DNA of 64,000 bases from Cyanobacteria bacterium P01_D01_bin.156 (lineage in GTDB: Bacteria > Cyanobacteriota > Cyanobacteriia > Phormidesmidales > Phormidesmidaceae). The notes beneath the pieces were generated by a model. It saw only the letters and a list, made by a program, of their open reading frames with translations. It searched no databases and was not told the DNA's origin. Below, piece by piece: positions 1 to 64,000 of this stretch (within the stretch, counting starts at the first letter, position 1; each line of letters starts with the position of its first letter). The translations under genes were made by a program, and so were the position numbers. Location: contig JBCCQQ010000032.1 in assembly GCA_039024555.1 (NCBI GenBank), positions 1 to 64,000 on the forward strand, given 5' to 3'.

Positions 1-135
1 AGAAGGTTGTCGGTACATTTCCCGAAGTAGGTGCAAGGGTTGTGAGCATTTTAGCTAGTTTCCCGTGCACTTAAGCACGTCGCAATAGATTGAAACCCTT
101 GCAAAATCTGGGTGCCTGACTTTAACAGCAAACCC
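1..135 (-). mobile_element. Probable end of an insertion sequence running off the left edge of the window
   Basis: On the minus strand the GTPase frame breaks right after GKSSLI at ...TTAAT-TA|GGGTTTGCTGTTAAAGTC. This resembles cyanobacterial IS termini (GGGYTTGCTG...) and is preceded by a TA. No transposase is visible in the window. Confidence 0.45.
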
Positions 136-283
136 TAATTAAAGAACTTTTGCCAGTGCTAACTTTACCAATGACGGCAATATTGAGAGTTTGAGATAAA
201 TTAGGGGCTTTTTGGACAAAATGAGCTTCAACACGATCAAAGAAGCCTTCTTCGTTAAATCCCTCATAAGCAGAGCTACTCAT
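122..283 (-). pseudogene. N-terminal fragment of a P-loop GTPase (Era/dynamin-like), truncated
   Basis: ATG at 283 with upstream GGAG. The G1 motif NIAVIGKVSTGKSSLI is followed by a stop 4 codons later. Confidence 0.65.
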
Positions 284-691
284 TAATTTAGTTACTCCGT
301 TTTGGTCATGTTTGATTGCACTTGTTAGCCTAAGATGTCTCAACTTCCTTAGACATGTCTACAAGTAGATGCTTTTGTATATATGATTCAGTATAACTAA
401 CCGTCAATCACAGTAGAGGCTGACAATGACATGTCAAAAATTATACTTGCCATATATTTATATGTGGCTATTTAGTTCGAGCTGCTCGAAGCTCGACTGT
501 TAATAGTATTGCTCTTCCATGTATTACCTGAGCAAAGTTTTACAGAGAAATAACAAGATATTGAAAAACTCTTCTAACGCACCTTACTGTATTCGATGGC
601 ATGCATTTTTAATGGGTCTAAGTACAGTACTTGGAATTTATGTTGCTAGTTTTATACGAATAACCTGCAATGATAAGTGCTGCTATTCTTT

Positions 692-1309
692 CTAAGAAAT
701 TGCCGTTTCTTCTGATTTCTGACGAGACACCATTGCTTGGAGCAAAAAAGCTATTGGGAACCCCAAAGTTACCGTTACACTCCACCCCCAGGAAACCAAC
801 CAGCCTGCCCCAATTGCCAGTAGATAAATGCTGGGTTCAAGATAGCTCTCTTGGCGAACGTGGCGAATGGTTTCGTTCGGTAAATCAGGTGCCACCAACC
901 GTCGGTTTTGAGTGCCATAAATCCACGCAGCAGTGGAAAAAATCCCTACCCCAATCGCTGCTGAGCTATAAAATAGATTAATCACAAATGCGCCATTAGA
1001 GGCTTCTGAGAGATCGCTGGCATAGGTCAATAGCACCACAAACAAGAGACCTAGCAGAGTCAGAAAAGTATGAATGGCATCGGTCTTTTGGTAATGCTTA
1101 AACTGGTTTACATGGTTGAACCAGTAGAATGCCAAGGTGAGAAATGTCAGGGCATAAATTCCTAGACCGGGTAGTTGTTGCAAAAGCACTTGAGCAGCCG
1201 TATCTGGAGATATATTATCCATCGATACTGGAGCAAAGACTATAGCCAGGATGGTCATGGCCACGGCGAAAATAATATCGCTGAGTCGAGCTAAACGTTC
1301 AATTGGCAT
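692..1309 (-). CDS. TMEM175/DUF1211 family membrane protein (putative K+ channel)
   Basis: N-terminal RLARLSDIIFAVAMTIL matches the RxxxFSDxVFAIxxTLL signature, with several hydrophobic helices. Confidence 0.85.
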   Translation of the reverse strand: MPIERLARLSDIIFAVAMTILAIVFAPVSMDNISPDTAAQVLLQQLPGLGIYALTFLTLAFYWFNHVNQFKHYQKTDAIHTFLTLLGLLFVVLLTYASDLSEASNGAFVINLFYSSAAIGVGIFSTAAWIYGTQNRRLVAPDLPNETIRHVRQESYLEPSIYLLAIGAGWLVSWGWSVTVTLGFPIAFLLQAMVSRQKSEETAIS

Positions 1310-1426
1310 TCGATATGCTTGGCTATCTTTAAGCTACGGGGTGAATATGTTGTATCGACTATAGCAAGACGTTGGTTAAGAAACAGTCTGCTGAACGATT
1401 TCACGACACTCATACCGTAGATACAT

Positions 1427-2125
1427 TTAGAACGGCGCAATGGTTTCGATGACTTCAGGTTCGTTTTGATCGTTAACCTGCATGACTACGATCTCTCCAG
1501 ATGCAACACCACTATCTGCGATCGCACCAATATTAACAAAGTGGGTGATCAATACCGTGACGCCCGGTTCATCCCGATTATTAATCATAAACTCTCGTAC
1601 TGCCGCAGTCTGTTCCGGTTCTGTAGAACGATCTGAAAAGAAGGAGTTTAGGGGTGGAAAGGGTTCAACAGGAGCCACATCCATGGCTGTTCCTGTGTCC
1701 AGGCAGCGACACCACTCGCTAGAGAGCACTCGCTGAACGGTAACCCTGTTCTCTTTAAAGGCGTCTCCTGTACGTTGGGCTTGGGCAATACCTTCCTGTG
1801 ACAGGTTACGTTGCGTTGCGCAATCGTCGAGCTGAAAGTTGGACGGATCGCCTGTGCCAGGTGCGATCGCATGGCGCATCAGCACATAGTAGTGGGTGTC
1901 TGCCTGTCGGAGTCGTGACCAGATATCGCCTTCAGAAACCGCAATTGTCTCTGGTGCCTCTGGTTGAGTTTCCGGTTCAGGTGTGATTTCAGCAGGGGTA
2001 CTTTCGGTAACAGGTGCAGAAGTTGTGGTAGGAGGATTAGATGGCTGTGAAACACTCCCGCAGCTTCCCAACGCAAATAGCAAGATCCCTATAGTACCGA
2101 TGAGCTTGTCTCTTGTGAGAATCAT
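1427..2125 (-). CDS. Histidine phosphatase family lipoprotein
   Basis: Lipobox-like LGSC, Pro/Thr linker, catalytic LMRHA motif, SSEWCRC and VLITH. Confidence 0.85.
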   Translation of the reverse strand: MILTRDKLIGTIGILLFALGSCGSVSQPSNPPTTTSAPVTESTPAEITPEPETQPEAPETIAVSEGDIWSRLRQADTHYYVLMRHAIAPGTGDPSNFQLDDCATQRNLSQEGIAQAQRTGDAFKENRVTVQRVLSSEWCRCLDTGTAMDVAPVEPFPPLNSFFSDRSTEPEQTAAVREFMINNRDEPGVTVLITHFVNIGAIADSGVASGEIVVMQVNDQNEPEVIETIAPF

Positions 2126-2602
2126 ATAAAATCTCTGTTTCTATTTCATATTCTTGTGCTTCTTTCCTGAGCGCATCTAAGATTGTCATTTCCTGCTCGA
2201 CCATATGTTAATTTTCTCCAGATATTCGAGAAAATCTGTTCCCAGTTTTTCGCCCACCATTTACAGATATAAAGTCTACCCGGTGGAGGTGTGTGGCGAT
2301 CAGTATTGTTTATTTAATGGATATTTTTACTCCATCCTCTCCAGGGCATTGTTACGCGACTCGGCTACATCACTCTTTGAATAAGAAATCTTAAAGATTC
2401 GTCGCAGACCAGCTTTACTGAAGCATCAAATATATTTGGTATTTAGGTAAATTTATCAGTGTCTTCATCAGCATTGTAGGCCTACTATTTGTTGTATTAG
2501 CCATACTGGCCCATACAGTGGTGTATCAACAAGTCTTCCGGGGTGCTCTTAAATTGCGGTAGATCCAACTACTTAGGAACACTAATTTAATACACACGCT
2601 CT

Positions 2603-3166
2603 ATGTCTACGAAAAGGACTAGCACTATCTACGTGTTGCTCACGCTTGTGACAGCCATCGTATGTAGCAGTTGTGCCCAATCGTCTCAGCAAAGCTTAAA
2701 TACAGCTAATGCTGATTTAACGATTGCTCAGCCTGGGGCGTTAGAATCAGCCGTCACCAACTACAGCATCAATATCGATGAGAAAGGTCGAGCCCTGCGA
2801 GGCTACGATCCGATTTCTTATTTTGCCGATGGGGCTCCTGTTGAAGGTAGTCAAGAATTTAGTTTTGAGTGGAATGAAGCAGAGTATTACTTTGCAACCG
2901 CTGAAAACCGTGACAAATTCATTGGCAATCCAGGAAAATATGCACCTGCTAATGGCGGATACTGTACCTTTGGCGTGGTTTTGGCAAAGAAGTTTGATGG
3001 CGACCCAACAATCTGGTCCGTTCATAAAGATCGCCTTTATGTTTTTCTAAATCGAGAAGTTCAAGAAAAATTTTTGCAGGATGAATTCGGAAACTTGAGA
3101 AGAGTGGCCGAAAATTGGCCTATCATCCAGGACAAATCTCCAGAAGAACTAGCAGCCTCCAGCTAA
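2603..3166 (+). CDS. Exported YHS-domain protein (probable lipoprotein)
   Basis: Signal peptide with Cys, plus GYDPISYF, YYFATAENRDKF...P.KYAP and GGYCTFG motifs. Confidence 0.85.
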   Translation: MSTKRTSTIYVLLTLVTAIVCSSCAQSSQQSLNTANADLTIAQPGALESAVTNYSINIDEKGRALRGYDPISYFADGAPVEGSQEFSFEWNEAEYYFATAENRDKFIGNPGKYAPANGGYCTFGVVLAKKFDGDPTIWSVHKDRLYVFLNREVQEKFLQDEFGNLRRVAENWPIIQDKSPEELAASS

Positions 3167-3341
3167 ACCTAGCTAGTTTTTGTACCTGCCTATAAATTGC
3201 CCCAGACCTTTCTTGGGGCTCGTCGGAGTGTAGGTGAACGGTGTTGGCAACCACCTTGATATCGATTGCTGAGTGGAGTCCTTCCCTCAGGTTTAATCGT
3301 AAGTGAAACACTGAAGTGAGATCAAAGCTTTACGCTGCCCC

Positions 3342-5924
3342 ATGAATCAGTGTCGATTTGGATTTTTTAATCAGCTTTCCCGAGTGATCGTGGCCGCCCT
3401 GGTAGTCACGTTTCTGCTGGCGGTTCTGGATTTTCGAGATCGCTCTAAAGTGAATCGAATCTTGGCGGAACAACAAATGCTTCTGCTGTTGAAGAAACAA
3501 CTTACCCAAGCTACCCAAGATTTGTTTCAGGCTAGACTCAATGAGTCACAGTTAATCAACACGCAAAAGGTCATCTTTTTTGAAAAGTTTGAGGCAAAAT
3601 TAGATCAATCTGAAGCCTTGACGCATACGTTAACCCAGCAGTGCCAAGACGCGGAAATTATCAGTCATCTTGTAACCACGCTGATTTACCTGCAGAACTA
3701 TCGAGGCTCGGTTGCGAATATCCGTAGTCTTCAGCAGGAGATGGGTCTGGATAATGCTGTCGGTATTTTGCCCCAGTTACAAACTTCAAATCAGAGCATT
3801 GAAAAACTGTTGGATCAGGCTGGACAGAAAGATCTGATTTTTGAATTTGTTCATATGCAAATTTTTGAGAAAGACTTTAGCAGCACCCTTGATATGCGGT
3901 TAGTCAATCAATTGAATGAACAAATTGAGAAGATGGACCTAGCGATTCAAGCTGCAAATCTATCCCCAGATCTGAAGGGAACGCTGCTAAACGAAATTGA
4001 TGCCTACCAAAAGCTGGTTTCCTTGTTTATTAACAACACAATTGAGCTGGAGCTGTCGATCGCGGAAAGCACTCTACACTATGACCGGATTGCTCCAAAG
4101 ATCACCCTCAGTCAGGACAAGATTGATCAGTTTTTAGAACAAACTTCTGGTCAATTGCGATCGCAGCGTCGGATTTCTACTATTCAAACTATCGCCGTTT
4201 TTGCGAGTGCCTTTATCTTTCTCCTGTGGCTCGTCATCCTACGACTGCGAGGCGCGCGCCAGCTGACTAAACGCCTGCGGCAATTGGCCCAAGGCATGCA
4301 AAAAGTAGCTGCAGGACATTTTGAAGAAATCGGTGAATTGCCCCAGGGCCGTGATGAAGTGGGCACCTTAGCAGAATCCTTTTCGGCTATGGCCACTAAG
4401 ATTCATAACCAGATTGACGTTATTAAAAAGGCTCAAGAGAAAGCAGAAATTGCCAATCAGGCTAAATCCAACTTCTTGGCCAACATGAGCCATGAACTGC
4501 GTACCCCTTTGAACGCTATTTTAGGCTTTACCCAAGTTATGCATCACCATCATGGGTTAACGGCTGAGCACTACAACTACCTCAGTATTATTAATCAAAG
4601 TGGTGAACACCTGCTGGCACTGATTAATGATGTTTTGGATATGTCCAAGATTGAGGCCGGTAAATCCATCCTTAATGAAGAAAATTTTGATATCCACCAG
4701 CTGCTTGAAACCCTGCAATCCATGCTGCAGGTCAAGGCTGAGTCTAAGGGGTTGGTGCTAACCGTTGACCGTGCTCCTGATGTGCCCCAGTGGATTCAGA
4801 CCGATCAGCACAAACTGCGTCAAGTGCTCATTAATCTACTGGGGAATGCCCTGAAATTTACCCAGCAGGGACAGGTCAGTTTGCACGTAAGCCTAGCCAG
4901 TGAGAGGTCAGAAGATACATTGGATGCAGCGACCCAAGTATTAACCTTTGCGGTAACAGATTCCGGTCCCGGCATTGCCCCCCATGAAATTAACCACCTA
5001 TTTGATGCCTTTAACCAGGGGCAGCAGGGCAAACGCCGGGGAGGAACTGGCCTGGGGCTAGCTATCAGTCAGAGGTTTGTTCAACTCATGCAGGGAGAGA
5101 TTCGGGTTCAGAGTCAGTTAGGCGAGGGCAGCCAGTTTAGCTTTGATCTGCCCGTAGGAGTTGCCTCTGCCGTCAATACAACCTTGGCCCAGCCACTGAC
5201 GGTAGTTGCTCTTGAAGATAACCAACCGGACTATCGCATTTTAGTGGTGGACAATAATCAGAACAGCCGGTTATTGATGGTGCAATTTTTGACTGGGGTG
5301 GGATTTTCTGTGCAAACAGCTCACCATGGGCAAGAGGCTCTTGATCGCTGCCAACAATGGTATCCCCATCTAATTTGGATGGATTTCAACATGCCGGTTA
5401 TGGATGGATATGAAGCGACTCAACAGATTAAACAATGGTCTACAACCCAAAGCCCGGCTCAATGGCGCTTACCTCTGCAGGGACCAACCGCTCAGTCATT
5501 TCCCATTGTGATTGCCCTGACCGCAACTACATTTGAGGCCGATCGACAGCGTATGTTAACAGCAGGCTGTAGCGATTTTGTCAGTAAACCGATTCAACGA
5601 GGACTGATCTTGCAGAAAATAGCGGACTACTTAGGGGTGTGCTACCGCTATGGGGATGCTGCTGCCCCAATACCCCATCAGCCGACGGTTACTAACGGAC
5701 ACACGGCTGACCTCAGTGTCGATATGCTGCAGCCAATGTCCATAAAATGGTTAAAACATCTGCATCAGGAAGCTTGTCTGGCTGAACAAGACAACGTCAT
5801 TGACTTAGCCAACGACATTATGGATGCCAATCCATCCCTGAGTTTGGCGATTAAGCATCTCGTCGATCGGTTTGATTACGAGAAAATCATTGTTTGTACG
5901 GAGGAGGTGTTGACCTATGAGTGA
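3342..5924 (+). CDS. Membrane hybrid sensor histidine kinase (HAMP-HisKA-HATPase-REC)
   Basis: Two TM segments, HAMP (DEVGTLAESF), H-box ANMSHELRTPLNAI, N-box NLLGNALKFT, GTGLGLAI and receiver LIWMDFNMP. Confidence 0.95.
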   Translation: MNQCRFGFFNQLSRVIVAALVVTFLLAVLDFRDRSKVNRILAEQQMLLLLKKQLTQATQDLFQARLNESQLINTQKVIFFEKFEAKLDQSEALTHTLTQQCQDAEIISHLVTTLIYLQNYRGSVANIRSLQQEMGLDNAVGILPQLQTSNQSIEKLLDQAGQKDLIFEFVHMQIFEKDFSSTLDMRLVNQLNEQIEKMDLAIQAANLSPDLKGTLLNEIDAYQKLVSLFINNTIELELSIAESTLHYDRIAPKITLSQDKIDQFLEQTSGQLRSQRRISTIQTIAVFASAFIFLLWLVILRLRGARQLTKRLRQLAQGMQKVAAGHFEEIGELPQGRDEVGTLAESFSAMATKIHNQIDVIKKAQEKAEIANQAKSNFLANMSHELRTPLNAILGFTQVMHHHHGLTAEHYNYLSIINQSGEHLLALINDVLDMSKIEAGKSILNEENFDIHQLLETLQSMLQVKAESKGLVLTVDRAPDVPQWIQTDQHKLRQVLINLLGNALKFTQQGQVSLHVSLASERSEDTLDAATQVLTFAVTDSGPGIAPHEINHLFDAFNQGQQGKRRGGTGLGLAISQRFVQLMQGEIRVQSQLGEGSQFSFDLPVGVASAVNTTLAQPLTVVALEDNQPDYRILVVDNNQNSRLLMVQFLTGVGFSVQTAHHGQEALDRCQQWYPHLIWMDFNMPVMDGYEATQQIKQWSTTQSPAQWRLPLQGPTAQSFPIVIALTATTFEADRQRMLTAGCSDFVSKPIQRGLILQKIADYLGVCYRYGDAAAPIPHQPTVTNGHTADLSVDMLQPMSIKWLKHLHQEACLAEQDNVIDLANDIMDANPSLSLAIKHLVDRFDYEKIIVCTEEVLTYE

Positions 5925-7320
5925 AGTTTGTTCCCAGCTCATAACGGGCCATATTCTCATCGTTGATGATGCCCCTAAAAATGTTCAGTTGCTGTCTGAC
6001 ACCCTCTCTAAGCAGGGCCACAAGGTTCGGGGAGTCTTATCTGGAGAGATGGCGCTTAGGGCTTCTAATTCTCTCCCCGACTTGATCCTTCTAGACATCA
6101 TGATGCCTGGCATGGATGGCTATGAAGTGTGTCGAAAATTAAAAGAATCTCCTTTTACTTGTGCCATTCCTATCATTTTTTTGAGTGCCTTAGATGCCGT
6201 TTCGGACAAGGTAAAAGCGTTTGAAGTGGGAGGTGTGGACTACATTACAAAGCCTTTTCAGTTGCAGGAAGTGCATGCTCGGGTCAGTCATCAGCTGAAG
6301 TTGCAGCAGCTACAAAGGCAACTGGTGGCTCAGACTGAAGCACTGAACCACAAAAATGTTCGGTTGCAGCAAGAAATTTGCGATCGCGAGCACATTGAAG
6401 CGGCGTTGCGGGCATCAGAAATTAAAGAACGAGAAAAAAAACATCAGCTTAGCCAAACTCTTACGCAGCTTCAAAAAGCCCAAGCCCATCTGGTGCAACA
6501 GGAAAAAATGTCAGGCTTGGGGCAGCTGGTTGCTGGAGTAGCCCATGAAATCAACAACCCGGTCACGTTTATTTACGGCAACCTGCAATGTGCTGAAACC
6601 TATGCCCAGGATCTCCTGACGGCTCTGGAGATTTATCAGCAGGCGGTTCCTAAATTACCCACTGATTTACAGACTAATGTGGAATCTTTGGATCTAGACT
6701 TTATTCAAGAAGATTTTCCAAAATTACTGCGGTCAATGAATGTAGGATCGGAACGCATTCGTGAGATTGTACATTCCCTACGTGTCTTTTCTCGGCATAG
6801 TGAGGCGGAGATTAAAGCTGTCGATATCCATGAAGGCTTTGATAGTACCTTAATGATTCTCAAAAGTCGGCTCCGTGCCCAGGCAAATCACACGGCTGTA
6901 AAAGTTATAAAAGAGTATGGAGACCTACCTAAAGTGGAATGTTGCCCAGGGCAGCTCAACCAGGTCTTTATGAATATTTTGACCAACAGCATTGATGCCC
7001 TGGAACTGCTAAGACAAGCTGAAAAGACTCCCTACCCCCATCGGGAGCCAACTATTAGCGTTCAGACCAAGTGTCTATCTGCTGAGCGCATTGGTATTTA
7101 TATTTCTGACAATGGGCCGGGCATTCCTAAAGATCTTCAACACCGACTTTTTGAGCCGTTTTTTACCACTAAAGATATTGGTAAGGGGACTGGGCTGGGG
7201 CTAGCTATCAGCTACAAGATTATTGTGGAACACCATAGGGGAGAACTACGCTGTCTTTCAATGCCGGGGCAGGGAGTCATGTTTGTGATCGAAATTCCAG
7301 TGACCCATCGATCTCCCTGA
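5917..7320 (+). CDS. Hybrid response regulator/histidine kinase (REC-HisKA-HATPase)
   Basis: ILIVDD...LILLDIMMP receiver, H-box GVAHEINNP and GKGTGLGL. Overlaps the upstream gene by 8 bp. Confidence 0.95.
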   Translation: MSEVCSQLITGHILIVDDAPKNVQLLSDTLSKQGHKVRGVLSGEMALRASNSLPDLILLDIMMPGMDGYEVCRKLKESPFTCAIPIIFLSALDAVSDKVKAFEVGGVDYITKPFQLQEVHARVSHQLKLQQLQRQLVAQTEALNHKNVRLQQEICDREHIEAALRASEIKEREKKHQLSQTLTQLQKAQAHLVQQEKMSGLGQLVAGVAHEINNPVTFIYGNLQCAETYAQDLLTALEIYQQAVPKLPTDLQTNVESLDLDFIQEDFPKLLRSMNVGSERIREIVHSLRVFSRHSEAEIKAVDIHEGFDSTLMILKSRLRAQANHTAVKVIKEYGDLPKVECCPGQLNQVFMNILTNSIDALELLRQAEKTPYPHREPTISVQTKCLSAERIGIYISDNGPGIPKDLQHRLFEPFFTTKDIGKGTGLGLAISYKIIVEHHRGELRCLSMPGQGVMFVIEIPVTHRSP

Positions 7321-7507
7321 GAGATTAGTCATTATTTATCACATTCATTTTCTAACGACCCTAAGCATTCTGATTTAGCTCAGCCCATGGTCAATTGCTA
7401 GGAGTAAGTGGACCAAAATCTGTAATCTCTGACCTAAAATAAGATTAATCGATTGACTCTATTTTGATTTTTGAGTAGATTAAGGTTAATGAGTTAATCT
7501 TAGTTGG

Positions 7508-8980
7508 ATGCTTGAGATCGCAAAGGAAGACATCCTCTCCCGCCTTCAATTTGATAATCCCTGGTGGGAAATGGGCAGTGAAGGGAAAATAGTTTACGAA
7601 GACACACCACGACGTAAGTACTTTGAGCGGTTCTCTCAAAATATCCTAGATACAAGTGTACGTCGAGCAATAGTTTTGATGGGGCCGAGGCGTGTTGGCA
7701 AAACTGTTATGGTTTATCACACGATTCGTTTGCTCCTAGATTCTAAAATTAGTGCAAAAAATATCTTATATGTATCTCTTGAAACTCCAATTTATACAGG
7801 GCTTCCATTGGAGCGAATACTTAGTTACTTTCAGGAGTTATTCAATCACGACCGCAATTCAAGTCTATTTATCTTTTTTGACGAAATCCAGTATCTACGT
7901 GAATGGGAAATTCATCTAAAATCTCTCGTTGACTCATTCCCAAGTTGTCGGTTTACGGCTACTGGTTCTGCCGCCGCAGCACTAAGGCTGAAAAGCACTG
8001 AGTCTGGTGCTGGGCGATTCAGTGACTATGTTTTACCACCGCTGACTTTTGCTGAGTATTTGATGTTTATAGGAAAAGAAAATGAATTAATACAGAAAAA
8101 TATTCATGACTCTGAAGATTCTGGCTATCCATCCCAGAGATATGAGTTTATGTCCAAAAATATCGACGAATTAAACGAGGAATTTATTAATTACCTGAAC
8201 TTTGGCGGATATCCAGAAGCTGTTTTTTCTGAAACAATCCGGCAAGATCCTGGCCAATATATTAAAAGCGATATTATTGATAAGGTCTTGCTAAGAGATT
8301 TGCCAAGCCTTTACGGAATTAGTGATATTCAAGAGCTAAATAGGCTTTTCACAACCCTTGCATATAATTCGGGCAACGAAGTCAGTCTAGAAGGATTATC
8401 ACAATCTTCTGGTGTAGCTAAAAATACTATCAAACGTTACCTTGAGTATCTTGAGGCAGCATTCCTAATTCGCCGTGTAGAGCGAATTGATCAGAATGCT
8501 AAGAGGTTTAAGAGAGCAATTTGCTTTAAGGTCTATTTGACTAACCCATCAATGCGAGCTGCGCTATTTGGTCAGCTTGACACAAATTCTAAGGCTATGG
8601 GGGCTATGACTGAAACTGCTATTTTCAGCCAATGGCAACATAGTAAAATGATTGAGCTTTACTACGCGCGGTGGAAGACAGGAGAGATCGATATTGTTAA
8701 TTTAGAAGCTGTCAATCAATCACCTTCTTGGATAGTTGAGGTTAAGTGGAGCGATCGTCCTTATAGTTCGCCCTCCGCATTGGATAACTGTGTAGAATTT
8801 GTGAAGAAAAATTCAGGTGTGTCTCAACCGATTTTGATAACCAGTAAGACTATTAGAGAACACGATTTTTTATACAAAAACCTACGATTTCACTTTGAAC
8901 CTGCTAGTTTGTATGCCTATGTTCTTAGTGCGAACATATTGCGAAATATTGATGCTAAGGTTAATCAGTCTCGTAAGTAA
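7508..8980 (+). CDS. AAA+ ATPase (AAA_14/DUF4143-type) with HTH and C-terminal PD-(D/E)XK-like domain
   Basis: Walker A GPRRVGKT, Walker B FFDEIQ, TGS, GGYPE and C-terminal EIDIV...VEVKW. Confidence 0.85.
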   Translation: MLEIAKEDILSRLQFDNPWWEMGSEGKIVYEDTPRRKYFERFSQNILDTSVRRAIVLMGPRRVGKTVMVYHTIRLLLDSKISAKNILYVSLETPIYTGLPLERILSYFQELFNHDRNSSLFIFFDEIQYLREWEIHLKSLVDSFPSCRFTATGSAAAALRLKSTESGAGRFSDYVLPPLTFAEYLMFIGKENELIQKNIHDSEDSGYPSQRYEFMSKNIDELNEEFINYLNFGGYPEAVFSETIRQDPGQYIKSDIIDKVLLRDLPSLYGISDIQELNRLFTTLAYNSGNEVSLEGLSQSSGVAKNTIKRYLEYLEAAFLIRRVERIDQNAKRFKRAICFKVYLTNPSMRAALFGQLDTNSKAMGAMTETAIFSQWQHSKMIELYYARWKTGEIDIVNLEAVNQSPSWIVEVKWSDRPYSSPSALDNCVEFVKKNSGVSQPILITSKTIREHDFLYKNLRFHFEPASLYAYVLSANILRNIDAKVNQSRK

Positions 8981-9103
8981 AAGCAACAAATAATGGGCAA
9001 AAAACTATACTTGCAGGTTAGATGTAAAATTGGGTTTTGCTCAATTTTCTAATTCCGCACATTGTAGTAATACCCTCTTCCTTTTGTTCACTTGAGTAAA
9101 GCC

Positions 9104-9976
9104 TTACCAGAAAAACTTTAGCAATGCATCTATAAACTCTTCTGGGGCATCCTGCTGTATCCAGTGGGATGCATTTTCAATAGGCTTAAACACAGCACCT
9201 GGAATTTCTGTTGCCAGTTGTTTTCCATCCTCTGCTTTTTGCCAGGGGTCATCCATTCCCCACAGAATCATGGTCGGTGCCGAAATATTCTCATGGCGAT
9301 CTACCAGAGCCATGGTCTGATTGGCATTTAATGCCGAAGCGTTACGCAGTAAACTCAATTTGCCTTCTTCGCTGGCCCAGGGGGCAATAATGCCTGCTCG
9401 AAAGTCATGGGTTAATCGGCCAGGGCGAGAAAGCCCCATGGCGATACTTTCTTTTAAGGCAGCGACTAAATCCTCAATGGGGCGAGGCTTCCACCGTAGG
9501 GGATGACCAAAATCGAGCATGTCATCATCAAACCGGTCGTAGCAGACGGAGTTGGTAATGACCAGCTGATTTACCACTTGAGGATGTTCAATGGCCAGGA
9601 TTAAGGCAACGGCTCCGCCGGTATCGTGCCCCACAATATGTACCTGAGATAGGTTCAGAGCATCTAACAGAGCCAGAATCATTTTGGCCTGATCTTGAAA
9701 CGAACGATCAAAGCGATCGCGTTTGTCTGACCAACCATGACCTAGAAAATCTGGCGCAATGACTCGATACCCGGCCTCCACCAAAGGCGGAATCACCGCG
9801 TGGTACAGATATCCCCAGGTAGGAATGCCATGCATCAGCAAAATGGTACCGGTTTGGTCAGTGCCCATATCCACATAGCGAATGTTGACCGGGATGTGGG
9901 CAACCGCTTGAGCAGGCAGCTCGATTTCTTTTTGAGCATTCTTATAGTCTTGCCAAGTATTCCAAAATGTCATCAT
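9104..9976 (-). CDS. Alpha/beta-fold hydrolase (haloalkane dehalogenase/epoxide hydrolase-like)
   Basis: HGIPTW oxyanion motif, PDFLGHGWS, nucleophile elbow GHDTGG and C-terminal ASHW. Confidence 0.9.
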   Translation of the reverse strand: MMTFWNTWQDYKNAQKEIELPAQAVAHIPVNIRYVDMGTDQTGTILLMHGIPTWGYLYHAVIPPLVEAGYRVIAPDFLGHGWSDKRDRFDRSFQDQAKMILALLDALNLSQVHIVGHDTGGAVALILAIEHPQVVNQLVITNSVCYDRFDDDMLDFGHPLRWKPRPIEDLVAALKESIAMGLSRPGRLTHDFRAGIIAPWASEEGKLSLLRNASALNANQTMALVDRHENISAPTMILWGMDDPWQKAEDGKQLATEIPGAVFKPIENASHWIQQDAPEEFIDALLKFFW

Positions 9977-10416
9977 GCTGATGGCTCATTCTACCTGCAT
10001 AGTCTGATTGCTGTACGGTATGGTATCACGGCATTTTTAAGGTCTGATAACATCAAGTAAACAAGGTGAATATTAGGTCAATCAAGAGCTTCAGGGTATT
10101 GTTTTTAAGCGTAAAAACCGTGATTGTATGTCTTTTATCGATGCCCTTGGATAGATGGAGATATTAAATAGAAACACTCTGGATATTAGTTGCATATACA
10201 GTAGCTGTTGTTTTTGACTCACTTGGGCTGTAGCTCATCCGATTAAAAGCATTGGTTAGAGGCTAATAAATTGGAGATGTTGCGGGCTCTTTACCGTCGT
10301 TAGCTGAGTCATTTGGATGGGGACCCTGTGCATAATATTGGCTATTGATGCCTGTGGTAGCATTACTCATAATTTCTGTCCTTATTACTGAACCAGTCTA
10401 CGGGTAGGAAACCTCC

Positions 10417-11805
10417 ATGCCTCAAGAAAATTCGCAAACTCTTATCACATCACAATTTACGACGACTCCAGCCGCCATTCAAAACCGTAATCCTGATCTT
10501 GAAGAAATCCAGGGACCGCCAGCGTTAGAGAATATTCCGCCAGGGCTGGTGCCAACGGTGTTGAATATGGCAGAGCTCTTTGGCTCGAAATTACCCAGTG
10601 ATATTAAATATACGCAAGCCCCAGTTACGAATTCCAAGTTGCAGCCTATGGCATTTTTTGCCAGCTACGATGAGGGCTACTGTGGTCATTTTACGATCCC
10701 CGGTGGTGATGGGGCTGCGGCTAAATTTGAGCAGGTAGTGGAGCAGGAAAATCCAACTGCTTTTATTAAAGAAAACTTAAATTTTGGAGAGTACGACAAT
10801 GGCGAGTGGATTATCTTCGTCCCAGGCTTAAACACGCTGCATACCCGTAAGCCTGGTTGGGAATTTGAACAAACTGCACCCCAGCGTCTAGCAGACCAGT
10901 ATCAGCCGATTCTGGAAACGCAAATGAGTCATCTTCATTTGGGTACCGATATGGATCAGGGGGATGCGGTTGTTCCTCTGACGATGGAAGGTAAGGCGTT
11001 GTTGGAGCAAAACAGGTCAGCGTTACAGGCTGGTGGGTTGATGCCAGATGTTCAAGGGGACTCTGCCATATTTAATGCTCGTCAGCGCGATCGCGTTGAA
11101 ACGTTATTGGCTCAGAAGGGTTTAGCACGTCCTCTGTTTCGAGACCATGCTGTTAAGTTGTTGCAGGCTAATGAGACGGCTAAGCTACCTATGGTCTGGA
11201 TGCCCTACAGCCGAGGCTCATCCGAGCTGAGTGGTGCTCTCAGTACCTACATCCAGAGCTATGTATCGCGCCATCCTGAGCTGCCTCAAGAGGAAGCCCA
11301 GGCCCAGATTGAGGAGTTTTTGCGCACTTATCTAACGGTGGTAACCATTGGTAATGCCATTCGGGAGTGGCCAGACGGGCCAGCCTATGTGCATTATTCC
11401 TCTCGGAGTAATCGACCGGAAGGTGGCACAGATCCGCTCACTAATGATACGGGTGTGCACATTGATGCTCCAGAAGGAGCCGGGCGAGATGCTGTTTTTC
11501 TCCATGCTGATGGTCTATTTTCTGGCTTTGATGCCCACAATTTTGGTGCTTCTGGTGCAGGTACGCTAAAGCTAATTATGGAAATGAATGGCTTTAAGAC
11601 CTATCGTCAGCTGTGGCAGCAGGGACAGATTGGTGAGATTAAGGTGCCAAATTATCAACAGATTGCGGCGCAGGTTGTGATGACCGATGGGGGCCATTGG
11701 ATTTGGTCTAATAATGAAGCCTGGCGCGGTGTTCATCTTCCTTCTTACTACGAGGCGCAACAGATTCTTGCTAATACTTTTGGTGCTGAGTCAATCACTG
11801 CTTAG
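10417..11805 (+). CDS. Hypothetical protein, possibly a divergent alpha/beta hydrolase
   Basis: 462-aa ORF with RBS-like AGGA. FVPGLNT, PYSRG, DPL and AHNF occur in catalytic-triad order. Confidence 0.7.
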   Translation: MPQENSQTLITSQFTTTPAAIQNRNPDLEEIQGPPALENIPPGLVPTVLNMAELFGSKLPSDIKYTQAPVTNSKLQPMAFFASYDEGYCGHFTIPGGDGAAAKFEQVVEQENPTAFIKENLNFGEYDNGEWIIFVPGLNTLHTRKPGWEFEQTAPQRLADQYQPILETQMSHLHLGTDMDQGDAVVPLTMEGKALLEQNRSALQAGGLMPDVQGDSAIFNARQRDRVETLLAQKGLARPLFRDHAVKLLQANETAKLPMVWMPYSRGSSELSGALSTYIQSYVSRHPELPQEEAQAQIEEFLRTYLTVVTIGNAIREWPDGPAYVHYSSRSNRPEGGTDPLTNDTGVHIDAPEGAGRDAVFLHADGLFSGFDAHNFGASGAGTLKLIMEMNGFKTYRQLWQQGQIGEIKVPNYQQIAAQVVMTDGGHWIWSNNEAWRGVHLPSYYEAQQILANTFGAESITA

Positions 11806-12244
11806 TGAGAGGACTCAACTAGTGTCAAAAGAGCGAGTCTACTATCTACATATAGAATACTGACTTTTTTAAACCAACATTTGAAAAGTGTTACCTTTTT
11901 CCATACCTGGGTTTTGAAATCTACCCAGGTAAATATTGTTATTGGGCATGATCTTGAGCCCACACGCATCCACTGCGCTTAGTATCAATGTGAAAGCCAG
12001 AATACTTGCGATAAAAATTTCTTGACCCAGATGTTTAGCCGCCATAATTGGAGCTTTAGGATCGTGCATTACTGCACTACGACTGTTATCGATACCACGC
12101 ACTACACTGACAAATTCGGAATGAGTATGCATCGATAATACTCTTGAAGCTGATGCGTATTCAAGACTTTAGCGAATCAATAGCATAAGGCGCTAAAGAC
12201 CAGCAGTGAGATTTTGGCAGGAATAGGCCCAATAGGCTAGTTTT

Positions 12245-13042
12245 CTAAAACAGATGATCTCCTTTATTACAATGATTGCTGCCACTGGGAGGTACTGTTG
12301 CTCGCCAGCATGTTGGGTACTTGGATGTGCCTTTAGTATCTGACTTGTCAACGGGATTCACGTGCTGTTCTGCTGGTATCACACGCTCTTCCATAGGAAT
12401 GCTGGGCGTATCAGCAATCTGGTTTGGCAACAAGGCGTAAGGATCATATCCTAATGCTTTGACAAGGGCTGGATCGATCTCGCCTTCAATAAGACCTGCT
12501 GCCAAACGCTTTGTGAAAGCAGTTTGTTTAAGGTTGGTTTTATTCGTTAAGACTGTGTTGAAGGTCAAAGCTGAGTTATATTGGGCTACCTCTAACATTG
12601 GCATTACGGCCAGCAAGCTCTGCACAATTAACCAGTCATTGACTGCCGAATGATAGGACAAGGATGTAGATTGTGATACCGCTGTGTTATTCTCGATTAG
12701 CGCAGTGTAAGATTCATTGAAATTAATCTGCGTTTCCTGGTTATAAGTATGATCCGTTTGATGAAGCTGCTGGGTGTGGTTCTGCGGGCATAAGTCTGAA
12801 TCAGTAACACTGTTCCCATTCCCAATCTGAGTCAGATTACAATCTCCTTCTATAACTGGAGACGCTCCTCTGTAAACATCACCTGCTTGATCGCCATCAT
12901 TAGAAAAGCGTGCCAGGATATCCTGAACGTTTGCTAGCCATGTCGGGATGTTGGTGATAATAAAAAAGGCCAGACTCGTAAGTGTTGTTGCGATAACGCT
13001 GGCCTTCGCAACATTTTTGTGATGCTTTTTGTTGTTTGCCAT
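12245..13042 (-). CDS. Hypothetical protein with N-terminal membrane anchor/signal
   Basis: 265-aa ORF with a basic N-terminus and a hydrophobic stretch; no recognisable domain. Confidence 0.6.
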   Translation of the reverse strand: MANNKKHHKNVAKASVIATTLTSLAFFIITNIPTWLANVQDILARFSNDGDQAGDVYRGASPVIEGDCNLTQIGNGNSVTDSDLCPQNHTQQLHQTDHTYNQETQINFNESYTALIENNTAVSQSTSLSYHSAVNDWLIVQSLLAVMPMLEVAQYNSALTFNTVLTNKTNLKQTAFTKRLAAGLIEGEIDPALVKALGYDPYALLPNQIADTPSIPMEERVIPAEQHVNPVDKSDTKGTSKYPTCWRATVPPSGSNHCNKGDHLF

Positions 13043-13514
13043 GGTTATGAATTATTAAGGACTCGCTGAAATCCAGGCCCTCAAGATGTGGGATATGGAG
13101 CTGAGTGAGTCATGAACCTATGTGTAGCGTAAGCACTGACGATGAAAAAACTGCAGCATCGGATAAACTTTGACTGCGCGAAATCACGTTAGCATTGCCT
13201 TATCGACTTAGCTAAGGAAACCACATGAGTGGTTCTTGAGAGAACTATTTGAATGCACATATGTTTGTAGACAAGCCTTTCGCTCATTGTGAGCGCGCGT
13301 ATGCTTGAAGGCTGAGTAAGCTTTTAGATTTCATCCGAGTAAGCAGAGATGACAACCGTTCTATCTGTTCGAATTCAGGCAATAGAACAGTTACTGTGAG
13401 ATTATCCGACAACTTAAGTGATAATCATCACTGTCGATTGCTGGGTAGCGGTTGAAAATGCAAGAAGGTAAGTGGTTCTGGACATAGGCGTATATGTTTA
13501 TGAACTGCTTAAGC

Positions 13515-13552
13515 GAGGCCGCCTCTGATCCAGGTGGCCTCTTATTTGTTTT
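13515..13552 (+). terminator. Intrinsic terminator-like hairpin
   Basis: GAGGCCGCCT-ctgatcc-AGGTGGCCTC followed by TTATTTGTTTT. The G-U pair forms only on the + strand. Confidence 0.65.
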
Positions 13553-13595
13553 GTAGAACATTAATATTAACGTTACTTAGATCTACAGGCCATGT

Positions 13596-13611
13596 TGTGA
13601 CTCAGATCACG
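13596..13611. promoter_or_regulatory. CRP-family-like site
   Basis: TGTGA-CTCAGA-TCACG, a 9/10 match to TGTGA-N6-TCACA. Confidence 0.4.
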
Positions 13612-14072
13612 ACGTTGTCTGTTGTTGAGTATGCCTATTTTTACCTATACGTAGATGCGATCTTGTATCTAGGGTTTGTGAAAAGTACGCTCAAGAGAAA
13701 CTGGTAGTTATTGAACCTTTTTATTTACAGGCAGTTTTAACGCTTAGATCTGTATCTAGTAGATTGTGATGAGGATCGATTTCAGACAAACTTTCACTAC
13801 TAGTAACGAGGTAAAAGACCCCCTGTATACAAAAAAATATCAACTTCAGTATATATACTTAGAATTTTGATGCTATTCACACAGCACAAAAGTTAATACT
13901 GTAACCTCATGTATCTGTCTTTGATTCTTGCCGATGTAAGCCTATGGCTTTGACTTGGTACAAGGTTGATTTTTGCTTAGCGCTGGCTATGTAGGGCAAA
14001 ATTCATAAATACCCTTCTTTGAAGACTACCCAGAATATACTTGTCTCAAGTAGAAACCAATATAAACTGGCA

Positions 14073-15434
14073 TCAAAAGAATTTCAGATAGCGTTGGATT
14101 TCCCAATCCGACACATGGCAGTGATATTCCTCCCATTCCTGCGTCTTAAAATCCACATAGGTCTGATACATCAGGGGACCCATGACCTCCTTGCTAAGTG
14201 GATCAGCCGCAAACCCATCAATGGCTTCCCCCAAAGTCTTTGGCAATGTTTCAATCCCCATTGCCTTTAGCTCCTCTAGCGAATACAAATACATATTCTC
14301 CGTATGGGGCTCACCCGGCGATAATCCTTCCCGAATCCCCTCTAACCCAGCCGCCAAAATCATTGCTGCCCCCAGATAGAGATTCGTCGAAATATCCGCC
14401 GCGCGACATTCCACTCGACCCCCACCCATGGGAATCCGTAGCATATTGGTACGATTGTTGTTGCCGTAGCAAATATAAACCGGAGCCCAGGTAAACCCCG
14501 ACATACTGCCCTTGCGTACCAAACGCTTATAGCTATTTACCGTCGGGCATGTCACCGACACAATGGCCTTCGCATGTTTCAGCACCCCAGCAATAAACTG
14601 GTACCCTAATTTCGATAGCCCACGGGGGTCGTCAGGATCTTCAAAGAGATTTTTCCCAGTTTCAAGATCTGCTAGCGACATATTGTAGTGGGCACCACTC
14701 CCCGTCTGGTTCGCAAACGGTTTGGGCATAAAGCTGGCAAAATACCCCTCTTCCCGTGCTAATTCCTTCACCATAAACCGGAAGAATGTGAGCCGGTCGG
14801 CCATCTTTAGGGCATCACAGTAGGTAAAATCCGTTTCAAATTGACCCTGGGCATCCTCATGATCAAAGGAATACACATCCCACCCCAGACCATTCATGGC
14901 ACTGACAATCTTATCTAGGATTTTGTAGTTATCTAAAACCGTGGGCAGGGCATAGGCCGCTTTGGGTAGCGTGTCGCGATCGCTAACTGGACCAAACCCC
15001 GTTTCTGTCTCTTTGAGAATAAAGAACTCTGTTTCAATCCCCAAATTAAAGCCATAGCCCATCTCCGCCGCCTGCTTCAGCACATTCTTCAGAATGGTGC
15101 GACAACAGGCTTCAAACGGTTCACCCACCAAATATAGATCGCTAGCAAACCAGACGATTTCAGAGTTCCAGGGCAGTATGGTTGCACTGTCCGGGTCGGG
15201 CATTGTCCCCACTTCATCATCATTAATCTCCTGGGGCACGCCATCTAGTGCTGCCCCAGTAAACAATTCCGACCCCTGCACCATTCTGTCAAAATGGCTC
15301 ATGGGAACAACTTTTCCCTTACACATGCCGTGGATATCCACAAAGCTTGCCATGGCATATTTAACCCCCTTTTCTATTAGGGATTGTTGAAGTGAGGTTA
15401 ATTCGGTAGAAAGAGGTTTGAGGTCGGGGTACAT
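14073..15434 (-). CDS. GlnT-type glutamate-ammonia ligase family protein (gamma-glutamylamide/GMA synthetase-like)
   Basis: GIETEFF, DHEDAQGQFE, FMPKPF..TGSGAH, NNRTNMLRIP and RVECR motifs. ATG 15434 (MYPDL) is preferred over the ORF-track start at 15533. Confidence 0.88.
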   Translation of the reverse strand: MYPDLKPLSTELTSLQQSLIEKGVKYAMASFVDIHGMCKGKVVPMSHFDRMVQGSELFTGAALDGVPQEINDDEVGTMPDPDSATILPWNSEIVWFASDLYLVGEPFEACCRTILKNVLKQAAEMGYGFNLGIETEFFILKETETGFGPVSDRDTLPKAAYALPTVLDNYKILDKIVSAMNGLGWDVYSFDHEDAQGQFETDFTYCDALKMADRLTFFRFMVKELAREEGYFASFMPKPFANQTGSGAHYNMSLADLETGKNLFEDPDDPRGLSKLGYQFIAGVLKHAKAIVSVTCPTVNSYKRLVRKGSMSGFTWAPVYICYGNNNRTNMLRIPMGGGRVECRAADISTNLYLGAAMILAAGLEGIREGLSPGEPHTENMYLYSLEELKAMGIETLPKTLGEAIDGFAADPLSKEVMGPLMYQTYVDFKTQEWEEYHCHVSDWEIQRYLKFF

Positions 15435-15564
15435 GGAAGGAAAAAGTGGTAGAGGCAAATGGGGACGATTCTTCAGGGGGAGCGACTTTTGGCAGCCTTG
15501 ACCCATAAGAGCAATTAAGCAAAATGCTCTCACTATTCCAAGATCTGATAGTTGTTACTGTTCC

Positions 15565-16299
15565 CTAAACAGAAACAACATTCTGAGTTGATTGAGCTTC
15601 GATACATAGAGGTAACCAACTGTCGACTACCTGTTCTGCAAAGGCAGCAGCTCCCTCGATATGAGTTGTTATCTGCGCTTGTATTTTCTTATCCAATTCA
15701 GGATAGTGGGTGTCGATCCAGTCACTCTTGGCCGCTAACCAATCGGCAATAATCTCTGGTGTGACTTCCAGATGAAACTGAAATCCGTAGATATTAGTGC
15801 CAATGCGATAGGCCTGATGCTTGCAGATATCGTTAGTCATTAACAGAGTAGCTTGCACTGGCAAATTAAACGTATCAAAGTGCCACTGCATAATGTGTAA
15901 ATCATCGGGGCAGTTCTGCAGCCAAGGTTCTGTTGCGACAGAATCTATCACTTTTAGAGGAGAAAAGCCTAATTCGGGGACACTGTGGGGTTGTACCCGA
16001 GAACCAAACGCACGGGCAATGAGCTGTGCTCCTAAACAGACGCCCATGATAGGTTTGTCTTCAGCATGGAATTGGTGGATGAGTTCAACCACCTGCTTAA
16101 GATGAGGGTATGTCTCATCTTCATGGGCATTCATCGGACCACCTAAGATAATGAGTCCATCAAAGTTGCCACTGGGTGACTTTTCTTCTTGTTCTGGCAA
16201 CCAGTTAGTGAGCTCGGTTCCGCGCTCAATCAGCTGGTTACCTAAAATACCAATGGGGTCTCGCACACTATTCTGAATAACAAGAATTTTAGCTGTCAT
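15565..16299 (-). CDS. Class I glutamine amidotransferase-like protein (possible gamma-glutamyl hydrolase)
   Basis: ILGGPM, GVCLGAQ (Cys nucleophile) and FQFHLE (His-x-Glu). Confidence 0.9.
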   Translation of the reverse strand: MTAKILVIQNSVRDPIGILGNQLIERGTELTNWLPEQEEKSPSGNFDGLIILGGPMNAHEDETYPHLKQVVELIHQFHAEDKPIMGVCLGAQLIARAFGSRVQPHSVPELGFSPLKVIDSVATEPWLQNCPDDLHIMQWHFDTFNLPVQATLLMTNDICKHQAYRIGTNIYGFQFHLEVTPEIIADWLAAKSDWIDTHYPELDKKIQAQITTHIEGAAAFAEQVVDSWLPLCIEAQSTQNVVSV

Positions 16300-16784
16300 A
16301 TGCTCGCCTCACTCTAAACTGCTAACGTAAGCTGCAAAAATACCGTCGGTCTGCGGAGTAATTTTTGTCGTCATCATTTAACAATGCCTAATTAACTTCA
16401 GAAACTCTGTTCGATACATACGTTGATTGTTATCTTTGCTGTTCAAAAAGAATGAAAGGTATAGGAAAATATCTATAGCCAAGATATACATTAATTCATA
16501 TTGCTATTTATTCTGTCCATGAACGATGTTGATTATCTTTCAGTCGCTTTCTTAGGACGCTAAATTAATTACTTTTATAAAAAAGTGCCAGGCTATACAA
16601 CCTTGTCGAGTAAAGCAGTACACACTTGGCTTTTAAGAGCGAGCAATTTACCAAAAGAATAGAACTTTTGAGCATACTGGACTAGGTTGCTGGCAGATTC
16701 TTTTTGTTTTTTCAAAAGTGCTTTTGGTCGCTGACGTTCAACTTATTTGACACTTGTAAAAGCTAAACTTCAGGAACACTACCT

Positions 16785-18230
16785 ATGATAGGTTTTCTCA
16801 ACGATCTGCTGTGGGGCAAGGTCCTCATAGTGGTTTTAGTAGCCGTTGGGTTGCTCTTCACCATTTCGTCTCGCTTTGTTCAGTTTCGTTATTTTGGTCA
16901 GATGTTTGCCATTATGGGGCAAGCAACTCAACATGAGTCCGGTGGGCATCTGAGTTCTTTCCAGGCTTTAGTGCTTAGTGTGGCGGGCCGAGTAGGTGCA
17001 GGTAACATTGCAGGTGTTGCGGTGGCGATTACCTTGGGCGGTCCCGGTGCCGTTTTTTGGATGTGGGTAATCGGTTTAATTGGCATGTCCACAAGCTTTT
17101 TTGAATGTACCTTAGCTCAGGTATTTAAGAGTGCTGAACCGGATGGTACCTATCGCGGAGGACCCGCTTACTACATCAGACGCGGTTTGGATAAATGGTG
17201 GCTGTCTTCGCTATTTTCTATCCTTTTGTTAGTCACCTTTGGCTTTAGCTTTAATGCTTTACAGTCTTATACTGTGGCAGCCTCCCTTAACGATACGTTT
17301 GGCATTCCTCCCCAGATTACGGGCTTTATTTTGTTAATCGTTTTAGGGGTAACTATTTTTGGTGGCGTTAAGCGAATCGCTGAAGTTGCCGAGTTTGTTG
17401 TGCCGATTATGGCCGTTGGATATTTTCTGATGGCGATGTTCATTATTGTCACCAATCTAGGCAGCATTCCCGGTGTGTTTGCTCTGATTTTTAAGAGTGC
17501 CTTTGGTGTACAGCAAGCTGTTGGCGGTGGTATTGGCACAGCCATCATCTTTGGTGTTAAGCGAGGTCTGTTTTCTAATGAAGCAGGTTTGGGTAGTGCC
17601 CCCAATGTGGCAGCTGTCGCCTATGTTAAACATCCTGTCAATCAAGGGATTGTTCAGGCCTTTAGCGTATTTATTGACACCATTGTGCTGTGCTCTTGTA
17701 CAGCGGCCATTATTCTGCTGTCCACGGTTTACGAACCTGGTTCTGATGTCGGCGGTATCACCATGACTCAGGCTGCCATGGCTGACCATGTAGGGGAGTG
17801 GGGGCGAGCGTTTGTCACTATCGCCCTGGTGCTTTTTGCCTTTACGTCCATGATTTACAACTACTACCTTGGGGAAAACAGCCTAAACTTCTTTAGTGAA
17901 GAAAATAAGATGTTGTTCAATGGCTTCCGAGTTGTAACGTTAGCACTCATTGTTTGGGGCGCATCCCAAGATTTAGGGACTATTTTTGGCTTTGCCGATG
18001 TCACTATGGGATTCTTGGCGTTAGTGAACTTGGCTGCCCTTGTTCTACTGTTTAAGGTCGGGTTAAAAGTGATGCGAGATTTTGACCAGCAGATTAAAAA
18101 TGGTGTGCCGCAGCCGGTTTTTGATGCTAGAAAATTTCCTGAGCTTAACCTTGACGCAGAGGCGTGGGCTGCAAAGACCCCTGAACCTGCTATGGCAGCA
18201 TCCATATCATCCGAGGTACAAATGCCCTAG
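16785..18230 (+). CDS. Alanine/glycine:cation symporter (AGCS family)
   Basis: GRVGAGNIAGVAVAI..GGPGAVFWMW and RGLFSNEAGLGSAP signatures. Confidence 0.93.
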   Translation: MIGFLNDLLWGKVLIVVLVAVGLLFTISSRFVQFRYFGQMFAIMGQATQHESGGHLSSFQALVLSVAGRVGAGNIAGVAVAITLGGPGAVFWMWVIGLIGMSTSFFECTLAQVFKSAEPDGTYRGGPAYYIRRGLDKWWLSSLFSILLLVTFGFSFNALQSYTVAASLNDTFGIPPQITGFILLIVLGVTIFGGVKRIAEVAEFVVPIMAVGYFLMAMFIIVTNLGSIPGVFALIFKSAFGVQQAVGGGIGTAIIFGVKRGLFSNEAGLGSAPNVAAVAYVKHPVNQGIVQAFSVFIDTIVLCSCTAAIILLSTVYEPGSDVGGITMTQAAMADHVGEWGRAFVTIALVLFAFTSMIYNYYLGENSLNFFSEENKMLFNGFRVVTLALIVWGASQDLGTIFGFADVTMGFLALVNLAALVLLFKVGLKVMRDFDQQIKNGVPQPVFDARKFPELNLDAEAWAAKTPEPAMAASISSEVQMP

Positions 18231-18413
18231 TAGCATGGTCTGAGTCTTACGTGAAGATAATAGTCAGGGGTTAGAAGCTTATCTCTCGGTTCTTCTAGCC
18301 TCCGATTATTACGACAGTTGGCCACTGAAATGGATATTCTAAATACTTCTAGATATTCGTTCATCTGCTTAGATTTTCCCTAGATGTGAATAAATATAAG
18401 TTCAAATAAAACC

Positions 18414-18429
18414 TGTAACTAAAGCTACA
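18414..18429 (+). promoter_or_regulatory. NtcA-type binding site upstream of the second GlnT-like gene
   Basis: TGTA-ACTAAAGC-TACA (GTA-N8-TAC). A TACTGT -10-like hexamer sits at 18453, 24 nt after the TAC, slightly longer than canonical spacing. Confidence 0.6.
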
Positions 18430-18484
18430 ACCTCACCCCATTAAGGCTGTTTTACTGTCAGTAAATGCCCAGAGGCCTTAGTGT

Positions 18485-19810
18485 ATGGTGGGAACGCTTA
18501 CGCAGACTGAAACGCTTGTTGAAAAAGCAAAAGAGCTTGGTATCAAATTCTTTCTTGTGTCCTACACAGATTTGTTGGGAGGAACGCGAGCCAAACTAGT
18601 TCCGGCAACTAAAATTGCGTCAGTAGAGCAAGATGGTGCCTTTTTTTGTTCTTTCGCATCTAATTTGGGTTTGGGACCTGATGCTCCCGAGATTGCCGCT
18701 GTTCCCGATCCAGACTCGTTGATTCAGCTACCCTGGGAGCCAACAGTGGGCTGGGTCGCCAGCGATGTGTATTTCGAAGGTAAACCCTTTGACGCTGCGC
18801 CCAGGATGATGCTCAATCGAGTGTTAGATGAGTGTAGCGAGCTAGGCTACACCTATAAGGCAGGGGTGGAAGCGGAGTTTTTCTTACTTAAGAAAACGGA
18901 GACAGGCTACACCATCGCCGATGAGAAAGATGTGGCAGAACGTCCCTGTTATGATCAGCTGAATTTAATGCGTCAGTTTGATCTGATTTCTACCCTAGTG
19001 GACTACATGGAACAGCTGGGCTGGGGTCCTTACCAATGCGATCATGAAGATGCCAACGGCCAGTTTGAGCTGAACTGGACCTACAGCGATGCTCGCACGA
19101 CTTGCGATCGCCACGTCTTTTTTAAGTATATGGTCAAAACCCTGGCGGAACAGCGAGGGTATACGGCAACATTTATGCCCAAACCCTTTAGCCACATAAC
19201 CGGTAACGGCGGTCATGTTCACAACAGCCTCTGGCAGGGTGAGGCCAACAGTTTTGAAGAAGGTGCTGACGATGGCGGATTATCAACCGTTGGCTACAGC
19301 TTTTTAGGCGGTGTTCTCGCCCATGCCAAAGGCTTGGCGGCTCTATTTGCACCAACGGTTAATTCCTATCGTCGTTTGGGAGCTAGCATGACGGCATCGG
19401 GTAGTACCTGGTCTCCGCGCTATGTTTCCTACGGTGGTAACAATCGTTCCCATATGATTCGTATTCCTGAAGCAGGCCGGTTTGAATGTCGGTTAATTGA
19501 TGGTTCTGCTAATCTATACCTTGCCTTGGCAGGGTTGCTAGCCGCAGGTCTAGACGGCATTAAAAAACAAACTTCTCCAGGTAAACGCATCGATGAGAAC
19601 CTGTTTGCCCGTGGTGATGAATTTCCTGATCTAGAAACCTTGCCAACAAATCTCTATGAGGCCTTAGAAGCTCTCAAGAAGGATGAGTTAGTCATGGAGA
19701 TGCTAGGGGAACTGGGAGCAAAGACATTTTTTGAGTTTAAACAAAAAGAATGGCATGCCTTCTGTTCTCAGGTAACTGACTGGGAGATGAATCAGTACGT
19801 TAACATTTGA
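18485..19810 (+). CDS. Second GlnT-type glutamate-ammonia ligase family protein
   Basis: RAKLVP, GVEAEFF, DHEDANGQFE, FMPKPF..TGNGGH and NNRSHMIRIP motifs. Confidence 0.9.
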   Translation: MVGTLTQTETLVEKAKELGIKFFLVSYTDLLGGTRAKLVPATKIASVEQDGAFFCSFASNLGLGPDAPEIAAVPDPDSLIQLPWEPTVGWVASDVYFEGKPFDAAPRMMLNRVLDECSELGYTYKAGVEAEFFLLKKTETGYTIADEKDVAERPCYDQLNLMRQFDLISTLVDYMEQLGWGPYQCDHEDANGQFELNWTYSDARTTCDRHVFFKYMVKTLAEQRGYTATFMPKPFSHITGNGGHVHNSLWQGEANSFEEGADDGGLSTVGYSFLGGVLAHAKGLAALFAPTVNSYRRLGASMTASGSTWSPRYVSYGGNNRSHMIRIPEAGRFECRLIDGSANLYLALAGLLAAGLDGIKKQTSPGKRIDENLFARGDEFPDLETLPTNLYEALEALKKDELVMEMLGELGAKTFFEFKQKEWHAFCSQVTDWEMNQYVNI

Positions 19811-19844
19811 TTTGTAAGGTGTTGATGCTGGGCGGCACTTGGTT

Positions 19845-19942
19845 TTCCTTGTCAAGGGGAACCGTCAGGGAGGAGTTTTGAACAGTCTTGCCAGTAGTCG
19901 AGGACCCCTCCGCCTACGACACCTCCCCTTATCAAGGGGAGG
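19845..19942. repeat. GC-rich REP/SDR-like palindromic element
   Basis: TTCCTTGTCAAGGGGAA and CCTCCCCTT-ATC-AAGGGGAGG hairpins in an intergenic gap. Confidence 0.55.
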
Positions 19943-19986
19943 ATTATTTTAGAACTGTATGAATGTGATATTCGCTTCTCAACGTT

Positions 19987-21168
19987 ATGTCTTCTGGCAT
20001 TAGTACCTATAGTTTTCCCACCAAAATACGGTTTGGCCCTGGCGCTCGTCATGAGCTCATAACAGAATTGAGTGCTCTAGGCATTCAGCGACCGCTGATA
20101 GTCACGGATCGAGACATTGCCAAACTTTCTTGGTTTCCTACCATTGAATCAGCCATCACCGATATCCCCTCAGTCACCTTTAGCGGTCTCTGGGGTAATC
20201 CAGTGGTTTCCCAAGTCACCGCTGGGGTAAGTGCTTATCAACAACATCATGCTGACGGCATTGTTGCTGTGGGTGGTGGTGCTCCGATGGATGTGGCCAA
20301 GGCCATTGCCCTTATGGCCAACCATCCTGGTCATTTATTTGATTATGAAGACGATAACAGTACCCGGCCCATCGATCAGCCGATCCCGGCTATTGTGGCT
20401 ATTCCGACTACGGCAGGCACCGGCAGTGAAGTAGGCCGCAGTGCCGTTATTTCAGACGATGCGACCCATGCTAAAAAGATTGTTTTTGACCCGCAGCTGT
20501 TACCGAAAGTGGTACTCGCTGATCCAGAACTGCTGCTAGGTTTGCCAGCTAAGATTACGGCGGCTACGGGGATGGATGCGCTGACCCATTTAATTGAAGC
20601 TTTTCTGGTCAAGAGTAACAATCCTTTATGCGATGGCATTGCGTTGGAAGGTATCTATCTGGTGTCTCAGCACCTTCGGGATTGTGTCGAATTTGCTAAG
20701 AAACAGGGTGTGGATGAAGAGGTTAATCCGGTGGCTCACTTACGGGCACGTTCAGGGATGCTCAATGCATCGATGATGGGTGCGATCGCATTCCAAAAAG
20801 GTCTGGGTGTGACCCATTCCTGTGCCCATGCCCTCTCTACCGTCTGCGACACTCACCACGGTTTGGCCAATGGCATTATGTTACCTGCCGCTATGCGATT
20901 TAACCTAGATGCTGAACCCGATAAGTTTCTTCGCATGGCCCGGGTGGTGAAGCCCAGTGCAACTAGCGGTCAGGAACTCATCGACTGGATTGTCACCCTT
21001 TCTCAAGCTATTGATATTCCCCCCTCTCTTCAAGCTCTGGATGTTTCTACAGAAACCGTCGATAAACTTGTTAGTGTCGCCATTAACGATGTCTGTCATC
21101 CAATGAACCCCAGGCCAGTGGCCAAAGAAGACTTCTACGCCATTTATCAAGACGCCCTTGCCGCATGA
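19987..21168 (+). CDS. Iron-containing alcohol dehydrogenase
   Basis: GGGAPMD, PTTAGTGSE, DALTHLIE, HSCAH and HHGLAN. Confidence 0.93.
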   Translation: MSSGISTYSFPTKIRFGPGARHELITELSALGIQRPLIVTDRDIAKLSWFPTIESAITDIPSVTFSGLWGNPVVSQVTAGVSAYQQHHADGIVAVGGGAPMDVAKAIALMANHPGHLFDYEDDNSTRPIDQPIPAIVAIPTTAGTGSEVGRSAVISDDATHAKKIVFDPQLLPKVVLADPELLLGLPAKITAATGMDALTHLIEAFLVKSNNPLCDGIALEGIYLVSQHLRDCVEFAKKQGVDEEVNPVAHLRARSGMLNASMMGAIAFQKGLGVTHSCAHALSTVCDTHHGLANGIMLPAAMRFNLDAEPDKFLRMARVVKPSATSGQELIDWIVTLSQAIDIPPSLQALDVSTETVDKLVSVAINDVCHPMNPRPVAKEDFYAIYQDALAA

Positions 21169-21413
21169 CCTGCAAATGGTGGGTAATGATTCCACCATTT
21201 GTTGAAATTTCTTTATGTCCTAAAACGCTCGCAGAAACCGATCCGAAACCTATATAATCGACCCCGCCGCAACCCCAAATCAATGGCACTGAGGATAACC
21301 TAGTACGTTGGGTTGTAGGGCGGCGTTCCGGCCCTGCCCAGGGGGGTTGGGGAACACGGAGGGACCCCAAGCAACACCTTTATCCCACCACCAACATTCC
21401 AAGCCGTTATCCT

Positions 21414-22811
21414 ATGGCCAACATGATATCTGTTATTAACCCCGCAACAGAAAAACTCATCGAAGAAATTCCCGTTGACGATAGTGCTGCCATCACACAA
21501 AAAGTACAACAAGCCCTCAGAGCTCAACCCGCTTGGGCTGCCAAAACCCTTGCAGACCGAATCACCCCGATCCAGACCTTTAGAAATCTACTAATAGAAC
21601 GCGCCGATACCCTAGCCGCAATATTAACCGCTGAAACCGGCAAACCCATCACCCAAGCAAAAAACGAAATCCTCGCCACCCCTCCGCGTATAGACTTTTT
21701 TATAGAAAACGTTGCCCAGGTTCTAGCGGCCCAGCGAGTATACCAAGAACCCTGGTCAGCTATTCCCAGCACCGGACAACTAGAAGAAATCATTACCTAC
21801 GACCCCCTAGGTGTTATCGCCAATATCTCCGCCTGGAACTATCCCTATTTTGTTGGGTCGAATGTGTTTATCCCCGCACTTCTGACTGGCAATGCCGTGG
21901 TGTATAAACCCTCAGAGATTGCGGCAATGACGGGGAATGCGATCGCAGCTCTCCTGCACGAATCCGGTATTCCCGAAGATATCTTTGTTCCCATTATTGG
22001 CACAGGTCTGGCCGGAGCCGCCCTCCTCGAACAACCCATCGATGGCGTTTTCTTCACCGGTTCTTACGCTACCGGGCAGAAGATTGCCATAGCCGCTGCC
22101 CCCAAGCTGATCAAAGTACAGCTAGAACTGGGGGGCAAAGACCCCGCCTATGTGTGTGACGATGTGGATGTGGCTACAGTGGCTGCAGCGTTAGCCGATG
22201 GAGCTTTTTATAACAATGGCCAAAGTTGTTGTGCGGTGGAGAGAATCTATGTACACGCCGACATCTACGAACCTTTTGTTGAAAAGTTTGTGCAAACAGT
22301 GCAAGGGTTTACCCTGGGTGACCCTGCTGACACCGAGACTTACCTAGGCCCCTTGAGCCGTAAACCTCAGCTGTCTGTCATCGAAGAACAGTTACAAGAT
22401 GCTATTGCCAAAGGAGCAAAAGTTCTCTGCGGTGGTCAGCCAGCAGATCGCCCCGGCTGGTATTTTACTCCCACAGTTTTAACCGAGGTCACCCATGAAA
22501 TGGCCATTATGCGCGAAGAAACCTTTGGTCCAGTCATTGGGATTCAACGGGTGGATAGGGATGATCAAGCGATGGCCCTGATGAATGACACCGACTATGG
22601 ACTTACGGCTGCGGTATATAGCTTTGACCGGGAACGGGCGGTGAAAATTTTAGGCCAGGTGAGTAGCGGCAGCGCCTATTGGAACTGTTGCGATCGCGTT
22701 AGCCCTCGGCTTCCCTGGACAGGCCGTAACCACTCAGGCATTGGTTCCACACTGTCTACACTAGGAATCGCTAACTTTTTGCAACCCAGGGGATGGCATT
22801 TAAGGAAATGA
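21414..22811 (+). CDS. NAD(P)-dependent aldehyde dehydrogenase
   Basis: WNYP, FTGS, LELGGKDP, NNGQSCCA and EETFGP. Confidence 0.95.
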   Translation: MANMISVINPATEKLIEEIPVDDSAAITQKVQQALRAQPAWAAKTLADRITPIQTFRNLLIERADTLAAILTAETGKPITQAKNEILATPPRIDFFIENVAQVLAAQRVYQEPWSAIPSTGQLEEIITYDPLGVIANISAWNYPYFVGSNVFIPALLTGNAVVYKPSEIAAMTGNAIAALLHESGIPEDIFVPIIGTGLAGAALLEQPIDGVFFTGSYATGQKIAIAAAPKLIKVQLELGGKDPAYVCDDVDVATVAAALADGAFYNNGQSCCAVERIYVHADIYEPFVEKFVQTVQGFTLGDPADTETYLGPLSRKPQLSVIEEQLQDAIAKGAKVLCGGQPADRPGWYFTPTVLTEVTHEMAIMREETFGPVIGIQRVDRDDQAMALMNDTDYGLTAAVYSFDRERAVKILGQVSSGSAYWNCCDRVSPRLPWTGRNHSGIGSTLSTLGIANFLQPRGWHLRK

Positions 22812-22818
22812 TGTGAGA

Positions 22819-23595
22819 TTAATCAGCCACTTGCATCTCTGATGTGTAGCAGATCCAGTCAGAGCGCGACAGTACTTTACCACAGGCCGCAGGCTGCTGT
22901 TCTTGCCAGTACACAACAAAATCAAAGACTAATAGTGGCATTCCCAATGGAATACTCAAGTAATCGCTCAGTTCATAGTTTGCTGGGACACTGCCTAACT
23001 TCACTTTCCCTGCATTTAGCTGAATGTTATTTGCTTTTAGCGTGCTGTAGGTAAAACTCTTTTGTAATTGTACCGAAAGCGATTGGCCAATGTTTTCAGG
23101 AAAGTAATCTGTTTCCAACGCAATGGGCACATTATCGGCATAGATAATTTTTTTTTGACAGTAAACAGTGGCTTCAGGAGAAACCTGTAAGGTTGATGCT
23201 ATCTCTGCGTTTGTCTGAATCGGGTCATACTGTAAGGATTGGATATGCCCGGTATAGCCTTGTTCCTGTAAGGCAATATCAAAGTGTGTGAGCGGATCGG
23301 CCATAGAAATACTAATCTTTTGACGACCGCTAACAAAACTGCCTTTTCCCCGCTGACTTCTGACTAAACCTTGTTGAATCAGATTAGAGAGCGCTTTACG
23401 AATTGTTGTGCGGCTAACGCCAAAAATCTGACCTAAATCAAATTCACTCGGCAAACGCGCCCCTGGTTCATACTGGCCTGCTTCAATTTTTATCCTTAAC
23501 TGTTCTGCAATAACAATATGCAGCGGTTGCTTGTCTGTACTCGGTTCAAGTAGAACCATAAACGATCTATCATTTCCAGAGATTACTCGAACCAT
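22819..23595 (-). CDS. GntR family (HutC/UTRA) transcriptional regulator
   Basis: LPSEFDL..FGVSRTTIRKAL..L...G...RGKGSFV wHTH plus a UTRA-sized C-terminus. Alternative start at 23559. Confidence 0.92.
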   Translation of the reverse strand: MVRVISGNDRSFMVLLEPSTDKQPLHIVIAEQLRIKIEAGQYEPGARLPSEFDLGQIFGVSRTTIRKALSNLIQQGLVRSQRGKGSFVSGRQKISISMADPLTHFDIALQEQGYTGHIQSLQYDPIQTNAEIASTLQVSPEATVYCQKKIIYADNVPIALETDYFPENIGQSLSVQLQKSFTYSTLKANNIQLNAGKVKLGSVPANYELSDYLSIPLGMPLLVFDFVVYWQEQQPAACGKVLSRSDWICYTSEMQVAD

Positions 23596-23617
23596 ACTAT
23601 AACCTCTGGTCGGTTAG

Positions 23618-24802
23618 TCAATTTGCCGTTGCTGAACCCGATGCCGACGCCCCTACGGGTTGAAAGCGAGCGAGCTTGAACAAACTGGTGTCGTGGGGCG
23701 TACTGTCATGGACAGCCAAATCGGCCAGCATCTTCCCCATGAGTGTGGTGAACTTAAACCCATGTCCAGAGAACCCAGCACCAATAATCACATTGGCATG
23801 GTCAGGATGTTGGTCCACAATAAAATCTTTGTTGGGGGTAAGCGTATAGAGACAACGGCGTGTGCTGATCAGAGGACCCGCCGCACCGGGGATATACTCC
23901 CGAGCAAAATCTCGAATGTGTTCCGTCCACTCCTGACTGGGTGTGTAGTCCACCTCACTGGGGCTATTAACCGTATCCCATCCATAGAATGTGGTGAGTT
24001 TGACGCCGAGCCTGGCATCTTCATGGGGAATACCGTAGGGCATTTCGCCATAGATACCGTTCATATGGGCAAAGAATACCGGAAAGGTTCCTGGGACAAA
24101 GTTGTCAGGGTTGTCGGGTTGGTAAAAGCCCAGCTGACAGGGCATCACCTTGAGCGGTAAATCAATACCTTGGGTGGCCAAGAGTGCTTTGGCCCAGCTA
24201 CCCACGGTAAGAACAATGCGATCGCAGCTAAATACCTCTTTAGCTGTTTGAACCTCCACACCATTTTCTCCAGGCATGACCTTCAGCACAGGCGTTTCAG
24301 CCATGATTTGTGCCCCACGCCCCTGAGCTAAACGTTGATGAGCCAACACACATCGGGATGTGCGCAACAGCCCTGCTTCGGACTGGAACAGCCCGACCAT
24401 GCCATCCTTCAACGTGAACTGGGGATAACGCTGCTGAATATCCGCCTGACTGAGATATTCATACTCCAGCTCAGCCTGATTCATACTGCTTTTAAGCTTC
24501 TGTAACGTAGGCGTATCGGGAAAGCCAAAATCCAGACCCCCGGTTTTTACATAAAGCTGTTCCCCAGCCTCTTCCTGCAGGGCAAACCACAGAGGATAGG
24601 CATCCCGCATCAGATTAATGTAGATGGGGTTGTCGTAGGTGTAGCGAATAACGCGGGAATAGCCGTAGGAACTGCCGTTACGATGGTCCAGCTCGAACTG
24701 TTCGAGCAGTAAAACCCGTTGCCCCGCTTTAGCCAAGTAGTAGGCAGCTGCACTGCCAACACCACCGGCCCCAATGACAATGGCATCAAAATGTTGACCC
24801 AT
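23618..24802 (-). CDS. solA: Monomeric sarcosine oxidase / N-methyl-L-tryptophan oxidase family flavoprotein
   Basis: GAGGVG FAD motif, GSSYGYSRVIR, RCLYT (covalent FAD Cys) and GFSGHGFKF. Confidence 0.85.
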   Translation of the reverse strand: MGQHFDAIVIGAGGVGSAAAYYLAKAGQRVLLLEQFELDHRNGSSYGYSRVIRYTYDNPIYINLMRDAYPLWFALQEEAGEQLYVKTGGLDFGFPDTPTLQKLKSSMNQAELEYEYLSQADIQQRYPQFTLKDGMVGLFQSEAGLLRTSRCVLAHQRLAQGRGAQIMAETPVLKVMPGENGVEVQTAKEVFSCDRIVLTVGSWAKALLATQGIDLPLKVMPCQLGFYQPDNPDNFVPGTFPVFFAHMNGIYGEMPYGIPHEDARLGVKLTTFYGWDTVNSPSEVDYTPSQEWTEHIRDFAREYIPGAAGPLISTRRCLYTLTPNKDFIVDQHPDHANVIIGAGFSGHGFKFTTLMGKMLADLAVHDSTPHDTSLFKLARFQPVGASASGSATAN

Positions 24803-25271
24803 AAATGAATGTTCTCCTCGTTTAAGGGATCGTGGGCATAAGCTTACTGGGCAATTGCTTTTTCAGCCATCGCTGATGTTTTCTAAATGAAAGAGCATTA
24901 GAAACTTGGATATTCGCTTCAGGATAAAGCGAATTTTGCGTGACCTTTGTCTTCATATATACCAGTTGTTATTACATGTATTAAATGTCAAAGAGTTCTG
25001 ATTAAAATCCTATTTTTTGACGATTTAGGCTCTAGTGGCTAATAGATTGAATGTCTGGAGATCTTGAAAATATCTTGATTGGAAAACTATAAAAGTTGCT
25101 TTCAAACTTCAGTCTAGAGTTGTAATTTCCTCTTAGGTAAAGGATTTTACGGTTTATCTAGAATATGTAAGCCGTGCTTTTTGGTTGGCTGTGTTTTTAG
25201 AGAAAGTCTAGAAAATGTCATATTTTTGACACTTTAAATAAAGTTTGAATCCATATTCTGTATTTATAGGA

Positions 25272-25285
25272 CTTGTAATTACAAG
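25272..25285. promoter_or_regulatory. Probable GntR operator
   Basis: Perfect palindrome CTTGTAATTACAAG, with a related copy GTTGTTATTACATG at 24965-24978 in the same divergent promoter region. Confidence 0.55.
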
Positions 25286-25340
25286 CGAGTATTTTTGATT
25301 TTGGTCTAAAACTTGGTCAAGAGTAATTGTCATTATTCTG

Positions 25341-26582
25341 GTGGGGTGCGTGACAATGAGGCAGAGTATGGATTCTCCCTCCGTTCTTTCAGAACCTGTT
25401 AGTGATACTGTCGAATTTCAAGTGTCGGAAACATCTTTAGGGTCCTCTATTGTTTCCCAAAAGAATCATCAATATGGTCTTTCAGCAGAGGCTTATACCT
25501 GTGCTAACTATTTAGAACGAGAACGTCAGACAGTTTTTAGTAACTATTGGGTCTGCGCTGGCTTAGCCTCGGATTTGCCGAATCCTGGGGATGTGTATCC
25601 CACTACGGTGGCGGGTATACCGATTGTTTTGGTGCGCGATCGCAAACGCCCTAATCAATTAGGTGCGCCGCCCCTACGAGCCTTTCACAATATCTGTCGT
25701 CATCGGGGTCTACAGCTAGTTGATAAACCCTGTAATACCAATGGTCGTATCCAATGTCCCTACCACTCATGGACCTATCTGTTAGATGGAACACTGAAAG
25801 GGACTCCTCATTTTGGTGGATACTACAAGGATTCCTACAGTGGGTTTGATCGAGCCAAGCATGGTCTCCTGCCGATTCGATGTGAACAGTGGCTTGACAT
25901 GATTTTTGTCAACCTTTCCGGTGATGCTCCGCCACTGACGGATTACTTGCAACCGGTTATTGAGCGATGGGCAGACTACGACCTGAGCTTACTCAGACAT
26001 GAGCCGCGAGAAGTGGGTCTGCAATGTCATGCTAACTGGAAGCTAGCGGTGGAAAACTTTTCTGAAAGTTATCACCTGACCTGGGTTCACCCGTCCCTTA
26101 ATGATTGTTCGCGCATGGAGGATCACTTTACCTTTGAGGTGGGTGGCCCCCACGTGGGTCAGGGGAGTCTAATGTACAAAAGTGGTGTTCTAGACCAGCG
26201 TTCACTACCCACACTGCCCAATCTAGAAGCCTTAGACAAACAAACCGTTGCCGAATACATTACCGTCTTTCCAAACCTGATGTTAGGGGTCCATCCTGAC
26301 TACTTTTTAGTCTTTTTGGTTAACCCCGTCACTCCCAGTGAATCTGAAGAGCGAATGGCCTTCTATTTTGTCGGCGATGATGCAATGACACCTGAGAATC
26401 GAGCCCTGCGGCATCTGCCTATCGATCTATGGAAAGTTACTAACGATGAAGACATTGAGATGATCGAACGGATGCAAACAGGCCGTCGGTCCCCTGGGTT
26501 TGATGGTGGTCGTTTTTCTCCTGCATTGGAGCAGCCGGTTTATCAGTTTCAACAAGAAATTGCTAAAGCAGTCGGTAAGTAA
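25341..26582 (+). CDS. Rieske non-heme iron oxygenase alpha subunit (choline monooxygenase/glycine-betaine demethylase-like)
   Basis: CRHRG...CPYHSW Rieske motif, NWKLAVENFSESYH..WVH iron site and EDIEMIE. Confidence 0.9.
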   Translation: MGCVTMRQSMDSPSVLSEPVSDTVEFQVSETSLGSSIVSQKNHQYGLSAEAYTCANYLERERQTVFSNYWVCAGLASDLPNPGDVYPTTVAGIPIVLVRDRKRPNQLGAPPLRAFHNICRHRGLQLVDKPCNTNGRIQCPYHSWTYLLDGTLKGTPHFGGYYKDSYSGFDRAKHGLLPIRCEQWLDMIFVNLSGDAPPLTDYLQPVIERWADYDLSLLRHEPREVGLQCHANWKLAVENFSESYHLTWVHPSLNDCSRMEDHFTFEVGGPHVGQGSLMYKSGVLDQRSLPTLPNLEALDKQTVAEYITVFPNLMLGVHPDYFLVFLVNPVTPSESEERMAFYFVGDDAMTPENRALRHLPIDLWKVTNDEDIEMIERMQTGRRSPGFDGGRFSPALEQPVYQFQQEIAKAVGK

Positions 26583-26650
26583 GTGACTAATTAGCTACCA
26601 GAGAACGAGGCCCTCCCGTTTCCCAATCCTCAGGGAGACTAGATCTAAAG

Positions 26651-26674
26651 CCCCCAGAATTGGGGGTTGGGGGC
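26651..26674. repeat. Short GC-rich palindromic dispersed repeat
   Basis: CCCCCAGAATTGGGGG followed by TTGGGGGC, intergenic. Confidence 0.5.
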
Positions 26675-26772
26675 AAATCCCCGGCCGTTTAACAGGCTGT
26701 GTGTATCCCATAAAAGCTTGAGTTCATCTACTTAGTTTCTTTTCCTCTGCCCCTCATATCCCTAAATTTGCC

Positions 26773-29193
26773 ATGAAAACAAGTGCATCTGTCGTCATTA
26801 TCGGTGCGGGTATCGTTGGCTGTAGCACCGCCTATCACCTGGCCAAATTAGGGTGGAAAAATATTGTTGTGGTTGAGCAAGGCCCCTTATTTGCCACTGG
26901 AGGGTCCACATCCCATGCCCCTGGCCTGGTGTTTCAGACAAATCCCTCTAAAACCATGACCCAGTTGGCTAAATACACCGCTGAACTATACAGTCAGCTC
27001 AGCACGGATGAGGGACCCGCTTACTATGCCGTTGGCGGCATTGAAGTTGCCTACACGGCAGACCGGATGCAGGAGCTTAGGCGTAAGCTGGGTTGGGCTA
27101 AATCCTGGGGTGTGGAAGGAGCCTGTCTTCTTAGTCCAGCGGAGGTCAAGGCGAAAGTCCCCCTAATTGATGAAACCAAAATTTTAGGGGGATATTATGT
27201 CCCCACGGATGGCATCGCCAAGGCTCTGCGTGCGGCTGAAGCCCTGGCTAGGGAGGCCGATGAAGGGGCTATATTTTATGGAGAAACTTTGGTCACCGAT
27301 ATTAATGTGGTCGATGACAAGGTACAGGCCGTTATTACCGATAAGGGCCGCATTGAAACCGATAAAGTACTTGTCTGTGCAGGAATTTGGGGACCCCGAG
27401 TCGGTCGAATGGTGGGAGAGATTATTCCCCTAACTCCGGTTCAGCATCAATATGTTAAAACCAGTCCCATCCCTGAACTGGCCGGGATGACAGACGAAGT
27501 TACATTACCCATGATTCGGCACCAAGACCATGCCATGTATTTTCGGCAGCATGGTGACTGCTGGGGCATTGGTTCGTATCAACATAAGCCCCTCCTGGTG
27601 GACCCAGATAATATTTTGCCCTATGCAGAAGCGCCGGTCATGCCATCGGTGATGCCTTTTACTGAAGAGCATTTTACCCCTGCCTGGGAATCGACCAAGG
27701 AGTTGTTTCCGTCGATGGCAAATGCAGAACTCACCTACAAGATAAATGGCATGTTCTCCTTTACTCCGGACAGTGGTTCCGTCGTTGGAGAATCTTCTAA
27801 AACGAAGGGCTTTTGGGTTGCTGAGGCGGTGTGGGTAACCCACGGTGGCGGTGTGGGTAAAGTGGTGGCAGACCTGATGACCACTGGTGTTAGTAGCTTT
27901 GACCTACACGAAATGGATATTCATCGTTTTCCCGATGTTTATAAGGGAACGGACTACATCCTCAAGTCTGGGGCACAGCAGTATGACGAGGTATACGACA
28001 TTATCCACCCGCTGGATCAGCAAACCCATTCACGAGAGTTGCGGGTTAGTCCCTTTTACCCGCGTCTTAAAGAGTTGGGGGCACAGTTTGTCGTCAGTGC
28101 AGGTTGGGAACGACCTCAATACTTTGAGACTAATGCCGCTCTCTTAGAGGATTATTCTATTCCCCAGCGTCAGGGATGGGCGGCCAAAAACTGGTCTCCG
28201 ATTCAAGGGGCTGAGCACTTGGTCACCCGCGATCGCGTTGCCCTTTACGATTTGACTCCCTTTGCCAAATTTGAAATCACTGGCCCTGGCGTAGTCGAGT
28301 ATTTACAAAATCTCTGTGCCAACAATATAGACAAACCGATTGGCAAGGTGATTTACACCGCCATGTTAGATACTAATGGCGGCATCATGTGTGATTTGAC
28401 CGTCAGCCGGTTAGGGCCTCAAAAATACTGGGTGGTTACGGGAGGTTCGGTGCATGGTCATGATTTAGCTTGGATGCGATCGCATTTACCATCCGATAAT
28501 TCTGTTCAGATTGCAGATATATCGTCTAGTTACTGCTGTGTTGGCTTATGGGGGCCAAACGCTGAGGCAGTTTTGCAGTCTCTTACCAGCGTTAATGTAT
28601 CAAAGTCAGCCTTTGGGTTCTTTACCAATCAGGCATTCTACATTGGCAACATTCCAGTCCTAGCGTCGCGTGTGTCCTATGTCGGTGAAGAGGGCTGGGA
28701 GATCTATTCTTTAACAGAATCAGGCTTAAAGCTATGGGATATGCTATGGGCTGCGGGGCAAGAGCATGGCATGATTGCAGCTGGTATGGGGGCATTTGAC
28801 ACCCTCCGTTTAGAAAAGGGCTTTCTACTGTGGGGCAGTGATATTCACACCGAGTACGACCCTTATGAAGCAGGGTTAGGCTTTGCTGTTAAACCCAATA
28901 AGGGAGACTTTATTGGTAAAGATGCCCTACTGCAACGGCAACAATATTCTAGTCGACAGCTTTGCTATCTGACCCTGGATGATCCGACAGCTGTGGTGAT
29001 GGGAAAAGAACCGGTGATTGCCAGTGATGGCAAAGTGTTGGGGTATGTAACTAGTGCTGGCTATGGCTATAGTCTGGGGCGATGTGTTGCCTATGCTTAT
29101 TTGCCATTGGGATATACCACTCCAGGCACAGAGGTAACTATCGAATATTTTGATCAGGCATTGGCTGCCAAAGTTGTCGAGACTCTTATTTAG
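26773..29193 (+). CDS. Dimethylglycine oxidase/dehydrogenase-like FAD oxidoreductase with GcvT (folate-binding) domain
   Basis: GAGIVG, GGSTSHAPG (covalent-FAD His), GWERP, RVSYVGEEGWEI and LRLEKGF; 806 aa. Confidence 0.9.
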   Translation: MKTSASVVIIGAGIVGCSTAYHLAKLGWKNIVVVEQGPLFATGGSTSHAPGLVFQTNPSKTMTQLAKYTAELYSQLSTDEGPAYYAVGGIEVAYTADRMQELRRKLGWAKSWGVEGACLLSPAEVKAKVPLIDETKILGGYYVPTDGIAKALRAAEALAREADEGAIFYGETLVTDINVVDDKVQAVITDKGRIETDKVLVCAGIWGPRVGRMVGEIIPLTPVQHQYVKTSPIPELAGMTDEVTLPMIRHQDHAMYFRQHGDCWGIGSYQHKPLLVDPDNILPYAEAPVMPSVMPFTEEHFTPAWESTKELFPSMANAELTYKINGMFSFTPDSGSVVGESSKTKGFWVAEAVWVTHGGGVGKVVADLMTTGVSSFDLHEMDIHRFPDVYKGTDYILKSGAQQYDEVYDIIHPLDQQTHSRELRVSPFYPRLKELGAQFVVSAGWERPQYFETNAALLEDYSIPQRQGWAAKNWSPIQGAEHLVTRDRVALYDLTPFAKFEITGPGVVEYLQNLCANNIDKPIGKVIYTAMLDTNGGIMCDLTVSRLGPQKYWVVTGGSVHGHDLAWMRSHLPSDNSVQIADISSSYCCVGLWGPNAEAVLQSLTSVNVSKSAFGFFTNQAFYIGNIPVLASRVSYVGEEGWEIYSLTESGLKLWDMLWAAGQEHGMIAAGMGAFDTLRLEKGFLLWGSDIHTEYDPYEAGLGFAVKPNKGDFIGKDALLQRQQYSSRQLCYLTLDDPTAVVMGKEPVIASDGKVLGYVTSAGYGYSLGRCVAYAYLPLGYTTPGTEVTIEYFDQALAAKVVETLI

Positions 29194-29411
29194 AGCGATT
29201 TCCTAGAGGTACTACCCTTATTAAGTTGTTGAATTAGATTTTAGAATAGGTGAATAGTGTAATGTTTACTGAAACGGTTGCGAGCTCGTCAGTGCTTGAC
29301 TCTATTGAACAGGCCAAAATTTTTCAGGCATTGGTTCTGAACTTTCTAAACCAGGCATAGCTAAATTTCTGCAGCCAAGGGCATGGTATTTAAGAAAATG
29401 TAAATAATTGT

Positions 29412-30443
29412 TCAGAGATGTTTTTCAACTTTAAGAATATGCTTAATCAAAGGTAGATAAAGTGTGTTGTCAAGGTGATTGAGATACCAGCTTTCATAAT
29501 CACCAGTGACTAGGTGTTCCTGAATTAGTCGTGATTCTTCTAAAAGAACCCAAAGATTATGAGTCGCGCGATTCCGGAAGCCATGGACTAAATTTGCTCT
29601 CAATCCTTCGGTACCATATCTCTGACAAGCTGGACAAGGACAATTCTCAAGGATTTTCCATTCCCGCTTATCAGGTTTTCGCCCACGCCAACTACCCAAC
29701 TCTGCGACCATTCGATCTCCCGTTCCAGGTAGTTGAACTATTCCCCGTGCAGCACGATTGCGCCATCCACTAGAATCTCCTGAATTAATTCCTAGCAATG
29801 TTGCAATATGTAATGTAACTGTCCCACCTATTCCAAAGACATGAATTTTTTTATCCTTAAACTCATTACGTACATGCAAAAGGCTCTCTAGAATTTTTTG
29901 TGGATGCATTGCTTTTGGAGCTTTAAGGAGGTTAGGTACAATGCCACCCAAGGCAATTGATTCTTTCCTCAAAAGCGATTTGTAAGATTTTAGACGACTA
30001 ATATATTCCTCTAAAACACTGCTGATATGGATAACTGGAATATATTTCCCTTGCCAGTAACGACGGTTCATATCCATTGTGAGATGAAGGCATTCTTGTT
30101 GTTCAGCTGCCGTCATTTTAGGTGTAGGAATAAAGTCTTGTGGAATAGGGTACCAATCAGGTTTGGCGTATTTCACAAATTCGGAATACTCTTTAACTGG
30201 ATTTTCTCCACCATGAGTAATAAAGTAAAAGGAACCATTATCTAGATAAATTTTTACATGGTTAGGTACTTCTAATAACTCGTGAAGTCCTTTTTCCATT
30301 GCTTGAGCCCTACGTTTAGGCATTTTATGAAAATCGGCATAAGAGACCATTATTGCTTGTAAGTTTGGTAAATAATATTCAGACTCAGAACTCCAAACAC
30401 GTGGGTTTAACGATCTCAAAGTTATGCCTGCAACTATTTGCAC
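29412..30443 (-). CDS. tRNA/DNA-guanine transglycosylase (TGT)-fold protein, DpdA/arcTGT-like, without PUA domain
   Basis: YLDNGSF, PQDFIP, IPVIH, ALGGIVP, IHVFGIG, NSGDSSGW and Zn site CPCPAC...THN. GTG start with AGGA upstream. Confidence 0.8.
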   Translation of the reverse strand: MQIVAGITLRSLNPRVWSSESEYYLPNLQAIMVSYADFHKMPKRRAQAMEKGLHELLEVPNHVKIYLDNGSFYFITHGGENPVKEYSEFVKYAKPDWYPIPQDFIPTPKMTAAEQQECLHLTMDMNRRYWQGKYIPVIHISSVLEEYISRLKSYKSLLRKESIALGGIVPNLLKAPKAMHPQKILESLLHVRNEFKDKKIHVFGIGGTVTLHIATLLGINSGDSSGWRNRAARGIVQLPGTGDRMVAELGSWRGRKPDKREWKILENCPCPACQRYGTEGLRANLVHGFRNRATHNLWVLLEESRLIQEHLVTGDYESWYLNHLDNTLYLPLIKHILKVEKHL

Positions 30444-30454
30444 AAAAAATATTC

Positions 30455-32059
30455 CTAAACTAACTCTGATAAAAAAGCTCTATAACGAGCCATAATACGA
30501 TCTTCTGTTTGTTCTGTTATACATTCTCCCACATCTTTAGAAAAGTTATGGGCTTGGAGAGTTACACCTGGCACTAGATAAGTCACAGGCTCATCAGACA
30601 TAAATGAATGGTCTTCATCAACGTCTGGTGTCGCATACTGAAGGGAAGCTAATATTTTGTGTACAACAGTCTCTGGAGATCCTAGAGAGTCATGATGGAA
30701 AAAATCATATCTTGGCAAACGTTGTTCAGGACTTTTTGAATGGCCCATAAAAAACATATATAAATGAGCCAAATTACACAACTGACGAAATGGATTTATA
30801 TTTATGTCAATTTCTATCTTGCTTTCATAGCGATTAAAATATGAATTCAAATTATTTAAATTTGTTTTGGTATTAAGATTAGCTCTTGTTGTGAAAGAGC
30901 GCCGAATTAAACAGGTATAAATTGTCTGATTTAGATTATTACCAATAAACTCTGGAGAGGCAAGCAATAGTGTCATAGCCTGTCCATCATTAAGAGTGTA
31001 GTTTCCAGCTTCCCACTGATGATCAATGTATTTTGAAATATACCAATCAATTGCTGCGCTGTACACTTTTAGCTGTACACTTTTAGCCACACCACAGTAG
31101 ATAATATTTGAAGCACTAGAAGCTTGTAAACAGCTCAATAGCTCTCGAATAGCTTTTCGTGTGAACTTACCTCGACGATTATCGATAACAAAATTATCTA
31201 AATAAGCATCCTGAGGAAATAGGCTTCCGTCCCTAAGAACAATATCAGGTGGCCTTCTATCTGGATTTAAGAGAAAGTTGTGATCAAAAGTATATTGGCC
31301 CACATCCATCGCTGAAGCTAAGCATCTTTGGTAATCCTCTGGCTGCAGTTCTTCTTGATACGAAGGATCAATTAACATCCATTGCAATAATTCATCGTCA
31401 GGACGAGGATTAAATAAGGCTTCATATTTTGATCTTCCCTCTTGTATCTTTAAAAGAGTTCCCGCAGCATTATTTAAAACAAATGGAACACGCCTAGTAA
31501 AAAAGTTTGCTGGAATAGGAACAGCACTACAATGTTGACTTACATCTGAAGAACCAATCAGGGGTATAAGGTTATTCCATACAGTTTGATCAACACTAAT
31601 TTGATTCAGAAAATACTTTCCAACAATATGGTTTTCTAGGTGTTCACGAATTGCTTCAATATCAAATGGCTCAACTCTCCAGGAGCTTCCTCCTCTACGT
31701 GGAGCATGTATCTTAATTTGCTCGTAGGTCATACCAAAACCACGAATAGCGACCTGTGTCAGTAGTCTTGATAATCTAGGGGCTTTTGTTGAATCAGATT
31801 CTATAGTCTTCTTCAGGTCAGTTAGAAAATCTAAATATAATTCTCGTGGGTCTTGTTTTAATAATTGCTCCCGTGCAGCAGAAATCGTCGTTTGCCAGGC
31901 CCTTTCTGAGTCAACGATTTGACGCATGACGTCAAGTGTTCGAGTTACGGGGTCATAGCTAACGATACTGTCCTGATCGAAAACTTTTGCAGAGCCCATT
32001 ATCGAATTAAAATCTAGAAACAATTGACCCGAATCATCGCCATTCTGTTTTCTAGGCAT
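30455..32059 (-). CDS. NurA-like nuclease with N-terminal extension
   Basis: GSSDVS, LRDGSLFP, CGVAKS and C-terminal LQAHNFSK match NurA motifs in the expected order; lies directly downstream of herA. Confidence 0.7.
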   Translation of the reverse strand: MPRKQNGDDSGQLFLDFNSIMGSAKVFDQDSIVSYDPVTRTLDVMRQIVDSERAWQTTISAAREQLLKQDPRELYLDFLTDLKKTIESDSTKAPRLSRLLTQVAIRGFGMTYEQIKIHAPRRGGSSWRVEPFDIEAIREHLENHIVGKYFLNQISVDQTVWNNLIPLIGSSDVSQHCSAVPIPANFFTRRVPFVLNNAAGTLLKIQEGRSKYEALFNPRPDDELLQWMLIDPSYQEELQPEDYQRCLASAMDVGQYTFDHNFLLNPDRRPPDIVLRDGSLFPQDAYLDNFVIDNRRGKFTRKAIRELLSCLQASSASNIIYCGVAKSVQLKVYSAAIDWYISKYIDHQWEAGNYTLNDGQAMTLLLASPEFIGNNLNQTIYTCLIRRSFTTRANLNTKTNLNNLNSYFNRYESKIEIDININPFRQLCNLAHLYMFFMGHSKSPEQRLPRYDFFHHDSLGSPETVVHKILASLQYATPDVDEDHSFMSDEPVTYLVPGVTLQAHNFSKDVGECITEQTEDRIMARYRAFLSELV

Positions 32060-32065
32060 AAGTGT

Positions 32066-33670
32066 TTACGAGTGAGATTTTAATTGTGTGATTTTTGGTA
32101 TCCATGCAGATTGCATCTCATCAAAAATATCAGGTGTACTCCCCCCTTCAGAGTCTTTAGTATTTCGCAGTCTAATCTTAATAGGGATAGTATGCTTCAC
32201 GCTTTCATAAGTACCAGAAAGCAAGCATGTACCTCGAGGCATTTTGGGTAAGGCCCGTAGCATTTCATCTGTAGCATCCGCCTTTACGCCTTTGATAGCT
32301 TCAAGTTGATCAGGTTCCAGAGCAAAAACTAATCTAGTATTACATTGTCGAATCGTGCTCTTGTCAATATCTACTGGGCTTTGAGTTAAGAGCACCATAC
32401 AAATTCCATGGTGTCTTCCAATTCTGACGCCCTCTCGAATGATTTGCTTACATGGACTGCCTGAGCCTTCAGGGACAAAAAGATGAGCTTCATCAATCAC
32501 TGCTACATAGGGCGGAATATGTCCCTTCAACCGCAAAGTTTGCAATTCGCGTAGCACAGCAGTAGCTATTGGCTGCAGCTGCGAGGAAGTTAAGTTTTTA
32601 CAATTAATTGATAAGCACGGATACATTGACTTACGCCAGTCTTCTTTAGCGAAACCATTACCAAAAATAGGATTTCTTCTTAATGATCTTGTACGGCTAA
32701 TTGCCATAGCAATACTAGATGTTTTGTTAGTAAGATCTTGGCCAACTTCTTCCATTTTCTCTAGTAGATTATCTATAGAGAATTTAGCAATACCATCAGA
32801 TGCCAGTTCTATCTTTAATTCGGAAAATGCTCTTGCTGCAATATCTCGCTGTAGTTCAGTAGTTGCAGAAGGTAACAGAGTTAATAATTCAGATTCGGTC
32901 AAAGACGAAATTCGAATTGTAAAATCCTCACCTGGACGTTTAATGGTTCCTCCTAGCGATGAAACTAGCTTTGAATATTCATCTTGAGTATCAATAAAAA
33001 TCACAGGTAAATTATGTTTCTGAATTAGTTCTTCAGCCAGAACACCCATGGCATAACTTTTTCCGCTACCTGTTGTTCCACAGATAAAAAAGTGCCGCTG
33101 AATTGCAGCTTTCTTCAGAGTGATTTTTGTAACAGTACCACTAGTAGTATGACCAATGGATAACCCATCAGCTGATTCCTGTTCTAAGCCTAAAGTTTGT
33201 ACTATTTCCTTGATATCAGCAACAAATACTTCTGCACCAGAATTAGGTAAGTTTTGAGGGGCTCTCGTTTCGAATTCAGAACCATTTCCATTTTTCGAAA
33301 TCTCTTTTTGAAAAATCTCTTCAATTAAGTCAGCTTCAATTAAACGAAAAATCTTTGTGCTATCCTCCTCTCCAGGATAGTTTCTGGGCATCTTCAAAGT
33401 ATCTCTAACACCTATACGCTCCACACTCTCATTTGGATTACACTCATATGCACTCCGAACACGTCCAATAAGCGTTGTTTCCTCATTGCGTTGAACGGGA
33501 ATACGCACAAGTGTTCCTGGTTTTAGATCTTTTCCAGCCTTCAGCTTGATTTTTACCGTCTCGAATGTAGGTGTATTTTGATCAGAGATCACTGTCCCTA
33601 CAGACTCTTGAGTAACTTTTCCATTCGATTTATAAGAGTGGGTAGAGGTTGTAGTACTAGTGTCAGTCAT
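32066..33670 (-). CDS. HerA/FtsK-family ATPase with N-terminal HAS-barrel-like region
   Basis: RHFFICGTTGSGKS (Walker A), FIDTQDEY, VIDEAH (Walker B), IGRHHG, TQSP and QCNT. Confidence 0.9.
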   Translation of the reverse strand: MTDTSTTTSTHSYKSNGKVTQESVGTVISDQNTPTFETVKIKLKAGKDLKPGTLVRIPVQRNEETTLIGRVRSAYECNPNESVERIGVRDTLKMPRNYPGEEDSTKIFRLIEADLIEEIFQKEISKNGNGSEFETRAPQNLPNSGAEVFVADIKEIVQTLGLEQESADGLSIGHTTSGTVTKITLKKAAIQRHFFICGTTGSGKSYAMGVLAEELIQKHNLPVIFIDTQDEYSKLVSSLGGTIKRPGEDFTIRISSLTESELLTLLPSATTELQRDIAARAFSELKIELASDGIAKFSIDNLLEKMEEVGQDLTNKTSSIAMAISRTRSLRRNPIFGNGFAKEDWRKSMYPCLSINCKNLTSSQLQPIATAVLRELQTLRLKGHIPPYVAVIDEAHLFVPEGSGSPCKQIIREGVRIGRHHGICMVLLTQSPVDIDKSTIRQCNTRLVFALEPDQLEAIKGVKADATDEMLRALPKMPRGTCLLSGTYESVKHTIPIKIRLRNTKDSEGGSTPDIFDEMQSAWIPKITQLKSHS

Positions 33671-33690
33671 ATATCACCTAAAATCATAGT

Positions 33691-34443
33691 TTAATCAAGA
33701 TCACAATGAACCGGAATCCCTAACTTACTTAGCGTTCGTCTAGCAATATCTGTATGAAAGCTACTTACTGAAAGGCCCGTGATTTGACTAACTAGCCATT
33801 TAGGTGAGATGCGTGTTTCATCAATCGATACATACCAAGATTGATAACATGTAGCTTTTTTATCTCCGGCAATAATTCCTCGCCTTGCTACATCTAATAT
33901 TTGATTTTGGGTTAAGTTAACCTCAATACCTTTGATGCATACTTTCTTATCTCTAGTATTTGTAGTTGAAACGCTATTTGTTTGTAATCGCAAGTTATTA
34001 CCATAGAGCCAAGTATGTAAGGTAGATAATTTTCTACCCATACCACCAGCAGCAACGCTAACTTTTAAGCTATTTGGAATAATAGCTTCGTACCCACTAA
34101 GCGCACCAAAATAGGCTTTTCCGAGACAGATTAGAAGATTCGTATAAACCTTTTTGTCAAGGAGATTCATAAATTGCGTAATAACTTGAAGATGTAAAGC
34201 TGTAGCCTGCTCTTTTGTTATGCGCTGATCATAGTAAGGTAATGGGTAATCACTAGAAATTAAACCGTACTTTGCTGAAAGAACCACTACATCTAAAGGC
34301 AAAATTGAACTTTGCCTTAAGTATCGACGTAGCAGGCGAAACGTAGGCCCATCGTAGCGATCAATAGCTGGCAAAGTTCCTTCGTCAAGTCGTTTACGTT
34401 GAGAACAACCTAGCAATAGTAGTCTTGACAAGTTTTCAACCAA
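33691..34443 (-). CDS. DUF6884/YaaA(DUF328)-like protein fused to a small C-terminal putative DNA-binding domain
   Basis: LLLGCSQRK..PAIDRYDGPTF..VVLSAKYGLI..YYDQRI, with C-terminal WYVSIDETRISPKWLVSQITGL..FHT..ARRTLSKLG. TTG start. Confidence 0.65.
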   Translation of the reverse strand: MVENLSRLLLLGCSQRKRLDEGTLPAIDRYDGPTFRLLRRYLRQSSILPLDVVVLSAKYGLISSDYPLPYYDQRITKEQATALHLQVITQFMNLLDKKVYTNLLICLGKAYFGALSGYEAIIPNSLKVSVAAGGMGRKLSTLHTWLYGNNLRLQTNSVSTTNTRDKKVCIKGIEVNLTQNQILDVARRGIIAGDKKATCYQSWYVSIDETRISPKWLVSQITGLSVSSFHTDIARRTLSKLGIPVHCDLD

Positions 34444-34451
34444 AGAACTGA

Positions 34452-34481
34452 TCAGCTAATGTAAGTACTTACATTAGCTGA
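34452..34481. promoter_or_regulatory. Perfect 30-bp palindrome directly upstream of the HerA/NurA/TGT operon
   Basis: TCAGCTAATGTAAGT|ACTTACATTAGCTGA. Confidence 0.7.
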
Positions 34482-34590
34482 CTAACCCTTAGACGATATT
34501 CTTCAAAATTATCACTGGCCAAAAAACTTAATTTACTTTTAAAGATTTAACTCTAAAGTAATTATTTTCTATGGGATTTCGAAAAATATC

Positions 34591-35370
34591 TTATACATGT
34601 TGCCTTCTCCAATCTTCTAGCCAAACTGCATCTTCATTACTCAGAGGAGGAATTGGTTCTTCATCATAATCAACCACCAGATCATATCCTGACTGATCAT
34701 AAACATCGCCCAGCAATATCTGTAAGTTAACGATAGGTTCCAATTCCCTTTCTCTCAACGGTAAAGGAAAAGCCGGGATTGGTTCTTGTAGATTAAACGC
34801 ATATAAGCTCGCCTGAGGGCGATTTAAACTATCACTGACCAAAATTCGATAGTGCGTCTTTATCTCGTCAGGTAATTGCACAATTGGGGGCCACTGTCGC
34901 AATAAATCAATTTCCACCAAACTTGTCGGACTTGCTAGAATCGTTTGGCGTTTGGCCTCATAGTTTCGGCGTCCTTCTCCAGGGCGTTTATTTGTCGGAG
35001 ATAAAACTTCGATCACTGTTACTACTTCACTTGTAGCAACATCGCGGATTTCTAAGTACCCCTGACGTACAACATCAGGCATCGGTAAATCGACTACGAT
35101 TGGCTGGGCTACAGCAACATCGTGGACTAATTCTGAATTAGCCGGTATCTGCTTACGCTTCGCTTTGTGCACCGTTACATCAGGAATTCCTACCAGGACT
35201 GAGTTTTGCTCCTCTGTCTGATAAATTGCTTCCTCAACCACCACGCGATACTTAGGCCGTAGCTGTGGGCCTAAGCTAATGGCAATGGCCGTAATCAACC
35301 GATGATGAAAGTTCGGCCAGGATCGGGGATGCTCCAGATATGGATCCATCCCAGGTAGAGGGGAAGGCAT
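34591..35370 (-). CDS. DUF4058 family protein (PD-(D/E)XK-like)
   Basis: MPSPLPGMDPYLE N-terminus, PDV, IEVLSPTNK and VEIDLLR. ATG at 35370 preferred. Confidence 0.85.
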   Translation of the reverse strand: MPSPLPGMDPYLEHPRSWPNFHHRLITAIAISLGPQLRPKYRVVVEEAIYQTEEQNSVLVGIPDVTVHKAKRKQIPANSELVHDVAVAQPIVVDLPMPDVVRQGYLEIRDVATSEVVTVIEVLSPTNKRPGEGRRNYEAKRQTILASPTSLVEIDLLRQWPPIVQLPDEIKTHYRILVSDSLNRPQASLYAFNLQEPIPAFPLPLRERELEPIVNLQILLGDVYDQSGYDLVVDYDEEPIPPLSNEDAVWLEDWRRQHV

Positions 35371-35473
35371 ATGTGTATTCCCGTTGACAGTACTCCTCAA
35401 TTCTAAGCAACTGAGCAAAATTGGACTCTAAATCTGTGCAACTCAGAGTTCGTATCTAAATAATGGATATTAC

Positions 35474-35809
35474 TTAAGCAACTCCGTACCCGGTATAAGG
35501 ACGTTTATACGCAGGATGCAATCCCAGAACAATATCGTCTTTAGGGATATTCATATCAATGAGTTCCCGACCGATATCAATATCAGTGGTGTTTTGCTGC
35601 AGCCAGATTTTGCCGTTTTTTATATCGAAGTGCAAAACGGTATGGTAAACCCGACTGAGTCCATTCCAGCCAACACGCATCAGTTGGTAATGATCGCGGA
35701 TAGTATCGAAGAATAGTTCGTTCTCAACGTCTTCATTTTGAGCTTGAAACCGGCTATGTCGCTCTAATAAAGTCTGAATGGCTGTTCGGTAAAGATCTAG
35801 CTTATCCAT
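35474..35809 (-). CDS. xisI: XisI family protein
   Basis: DHYQLMRVGW, HFDIKNGKIWLQQNTTD and IVLGLHP...RPYTGYGVA. Confidence 0.92.
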   Translation of the reverse strand: MDKLDLYRTAIQTLLERHSRFQAQNEDVENELFFDTIRDHYQLMRVGWNGLSRVYHTVLHFDIKNGKIWLQQNTTDIDIGRELIDMNIPKDDIVLGLHPAYKRPYTGYGVA

Positions 35810-36213
35810 TGCACGATCTCCTCAGAAATTGGGTTGTACACAATTATCCTAAGTTGATGTCGCTCTATGGCAACTTGAGCGAAGCGGCTCTGGAAAAAGG
35901 TTTCATAGATTTCAAATGGAACAGCTAGGTAAAGTTGCCGGTCAGGCTCTTTTGCTTCCAGCATAATTCTGTAATTCAGGAACTGACCTAGAGCGGTATG
36001 AAAATCGCTGATGGGGGACGAGCTAATAAAGCTTTTTATTTCAACAGCAATTTTTTCTTCATCCCGTTCGGCAGCGATCAAACGTTCAGCAGCCAGGTCA
36101 ATTTTGACTTTGACTTCTTCCCATGCCAGCTCTAGCGGATCGTTGGAAATATACCACTGTTCTTTTTCAAGGCCACGTTTGACAGCTTCGTGGAATATGT
36201 CTTTTGCACTCAT
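35797..36213 (-). CDS. xisH: XisH family protein
   Basis: MSAKDIFHEAVK, IDLAAERLIAAER, IAVEIKSF and ALGQFLNYR; overlaps xisI. Confidence 0.92.
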   Translation of the reverse strand: MSAKDIFHEAVKRGLEKEQWYISNDPLELAWEEVKVKIDLAAERLIAAERDEEKIAVEIKSFISSSPISDFHTALGQFLNYRIMLEAKEPDRQLYLAVPFEIYETFFQSRFAQVAIERHQLRIIVYNPISEEIVQWIS

Positions 36214-36278
36214 GAAGTTAGGGATGAGCGTTTACTGCCTGCATTACCAGAGATTGCCCCAATAGTTAAAGTATGCTT

Positions 36279-37298
36279 TCAACTGTTGAGCAATTTCTCA
36301 ACTGCTTGCTTAATGAATTCCTCATCCTCAGCATTCTGATAGGGGTTACCAGCTCGATGTCCCCAAATAGAAGGAATCACGACATATTGACTAGTCGGAA
36401 TCAGCTGTGCCTCAGCCTCGCAATCTTCGGGGGTAAAGTAAAGGTCCGTACTCGCAGGCATTACCAACGTTTTTGCCGTAATTGCCCCCATCGCTTTTTC
36501 ATAATCCCCTTCGTAGATCGGATTATCCCCTACATCACAGTGCAGCCACGTCTCAATCATCGCTAGCAAATTATGAGGGTCCCGCCGTCGATAGCCTGCT
36601 TCCCAGCTACGTAATAAGTAATCCTCTAAGGACTCATAGCCCCATTCCAAATACAGCTTGGCTTTGTAATAGGGCTGTGATGCTGCCCAGCTGGCATAGA
36701 TCTGGGTAAATGTATGAAATCCTTTTTCCGGAACGCCTTCAAACCGTTCCCCATTCCAGGCTGGGTCGCCCTGCAAAGCTGCCCTCAAACTATATAGAAA
36801 AATCCGATTGTGATCCGTGGTTTTCGCCGTGCCGCATAGGGCGGCAATTCGTTGCACTCGCTCAGGATATAGCGCTCCCCAGTGATAGCCCTGCTGTGCT
36901 CCCATGGACCAGCCGTATACGAGGGCTAACTGCTCAATTTCCAAACTATCCAACAGTGCCGCCTGAGCCCGCACATTGTCATAGTGAGTAAAGTAAAAAC
37001 CTAGTTTCTTAGCCGCCTCACAGTTACTGGGCGATGTGGAGAGACCATTGCCAAACATGTTTGGCATAATCACACACCAATCTGTTGGGTCTAAAATCCC
37101 CCCTGGACGCACTAACCAGTCCACATCGCTATGTTGTGCCCCATAGGATGTGGGATACAGCACCACATTACTGCGTTCAGCATTTAACTCTCCATAGGTT
37201 TGGTAAATTATCTCCACTTCAGGTAATGTTTCTCCACACTGCAGAGAGAAGTCCTTCAATACAAAACTCTTTGGAGATGTCATTGTTGATGCCTGCAA
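36279..37298 (-). CDS. MetX/homoserine O-acetyltransferase-like alpha/beta hydrolase
   Basis: YQTYGELN, FGNGLSTSPSN, GWSMGAQQ, DLYF and WGH. Confidence 0.85.
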   Translation of the reverse strand: MQASTMTSPKSFVLKDFSLQCGETLPEVEIIYQTYGELNAERSNVVLYPTSYGAQHSDVDWLVRPGGILDPTDWCVIMPNMFGNGLSTSPSNCEAAKKLGFYFTHYDNVRAQAALLDSLEIEQLALVYGWSMGAQQGYHWGALYPERVQRIAALCGTAKTTDHNRIFLYSLRAALQGDPAWNGERFEGVPEKGFHTFTQIYASWAASQPYYKAKLYLEWGYESLEDYLLRSWEAGYRRRDPHNLLAMIETWLHCDVGDNPIYEGDYEKAMGAITAKTLVMPASTDLYFTPEDCEAEAQLIPTSQYVVIPSIWGHRAGNPYQNAEDEEFIKQAVEKLLNS

Positions 37299-37330
37299 CT
37301 AACAATCTTATGCATAAGCTAACTATTCAT

Positions 37331-37359
37331 CCCCTCCCTGGAGGGGCAACGGGGTGGGT
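37331..37359. repeat. Short GC-rich palindromic dispersed repeat
   Basis: CCCCTCCCTGGAGGGG-CAACGGGGTGGGT, intergenic. Confidence 0.5.
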
Positions 37360-37383
37360 TTTTCAACACATGTAACCGAGCGA

Positions 37384-38343
37384 TTATCCTAACTCTGCAA
37401 CAATCTCTTGATTCACCCGCACATATCCTGAATCGACCCGTGTAAAGTACTCCTTCAAACTCTCATGGGCAGTGGGCAATGCGTGGAACGGAATCGACGG
37501 GTACATATGATGTTCAGCATGGTAAGGCATATTCCACATCAAAAATCTCACAGGCCACATTGTTAGAGTCGTGCGAGTATTTGTGAGGGGATTGCTGTCA
37601 TCTGAACAACCTGTATGCTCAGCAATGAGAACAAACCTGAGAAACGGTTGCCCAACTGCTAAGGGTAATACCCAATAGATAACAATAAACTCGGGATGGC
37701 CCAACAGAGTTGTTAACAAAGCGATCGCAACATAGGCTCCCAGCTGTAGGCGGGTAGATTGAATAACATCGCTATGGGAACTTTCCGGTAAAAAGTAACA
37801 GTCTTCCACATTGCCCAAAGCAATTTTGATATGCCCTTTCACCTTGTCACGCCACCAGGGAATGCCGCTCATTCTCCATAGATACTCCACCCGGTTTTCT
37901 GGCTTGGGATCATCTAGTTCAGGGTCTTTCCCGGCAATCTGTGTATAGCGATGATGCCACTTGTGATAGTACCGATAAAATGTGCTGTTATAAAATGACA
38001 GCAACCCTGCCCACCAGCCTACAATCTCATTAATCTTAGGGTTTGCAAAGGCAGTTCGATGCACACATTCATGGGTGGGACAAAACATCATGGCAAGACC
38101 AATGCCGTACACGAGCAGTGCTGGTATTTTAAACCAACCATCAGTGATTCCCCATAGAAAACCACTAACACCGAGCACTGCTAAATGGGCTGTAAATCTA
38201 ATAAAACCCGCACCGTCAGATCGCTCATTGAGAACCTTGAGTTCGCTAACAGCTATGATTTTATGGGGCTGAGCCACAGTACCCTGGGGAGATGAAACCG
38301 AGTCAGTTAACATGCTTGTAAACATTGATGGCACAGGCACCAT
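37384..38343 (-). CDS. Membrane di-iron fatty-acid-desaturase-family oxygenase (MocD-like)
   Basis: His boxes HECVH, HKWHH, EH and HAEHH, with TM segments. Confidence 0.88.
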   Translation of the reverse strand: MVPVPSMFTSMLTDSVSSPQGTVAQPHKIIAVSELKVLNERSDGAGFIRFTAHLAVLGVSGFLWGITDGWFKIPALLVYGIGLAMMFCPTHECVHRTAFANPKINEIVGWWAGLLSFYNSTFYRYYHKWHHRYTQIAGKDPELDDPKPENRVEYLWRMSGIPWWRDKVKGHIKIALGNVEDCYFLPESSHSDVIQSTRLQLGAYVAIALLTTLLGHPEFIVIYWVLPLAVGQPFLRFVLIAEHTGCSDDSNPLTNTRTTLTMWPVRFLMWNMPYHAEHHMYPSIPFHALPTAHESLKEYFTRVDSGYVRVNQEIVAELG

Positions 38344-38371
38344 AGGATTAGCTAATGTAAGCTTTTATGGC

Positions 38372-38420
38372 ACTTGTTATAACAAGTAAAAGTTAGCACA
38401 CCCTATCTGGTATAACAAGT
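38372..38420. promoter_or_regulatory. Tandem GntR operator sites
   Basis: Perfect palindrome ACTTGTTATAACAAGT (38372-38387) and second copy ATCTGGTATAACAAGT (38405-38420), between the divergent desaturase-like and gntR genes. Confidence 0.7.
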
Positions 38421-38460
38421 CTACGCAATATTTTGGTTTATCCTGACATAAGCTTGCCCG

Positions 38461-39189
38461 ATGTCGTCTGTTCCTCTGCATATCAGCATTTCTGAAAAAC
38501 TTCGCCAGCAAATCAAGGCAGGGGACTACCAGCCTGGGGAAAAGCTGCCCAGCGAACACCAGCTGATGGAAGTGTTTAATGTGAGTCGGATTACGGTTAG
38601 GCGAGCTGTTGCTAATTTGGTAAGCCAGGGGCTGGCAAAATCTCAGCAGGGTAAAGGGGTATTCGTCACGCCACAAAAGAAGGTGGCCTACTCCCTAGCT
38701 AGTCCCTTAATCTTTTTAGAGCAAGACCTGGCGCGTAAAGGTATTCAATTTACATTTGAGAGCCTTACTTTAAAGAAAATACGAACACCCAAGACGGTGC
38801 AGCCGATTTTGCAACTGTCGGGCAAGTCAATGGTTTATTTTCAAAAAAAACTGTTGAGTATGGATGGTGCCGTGGGTGCCATTGATGAAAGTTATATTGT
38901 CTCTGAGTTGGGGCAGCAGTTAAGGCCGCAGCTTAAGCAGCAAATGACATTTCCCACACTAGAGGCTCATGGTGTTGTGATTGAACAGATTGATGCTGTT
39001 ATCGAATGTACCCATGCTGATTATGAGATGAGTGGATATTTGGAAGTACCCCTTGGTCAGCCGCTGATTGTGTATCGTTATACGGCACATACTGACAATC
39101 AGCAGCCTATCTTATATGGAGAAACAATTTCACGAGCCGATCGTTTCTGTTACTCTCTTTCCCAGAAAAGGATGTTCCCAGATTCGTAG
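38461..39189 (+). CDS. GntR family (HutC/UTRA) transcriptional regulator
   Basis: LPSEHQL..FNVSRITVRRAV..L...G...QGKGVFV plus a UTRA-sized C-terminus. Confidence 0.92.
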   Translation: MSSVPLHISISEKLRQQIKAGDYQPGEKLPSEHQLMEVFNVSRITVRRAVANLVSQGLAKSQQGKGVFVTPQKKVAYSLASPLIFLEQDLARKGIQFTFESLTLKKIRTPKTVQPILQLSGKSMVYFQKKLLSMDGAVGAIDESYIVSELGQQLRPQLKQQMTFPTLEAHGVVIEQIDAVIECTHADYEMSGYLEVPLGQPLIVYRYTAHTDNQQPILYGETISRADRFCYSLSQKRMFPDS

Positions 39190-39291
39190 CGTCACTTGTG
39201 ACTGTGTGCAAAAGTGGTGATCTTTATCTGTTTGCGTTATGGATGATGTTAAGCGTCAAAGCTTTTGGCGCTTGATACGTCGATTAGTGAT

Positions 39292-42111
39292 CTATAGCTC
39301 GCGGTAGACTTGGACTTCATCACCGCCATGATACACGGTAAAGCCTAACTTCTCACACAGGTGTTGCATCGCCCGATTTTCTCTCAAAATTTCTGCAGAG
39401 ATTTTTTGTAGACCTTCAGCGTGACCAATGTCTAGGAGCGACCGCAATAACATAGTGCCCAGTCCTTGTCCGTGATAGCAGTCGCTGACAATCATGCCAA
39501 ACTCAGCCTCGGGGCGACCGTGGAGGCGACTGAGACGAGCAATCCCCACAATCGAACGGTGACCATTCTCATCGGTATGTTCTGCCACTAACGCCATTTC
39601 GCGATCGTAGTCAATAAAACAGATGCGCGTTAGCCGTTCGTGGGCGATCCGTGTCTGTAGTTTGATTAGATGAAAATAGCGAAAATAGATGCTCTCTTCG
39701 GAAAGCGTATGGTGAAAATCCACAACGAGAGGTTCATCCTCTGGTCGAATGGGTCGAATGGTGACCGCTCGACCGTCAGCCATGGCCCACGATTTAATAT
39801 ATTGAGTGGGATAGGGACGAATGGCGGGTTTAGGTAGGGAAGTACTCTCCGAAGCATGGAGCACCACCCGCGCATCCAATGCTAATAGCTGATTTGCAGA
39901 TACGAGTAGCGGATTTATATCGATCTCTTTGATTTGAGGGTAGGTGACGACCAGCTGACTAAATCTAACTAGCAGTTGTTCTAAGGCTGCGAGATCGACG
40001 CTGGGCTGTCCTCGTGAGCCTTTGAGGGCTTTATATACCCGCGTTTGTTCCATCAAACGTCGAGCCAGGGTGGTATTGAGAGGAGGCAGCCCCAGAGCGC
40101 GATCGCGATAAACTTCCACCAGCTGACCGCCGCTACCAAATAACAATACAGGGCCTAACTGGGCATCAATGCTACTCCCCACAATTAACTCATAACCCGT
40201 GAGCGAGACCATAGGCTGTACTGTTACCCCTAAGCAGTCTCCCGGCTGGCCAATCGCCATAATCTCTGCATAGGCGGATCTTACGGCTGCTTCGTCCGTC
40301 AGTTTGAGTTTGACACCGCCCACATCTGTTTTGTGAGTGATGGTGTGGGAGTGGAGCTTTAGTACCACTGGATAGCCGATCTGCTGAGCCCAGCGGACTG
40401 CCTCATCAGCCGATGTCGCCAGCTCAGTGTCAACGGTGGGGATGCCGTAGCCTGTCAGTAATTGTTTCGATTCCCATTCACTCAGCAACGATCGATTTTC
40501 GACTTTAGCCTGGTCTAGCAGCTGCGTGATTGCTCCATTGTCAATGTTGCTTGTGGATGTGAGGCTGGGGGTCTCATAAAGAGCATGAAGATTATCACTG
40601 TAGCGCGCCATTAGGGTAAAAACTTGGGCCGCCGCGTCAGGATAGGGCAGGGTAAAGATGCTGCTCTCATTGAGCCGAGCTTCCCCTTCCCTGACGGCAT
40701 CTGTGCCCATCCAACTAGCTAACAAAGGCATTTTCTTCCACTGATGTACCCGACTTTGCAGTTGTTCTGCTGTTTTAGTGGGGTCGGTCATGGCCTGGGG
40801 GGTTAAAACCACCAAAAGCCCATCGCTGTTTTTCTCTTCGGTTAATACATCAAGCACCGCCCCATATCGTTCCGGTGTAGCATCTCCCAAAATGTCAATG
40901 GGATTCTGATGACTCCAGTGGGGAGGCAGTAATGTATTTAACTGACTGATGGTTTCAGGACTCAGGGCGGCTAGCTCTCCGCCACTTCGAACTAGGGCAT
41001 CGGTGGCGAGCACCCCCGGTCCACCAGCATTTGTGAGAATTGTCAGGCGTTTGCCCCGGGGACGAGGTTGTTTTCCAAGCACTTCAGCTAAGTTAAACAA
41101 CTCATCAATGGTGTTAACTCGCAATACTCCACAGCGTCGGAAGGCGGCATCCAATACTTCGTCGCTGCCAGCCATGGCTCCGGTATGGGACGCTGCTGCC
41201 TGAGCGGCGACCTGAGTCCGTCCTGATTTAATAACAATGATGGGTTTACTCAGGGCGACTTCCCGGGCGGCTGACAGAAAGGATCGGGCATTCCCAATGG
41301 TTTCCATATAAATAACAATGCTGTGGGTCGCTGGATCGTCTCCCAAGTAATAAATCAAATCTCCCCAATCAATATCCAACATAGAACCGATGGATATAAA
41401 AGCACTGAAGCCTACGTTTTCACGTAGGCTCCAGTCTAGGATTGAGGTACATAGGGCGCCGCTTTGACTGATAAAGCCCACACTGCCAGGTCGTGCCATG
41501 GTCCCGGCAAAAGTTGCGTTTAGACCGCTGGTGGGGCACATGAGTCCCAAACAGTTGGGACCCAGTACCCGCATCTGATAACGGTGGGCTATGGCTAAAA
41601 CAGATTTTTCTAGCTCCACCCCCGTAGGCCCAATCTCTCTGAATCCAGCGGAGAGAATGACAACCCCTTTGACCCCCGCTTTTCCACACTGGTCCATTAC
41701 GCTGGGGACTGACTGGGCGGGGATGGCGATAATGGCGAGATCGATGCCCTCTGGTACATCATGTATCGTTGGGTAGGCTTTGATCCCGAGAACATTACTC
41801 CGGGTAGGATGGACTGGAAAAACAGTGCCCCCAAACGAATTGCTAATAAGATTCCATAACAATGTTCGGCCAACACTACCAGGGCGTTCCGTCGCACCGA
41901 TAACGGCTACAGTTTTTGGGGCAAAGAAATGGGAAAGGGGTTGGTAATCGTAGCGCAGAATATCATGGGCCGGGCACCGACGTGAATTACTCACATCATT
42001 AGGTAAAAATGACGTTATGCCTTGGGATGAAGCGTCAGCTATAAGTTTCTCGGAAGATTCACGGACGTTAAATAAAGTCATAATAATGTCCCAAATACGT
42101 CTAAGTTTCAA
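39292..42111 (-). CDS. Bifunctional acetate-CoA ligase (ADP-forming)-like / GNAT acetyltransferase
   Basis: [42 protein letters not shown] and a C-terminal GNAT (GQGLG). Start uncertain (42081 ATG possible). Confidence 0.9.
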
Positions 42112-42860
42112 AGAGATTGAAGCGTGAAACTTATAAGTCGTTTTAAGTGGATTTCTACGGTCTAAAGATGATTCTTTTGCTGTGGTGTATTAACTGCGTT
42201 CTGATCACGTAAAATCACTGGACCATGCTAACTCTCGAAGATTGAAGCCTTTTTGATACCTTCAATCTTGTTGCAATTAAAAGTGTAGCTCGAAAGATTT
42301 TAATGGGCAGCATTTATTTCTTATTCCTTTGGCAGAGGTAATTGACAATACGCAAGTTTCCTGGGTTTGGTAATCCATGTAACGGGTGGAGATATGGCCT
42401 GATGTTTGGAAACACTAGGGTTGTTTATTACGAATGTTTCAATAGGTCATTATGGTTTTCGAAAAGTAACAGACTTGTAGCAATGTTGTCTCTGGTCTCA
42501 AACTTTTCTGCTATATTGAACCCATAAGCAAGATTACTTAGTCGATTTCTGTTAGAAGTTCTTGGATTCTGTAAGACTTTTTTGAAAGTAGTCGAACGAG
42601 ATATATCTTGTGGATCGTCTGAATCAGGTTTGCAACACGACTAATTTAACCAAGGTTTTAATCTCGACAGTTTCAGGATAGTCCACGCTGATAGTTCACT
42701 TTAAAAAGACAAGATATTGAAGAGCTACATCAATACTGGTTTTATAGATTAGGTTCAATTTTTCAAGTGGCATAAGTGTTGTTTTCTGATGTTCTGGGTG
42801 CAGTGGCGACTTTGGTATCTCGTTGCTATTGCCTAATCTTTTTGTCAGGAGAGCATAATC

Positions 42861-45149
42861 ATGACTGTAACAGGTGCAGTTGGCATAAGGGCTAATAATT
42901 CTATTTCGCTGCAAGCTCTTCCCGTTCAGGCTTGGCAGCAGTTTTTGCCAGGAACTTGGGTAAATGAGATTAATGTTCGAGATTTTATTCAAAAGAACTA
43001 TTCTCCCTACGATGGGTGTGGTGACTTCTTGGCTGGGGTTAGCGATCGCACCCAGCAGCTATGGAACCAAGTCACTGATTTGATGAAGCAGGAGCGAGAG
43101 TGCGGCATTTTGGATGCTGATGATCGTTTACCTACAGGGATTACGGCCCATGCTCCCGGATATATTGATCAAACCCTAGAGCAAATTGTGGGGGTGCAAA
43201 CGGATAAGCCCCTCAAGCGAGCAATTATGCCTCTAGGGGGGATTCGAGTGGTCAAAAAATCGCTGGAGGCTTATAACTATCAGCTCGACCCCCAAACATT
43301 AGAGGTGTTTACCAAGTATCGCAAAACCCATAATGATGGGGTGTTTGATGCTTATACCAGTGAAATGAAGCGGGCGCGCCATTCAGGCATTATTACAGGG
43401 TTGCCCGATGCCTATGGCCGAGGACGCATTATTGGGGATTATCGTCGCGTCGCCTTGTACGGTTGCGATCGCTTGATTCTGGATAAACAACAGCAGCTAC
43501 AGTCCCTGGAGCTAGATACGTTAGATGAAGCAGTGATTGGCCAGCGAGAAGAGATCGCTGAACAAATTCGTGCGCTTCAGGAACTTAAGCAAATGGCGCA
43601 GGCCTATGGCTGTGATATTGATAAACCCGCCAGCACCGCTCAGGAAGCGATCCAGTGGACCTACTTTGGGTATCTAGGGGCCATTAAAGAGCAAAATGGT
43701 GCTGCTATGTCCCTCGGCCGTGTCTCTACCTTCTTAGATATTTATATTCAACGGGATCTAGCCCAGGGTACTCTCACCGAGTTGGAAGCCCAAGAGCTCA
43801 TTGATCAGTTTGTTATGAAACTGAGGATGGTAAGGTTTCTCAGGGCTCCCGCCTATAACCAGCTGTTCTCGGGCGATCCGGTCTGGGTGACTGAATCCAT
43901 TGGCGGTATAGGGTTAGATGGTCGTCCTTTAGTTACTAAAACCAGCTTCCGCTGTTTGCAGACGCTCTATAACTTAGGGCCAGCGCCAGAACCCAACCTA
44001 ACTGTGCTGTGGTCAAAACAGTTGCCCCGAGCGTTTAAACAGTTTTGTGCCAAAGTCTCTAGGGACACCAGCTCGATTCAGTACGAAAACGATGACCTTA
44101 TGCGCGCTGAGTATGGAGATGACTATGGCATCGCTTGCTGTGTTTCTGCCATGCCCATCGGTAAACAAATGCAGTTCTTTGGGGCACGGGTCAATCTGGC
44201 CAAGGCGCTGCTCTATGCCATCAATGGCGGTAAGGATGAGAAATCGGGCGAGCAGATAGCCCCCGCCTATGCTCCGGTGGTTGGCGACACCCTAGACTAT
44301 GAGGATGTTGCTGCTAAGTTAGATGTCTTGATGGCTTGGTTGGCCAAGCTCTATGTGAACACCCTCAACGTGATTCACTACATGCACGACAAATACTGCT
44401 ATGAGCGGTTAGAAATGGCCCTCCATGATCGAGATGTCTATCGCACTATGGCCTGTGGTATGGCTGGACTATCGGTCGTTGCCGATTCTCTTTCGGCGAT
44501 TAAGCACGCCCAGGTAACCGTGATTCGCAACGAAGCTGGACTGGCTGTAGACTATGCCATTGAGGGAGATTATCCCGCTTTTGGTAACAATGATGAACGG
44601 GTGGATGAGATTGCGTCGGAGTTAGTGCAGCGATTTATGAATCATATTCGTCAGCACAAGACGTATCGTAATGCGGTCCCTACCCAGTCGATTCTCACCA
44701 TTACGTCCAATGTGGTCTATGGCAAGAAAACAGGCAGCACTCCCGATGGGCGTAAAGCGGGTGAACCCTTTGCCCCTGGTGCAAATCCGATGCATGGGCG
44801 CGATACCCAAGGAGCGATCGCATCCTGTGAATCCGTAGCCCAGCTACCCTACCAGCATGCCCAGGACGGTATTTCCTATACGTTTTCCATTGTGCCCGAT
44901 GCCCTCGGGAAAACCGAGGACGATCAGGTCAACAATTTGGTGGGTCTGTTAGACGGTTACTTCTCCAACACAGGGCAACACATCAATGTGAATGTGCTCA
45001 ACCGGGAAACCTTGTTAGATGCCATGGAGCATCCTGAAAAATATCCTCAGCTAACGATTCGAGTTTCGGGCTACGCAGTGAACTTTATTAAACTTACCCG
45101 TGAGCAACAGTTAGATGTAGTTCATCGGACATTTCACGCGCGGTTTTAG
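42861..45149 (+). CDS. pflB: Pyruvate formate-lyase
   Basis: [16 protein letters not shown] catalytic cysteines and glycyl radical loop RVSGYAV. Confidence 0.97.
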
Positions 45150-45333
45150 TGACGAGACAGTTGCCAATCGGCAACTAACAAGAATGCCTCCTATGGGATG
45201 GTGAATTGGGTGTAAGGGACCTTGTCTAAGGCCAAAATGTTCTTTCCTACACTGAGTCCTTTACACCCTTTCCTAATGACTGCCATTTACCGGCTCTGTG
45301 TGTTCTGTCTAATCGTCTATCTTTCGGTGTTCT

Positions 45334-46092
45334 ATGCTGCGCTCTCCCACTCTTCCCCAATCCTCCTCTATTGGTCGCATTCACTCGATTGAAACCTTTG
45401 GCACCGTGGATGGACCTGGTATTCGGTTTGTTGTCTTTACCCAGGGATGTCCGCTGCGATGTCTCTATTGTCACAATCCTGACTGTCGCTCTGTGGAGGG
45501 AGGGCGCGAGGTGACCGTGGCTGAGATTATGACCGATATTCTGCGTTACCGGTCCTATTTGGAGGCTTCAGGAGGGGGAGTCACCGTCACGGGAGGTGAA
45601 CCCCTAATGCAGCCCGAGTTTGTGGCAGAACTGTTGCGCTCTTGCCAGGCGGCTGGATTACATACAGCCCTGGATACTTCAGGATTCTCTGACCTGGGGG
45701 CCGCTCGGCAGGTATTGCCGTATACCGATCTTGTTTTACTGGATATCAAATCCTTTGATCGAGACCTTTTTCAGCGGGTTACCCATGTTGCTCAAGAACC
45801 CACACTGCGCCTGGCTCACTATCTTAAAGAGATTCAAAAACCAGCCTGGATTCGATTTGTTTTAGTGCCTGGACTCACCGATCCCGAAAACAATGTGGAA
45901 GGACTGGCGCAGTTTGTGGCTACGTTGACTAATGTTGAATGTGTGGAGGTTTTACCGTTCCACCAAATGGGTGCCTACAAATGGGAAGCCCTAGGCTATG
46001 ACTATCCGTTAAAAGAAACAACGCCCCCCAGTCAAGACCAAATTGACCACGTTAAAACGCTATTTCAACAGCACGGCTTAAATGTTCGCTAA
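45334..46092 (+). CDS. pflA: Pyruvate formate-lyase activating enzyme (radical SAM)
   Basis: GTVDGPGIR, CPLRCLYCHNPD and GGEP. Confidence 0.97.
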   Translation: MLRSPTLPQSSSIGRIHSIETFGTVDGPGIRFVVFTQGCPLRCLYCHNPDCRSVEGGREVTVAEIMTDILRYRSYLEASGGGVTVTGGEPLMQPEFVAELLRSCQAAGLHTALDTSGFSDLGAARQVLPYTDLVLLDIKSFDRDLFQRVTHVAQEPTLRLAHYLKEIQKPAWIRFVLVPGLTDPENNVEGLAQFVATLTNVECVEVLPFHQMGAYKWEALGYDYPLKETTPPSQDQIDHVKTLFQQHGLNVR

Positions 46093-46106
46093 AGGATTGT
46101 TGAATT

Positions 46107-48764
46107 ATGACATCACTATCGTCTCCCACTGATGTTCGGGTCAATACCCTAGAGAATTTAGAAGATTTAATTTCATACGTCAAAAAAGCTCAGGAGATCT
46201 ATGCTGGCTTTGATCAGTCCCAGGTAGATGCGATCTTTAAGCAGGCTGCGATCGCAGCGAATAACGCCCGCTTACCCCTAGCCAAACAGGCTGTTGCCGA
46301 AACCGGCATGGGGGTGATCGAAGACAAGGTGATTAAAAATCACTTTGCATCGGAGTATATTTACAACAAATATAAGCATGAAAAGACCTGCGGGGTAATT
46401 TACTCTGATGTTCACTACGGCATTCAAAAAGTAGCCGAACCCATTGGAGTGATTGCGGGGATTGTGCCTACAACCAACCCTACGGCCACTGCTATTTTTA
46501 AGGCGTTGCTGTGTCTCAAGACCCGCAACGCCATTATTTTTTCTCCCCATCCCAGAGCTAAGGCCTGTACCATTGCCGCAGCCAAAGTAGTTCGAGATGC
46601 AGCGGTTAAAGCAGGAGCTCCTGTCGATCTGATCGGCTGGATTGATGAACCCACCCTGGAACTCTCCCAGGCATTGATGCAGCACCCAGATGTTAAATTA
46701 ATTCTTGCCACGGGTGGGCCTGGTATGGTCAAGGCCGCTTATTCCTCGGGGCATCCGTCCTTGGGGGTAGGGGCTGGCAACACCCCGGCGCTGATTGATG
46801 AGACGGCCGATATTCAAATGGCGGTGAGTTCAATCTTGCTAAGTAAGACCTTTGATAATGGCATGATCTGTGCTTCAGAACAGTCTGCCGTAGTGGCTGA
46901 CGAGATCTATGACGAGGTCAAACAGGAATTTATTAAGCGAGGGGCTTATTTTCTCAATTTAGAAGAGCGTGCGCGAGTGGCGCAGCTTTTATTAAAAAAT
47001 GGACGTCTGAATGCGGAGATTGTAGGACAGCCCATTACTCAGCTGGCACAACTGGCTAATTTGGATGTGCCTGAGGGGACCAAGCTACTCATTGCTGAAG
47101 CCAGCGCTATTGGACCAGAAGAGCCATTCTCCTATGAAAAACTCTCGCTGATTTTGGCACTGTACCGAGCATCGGATTTTAGTACCGGAGTGGACCAGGC
47201 AAAACAGCTGGTGAACTTTGCTGGGCGAGGCCATACGTCGGTGCTGTATACCCACCCAGATAATCGCGATCGCATCGTGCAATTTGAAAATGAGTTAGCC
47301 ACATCGCGGGTGCTGATCAACACCCCGTCTTCCCAGGGGGCCATTGGCGACCTGTATAACTTTAAGCTCGATCCATCCCTGACCCTAGGCTGTGGCACCT
47401 GGGGTGGGAATTCGGTGTCTGAGAATGTTGGCGTTCACCATTTACTCAATGTCAAAACCGTAACCGAACGCCGAGAGAATATGCTGTGGTTCCGGGTGCC
47501 GCCTAAAGTATATTTCAAATCGGGCTGTATTCCAGTCGCTCTAGGAGATCTCGCCCACAAGAAGCGGGCCTTTATTGTCACCGATAAGCCCCTATTTAAT
47601 ATGGGCTTTACCAAAGAGATTACCGATACCCTGGAAACTCTAGGCATTGAGCATCACACCTTTTTTGATGTGGAACCCGATCCCTCCCTGTCGACGGTGC
47701 AGCGTGGGTTAGCCATTATCAACAACTTCCAACCCGATGTGATTATTGCTTTAGGCGGTGGTTCTCCCATGGATGCTGCCAAGGTGATGTGGCTGATGTA
47801 TGAACACCCCGAGGTGGAGTTTGAAGGCCTGGCTATGCGATTTATGGATATCCGCAAACGGGTCTATGAGCTGCCGCCCCTAGGTGAAAAAGCAATTCTC
47901 GTGGCGATTCCCACTACTTCTGGTACCGGTTCCGAGGTCACTCCCTTTGCGGTGGTTACCGACGACCGCGAGGGGATTAAATATCCTCTGGCGGACTATG
48001 CTCTCACCCCCACCATGGCCATCATTGATCCAGAGCTGGTGCGGCATATGCCCAAAAAACTCACGGCCTACGGTGGTATTGATGCCCTCACCCACGCCTT
48101 AGAAGCCTATGTGTCTGTGCTGGCTACTGAGTTTACCGATGGGTTAGCCCTTGAAGCCATTGGGTTGTTGGTGAAATATCTCCCCCGAGCTTACAACAAC
48201 GGCCCCAACGATCCAGAAGCGAGAGAGAAGGTGCACTACGCCGCTACCATTGCCGGTATGGCCTTTGCCAATGCCTTTCTCGGCATCTGTCACTCCCTCG
48301 CCCACAAGCTGGGCTCTACATTCCATGTGCCCCACGGTTTGGCCAATGCGCTCATGATCTCCCATGTGGTTCGTTATAACGCCACGGATGCGCCCTTTAA
48401 GCAGGCGATTTTTCCCCAGTATGAGTACCCTCAGGCGAAGGCACGGTACGCTGCGATCGCAGATTCACTCCACCTCGGGGGCAACACCGATGATGACAAA
48501 GTGGATCGCTTAATTAAAGCCATTGAGTCGCTGAAGCAGCAGGTCGATATTCCTGGTAGTCTGCGAGAGGTGTTAAGTGAGGATGAACACACCTTCTTTG
48601 AACACTTGGATCTCATGGCCGAACAAGCCTTTGACGACCAGTGCACAGGGGCCAATCCCCGCTATCCACTGATTCAGGACCTCAAGGCACTCTATATTGC
48701 CTCCTACCGTGAGGGGGTAACCGTGCCGCTGTCTGCAGTTGCGATGGAGGAGGTCGCCCACTAA
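46107..48764 (+). CDS. adhE: Bifunctional acetaldehyde-CoA/alcohol dehydrogenase
   Basis: PTTNPT, FDNGMICASEQ, LGCGTWGGNS linker, GGGSPMD and PTTSGTGSE. Confidence 0.97.
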   Translation: MTSLSSPTDVRVNTLENLEDLISYVKKAQEIYAGFDQSQVDAIFKQAAIAANNARLPLAKQAVAETGMGVIEDKVIKNHFASEYIYNKYKHEKTCGVIYSDVHYGIQKVAEPIGVIAGIVPTTNPTATAIFKALLCLKTRNAIIFSPHPRAKACTIAAAKVVRDAAVKAGAPVDLIGWIDEPTLELSQALMQHPDVKLILATGGPGMVKAAYSSGHPSLGVGAGNTPALIDETADIQMAVSSILLSKTFDNGMICASEQSAVVADEIYDEVKQEFIKRGAYFLNLEERARVAQLLLKNGRLNAEIVGQPITQLAQLANLDVPEGTKLLIAEASAIGPEEPFSYEKLSLILALYRASDFSTGVDQAKQLVNFAGRGHTSVLYTHPDNRDRIVQFENELATSRVLINTPSSQGAIGDLYNFKLDPSLTLGCGTWGGNSVSENVGVHHLLNVKTVTERRENMLWFRVPPKVYFKSGCIPVALGDLAHKKRAFIVTDKPLFNMGFTKEITDTLETLGIEHHTFFDVEPDPSLSTVQRGLAIINNFQPDVIIALGGGSPMDAAKVMWLMYEHPEVEFEGLAMRFMDIRKRVYELPPLGEKAILVAIPTTSGTGSEVTPFAVVTDDREGIKYPLADYALTPTMAIIDPELVRHMPKKLTAYGGIDALTHALEAYVSVLATEFTDGLALEAIGLLVKYLPRAYNNGPNDPEAREKVHYAATIAGMAFANAFLGICHSLAHKLGSTFHVPHGLANALMISHVVRYNATDAPFKQAIFPQYEYPQAKARYAAIADSLHLGGNTDDDKVDRLIKAIESLKQQVDIPGSLREVLSEDEHTFFEHLDLMAEQAFDDQCTGANPRYPLIQDLKALYIASYREGVTVPLSAVAMEEVAH

Positions 48765-48780
48765 CACTGGAGATCTCAGC

Positions 48781-50883
48781 ATGACCATGGTATTTGCCCC
48801 AGGATTAGACACGACTATCGCTATTCAACCCGGTGATAGCTGTCCCCTGGGGGCAGTGGTCTACAACGACGGCGTTAACTTTTGTCTGTATGCCCGGGGG
48901 GCAACAACGGTAGAGCTTTTGTTATTTGCCACACCGGAGTCTCCCCAGCCCCAAAGGGTGATTCAGCTCGATCCAAATGTTCATCGCACATTTCACTACT
49001 GGCATGTGTGGGTGATGGGTGTGGGGGTAGGTCAGGTTTATGGATATCGGGTAGACGGTTCCTACAACCCAGATAGTGGCCAGCGCTTTGACCCCGACAA
49101 AGTGCTTCTAGATCCCTATGCTAGAGCAGTAGTAGGGTGGCAAGCCTATTCTCGTCAGGCCGCCGTCAACCGTGGTGACAACTGTGCCCAGTCGCTGCGG
49201 GCAGTTGTTGTAGAGCCAAGCCAATACGACTGGGAAGACGATGCTCACCCTGCGATTCCCTATGCTGCTACGGTGATTTACGAACTCCATGTGGCCGGAT
49301 TTACCCAGCATCAAAGCTCTGGATTACCGCAGGACAAACGCGGCACCTATGCAGGACTGATAGAAAAAATTCCCTACCTACAGTCCCTTGGCGTAACAGC
49401 GGTTGAGCTGATGCCGGTACAACAATTTGACCCCAGCGATGCGCCACCGGGACAGATTAACTACTGGGGCTATAGTCCAGTGGCCTTTTTTGCCCCCCAC
49501 CGCCAGTACAGCTATCGCCAGGATGAGATCGGACCGGTGGATGAATTTAGGGATCTGGTGAAAGCGCTGCACCGAGCCGGTATTGAGGTCATCTTAGATG
49601 TGGTGTTTAACCACACGACCGAGGGAGATCATCAGGGGCCTACGCTATCCCTGCGGGGATTAAGCAACGAGTCGTATTACATTCTTGAAGAGAATAAGGC
49701 TTACTACAAAAACTACAGTGGCTGCGGCAATACGGTCAAAACCAGTGCCATTAGTGGCTATTTAATTCTGGACTGCCTGCGCTATTGGGTTTCAGAAATG
49801 CATGTGGATGGCTTTCGTTTTGATCTGGCCTCTGTGCTATCTCGCGATCCGACGGGTCAACCCTCAGACCATCCGCCAATTTTATGGATGATCAACACCG
49901 ATCCTGTCCTGGCGGGAACAAAAATTATCGCAGAAGCCTGGGATGCGGCAGGTCTGTACCAGGTGGGACATTTTGCCGGGGAACGATTTGCTGAGTGGAA
50001 TGGTCCCTACCGCGATGACATACGACGCTTTGTTCGAGGAGATAGTGGAGTCATTCAGTCCCTAGCGACGCGTATTGTGGGCAGTCCCGATCTCTTCTAC
50101 ACTCAGTCACGAGGACCCAACTACAGCGTTCATTTTATAACCTGTCACGATGGCTTTACGCTCCACGATCTGGTCAGCTACAACCATAAGCATAATCTCA
50201 GCAATGGTGAAAATAACCGGGATGGAACAGATGCTAACTGGAGCTGGAACTGTGGGACGGAAGGACCAACGGACGATCCGGTTATTCAGTCATTGCGAAT
50301 CAAGCAAGCTAAAAATTTCTTCACCCTGTGGGCCATGTCCCAGGGAACACCCATGATGCTAATGGGTGACGAGGTATTGCGCTCTCAACAGGGAAACAAT
50401 AACGCGTATTGTCAAAGTAGTGAAATCAGCTGGTTTAACTGGGAGGTTGTGGGTCTCCAAAATCCATTTCTTCAATTTGTGCAACAGCTAATAGCCTTTA
50501 TTCAGTCCCTAGAAGTTTTTAAGCACGACTATCCGCTGAGGGTGACACATCAGCCTATTTTAGAACCCACTATCGCCTGGCATGGGATTAGGCTAGGAGA
50601 ACCCGACTGGAGTTATGATTCTCACAGTTTGGCCTACACACTGGCGTATCGAAAATATGATGAGCTACTCCATGTGATGCTCAATGCTTTTCACAGGCCC
50701 CTAGTCTTTGAACTACCGACTTTACCCGAGGGACAATATTGGCAACGCATCATTGACACCGATTTAGCGGTTCCCCATGACTTTTGTGCCATTGAGATGG
50801 CTCCTAAGATTGAAGCCTCGTCTTATCAGGTGGCACCGTACTCATCTGTTGTTCTAAAGCAATGCTCAAGCCTGAAGACATAA
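48781..50883 (+). CDS. glgX: Glycogen debranching enzyme (isoamylase, GH13)
   Basis: NYWGYSP, DVVFNHT, DGFRFDLA, AEAWD and CHDGFTL. ATG at 48781 preferred. Confidence 0.93.
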   Translation: MTMVFAPGLDTTIAIQPGDSCPLGAVVYNDGVNFCLYARGATTVELLLFATPESPQPQRVIQLDPNVHRTFHYWHVWVMGVGVGQVYGYRVDGSYNPDSGQRFDPDKVLLDPYARAVVGWQAYSRQAAVNRGDNCAQSLRAVVVEPSQYDWEDDAHPAIPYAATVIYELHVAGFTQHQSSGLPQDKRGTYAGLIEKIPYLQSLGVTAVELMPVQQFDPSDAPPGQINYWGYSPVAFFAPHRQYSYRQDEIGPVDEFRDLVKALHRAGIEVILDVVFNHTTEGDHQGPTLSLRGLSNESYYILEENKAYYKNYSGCGNTVKTSAISGYLILDCLRYWVSEMHVDGFRFDLASVLSRDPTGQPSDHPPILWMINTDPVLAGTKIIAEAWDAAGLYQVGHFAGERFAEWNGPYRDDIRRFVRGDSGVIQSLATRIVGSPDLFYTQSRGPNYSVHFITCHDGFTLHDLVSYNHKHNLSNGENNRDGTDANWSWNCGTEGPTDDPVIQSLRIKQAKNFFTLWAMSQGTPMMLMGDEVLRSQQGNNNAYCQSSEISWFNWEVVGLQNPFLQFVQQLIAFIQSLEVFKHDYPLRVTHQPILEPTIAWHGIRLGEPDWSYDSHSLAYTLAYRKYDELLHVMLNAFHRPLVFELPTLPEGQYWQRIIDTDLAVPHDFCAIEMAPKIEASSYQVAPYSSVVLKQCSSLKT

Positions 50884-50901
50884 TTTTGAAACACGTAGGT
50901 T

Positions 50902-51804
50902 CTAGAAGCACGTGTAGCGATCGCGACCCTGGTGTTTTGCTTCATATAATGCCTGATCGGCGCGATCTATCAGCATAGTCCACGTATTGGTGTCGTTAGG
51001 AACGATACTGGCAATGCCAAGACTAACAGATACTATGGAACTGACATCAGATTGAGCATGGGGAATCGCTAGTGCTTTAATTGCTTGCTGAAGCTTTTTG
51101 GCAAGCTCAGTTGCCTCTAACTCACTGGTGGCTGGCAACACGATAGCAAACTCTTCTCCCCCATAGCGAGCAATAAAATTAGCTGATCCTTGAAGAGTCT
51201 CTTGTGCGACTTGGGCAATTTTCTGTAAACACTCATCTCCAGAAAGATGACCATAATAGTCGTTGTAACGCTTAAAATAGTCCACATCGAATAAAATGAC
51301 AGACAGAGAATAGTCATCTTGCTGCAGCTTTTGCCACTCTTTCTGAATCTGTTGCTCAAGAAACCGACGATTCTTTACTTGGGTTAACTCGTCAATCGTT
51401 GCGAGCTTGTATAACTCTTCATTCTCCCTTGTCAGGTATTTTTCGATAAATACTTGTTCCTGGAGATTTTGGCGTAGTTGTTGATTAGCTTGTTCGAGCT
51501 CAATATTTTGAACATTGGTATGTCTTGTTCCACTATGAAAATGATTGTGCAGGGCTTGCCTGAGCGCTAAATATAGGCTGAATGTTAGCAGACACAGCCA
51601 ATAGAGCTCTTTCCCAACAGCCACATAGCTGCCATTTTGAAGGGAAGGAAAAAGCTCCAATAAGATATAGGCAGTTGTAAAGCCTACAACAATTAAGCTA
51701 GTGCGAGATTCTGAACGTTCCCATCGCCTTGTGATAAAAGCTTGGCATATACGCTGTAGGTCAAGCAAAAAATAAACTGGGAGTTGTTCCACTTTACTAA
51801 TCAT
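50902..51804 (-). CDS. Membrane-anchored diguanylate cyclase
   Basis: DELTQVKNRR, DVDYFKRYND.YGH..GD and RYGGEEF. Confidence 0.92.
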   Translation of the reverse strand: MISKVEQLPVYFLLDLQRICQAFITRRWERSESRTSLIVVGFTTAYILLELFPSLQNGSYVAVGKELYWLCLLTFSLYLALRQALHNHFHSGTRHTNVQNIELEQANQQLRQNLQEQVFIEKYLTRENEELYKLATIDELTQVKNRRFLEQQIQKEWQKLQQDDYSLSVILFDVDYFKRYNDYYGHLSGDECLQKIAQVAQETLQGSANFIARYGGEEFAIVLPATSELEATELAKKLQQAIKALAIPHAQSDVSSIVSVSLGIASIVPNDTNTWTMLIDRADQALYEAKHQGRDRYTCF

Positions 51805-52129
51805 TGTCGCACTTCTTGGTGTTTGAACTTACTACAAAATGGATGAAGAGATTCCTTAAGGATTTTCAAAAGAATTGCCAACAACTTTGGCTTGATTGCC
51901 AGGGCATAAACAATTATTCACCCTGGGTCTACTCTTAAAAAGAGTGGAGAGTACTAATGAGTGTTTCTTGTTAGATCTGATGGTTATGTGCAGCAGACCT
52001 TAAGACGGATGCTTTTCCCCCATTGTGATTGTGCAGGATACCTCTTGAGATATGCGTAGAATCCCATTGAATCTCTAGTTGAGTGGGGCACAAAAAATGA
52101 GGGGAGACAATCAAATACCATTGACATAA

Positions 52130-52145
52130 TGTATGATTTTTTACA
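52130..52145. promoter_or_regulatory. NtcA-like site upstream of the DGC gene
   Basis: TGTA-TGATTTTT-TACA; no matching -10 at canonical spacing. Confidence 0.4.
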
Positions 52146-52369
52146 TCACAACTCAGTAAATCTCATTTGCTTTGAGGCCTGTGTGATCAATGTCAATGAT
52201 TTGTTGGACTTGCTGTTTTAATTATTGTTGTTATTTCATCCAAGTAGTGGTTGCGTATTCTTCCTCTCCGTAGAGGCCTATTAGGTTTGGCGCTAGCAAG
52301 GGTTATTTCTTTGGCCTGAACGACTAATGCTCTGCCATGTGTGCATATCGCTCAAGTAAGCAACGTATA

Positions 52370-53659
52370 TTACCTAGTACTCGTCACGTTAGAGGCCATG
52401 GATTCTAAGTATTCTGCAGCTAACTCAGACGGTTTGTACTGTCTAATCTCTGTACGTAACTGTTGCGCCTTTACCGCGTAACTGTCGTTACTTAGAATTT
52501 CTTCCACAGCGTTACGCACTTGTTGTGGTTTAGGACGTTTGGTATTCAAATTCAATCCCACACCAGACCAATCAACCCGAGCACAAATCTCAGGTTTATC
52601 TTCCGACTGTCCTGCCACAATCAAAGGTATTCCATAGGATAAAGCATGTTGAACATCCCTGTAGTCACCGTTACTCACCATGATGTTCACCTGTGGCAAT
52701 AGTTGATTATGTGGAATGTATGGCGCAAATCTGGTATTGGAGGGCAAGGGGGTCTGTGCCAGGTTGGCGGCAATGTGCCTACCAGTGACTACTGATAAAA
52801 TATCCTTGTCGCTTAACGCTTCAATCGTCGGCACGATTAAATCATTAATGTCCGTTGAAAGTGTGTCCTGGGTCACATAGATGATGGGGTGGTCATTCTG
52901 TAAATCACTCCACCAACTAGGCACCTCAAAATCCTGCGGCCTCTCCAGGAATGGGGGACCAATAAAATGAACCTGAGGTGGCAGATCACTGCGAGGATAT
53001 TCAAAACTAGGTACGGTTGTAACTAGATGTAGATATGGGGACAGTGTGTCAAAGAAAAGCTCTTTGTTATCGACTAAACCTAGCTGTTCTCTTGCAGATT
53101 TGAGATCCGCTTTTATCCCCCTCAATATGAGATTGGTCATGCTCTTGAGTGCTTTATCACGCAGCCGACCTGAGGCTGACTGTGTGGGTTGTAGCCCTAA
53201 GCCAAACGGGGGAATATCTTGGCTTGGAAACATTAAAACAGAGGTTCCCAGTTGAGCCCAAGGGGGTCCCCCTAATTCGTGAATCCAACCTGCTCCCAGA
53301 AAATAAGAATCACAGAGCAGTACATCTGCTGGAAAATCTTGAAGAATGAGTTGGTAGTCCTGGACTTGCCCGATGGCATGGTCAATAAAAAAATACTTTA
53401 AGTCGAACCTGAGTTGTGCTAGGCCTTTTAAACTCTCTCGTTGCTGCCCTATGCTAGATGGCACCTTTTCAATTACCGAAAAATCTAAAGCATTGCTCAT
53501 CGCAACAAACTGAGCACCCACCGCCTCAACATCAGCCTGGAATAACTCTCCTGTATACCAAAGTACTGTATGGCCACGCTTTACCAACGTGTCAACAATT
53601 GGCAGCATGGGGCTGACATAACTGGCAACCGGCACAGTACCTACCAGAAAGCGCAACAT
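52370..53659 (-). CDS. Family 1 (MGT/UDPGT-like) glycosyltransferase
   Basis: FEYPRSDLPPQVHFIGP, PYIPHNQLLP and ALSYGIPLIVAGQSEDKPE. Confidence 0.88.
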   Translation of the reverse strand: MLRFLVGTVPVASYVSPMLPIVDTLVKRGHTVLWYTGELFQADVEAVGAQFVAMSNALDFSVIEKVPSSIGQQRESLKGLAQLRFDLKYFFIDHAIGQVQDYQLILQDFPADVLLCDSYFLGAGWIHELGGPPWAQLGTSVLMFPSQDIPPFGLGLQPTQSASGRLRDKALKSMTNLILRGIKADLKSAREQLGLVDNKELFFDTLSPYLHLVTTVPSFEYPRSDLPPQVHFIGPPFLERPQDFEVPSWWSDLQNDHPIIYVTQDTLSTDINDLIVPTIEALSDKDILSVVTGRHIAANLAQTPLPSNTRFAPYIPHNQLLPQVNIMVSNGDYRDVQHALSYGIPLIVAGQSEDKPEICARVDWSGVGLNLNTKRPKPQQVRNAVEEILSNDSYAVKAQQLRTEIRQYKPSELAAEYLESMASNVTSTR

Positions 53660-53789
53660 GTGAGGTTTCCTAATCAGAGCATTGCTTGTAATATCACACT
53701 AGTTTTAGGATTTTTCCAGCTATGCACTATGGCAAACTGCGGCTTGATATAGTGCAGGATGATTGTGCCTAACATTTTTATTTAGAATA

Positions 53790-54041
53790 ATGCAACGCAA
53801 TACTGCCTACTTGAATAAGTTACGGACGCTATGGCTAACTAAAGGTATTGGTGGTTTGTTATGTACTGGCTTCGGGCTTAGTCTGTTAGGTGAAGCGATC
53901 GCACGAAAAATCACCGATCAGCCCTGGTTTTGGATTGGCACACTATGCTTGGGTGTGTTTAACTTTGGCCTGTGCTTGATGTTTGATAGCCACAATCATC
54001 AGTTGGAAATACAGCGGCAACAGCAAATGTGCGATCGCTAG
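53790..54041 (+). CDS. Small two-helix membrane protein
   Basis: ATG 53790; two hydrophobic segments (GLLCTGFGLSLLG, WFWIGTLCLGVFNFGLCLMF). Confidence 0.6.
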   Translation: MQRNTAYLNKLRTLWLTKGIGGLLCTGFGLSLLGEAIARKITDQPWFWIGTLCLGVFNFGLCLMFDSHNHQLEIQRQQQMCDR

Positions 54042-54376
54042 AAATCGTTGGGAAAGTCACGTAATAAATCCGACTTGTGTATTCCATGTTTCATTTCATC
54101 GACATACACTGCTATATTGTAATTGCATAAATGTTAATTTTTATAAAGCAATAAAGTTGCCCATGAGATAAGGTATTTGACTAAAGTATTCACTGGAAAG
54201 GACTGGTCAGTACTAGTATCTAATTGCACAAATTTTTTGACATTCTTATGGTGTGCAAAGGAGCGCTACAAAAGTTTCCGTAAGGTTTTGCTCACCAATA
54301 ATAAAGTGTTTAGTTTGTTTCAACGGCTGTCGTAAAGGTGCTGCAGTCGTGACCTTTGGTTTGAGGTGCTCCGGTA

Positions 54377-55288
54377 ATGAATGTGTTGATGCGTATAGAA
54401 CGATGGTGTCTTTGGGGACATGTCCTCTCAATGGCGTTTGGATTGGCAGGTTTACTTTGGGTAACTCCCCATCCAGAGATATTGGAATATTTGCCAGCGG
54501 GTCCCACACTCTACAGGTGGAGCTTGGCAGGTGGTGGAGTCGCCTACATTCTGATGGGCGTAGTGGCTGTTTCTCTTTATTGTTATAGAACGATCGGTCT
54601 TAAAGCACTGCTGGCTTTTTTAATTCCAGCTATTAGCGTGTCGTTATCCTGTGAACTTTTGGGGACGAGTACAGGACTACCTTTTGGAGAATATAGTTAT
54701 CTCAATGGTCTGGGCTATAAAATTGCCGGACTAGTTCCCTTCACGATTCCCTTATCGTGGTTTTATCTGGGAATTTCCTGTTATTTGTTAGCACGTGGCG
54801 GTTTACTAAAAAGTAACTATGGTTTTTTCCGCCATGGAACAGCATTAGTCACTGGTGCATTACTACTCATGTCGTGGGACTTTGTGTTAGATCCCGCCAT
54901 GAGCCAAACGGCGATGCCCTTTTGGTATTGGCACACACCAGGAGCTTTCTTTGGTATGCCATACCAAAATTTTGCCGGTTGGTTTTTTACCGGGTTAATC
55001 TTTATGGCTATAGCGGCTGTTTTGTGGCGAAATAATAGTCGTGTTAGTAACCTAACCCGAGCAGAATTATTCCTCCCTTTGGTCGTTTATATTGCTAACT
55101 TTGGGTTTGCAATGTTTATGAGCTTAGCGAGCGGCATTTACACCCCGGTTGGATTGGGATTGGCCCTAGGCTTGATTCCTGCCCTGATGTGCTGGTTATC
55201 CGCTCCTAGCGATGAGAATCTCTCTCTAGCAGAGACGCAGTTACCGTCGGTAGTTGCAATGAAAGCGGCTGGAGTGTCTGATTCGTAA
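54377..55288 (+). CDS. cruF: Gamma-carotene 1'-hydroxylase (myxoxanthophyll pathway)
   Basis: ELLGTSTGLPFGEYSY..LG.KI.GLVPFTIPLSW, WDFVLDPAM and GMPYQNFAGW; upstream of cruG. Confidence 0.88.
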   Translation: MNVLMRIERWCLWGHVLSMAFGLAGLLWVTPHPEILEYLPAGPTLYRWSLAGGGVAYILMGVVAVSLYCYRTIGLKALLAFLIPAISVSLSCELLGTSTGLPFGEYSYLNGLGYKIAGLVPFTIPLSWFYLGISCYLLARGGLLKSNYGFFRHGTALVTGALLLMSWDFVLDPAMSQTAMPFWYWHTPGAFFGMPYQNFAGWFFTGLIFMAIAAVLWRNNSRVSNLTRAELFLPLVVYIANFGFAMFMSLASGIYTPVGLGLALGLIPALMCWLSAPSDENLSLAETQLPSVVAMKAAGVSDS

Positions 55289-55302
55289 CCGATCTATCGA
55301 TA

Positions 55303-56517
55303 TTGATGTCTGAAATAAATCTTACGGATAGCACCAGTGTCATGGCCTTTCTGATTGTGGTGCTGCAGCTGCCTGCAGTGATGGTGCTGTTATCTCGACT
55401 CTTTAAGGGGCCAACTCGCCGCCGACCATTGCAGCCAAAAACCTCAACAGGCCAGCAATCTGGAGCTGTGACTGTGTTGGTCCCTACGCTCAATGAAGCC
55501 GCTAGGATTACCCCCTGTCTGCAGGGTTTGCAACGTCAGACTGACGAAGTGAGGGAGATTCTAGTTATTGACAGTCATTCAACCGATGGTACTCGTGACC
55601 TGATTCACTCGGTTGAAGCAGTGGACTCTCGATTTCGCTTATTGACTGATGACCCCTTACCTCTTGATTGGGTCGGACGTCCCTGGGCGCTTCACTATGG
55701 ATATCTCCATAGCTCTCCCCAAAGCCAATGGATCTTGGGTATTGATGCTGATACTCAACCCCAGGCGGGGTTAGTATCAGCGCTCATATCGACTGCTGAA
55801 GCAGAGGGCTATGATTTAGTCTCTTTATCTCCACAATTTATTCTCAAGACTCCTGGAGAGATGTGGTTACAACCCTCTTTACTCATGACATTAGTGTACC
55901 GATTTGGTCCTGCAGGATCGCCTAGTGATGGTGCAGAGAGGGTCATGGCTAATGGGCAGTGTTTTCTGTGTCGACGAGAACTGTTAGACAGACTCGGTGG
56001 CTATGAGATTGCTAGAAAGTCTTTTTGCGATGATGTCACGCTCGCTCGCTACGCATCGCAGAATGGTGCAAAAGTAGGGTTTTGGGATGGCGCTTTATTA
56101 TTGAAGGTCAGAATGTATGAAGGATTAAAAGAGACCTGGAAAGAATGGGGGCGCTCTCTAGATCTGAAGGATGCGTCTTCTCCAGGCCAGGTTTGGAGTG
56201 ATTTATGGTTTTTGACTAGTGTCCAAGCCTTGCCCTGGCTGAGCCTACCTATTCTGTTGATGGGAGATATCGGTACCAGTTTCTCAGTACAGTTAGCTAT
56301 TGGCCTGAATGTGAGTTTAATCCTTATCCGATTTGCTTTACAGTTTGCAGTTCTGTCGTCTTATGACTTGAGCTATGCCCAGGGAAAGTGGATGTTTTGG
56401 TTATCGCCTCTAGCAGACCCGTTAGCCGTTATACGGATTGCATTATCTTCGCTAAAGACTCCTAAAAGCTGGCGTGGGCGTCAATATGGACTCTCTAATA
56501 GACCGGTAGAAGTATGA
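55303..56517 (+). CDS. cruG: Carotenoid 2'-O-glycosyltransferase (GT2)
   Basis: VPTLNEA, WVGRPWAL, IDAD, ANGQCF, CDDVTLAR, EWGRSLDLKDA and WRGRQY. Confidence 0.88.
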   Translation: MMSEINLTDSTSVMAFLIVVLQLPAVMVLLSRLFKGPTRRRPLQPKTSTGQQSGAVTVLVPTLNEAARITPCLQGLQRQTDEVREILVIDSHSTDGTRDLIHSVEAVDSRFRLLTDDPLPLDWVGRPWALHYGYLHSSPQSQWILGIDADTQPQAGLVSALISTAEAEGYDLVSLSPQFILKTPGEMWLQPSLLMTLVYRFGPAGSPSDGAERVMANGQCFLCRRELLDRLGGYEIARKSFCDDVTLARYASQNGAKVGFWDGALLLKVRMYEGLKETWKEWGRSLDLKDASSPGQVWSDLWFLTSVQALPWLSLPILLMGDIGTSFSVQLAIGLNVSLILIRFALQFAVLSSYDLSYAQGKWMFWLSPLADPLAVIRIALSSLKTPKSWRGRQYGLSNRPVEV

Positions 56518-56525
56518 TGCTAAGA

Positions 56526-56549
56526 GCTCTCAAAAGAGAGCCTTTTTTT
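56526..56549 (+). terminator. Intrinsic terminator of cruF-cruG
   Basis: GCTCTC-AAAA-GAGAGC-C-TTTTTTT. Confidence 0.7.
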
Positions 56550-56567
56550 ATGTGTTCTCGTGCTTGC

Positions 56568-57542
56568 TCAAGGACTTGCAGGGGCTGCCCAAAAGCCTAG
56601 GTGATTACCAACGGGGCGTTCTCGTCCTGGAACTTTGCTGTGGATGGGGGTATTTAGCAGCTTAGGCCCCGTTGGCGAGGCGGTTACCAGGGTGGTGGAA
56701 CCTCCTCCATCCAGACGGACTGCAGTCTCAGCTCCCAACGTTTGTATGAATTTGACCACTTCAGCTAAGGTCAATCCTTCACTGTAGAAAGGTTGTTTAC
56801 CATCGACTAAAACTAACCATAGACGAGTACCAGTTTTATCTAAAGCTACGATGGTTAAGGAGTAAGGCCGCTCGCCTTCACGACCCACCTGAGTCGTGAG
56901 TTGATGGGTTGTTTGGCCGTTTTGCAGTAAGAGCAGATTACCGGCTACCGCATATTGGGTGCCTTTTTCACAAGTGCCACTACTGTTGATGACAGCCTGC
57001 TGTGCTCTAAAACAAACTGCAGGAGGAGCCGGTTTATTGTGAGGATTAACTGCGGTCACAACCTTCCCCTCAGACATGGCTAAGCCCACCAAGTTAATCT
57101 CTTGCCCGGTGCGGGGGATATAGTACCAGGGGGTGACTTCTTTAAAGGGAAGAAAAAAATTTGCGTTGATTGCAAGCTGTAGTTGGTGAGTTTCTAAAAA
57201 CTTAGATGTTCGTTGGGCTCTGGTGCTGTAGCGTTTAGAAATACCACGTTTAGTGATCTCAAGACCTGCATATGCCTGGGTAACAAAGGGGCTTAGCCCC
57301 GGTGTTTTTAAGTCAATATCGACAATGTGAAGAATATGGGGACGTGGTTGGGGGCTGATGTGCCGACTATAGGTGATCCCTTGAAAAAGTGGTTGGTCCT
57401 TGATGGTGTGCGGCTTGGGGCGTTGCCACACTGTGACACCGTAATATCCTATGGGGATTACCAGCACTAACCATAGGATTGCTTTTTTTAGAGAGTGCCA
57501 GGGAGACATGCTGCTGATAGGAAGGACTGTATAGTCAGGCAT
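56568..57542 (-). CDS. Phosphodiester glycosidase (NAGPA/DUF2233) family protein
   Basis: AINANFF, VLVDGKQ..SEGLTL, LDGGGST and ERPVGN. Confidence 0.88.
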   Translation of the reverse strand: MPDYTVLPISSMSPWHSLKKAILWLVLVIPIGYYGVTVWQRPKPHTIKDQPLFQGITYSRHISPQPRPHILHIVDIDLKTPGLSPFVTQAYAGLEITKRGISKRYSTRAQRTSKFLETHQLQLAINANFFLPFKEVTPWYYIPRTGQEINLVGLAMSEGKVVTAVNPHNKPAPPAVCFRAQQAVINSSGTCEKGTQYAVAGNLLLLQNGQTTHQLTTQVGREGERPYSLTIVALDKTGTRLWLVLVDGKQPFYSEGLTLAEVVKFIQTLGAETAVRLDGGGSTTLVTASPTGPKLLNTPIHSKVPGRERPVGNHLGFWAAPASP

Positions 57543-57689
57543 TCAAGTTAATCAAGGGGGAAGTCTTGGTCCAGGACAGTCTGCACCTATTTCTGTACAT
57601 GTTTATGCTGCCTTCAAAGAAATAAGAGCTAACTTTAGCCATCCTATGAGGGGAGTGAGTTACTCTGTAGCTGCGTCATTCCTCGGTTA

Positions 57690-58292
57690 GTGAAATCAAG
57701 TATGGGCCGTCAGCATTGGTACTCTGCTAATAAGCTACGCAGTTTAGGCCTAGTTGCGATCATCTGTTGCTCTTTTCATGCCCTTAGTAGTCTTGTCTTA
57801 ACTACACTCGTGTTAGCCCCCAGCAGCCCTGAATGGCGAGTGGTTCTTTTGCTAGGCAGTCTATTCACTATTGCGGGAGCAGCCGTTGGAGCACAATCTT
57901 TTCAACCCGCTAATAAGCATGTGCAATGGTGGGCCAGTTTGCTGAGTGGAGCATCCTCTATTGCCTTGATGGGGGGCTACAGTGCGGGGCAGCTGTGGGG
58001 ACAGCAAGCAGCTCTGTTGGGAACGACTATAGGATGCAGTCTGGGTGGTGGACTGGGAATTTTAACGTTTAATCATAGGGGTTGGGTCCGGATAGCGCTC
58101 ATTCTGTTAGGGAGCTTATGTGCCTATGGCTCAGCATTTGGGTTTAGTGCTTGGGCTATTGCTGCGATGGCGGCACAGCGTTGGAGCATCGCTCTTGGGC
58201 TGGGCATGGTGTCTGGACTTTATCTATGGATTACCCAGAGAAGCTTGAAATGGACCTATCATCAATGGCTCTACCAGTACAGACGAAATTGA
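57690..58292 (+). CDS. Hypothetical integral membrane protein
   Basis: 200-aa Gly/Ala-rich ORF with about 6 hydrophobic segments. Confidence 0.65.
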   Translation: MKSSMGRQHWYSANKLRSLGLVAIICCSFHALSSLVLTTLVLAPSSPEWRVVLLLGSLFTIAGAAVGAQSFQPANKHVQWWASLLSGASSIALMGGYSAGQLWGQQAALLGTTIGCSLGGGLGILTFNHRGWVRIALILLGSLCAYGSAFGFSAWAIAAMAAQRWSIALGLGMVSGLYLWITQRSLKWTYHQWLYQYRRN

Positions 58293-58554
58293 TGGGTTTC
58301 AGGCTTATACAATCACAGGCAATAGAGTTAGCTTCCTCCCGTGGAATGAATGCTGTGTTGTTATAATCACTATTAATCTCTTTGATGAGATGTTTCAAAA
58401 AATAAAAGAGTTGTTACCTTGCAAAAGGCGCGATCTCTATCGTTATCGTTATGGATGAAGAGACTATGGTTTTGCCGTGGTTTTCTTAAGCTGCTCCGTA
58501 GGGCGATCTTATGGTGATGCATGGTTTTTTATCCGTTAGTGAACTCGTTCAGGC

Positions 58555-58580
58555 TGTTTAGATTTTATAAAATCTAAACA
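58555..58580. other. Perfect 26-bp AT-rich palindrome
   Basis: TGTTTAGATTTTA|TAAAATCTAAACA. Confidence 0.75.
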
Positions 58581-59742
58581 CGTTATTTAGCCTCTGGAGT
58601 TTGAGTGTGCCATCCCACGTCTGAGGTTTCTGGGTCTAGGTTCCCCTGGGATTAGAAAATATAGGACTTGATAGCTGATTAACCCTACTAGGGTGCTTAC
58701 TCACTAAAGGGTTATTACCTTCGTTCGTGGTATGCAACATGATGGGAGTCAGTATTCCTCTCTTTTATCAAAAACTGTTGATAGCACTTTTCTTAAGATG
58801 GACGTCTAAGCTGTTCTGAATCGTAAAGAAAGTATGTGGCTTATATAAGAGAACTTTAAAGAACACAGCCTATTTAATGACCGCGATCCCCAGATTCTGA
58901 TGTTGGATTGTGAATGACACATTTTCTTCTATGGGCTCCATGGGTAGAAGAAAATACCACTTACATAATTTTGTTGATACTGATGCCGTTATTGCCAAAG
59001 GATAAGAATTTATTGAAAGCTTTATGATTTTGAGGGAAAACATGTATTTCAGCTCCTAAAACAGCTGAATACGTTGCAAAATCTAGATTGAATGGACTTG
59101 GTCACGGACACATAGAATATCAGTAGGAATCCCTTTAAACTTCAGATGAATAATTCAGTAAATGGAAGAAAAAGTCTTCTTCAGTATGACTGTTGTTTGT
59201 GAAGTAATAGATGATACTTTGAGAAGCTCTCAAGTCAGAGATAAAGACGTTTTTAATCACTGCTTTACATAAGGTGCATGCTATTGCAAGAGTTTTATGA
59301 CGGAGATTTCTTATCTTGTTTCTGGAAACCATTCGTGATTACACTGAGTCTATGTAACGCATAGGGTTAGGTATCAGCGGGGTGTTCTTACATCAAAACT
59401 GTTTGATGCCTACCTTGTTGTTGCAGAAAGCAGAGCTGGAGGTTCTATCTGGCAATGGTTAGGGACTAAGTTTGGTTTTGTTTATGGGTGGATTGGTCGT
59501 TGTCTCATCGCTTCTTTACGGTCTGATTAAGTTTATTCGATGAGTTGAATCTAAATGGCGAACTATTCATTTAACTAGCGTATAACCCTAGAAAGATAAC
59601 GAATTAAATTGTTATCTGATTCACTTCCAGAACACATCTATTGAGGAACTAGATTTTTTCTGATAAGTCACAATCAGTTAATTTTTTCCCTCTAATGTCA
59701 GTTTTGATTTTTTGTATTTAGTAGTAAGGTAATCTCTCACGC

Positions 59743-60606
59743 ATGCAGTACACAGGCTCGGTCATCCCGTCAGATCCCAACTCCGAAAATTCTTGCACTA
59801 TGACCTCTGTATTAACAGCTAATCAGCTTCAGAAAAATAAAGAATTAGGGGAAACAGTCAACATTCTGGATGTTGAAATTGATAATATTTCTCGGTATAC
59901 ATTATTAGCTCGCCTGACTACTGAGGGCGGTGCAGTGGTCACTCCCAACGTTGATCACTTGATGAAGCTTCAGCATGATCCAGAATTTAGAGAGGTATAT
60001 AGGGCTTTTGACTTTCGGGTTTGTGACAGCAAAATTCTAATGTATGCGGCTCAGTTCTTGGGCACACCGATACAGGACAAGATCTCGGGATCAGACTTGT
60101 TACCTTGGTTCTGCGACTACAACAAGAACAATCCTGATATCAAGATTTTTATGCTAGGCGCAGCAGAGGGCATAGCTAAACTAGCGCAGCAAAAGATTAA
60201 CGATCGCATCGGTCGTGAGATTGTTGTTGAAGCTCACTCTCCATCCTATGGATTTGAGAAGAGTCCTGAAGAATGTGACAAAATTATTCAGATGATTTGT
60301 GAATCTTCTGCCAATGTGTTAGTAGTTGGTGTAGGGGCTCCCAAGCAAGAAAAGTGGATTGTTAAGCACAGAGATCGTTTGCCTAACATTAAGACCTTCT
60401 TGGCTGTTGGCGCAGCAATTGATTTTGAGGCAGGCCATAAGCCTCGTTCTCCTGAGTTTGTTACTGAGTTAGGGTTGGAATGGCTCTACCGCACAATGTC
60501 TGAACCTAAGCGACTGTGGCGTCGCTATTTGATTGAGGATATGCCATTCTTTGGGCTAGTCTTCCAGCAGTGGTTGGCAATGCGCAAACAAAGTAAGTCT
60601 GCATAG
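59743..60606 (+). CDS. WecB/TagA/CpsF family glycosyltransferase
   Basis: VTPNVDH, ISGSDL, VGVGAPKQEKWI, GAAIDFEAG and GLEWLYR...EPKRLWRRYL. Alternative start 59800. Confidence 0.93.
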   Translation: MQYTGSVIPSDPNSENSCTMTSVLTANQLQKNKELGETVNILDVEIDNISRYTLLARLTTEGGAVVTPNVDHLMKLQHDPEFREVYRAFDFRVCDSKILMYAAQFLGTPIQDKISGSDLLPWFCDYNKNNPDIKIFMLGAAEGIAKLAQQKINDRIGREIVVEAHSPSYGFEKSPEECDKIIQMICESSANVLVVGVGAPKQEKWIVKHRDRLPNIKTFLAVGAAIDFEAGHKPRSPEFVTELGLEWLYRTMSEPKRLWRRYLIEDMPFFGLVFQQWLAMRKQSKSA

Positions 60607-60821
60607 TTAACTGCCCAAATCCTTACTCTAGTTGACTGATACTTACTGAGAGTTGATTAGATTTGATAACTGTAAGTGTGCTTCTGGTTAGGTATTGTGC
60701 TTGAGGGATTGCTCCCTCAAGCATTTTTTATGTGTCTCGGTAGCTATCGCTGATGTATGGTCTGCCATGGTAGCTACTAAACAGATGGGATTGCTCTATT
60801 TGGAGGTTAGCTGTAAATCTA

Positions 60822-60912
60822 GCGTTGCTGATCCTCGGGATGATTTTATCTGTCAACTCCAGAACTCTGGACGGATGTACAGATCGTTTCATCCTCTAAA
60901 CCAGCAACGGCA
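60822..60912. repeat. 91-bp duplicated element, copy 1 (structured RNA or small-ORF duplicate)
   Basis: Gap-free alignment with 61639-61729; terminal CGTTGCTG/CAGCAACG and inner GGATGA/TCATCC pairing. Confidence 0.8.
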
Positions 60913-60921
60913 TCAATCTGT

Positions 60922-61443
60922 CTACAGATCTTCAAGGTAGGCATCTTGGCCTTGCAGATTTCGCAATGAAGGACCCTCAGCTCCAAGAATATAGGGGAAT
61001 TGGCCAGTAACCAGTGGTATGACGAGTCGGTGCTTTTGTCCAGTGTTTATGGCTGCTAGGGCTGCTTTAGCTGTCGAGAGTGCGATCGCACCCTGCCACC
61101 GTATCAACCATACATGAACTTGGGCTGTGGACTGAGGAGCCTCTGGATCCGCCGTAACGGCAAATAGATTATTGCCGGGATCGATCACGATCCTTTGAGA
61201 AATACCTGTTTTCATAACTGCAAACGACTGAGTGATGACAGTCGCCTTGACTGTATGTTCAGTCAAGCTGCCCATGGTTTGAGCATCGCCCCATATCAAG
61301 AGCTTTTCCCCAATTTGAGAACCCACGTCTCCATGGGTAGCGGTCACAATAGCCACCACAACGGGACCTTGGATTAATCGTTCTACAAGACAGGAAAAGA
61401 AGTCTAAAGAGGACGTTTTAGTCGTTAATGTTGTTTGAGTCAT
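60922..61443 (-). CDS. XdhC/CoxI N-terminal-like protein (short, divergent)
   Basis: VVVAIVTATHGDVGSQIGEKLLIWGDAQTMGSL resembles XdhC ATVV...GS.PR..GA.M.V..DG...GT. No C-terminal Rossmann domain. Confidence 0.55.
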   Translation of the reverse strand: MTQTTLTTKTSSLDFFSCLVERLIQGPVVVAIVTATHGDVGSQIGEKLLIWGDAQTMGSLTEHTVKATVITQSFAVMKTGISQRIVIDPGNNLFAVTADPEAPQSTAQVHVWLIRWQGAIALSTAKAALAAINTGQKHRLVIPLVTGQFPYILGAEGPSLRNLQGQDAYLEDL

Positions 61444-61638
61444 AGATGAATGAATCGGCCCAGTGGTTTGTTTTACTGGGGTTAGGAGTCAAATGAATGA
61501 ATCTGTTAAATCTTCTAAGTAAGGTAGGTGGCACCAAGAAATGTAACAATTTGCTACGGATGCCAAATATTATGACAAGCATTTTGAAAAACGACATCGT
61601 TGACTCTGTGGCAAAGCATGTTTCCTTTAAATAGGTAG

Positions 61639-61729
61639 GCGTTGCTGATCCTCGGGATGATTTCATCTGCCAAATCCAGGTAAACAGTAAGTTCTCCCGA
61701 TCGTTTCATCCACTAAAGCCGCAACGGCA
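61639..61729. repeat. 91-bp duplicated element, copy 2
   Basis: GCGTTGCTGATCCTCGGGATGATTT...GATCGTTTCATCC.CTAAA...GCAACGGCA shared with copy 1. Confidence 0.8.
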
Positions 61730-61827
61730 ATAGGTACCGCTGATCCCCAGCATGGGGTTTCCTTAGCGGCTATGCATAATCAGCGGCAATATTCTTAGCT
61801 TTCTCCTTCACACTTCTTGCATTAGCT

Positions 61828-62988
61828 ATGGGACAAACAGCACAAACAATCGGCATTATTGGTGGTGGCCAATTAGCGTGGATGATGGCTCCTGGCGCAG
61901 AACAGTTGGGCTTAAGCTTGTTGATTCAAACCCCCAATGCCTCAGATCCGGCAGTTGCCATCGCTAAAAATGTAGTGCTAGGTCCGGTGGCCGATGCCGA
62001 TGCCACAGCTGTCTTGGCAAAGCAATGTGACATTGTGAGCTTTGAAAACGAGTTTATTGACTTACCAGCGTTGCAACGTTTGGCACATCAAGGGACACAA
62101 TTTTATCCGCAGCTTCATTGTCTAGCACCGTTATTAGATAAATATGAGCAACGACTATATTGCCAGTCGATTGGGTTGCCGTCCCCAATATTTACCACCT
62201 TGGAAGCAGAGGCTGACCTCCCAAAGTTAGAAGACTGTGTAGCCATGGTTGGCTTACCGCTGGCTCTGAAAACCCGCCGTCATGGGTATGACGGTCAAGG
62301 CACATTTATCCTAAAAAGTATTGATGCTGTTAAAACCACTTGGCAAGCCCTCAACTATCAGCCCATTCTGCTAGAAGCCTTTGTGCCGTTTGAACGGGAA
62401 CTAGCGGTGATGGTGGCCCGCTCCCAGGCTGGCGAGGTGGTGACGTATCCGGTGGTTGAATCTCAACAAATTGATCAAGTCTGTCGTCGTGTGATTGCGC
62501 CAGCCGCAGTCAAAGATACCGTATGGCACCAGGTTAATCATATGGCCACCACCCTGATGACTCAGCTGGAGGTGGTGGGGATCTTTGGGATTGAGTTATT
62601 TCTTACCGCTGATGATCGGGTCCTGCTCAATGAAATTGCTCCGCGCACCCATAATTCTGGGCATTACACCCTGGATGCCTGTGTGACGTCGCAATTTGAA
62701 CAGCAGCTGCGAGCGGTCAGTGGGCTATCCCTAGGAGCGTCCAAGATGACCTGTGCCCAGGCACTAATGATTAACCTGTTGGGGTTTGAAAATTCCACCT
62801 CTAACTACGAGGAAAAACGACAAGCGTTAGCACACTTACCTGGTGCTCATGTTTACTGGTACGGCAAGCAGGAGTCTCGATTGGGGCGCAAATTGGGACA
62901 CGTCACCTTAACCCTGGAAGAGAGCCATGGTGATCTCACTCAGCTGATTCAACAGGTGGAAGCATTGTGGTATCCGGAAGATTTTTAG
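61828..62988 (+). CDS. purK: N5-carboxyaminoimidazole ribonucleotide synthase
   Basis: IIGGGQLAWM, FENEF, GYDGQG, NEIAPRTHNSGH, SQFEQQLRA and RKLGHV. Confidence 0.96.
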   Translation: MGQTAQTIGIIGGGQLAWMMAPGAEQLGLSLLIQTPNASDPAVAIAKNVVLGPVADADATAVLAKQCDIVSFENEFIDLPALQRLAHQGTQFYPQLHCLAPLLDKYEQRLYCQSIGLPSPIFTTLEAEADLPKLEDCVAMVGLPLALKTRRHGYDGQGTFILKSIDAVKTTWQALNYQPILLEAFVPFERELAVMVARSQAGEVVTYPVVESQQIDQVCRRVIAPAAVKDTVWHQVNHMATTLMTQLEVVGIFGIELFLTADDRVLLNEIAPRTHNSGHYTLDACVTSQFEQQLRAVSGLSLGASKMTCAQALMINLLGFENSTSNYEEKRQALAHLPGAHVYWYGKQESRLGRKLGHVTLTLEESHGDLTQLIQQVEALWYPEDF

Positions 62989-63152
62989 ACTTTGATGGCA
63001 CGTTAGAAGTCTAAATTGTTAGAAAACCCACTATCCATGTTCTATTCCCAATTGTTCTATTTGAAATAGTGATTGAGGTGTGGACAACCGCTCAATCATA
63101 TCTATCAATTTACCCTTGTCGAGTTACTGGGGCAGTTAGCTATGATGTCTCT

Positions 63153-63337
63153 AGTTTCACTACGGCGTTGGTGACTGCCAACAATGTTTCTTGATCTATG
63201 CTTTTCACTTAAGGGCATCGACTAGGCGTGCGATGGCAGTATACCGGGCTTGTACCCGGAAACTATAAATCGCAACCACGGGCCCACCTGGATTTTCCAG
63301 GTCAAAAACTGAGGTAAGACGGCGTTGCGGTGAAACT
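63153..63337 (+). ncRNA. ssrS: 6S RNA
   Basis: 185-nt segment whose ends pair (AGTTTCAC/GTGAAACT, extended with G-U pairs). It has a TATGAT -10 at 63141-63146 and a following terminator, and lies downstream of purK, the known cyanobacterial location. Confidence 0.75.
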
Positions 63338-63348
63338 TTTAAGATTTG

Positions 63349-63381
63349 AAAAGCTCCTGGTCATTCGACCAGGAGCTTTTT
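63349..63381. terminator. Strong, potentially bidirectional intrinsic terminator
   Basis: AAAAGCTCCTGGTC-ATTC-GACCAGGAGCTTTTT perfect stem. Confidence 0.85.
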
Positions 63382-63444
63382 GCTATCAAGTGCCGAATTC
63401 GGTAGTATGATGAATGTTGCCGATAGGTACAAATATACTATCCC

Positions 63445-63918
63445 ATGGTCCAGTACACGATTCCCCAGAGCCCCGAGGATGTTTTGATCACTGTTTCTGG
63501 ACGTGATTCGGCAAAGGCCCGTGAAAAGGCTATGGATCAGCTGCTGGAAATGATGGGGAATGGTGAACTTGCAGCTGATCTGGACGATGGCTTTACCCCA
63601 AAGGATTTTATTGAAGTGAAAGAACATCAGACAGAGCCTACTGCTGAAGAAAATGCAGTTGTTGATGCGGTTCAAGTGCTCAGTAACTTGGCCAACTTGA
63701 AAATCAAGGTGCAGGGTTCTCGCAGTGAGGCGCTTAAGGTCAGAGAGCTGGTGGATTTGCTGTTTACGGATGATGTGATTACCGATGAGCAGCTGGACGA
63801 GTTAAAAAGCGGCTTTAAGGTGTTAAAGACGTTTGCCCAGAGTAATCTGCGGTATAAAGATGCCCGCGAAAATGCTGAAGAAGCCCGTCAGGTGCTAGAT
63901 GCAGCCCTGGGCGGCTAA
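63445..63918 (+). CDS. Hypothetical acidic/coiled-coil protein
   Basis: 157-aa ORF with ordinary protein-like composition; function not recognised. Confidence 0.75.
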   Translation: MVQYTIPQSPEDVLITVSGRDSAKAREKAMDQLLEMMGNGELAADLDDGFTPKDFIEVKEHQTEPTAEENAVVDAVQVLSNLANLKIKVQGSRSEALKVRELVDLLFTDDVITDEQLDELKSGFKVLKTFAQSNLRYKDARENAEEARQVLDAALGG

Positions 63919-64000
63919 GTTAGCAATCTGTTAAAAGTACCCAGGGTCCCTTTGTGTCCATCTGGGGATCGCTATCTGCCTAAGGATATATGCGATCGCG

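Follow-up and report, generated by a model that had tools for sequence, protein, structure and literature searches.

A guanine transglycosylase paralogue joined to DUF6884 and HerA–NurA genes in a cyanobacterium: a putative compact, DpdB-less relative of the Dpd system

The Dpd system of Salmonella Montevideo modifies DNA through DpdA, DpdB and DpdC and restricts it through DpdD–K (PMC10164549, PMC5699537). Its mode of restriction and the dependence of DpdA on an ATPase have yet to be explained, and an island of 11 genes makes both questions difficult to dissect. Insertion without DpdB has a precedent in phage 9g, whose dpdA alone is reported to give dPreQ0 in E. coli, and the DNA of STSV2, which encodes DpdA and an ArcS homologue, carries dCDG (PMC10516641). 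Two further relatives of the tRNA-guanine transglycosylase (TGT) have been placed in defence. Cap10 of type IV CBASS is described as a TGT-fold protein that keeps a catalytic Asp but not the Zn site and has a modified CD-NTase as its binding partner (bioRxiv 2025.04.06.647259). BREX-related capture (BRC; PMC12839542) is a predicted defence locus in which a TGT homologue accompanies a HerA/FtsK motor, PglZ, BrxA/B/C-like proteins and a GNAT protein, without DpdB; in the main text of that report no DpdC homologue is described and NurA is never mentioned.

The window analysed here is a stretch of 64,000 nucleotides from Cyanobacteria bacterium P01_D01_bin.156. It contains a minus-strand run of four genes, in the order DUF6884, HerA, NurA-like and TGT (gaps of 20, 6 and 11 bp), with the TGT gene last. 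The features are as follows.

29412..30443, minus strand: TGT/DpdA-like guanine transglycosylase (GTG start, 343 aa); sites D68, D103, H139, pocket loop G166–L172, F203, nucleophile D223 and Zn ligands C268/C270/C273/H295; PUA absent
29928..29948, minus strand: codons for GGIVPNL (G166–L172), the predicted preQ0-selective loop
30455..32059, minus strand: putative divergent NurA-type nuclease, the type A partner (534 aa; 11 bp separate its stop codon from the start of the TGT gene)
32066..33670, minus strand: HerA/FtsK-type ATPase translocase (534 aa; Pfam DUF87 91.5 bits, HerA_C 37.3 bits; PADLOC HerA E 6e-34)
33691..34443, minus strand: DUF6884 protein, YaaA/DpdC-like, with motifs CxxxK and SAxxG and a C-terminal SCO5918/ScoMcrA_N-like head (250 aa; Pfam 44.2 bits)
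34452..34481, no strand assigned: perfect palindrome of 30 bp, lying 8 bp ahead of the first gene
29349..34627, no strand assigned: extent of the insertion, from low GC and an empty site in a congener (G408)

The TGT belongs to a conserved clade of transglycosylases that has no name, and the cassette is probably a variant of the Dpd kind. It shares with Dpd a TGT paralogue that stands beside a canonical tgt, lacks PUA, and has the Zn site, a His at the Gln position and a preQ0-type loop; it also shares a DUF6884/DpdC-like partner, an occasional yhhQ or queC, and location on a mobile island. In contrast to Dpd, its 343-residue TGT forms a separate clade, DpdB and DpdD–K are lacking, HerA–NurA, SbcCD or a Z1 helicase is present, and the DUF6884 protein has an extra head domain. 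The phage-type enzymes (9g DpdA1 and STSV DpdA; PMC6884629, PMC10516641) resemble the TGT in their His-x-(G/S) and DSSxW patterns and work without DpdB, which the cassette also lacks, and the pairing of DpdA with an ArcS homologue in STSV2 can be counted as a likeness to the TGT–DUF6884 pair. Unlike DpdA1, the TGT is cellular, keeps all four Zn ligands and is tied to a motor–nuclease block. Archaeosine TGT (arcTGT; Pyrococcus horikoshii, 1iq8) has the closest fold, with a GG-h-VP loop, a stacking Phe and the Zn site in common, whereas the window protein lacks C1, C2 and PUA, has His in place of Q169 and sits in a bacterial mobile cassette.

The literature search gave no locus nearer than BRC. 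The BRC markers PglZ, DUF6079, STAND NTPase and DUF4007 are absent from the four window genes and their recurring neighbours. No description of the cassette was found in the literature on HerA, NurA, transglycosylase and deazaguanine that the search covered, most subscription papers lying outside it, nor in the accessible text of work joining dpdA, dpdC and HerA; a preprint on YprA does not mention DpdA, TGT, HerA or NurA.

The Pfam TGT family matches the 343-residue protein at 38.4 bits (cut-off 26.3, E 1e-9) and is the sole Pfam family matched up to E 1. The AF2 model (pLDDT 90.6) has arcTGT as its top structural match (Z 29.8, RMSD 2.6 over 309 residues, 21% identity), followed by bacterial Tgt (25.0), DpdA 7ui4 (24.1), QTRT2 (22.7) and Cap10 (17.5). 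Residues 1–343 superpose on residues 34–359 of 1iq8, the catalytic domain only, so that the first-pass annotation was right to describe the protein as lacking PUA. The hallmarks of the superfamily are present, namely the TIM barrel, two catalytic Asp residues, a base-reading Asp and the C3H Zn site. Scores fall below the cut-offs of all four models of named subfamilies or of TGTs in general: 17.8 bits for bacterial tRNA Tgt (TIGR00430; cut-off 306.75), 37.9 for archaeosine TGT (TIGR00432; 350), which is nevertheless the best NCBIfam model, 23.1 for bacterial DpdA (NF041059; 200) and 37.7 for tgt_general (47.6). The best PHROG match is the 9g family, phrog_887, at 48.5 bits; 9g itself scores 331.5. 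No fused longer form was found among 5016 candidates of 670–2000 aa, which is weak evidence.

The motifs that first drew attention to the protein are present (DNGSF, residues 68–72; PVIH, 136–139; GDSSGW, 222–227), as is the Zn site (CPCPAC, 268–273, with H295). Among 207 distinct family sequences (120 database proteins plus locus ORFs of at least 300 aa), D68, D223 and H295 are kept in all 207, N69, H139 and each of C268, C270 and C273 in 206, and D103 in 205, while loop positions G166, V169, P170 and L172 are invariant; the motifs are therefore not due to chance. Two of the quoted residues vary: S71 is a strain-level feature (Ser in 27, Ala in 180 of the 207), and G222 is unique to the window copy (Gly in 1, Val in 176).

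The most telling residues are D103 and the GGIVPNL pocket loop, both absent from the earlier description. The active site of DpdA is formed by D95, F99, D130, H181 and D256, with a preQ0 loop of the form GGhsbb (PMC10164549). Profile alignments to 7ui4 and 1iq8 map these onto D68, F72, D103, H139, D223 and GGIVPN, GGIVP aligning with GGVVP of arcTGT and GGMVP of 7ui4; this correspondence supports a Dpd-like reading. The hallmarks of bacterial Tgt, a QG motif and the GGL(A/S)V preQ1 loop, are replaced by PVIHIS and GGIVPN. The departures in the motifs had been taken as signs of a different base, a proposal that finds no support, because a His at the Gln site (H139, equivalent to DpdA H181) together with a GGIVP loop fits the published preQ0 signature of DpdA and arcTGT (PMC10164549). 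Departures specific to the clade do exist: N69 replaces Ser/Cys, the residue after H139 (G182 in DpdA) is I, V, T or A in 207/207, N171 stands where the DpdA loop has Leu, and the Zn spacing is X21H, not X22H. After D223, W227, R228, R230 and R244 are invariant, and the segment, with 10 basic and 5 acidic residues, is predicted to contribute to DNA binding.

The protein was proposed not to be the housekeeping queuine TGT, and the genome bears this out: a canonical tgt lies on another contig (C3; 511 bits), against the 17.8 bits of the window protein with TIGR00430. The search for a canonical tgt and queCDE elsewhere in the genome found both. In genome searches, all matches to QueC, QueD, QueE, QueF and YhhQ lie off the window contig (C32), in keeping with the reported lack of que genes around the cassette, and the host has a preQ0 supply: queD-queE-queC on contig C10 (the QueE match does not reach the E. 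coli-type cut-off), queF on C22 and yhhQ on C74. No canonical DpdA was found in the source genome. All 18 carrier genome entries tested (one genome being represented twice) have a canonical tgt, and none has a third PF01702 match, a model that missed the TGT paralogue itself in one of the 18.

Family profile searches identify 1495 of 2957 candidate proteins at E ≤ 0.001. The profile is present in 9 of 401 cyanobacterial genomes, and the eight of the same 401 that have canonical DpdA do not overlap with these nine. It also occurs in 4 of 104 genomes of the class of a Rubrobacteraceae genome, two of the copies being partial. Named carriers are mostly cyanobacteria, the cultured Nodosilinea LEGE 07088, Scytonema hofmannii PCC 7110 and Aulosira laxa NIES-50 among them, and one copy is on a plasmid. 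Two trees, built without arcTGT and Cap10 sequences, recover the family as a single clade that excludes Tgt, bacterial DpdA and 9g-type DpdA (SH-aLRT 97 and 100). A sister relationship to phage 9g DpdA (SH-aLRT 90, on a very long branch) disappeared when five phage rows were added. AU tests reject none of four deep placements (p 0.30–0.73), giving 0.65 for a position as sister to bacterial DpdA and 0.30 as sister to bacterial Tgt. The nearest profile is an uncharacterized PUA-less arcTGT-like group (E 6e-65), and hhalign gives E 5e-17 for bacterial DpdA, 3e-16 for phage DpdA and 1.5e-5 for bacterial Tgt. Among phage records the top matches are the STSV1/STSV2 proteins (E 2e-7). One phage contig (L108:9100-10918) encodes a TGT 78% identical to that of the window, with a HerA-like fragment before it, on a piece of 39% GC that is flanked by two direct repeats of 175 bp; the contig has repeated PAPS-reductase gene triplets, and the piece is either an insertion or an assembly chimera.

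An arcTGT-like catalytic domain might instead put preQ0 into tRNA or another RNA, with DUF6884 replacing the C1/ArcS domain. The structural ranking (Z 29.8, against 24.1 for DpdA), the best NCBIfam model and the unrejected position beside bacterial Tgt, in trees that lack arcTGT, are all compatible with RNA modification. Yet the TGT has neither PUA nor C2, which arcTGT uses to bind tRNA (PMC5699537), it carries His for Gln, all its constant partners are DNA enzymes, a canonical tgt is always present, and its profile is far closer to the DpdA groups than to bacterial Tgt; we consider an RNA substrate very unlikely. The partner genes make a DNA substrate likely, and to that extent the suggestion of action on DNA stands, while its companion, use of a different base, is not supported. 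The TGT is quite probably a DNA-acting 7-deazaguanine insertase.

The first gene of the cassette also speaks for the Dpd-like reading. hhalign relates the window DUF6884 protein to the DpdC-position domains of dpdA loci (97.9%, E 4e-13), and its C13 and K17 are kept in 36/36 cassette versions. The family is described in the Pfam paper as YaaA-like and DNA-binding, with CxxxK and LSAxxG motifs, and is equated with dpdC in the GATOR-GC preprint. Residues 165–250 match SCO5918 in the ESM Atlas (TM 0.73); this C-terminal SCO5918/ScoMcrA_N-like head of 85 residues is missing in some loci. Against the Dpd-like reading, the likeness to PADLOC DpdC is weak (E 0.003), and the family includes YfjM, reported to bind abasic and RNA-base lesions. 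DUF6884 is fused N-terminally to canonical DpdA in seven of eight cyanobacterial dpdA loci and split from it in the eighth; such fusions make up the canonical cyanobacterial and Paenibacillus DpdA loci L119–L127, L132 and L140. Several of these fusion loci adjoin a second short TGT-like ORF, which in Nostoc lies between two helicases.

The nuclease candidate has no Pfam NurA match. Its ESM Atlas features agree with NurA clusters (0.94), as do 10/10 of the best family matches, and SDVS and DGSLFP motifs are invariant in 9 rows; the AF2 model, from this 9-row alignment, has a pLDDT of 44. The NurA call also leans on sister cassettes, in which the corresponding position is taken by proteins that Pfam recognizes as NurA, such as the type B partner (33.1 bits, cut-off 21), and hhalign finds no mutual match among the three NurA-position profiles (types A, B and C). 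A perfect 14-bp tandem duplication (31058–31085) lies inside this ORF and leaves the reading frame intact.

Neighborhoods were compared in 105 clustered loci (15 loci, a further 9 from the survey of the phylum with the window's own locus left out, the best 80 of 252, and one more), of which 103 gave a TGT ORF. Collapse at 95% gave 86 clusters, 37 of them long enough; in Microcoleus, types A and B end up in a single cluster. In this set, with its best 80 of 252, a DNA motor occurs in 41 and DUF6884 in 38 of the 44 loci whose upstream sequence extends for 4.5 kb or more (DUF6884 in 31/37 after collapse). Of the six loci without DUF6884, one (L099) has a divergent version, and two (L014, L033) are long type C operons truncated at 10 kb; the type C layout of the plasmid copy starts with DUF6884. 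Four effector types can be distinguished.

Type A: HerA–NurA (the window cassette)
Type B: a different NurA–HerA
Type C: sigma factor, IrrE-like (IrrE/CapP-like) peptidase, NurA, HerA-like protein, SbcD and SbcC
Type Z: SF2/Z1 helicase, without a recognized nuclease

Among the 37 clusters, in a set again including the best 80 of 252, type B accounts for 18, A and C for 7 each and Z for 2, with 3 having none; 32 have a HerA-type and 31 a NurA-type protein. Mapped on a TGT tree of 79 rows, effector type switches 23 times, against a minimum of 3 and 39 after shuffling. Between Microcoleus copies of types A and B, the TGTs are 94–96% identical and the HerAs 26% identical over 122 aa. The DGQHR motif of DpdB is absent from every ORF of the 105 loci in a motif search. 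No PADLOC model for DpdD–K is matched by the four window proteins, and the recurring neighbors are HerA, NurA, SbcCD and Z1. Since Salmonella DpdA is reported to require DpdB (PMC10164549), the missing DGQHR motif counts against the Dpd-like reading, as does the placement of the TGT outside bacterial and 9g-type DpdA in both trees and its failure against the DpdA model.

Genes for preQ0 supply join the cassette in some relatives. YhhQ occurs in 9/86 clusters and QueC in 3/86 (in the set that includes the best 80 of 252), at most 65 bp from a cassette gene or overlapping it. Pfam confirms YhhQ in all six scanned of 10 YhhQ loci and QueC in 3/3. The YhhQ proteins form two subfamilies, 32–37% identical over their full length, and the loci are not nine independent events, because most fall in one part of the TGT tree. 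YhhQ imports preQ0 and is reported to co-occur with DNA-modification genes (PMC5372724, and the GATOR-GC preprint). The QueC copies are full-length and canonical (206–246 bits), and one carrier (G417) keeps a second full QueC elsewhere in its genome.

A lone QueC in the operon (3/86 clusters) recalls type IV CBASS, in which Cap10 shows that a TGT fold can serve defence (bioRxiv 2025.04.06.647259), and would suit a TGT that reads a deazaguanylated protein and thereby controls HerA–NurA. In Cap10, as described there, the Zn site is lacking and Lys stands at the His position, and its Z score of 17.5 is well below those of the TGTs. The window cassette has no CD-NTase, no partner begins with the NDG acceptor motif M(G/S)G(G/S)G, the QueC copies are canonical, and most loci have no QueC, all of which leaves such a protein reader scarcely probable.

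The same supply genes bear on the direction of the chemistry. The first-pass annotation had left two routes side by side, preQ0 taken from host Que genes or modified guanines excised from phage DNA, and the first is favored here, as 12/86 clusters have a gene for a preQ0 transporter or an additional QueC attached to them. Under the second route the TGT and DUF6884 would recognize dPreQ0, dADG or dG+ in phage DNA and excise the base or stall on it, with HerA–NurA or SbcCD destroying that DNA, starting at the lesion. A 7-cyano base would suit the pocket no less in DNA than in free form, the DUF6884 head domain is also found on McrB-type AAA proteins, the lesion binding reported for YfjM would be apt, and swapped effectors suit communication through a DNA lesion; glycosylases attacking deazaguanine phages are known from a preprint, although they have the HhH fold. 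Excision, however, needs neither importer nor extra QueC, the two Asp residues required for a complete exchange never vary, and TGT chemistry appears poorly suited to removing 7-deazaguanines because preQ1 insertion by TGT has been called irreversible (PMC3660597). Restriction of modified DNA by this route is thus judged unlikely.

Taken with the partners, the distribution of the cassette points to a likely role in defence. GC content over its four genes is 38.4%, compared with 47.1% for the genome. In congener G408, contig C113 joins matches to window positions 29348 and 34628 with 87 bp between them, an empty site, and DNA of the four genes is not among the matches listed in 12 congeners (65–100% complete). 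Presence in 9/401 genomes, the empty site, the plasmid copy and one copy beside BREX genes indicate mobility and patchiness of the kind expected in the Dpd-like reading. In the BREX-associated copy (L099:9295-16048) the divergent DUF6884 gene runs on the other strand, and BrxA-, BrxB- and BrxC-like genes follow immediately. No flanking direct repeats of note surround the window cassette.

These features also weigh on a division of labor in which TGT and DUF6884 modify DNA, for instance as protection of a mobile element against restriction, and HerA–NurA or SbcCD clear covalent adducts and breaks. The partners amount to the classic Mre11–Rad50–HerA–NurA end-processing set, type C adds a sigma factor and an IrrE/CapP-like peptidase, and type Z is a helicase without a recognized nuclease, all of which would suit repair. 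Patchy spread, an empty site and frequent exchange of partners are, by contrast, typical of defence loci, and no such repair block adjoins dpdA in the canonical dpdA loci examined. Marking combined with repair therefore seems improbable.

We regard it as somewhat better than an even chance that the cassette is a compact 7-deazaguanine modification–restriction system related to Dpd but without DpdB. By analogy with DpdA, the TGT would flip guanine out of DNA, form a covalent intermediate at D223 and insert preQ0 made by host queDEC or imported by YhhQ. DUF6884, on its homology and fixed linkage, would act like DpdC on the inserted base, probably yielding ADG. The ATP motor (HerA, or the SF2–Z1 helicase in type Z) may replace DpdB, or may be unneeded for marking, as with phage 9g DpdA. 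HerA–NurA, with SbcCD in type C, might then degrade unmarked incoming DNA from ends or from breaks at unfinished exchange sites, the weakest step of the scheme. HerA–NurA of T. kodakarensis is reported to degrade both strands from any end, and an antiviral role has been proposed for it (PMC12977600).

A nuclease that specifically reads the mark is hard to reconcile with an effector swap on TGTs that are 94–96% identical. Self/non-self discrimination is the gap in the scheme: HerA–NurA, a generic end-nuclease, is not known as a reader of base marks. The free swapping of effectors suggests that the signal passes via the state of the DNA rather than by protein contact, a consideration that also helps the excision and repair alternatives. 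A possible but rather doubtful elaboration of the Dpd-like reading is that the TGT acts as both writer and trigger: on host DNA the exchange of G for preQ0 would be completed and locked by DUF6884, while on unmarked DNA covalent or abasic intermediates would pile up and be passed to a generic end-degrader, be it one of the two HerA–NurA types, SbcCD–HerA–NurA or the Z1 helicase. It would explain the free swap of unrelated effector blocks on near-identical TGTs and, if true, would mean restriction without a sequence-specific nuclease. Related PUA-less TGTs of haloarchaeal plasmids stand beside real DpdA, which counts against the Dpd-like reading in that a protein of this kind is not necessarily the writer. 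Besides DpdA and DUF6884, these loci (L129:6946-13737 and L134:4335-12827) encode the additional PUA-less TGT, which is related to the window family, a BrxD-like ATPase, and YhhQ or queD/queE. A Natrinema plasmid unit (L137:7321-10447) follows the same logic with another motor, combining DUF6884, a TGT-like protein and an ATP-binding protein that is not HerA by profiles.

If the Dpd-like reading is correct, the family would extend the DNA transglycosylases by a subfamily outside bDpdA and DpdA1–4, would give bacterial HerA–NurA a defined defence role, and would enlarge the range of bacteria in whose DNA 7-deazaguanine is to be expected, among them bacteria that searches requiring dpdB miss. 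A three- or four-gene version with natural effector swaps makes both questions about Dpd directly testable in a laboratory strain.

A promoter scan of the cassette was at chance level (15 vs. 16.6). Among the sequencing runs listed, no RNA run contains the sequence, and the single DNA run that does may be its source. The palindrome at 34452..34481 is a possible operator or terminator. Its halves occur once in the genome, it is not conserved upstream of related DUF6884 genes, and only 4 of 51 such genes have any upstream palindrome (arms 7–9 bp). Just left of the cassette, 29238–29400 is a decayed, 71% identical copy of the 3' end of an aldehyde dehydrogenase gene (21414–22811), and in G408 a comparable sequence lies at the empty site. 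Genes for DUF4058, XisI and XisH (34591–36213) lie directly upstream. From translations, with only the GcvT protein scanned, 14073–29193 and 36279–39189 form a large amine/methylamine-type catabolic region, comprising two glutamine synthetase-like genes, an amidotransferase, an amino-acid carrier, alcohol and aldehyde dehydrogenases, a sarcosine-oxidase-like gene, a Rieske oxygenase, a GcvT-family oxidase and GntR regulators.
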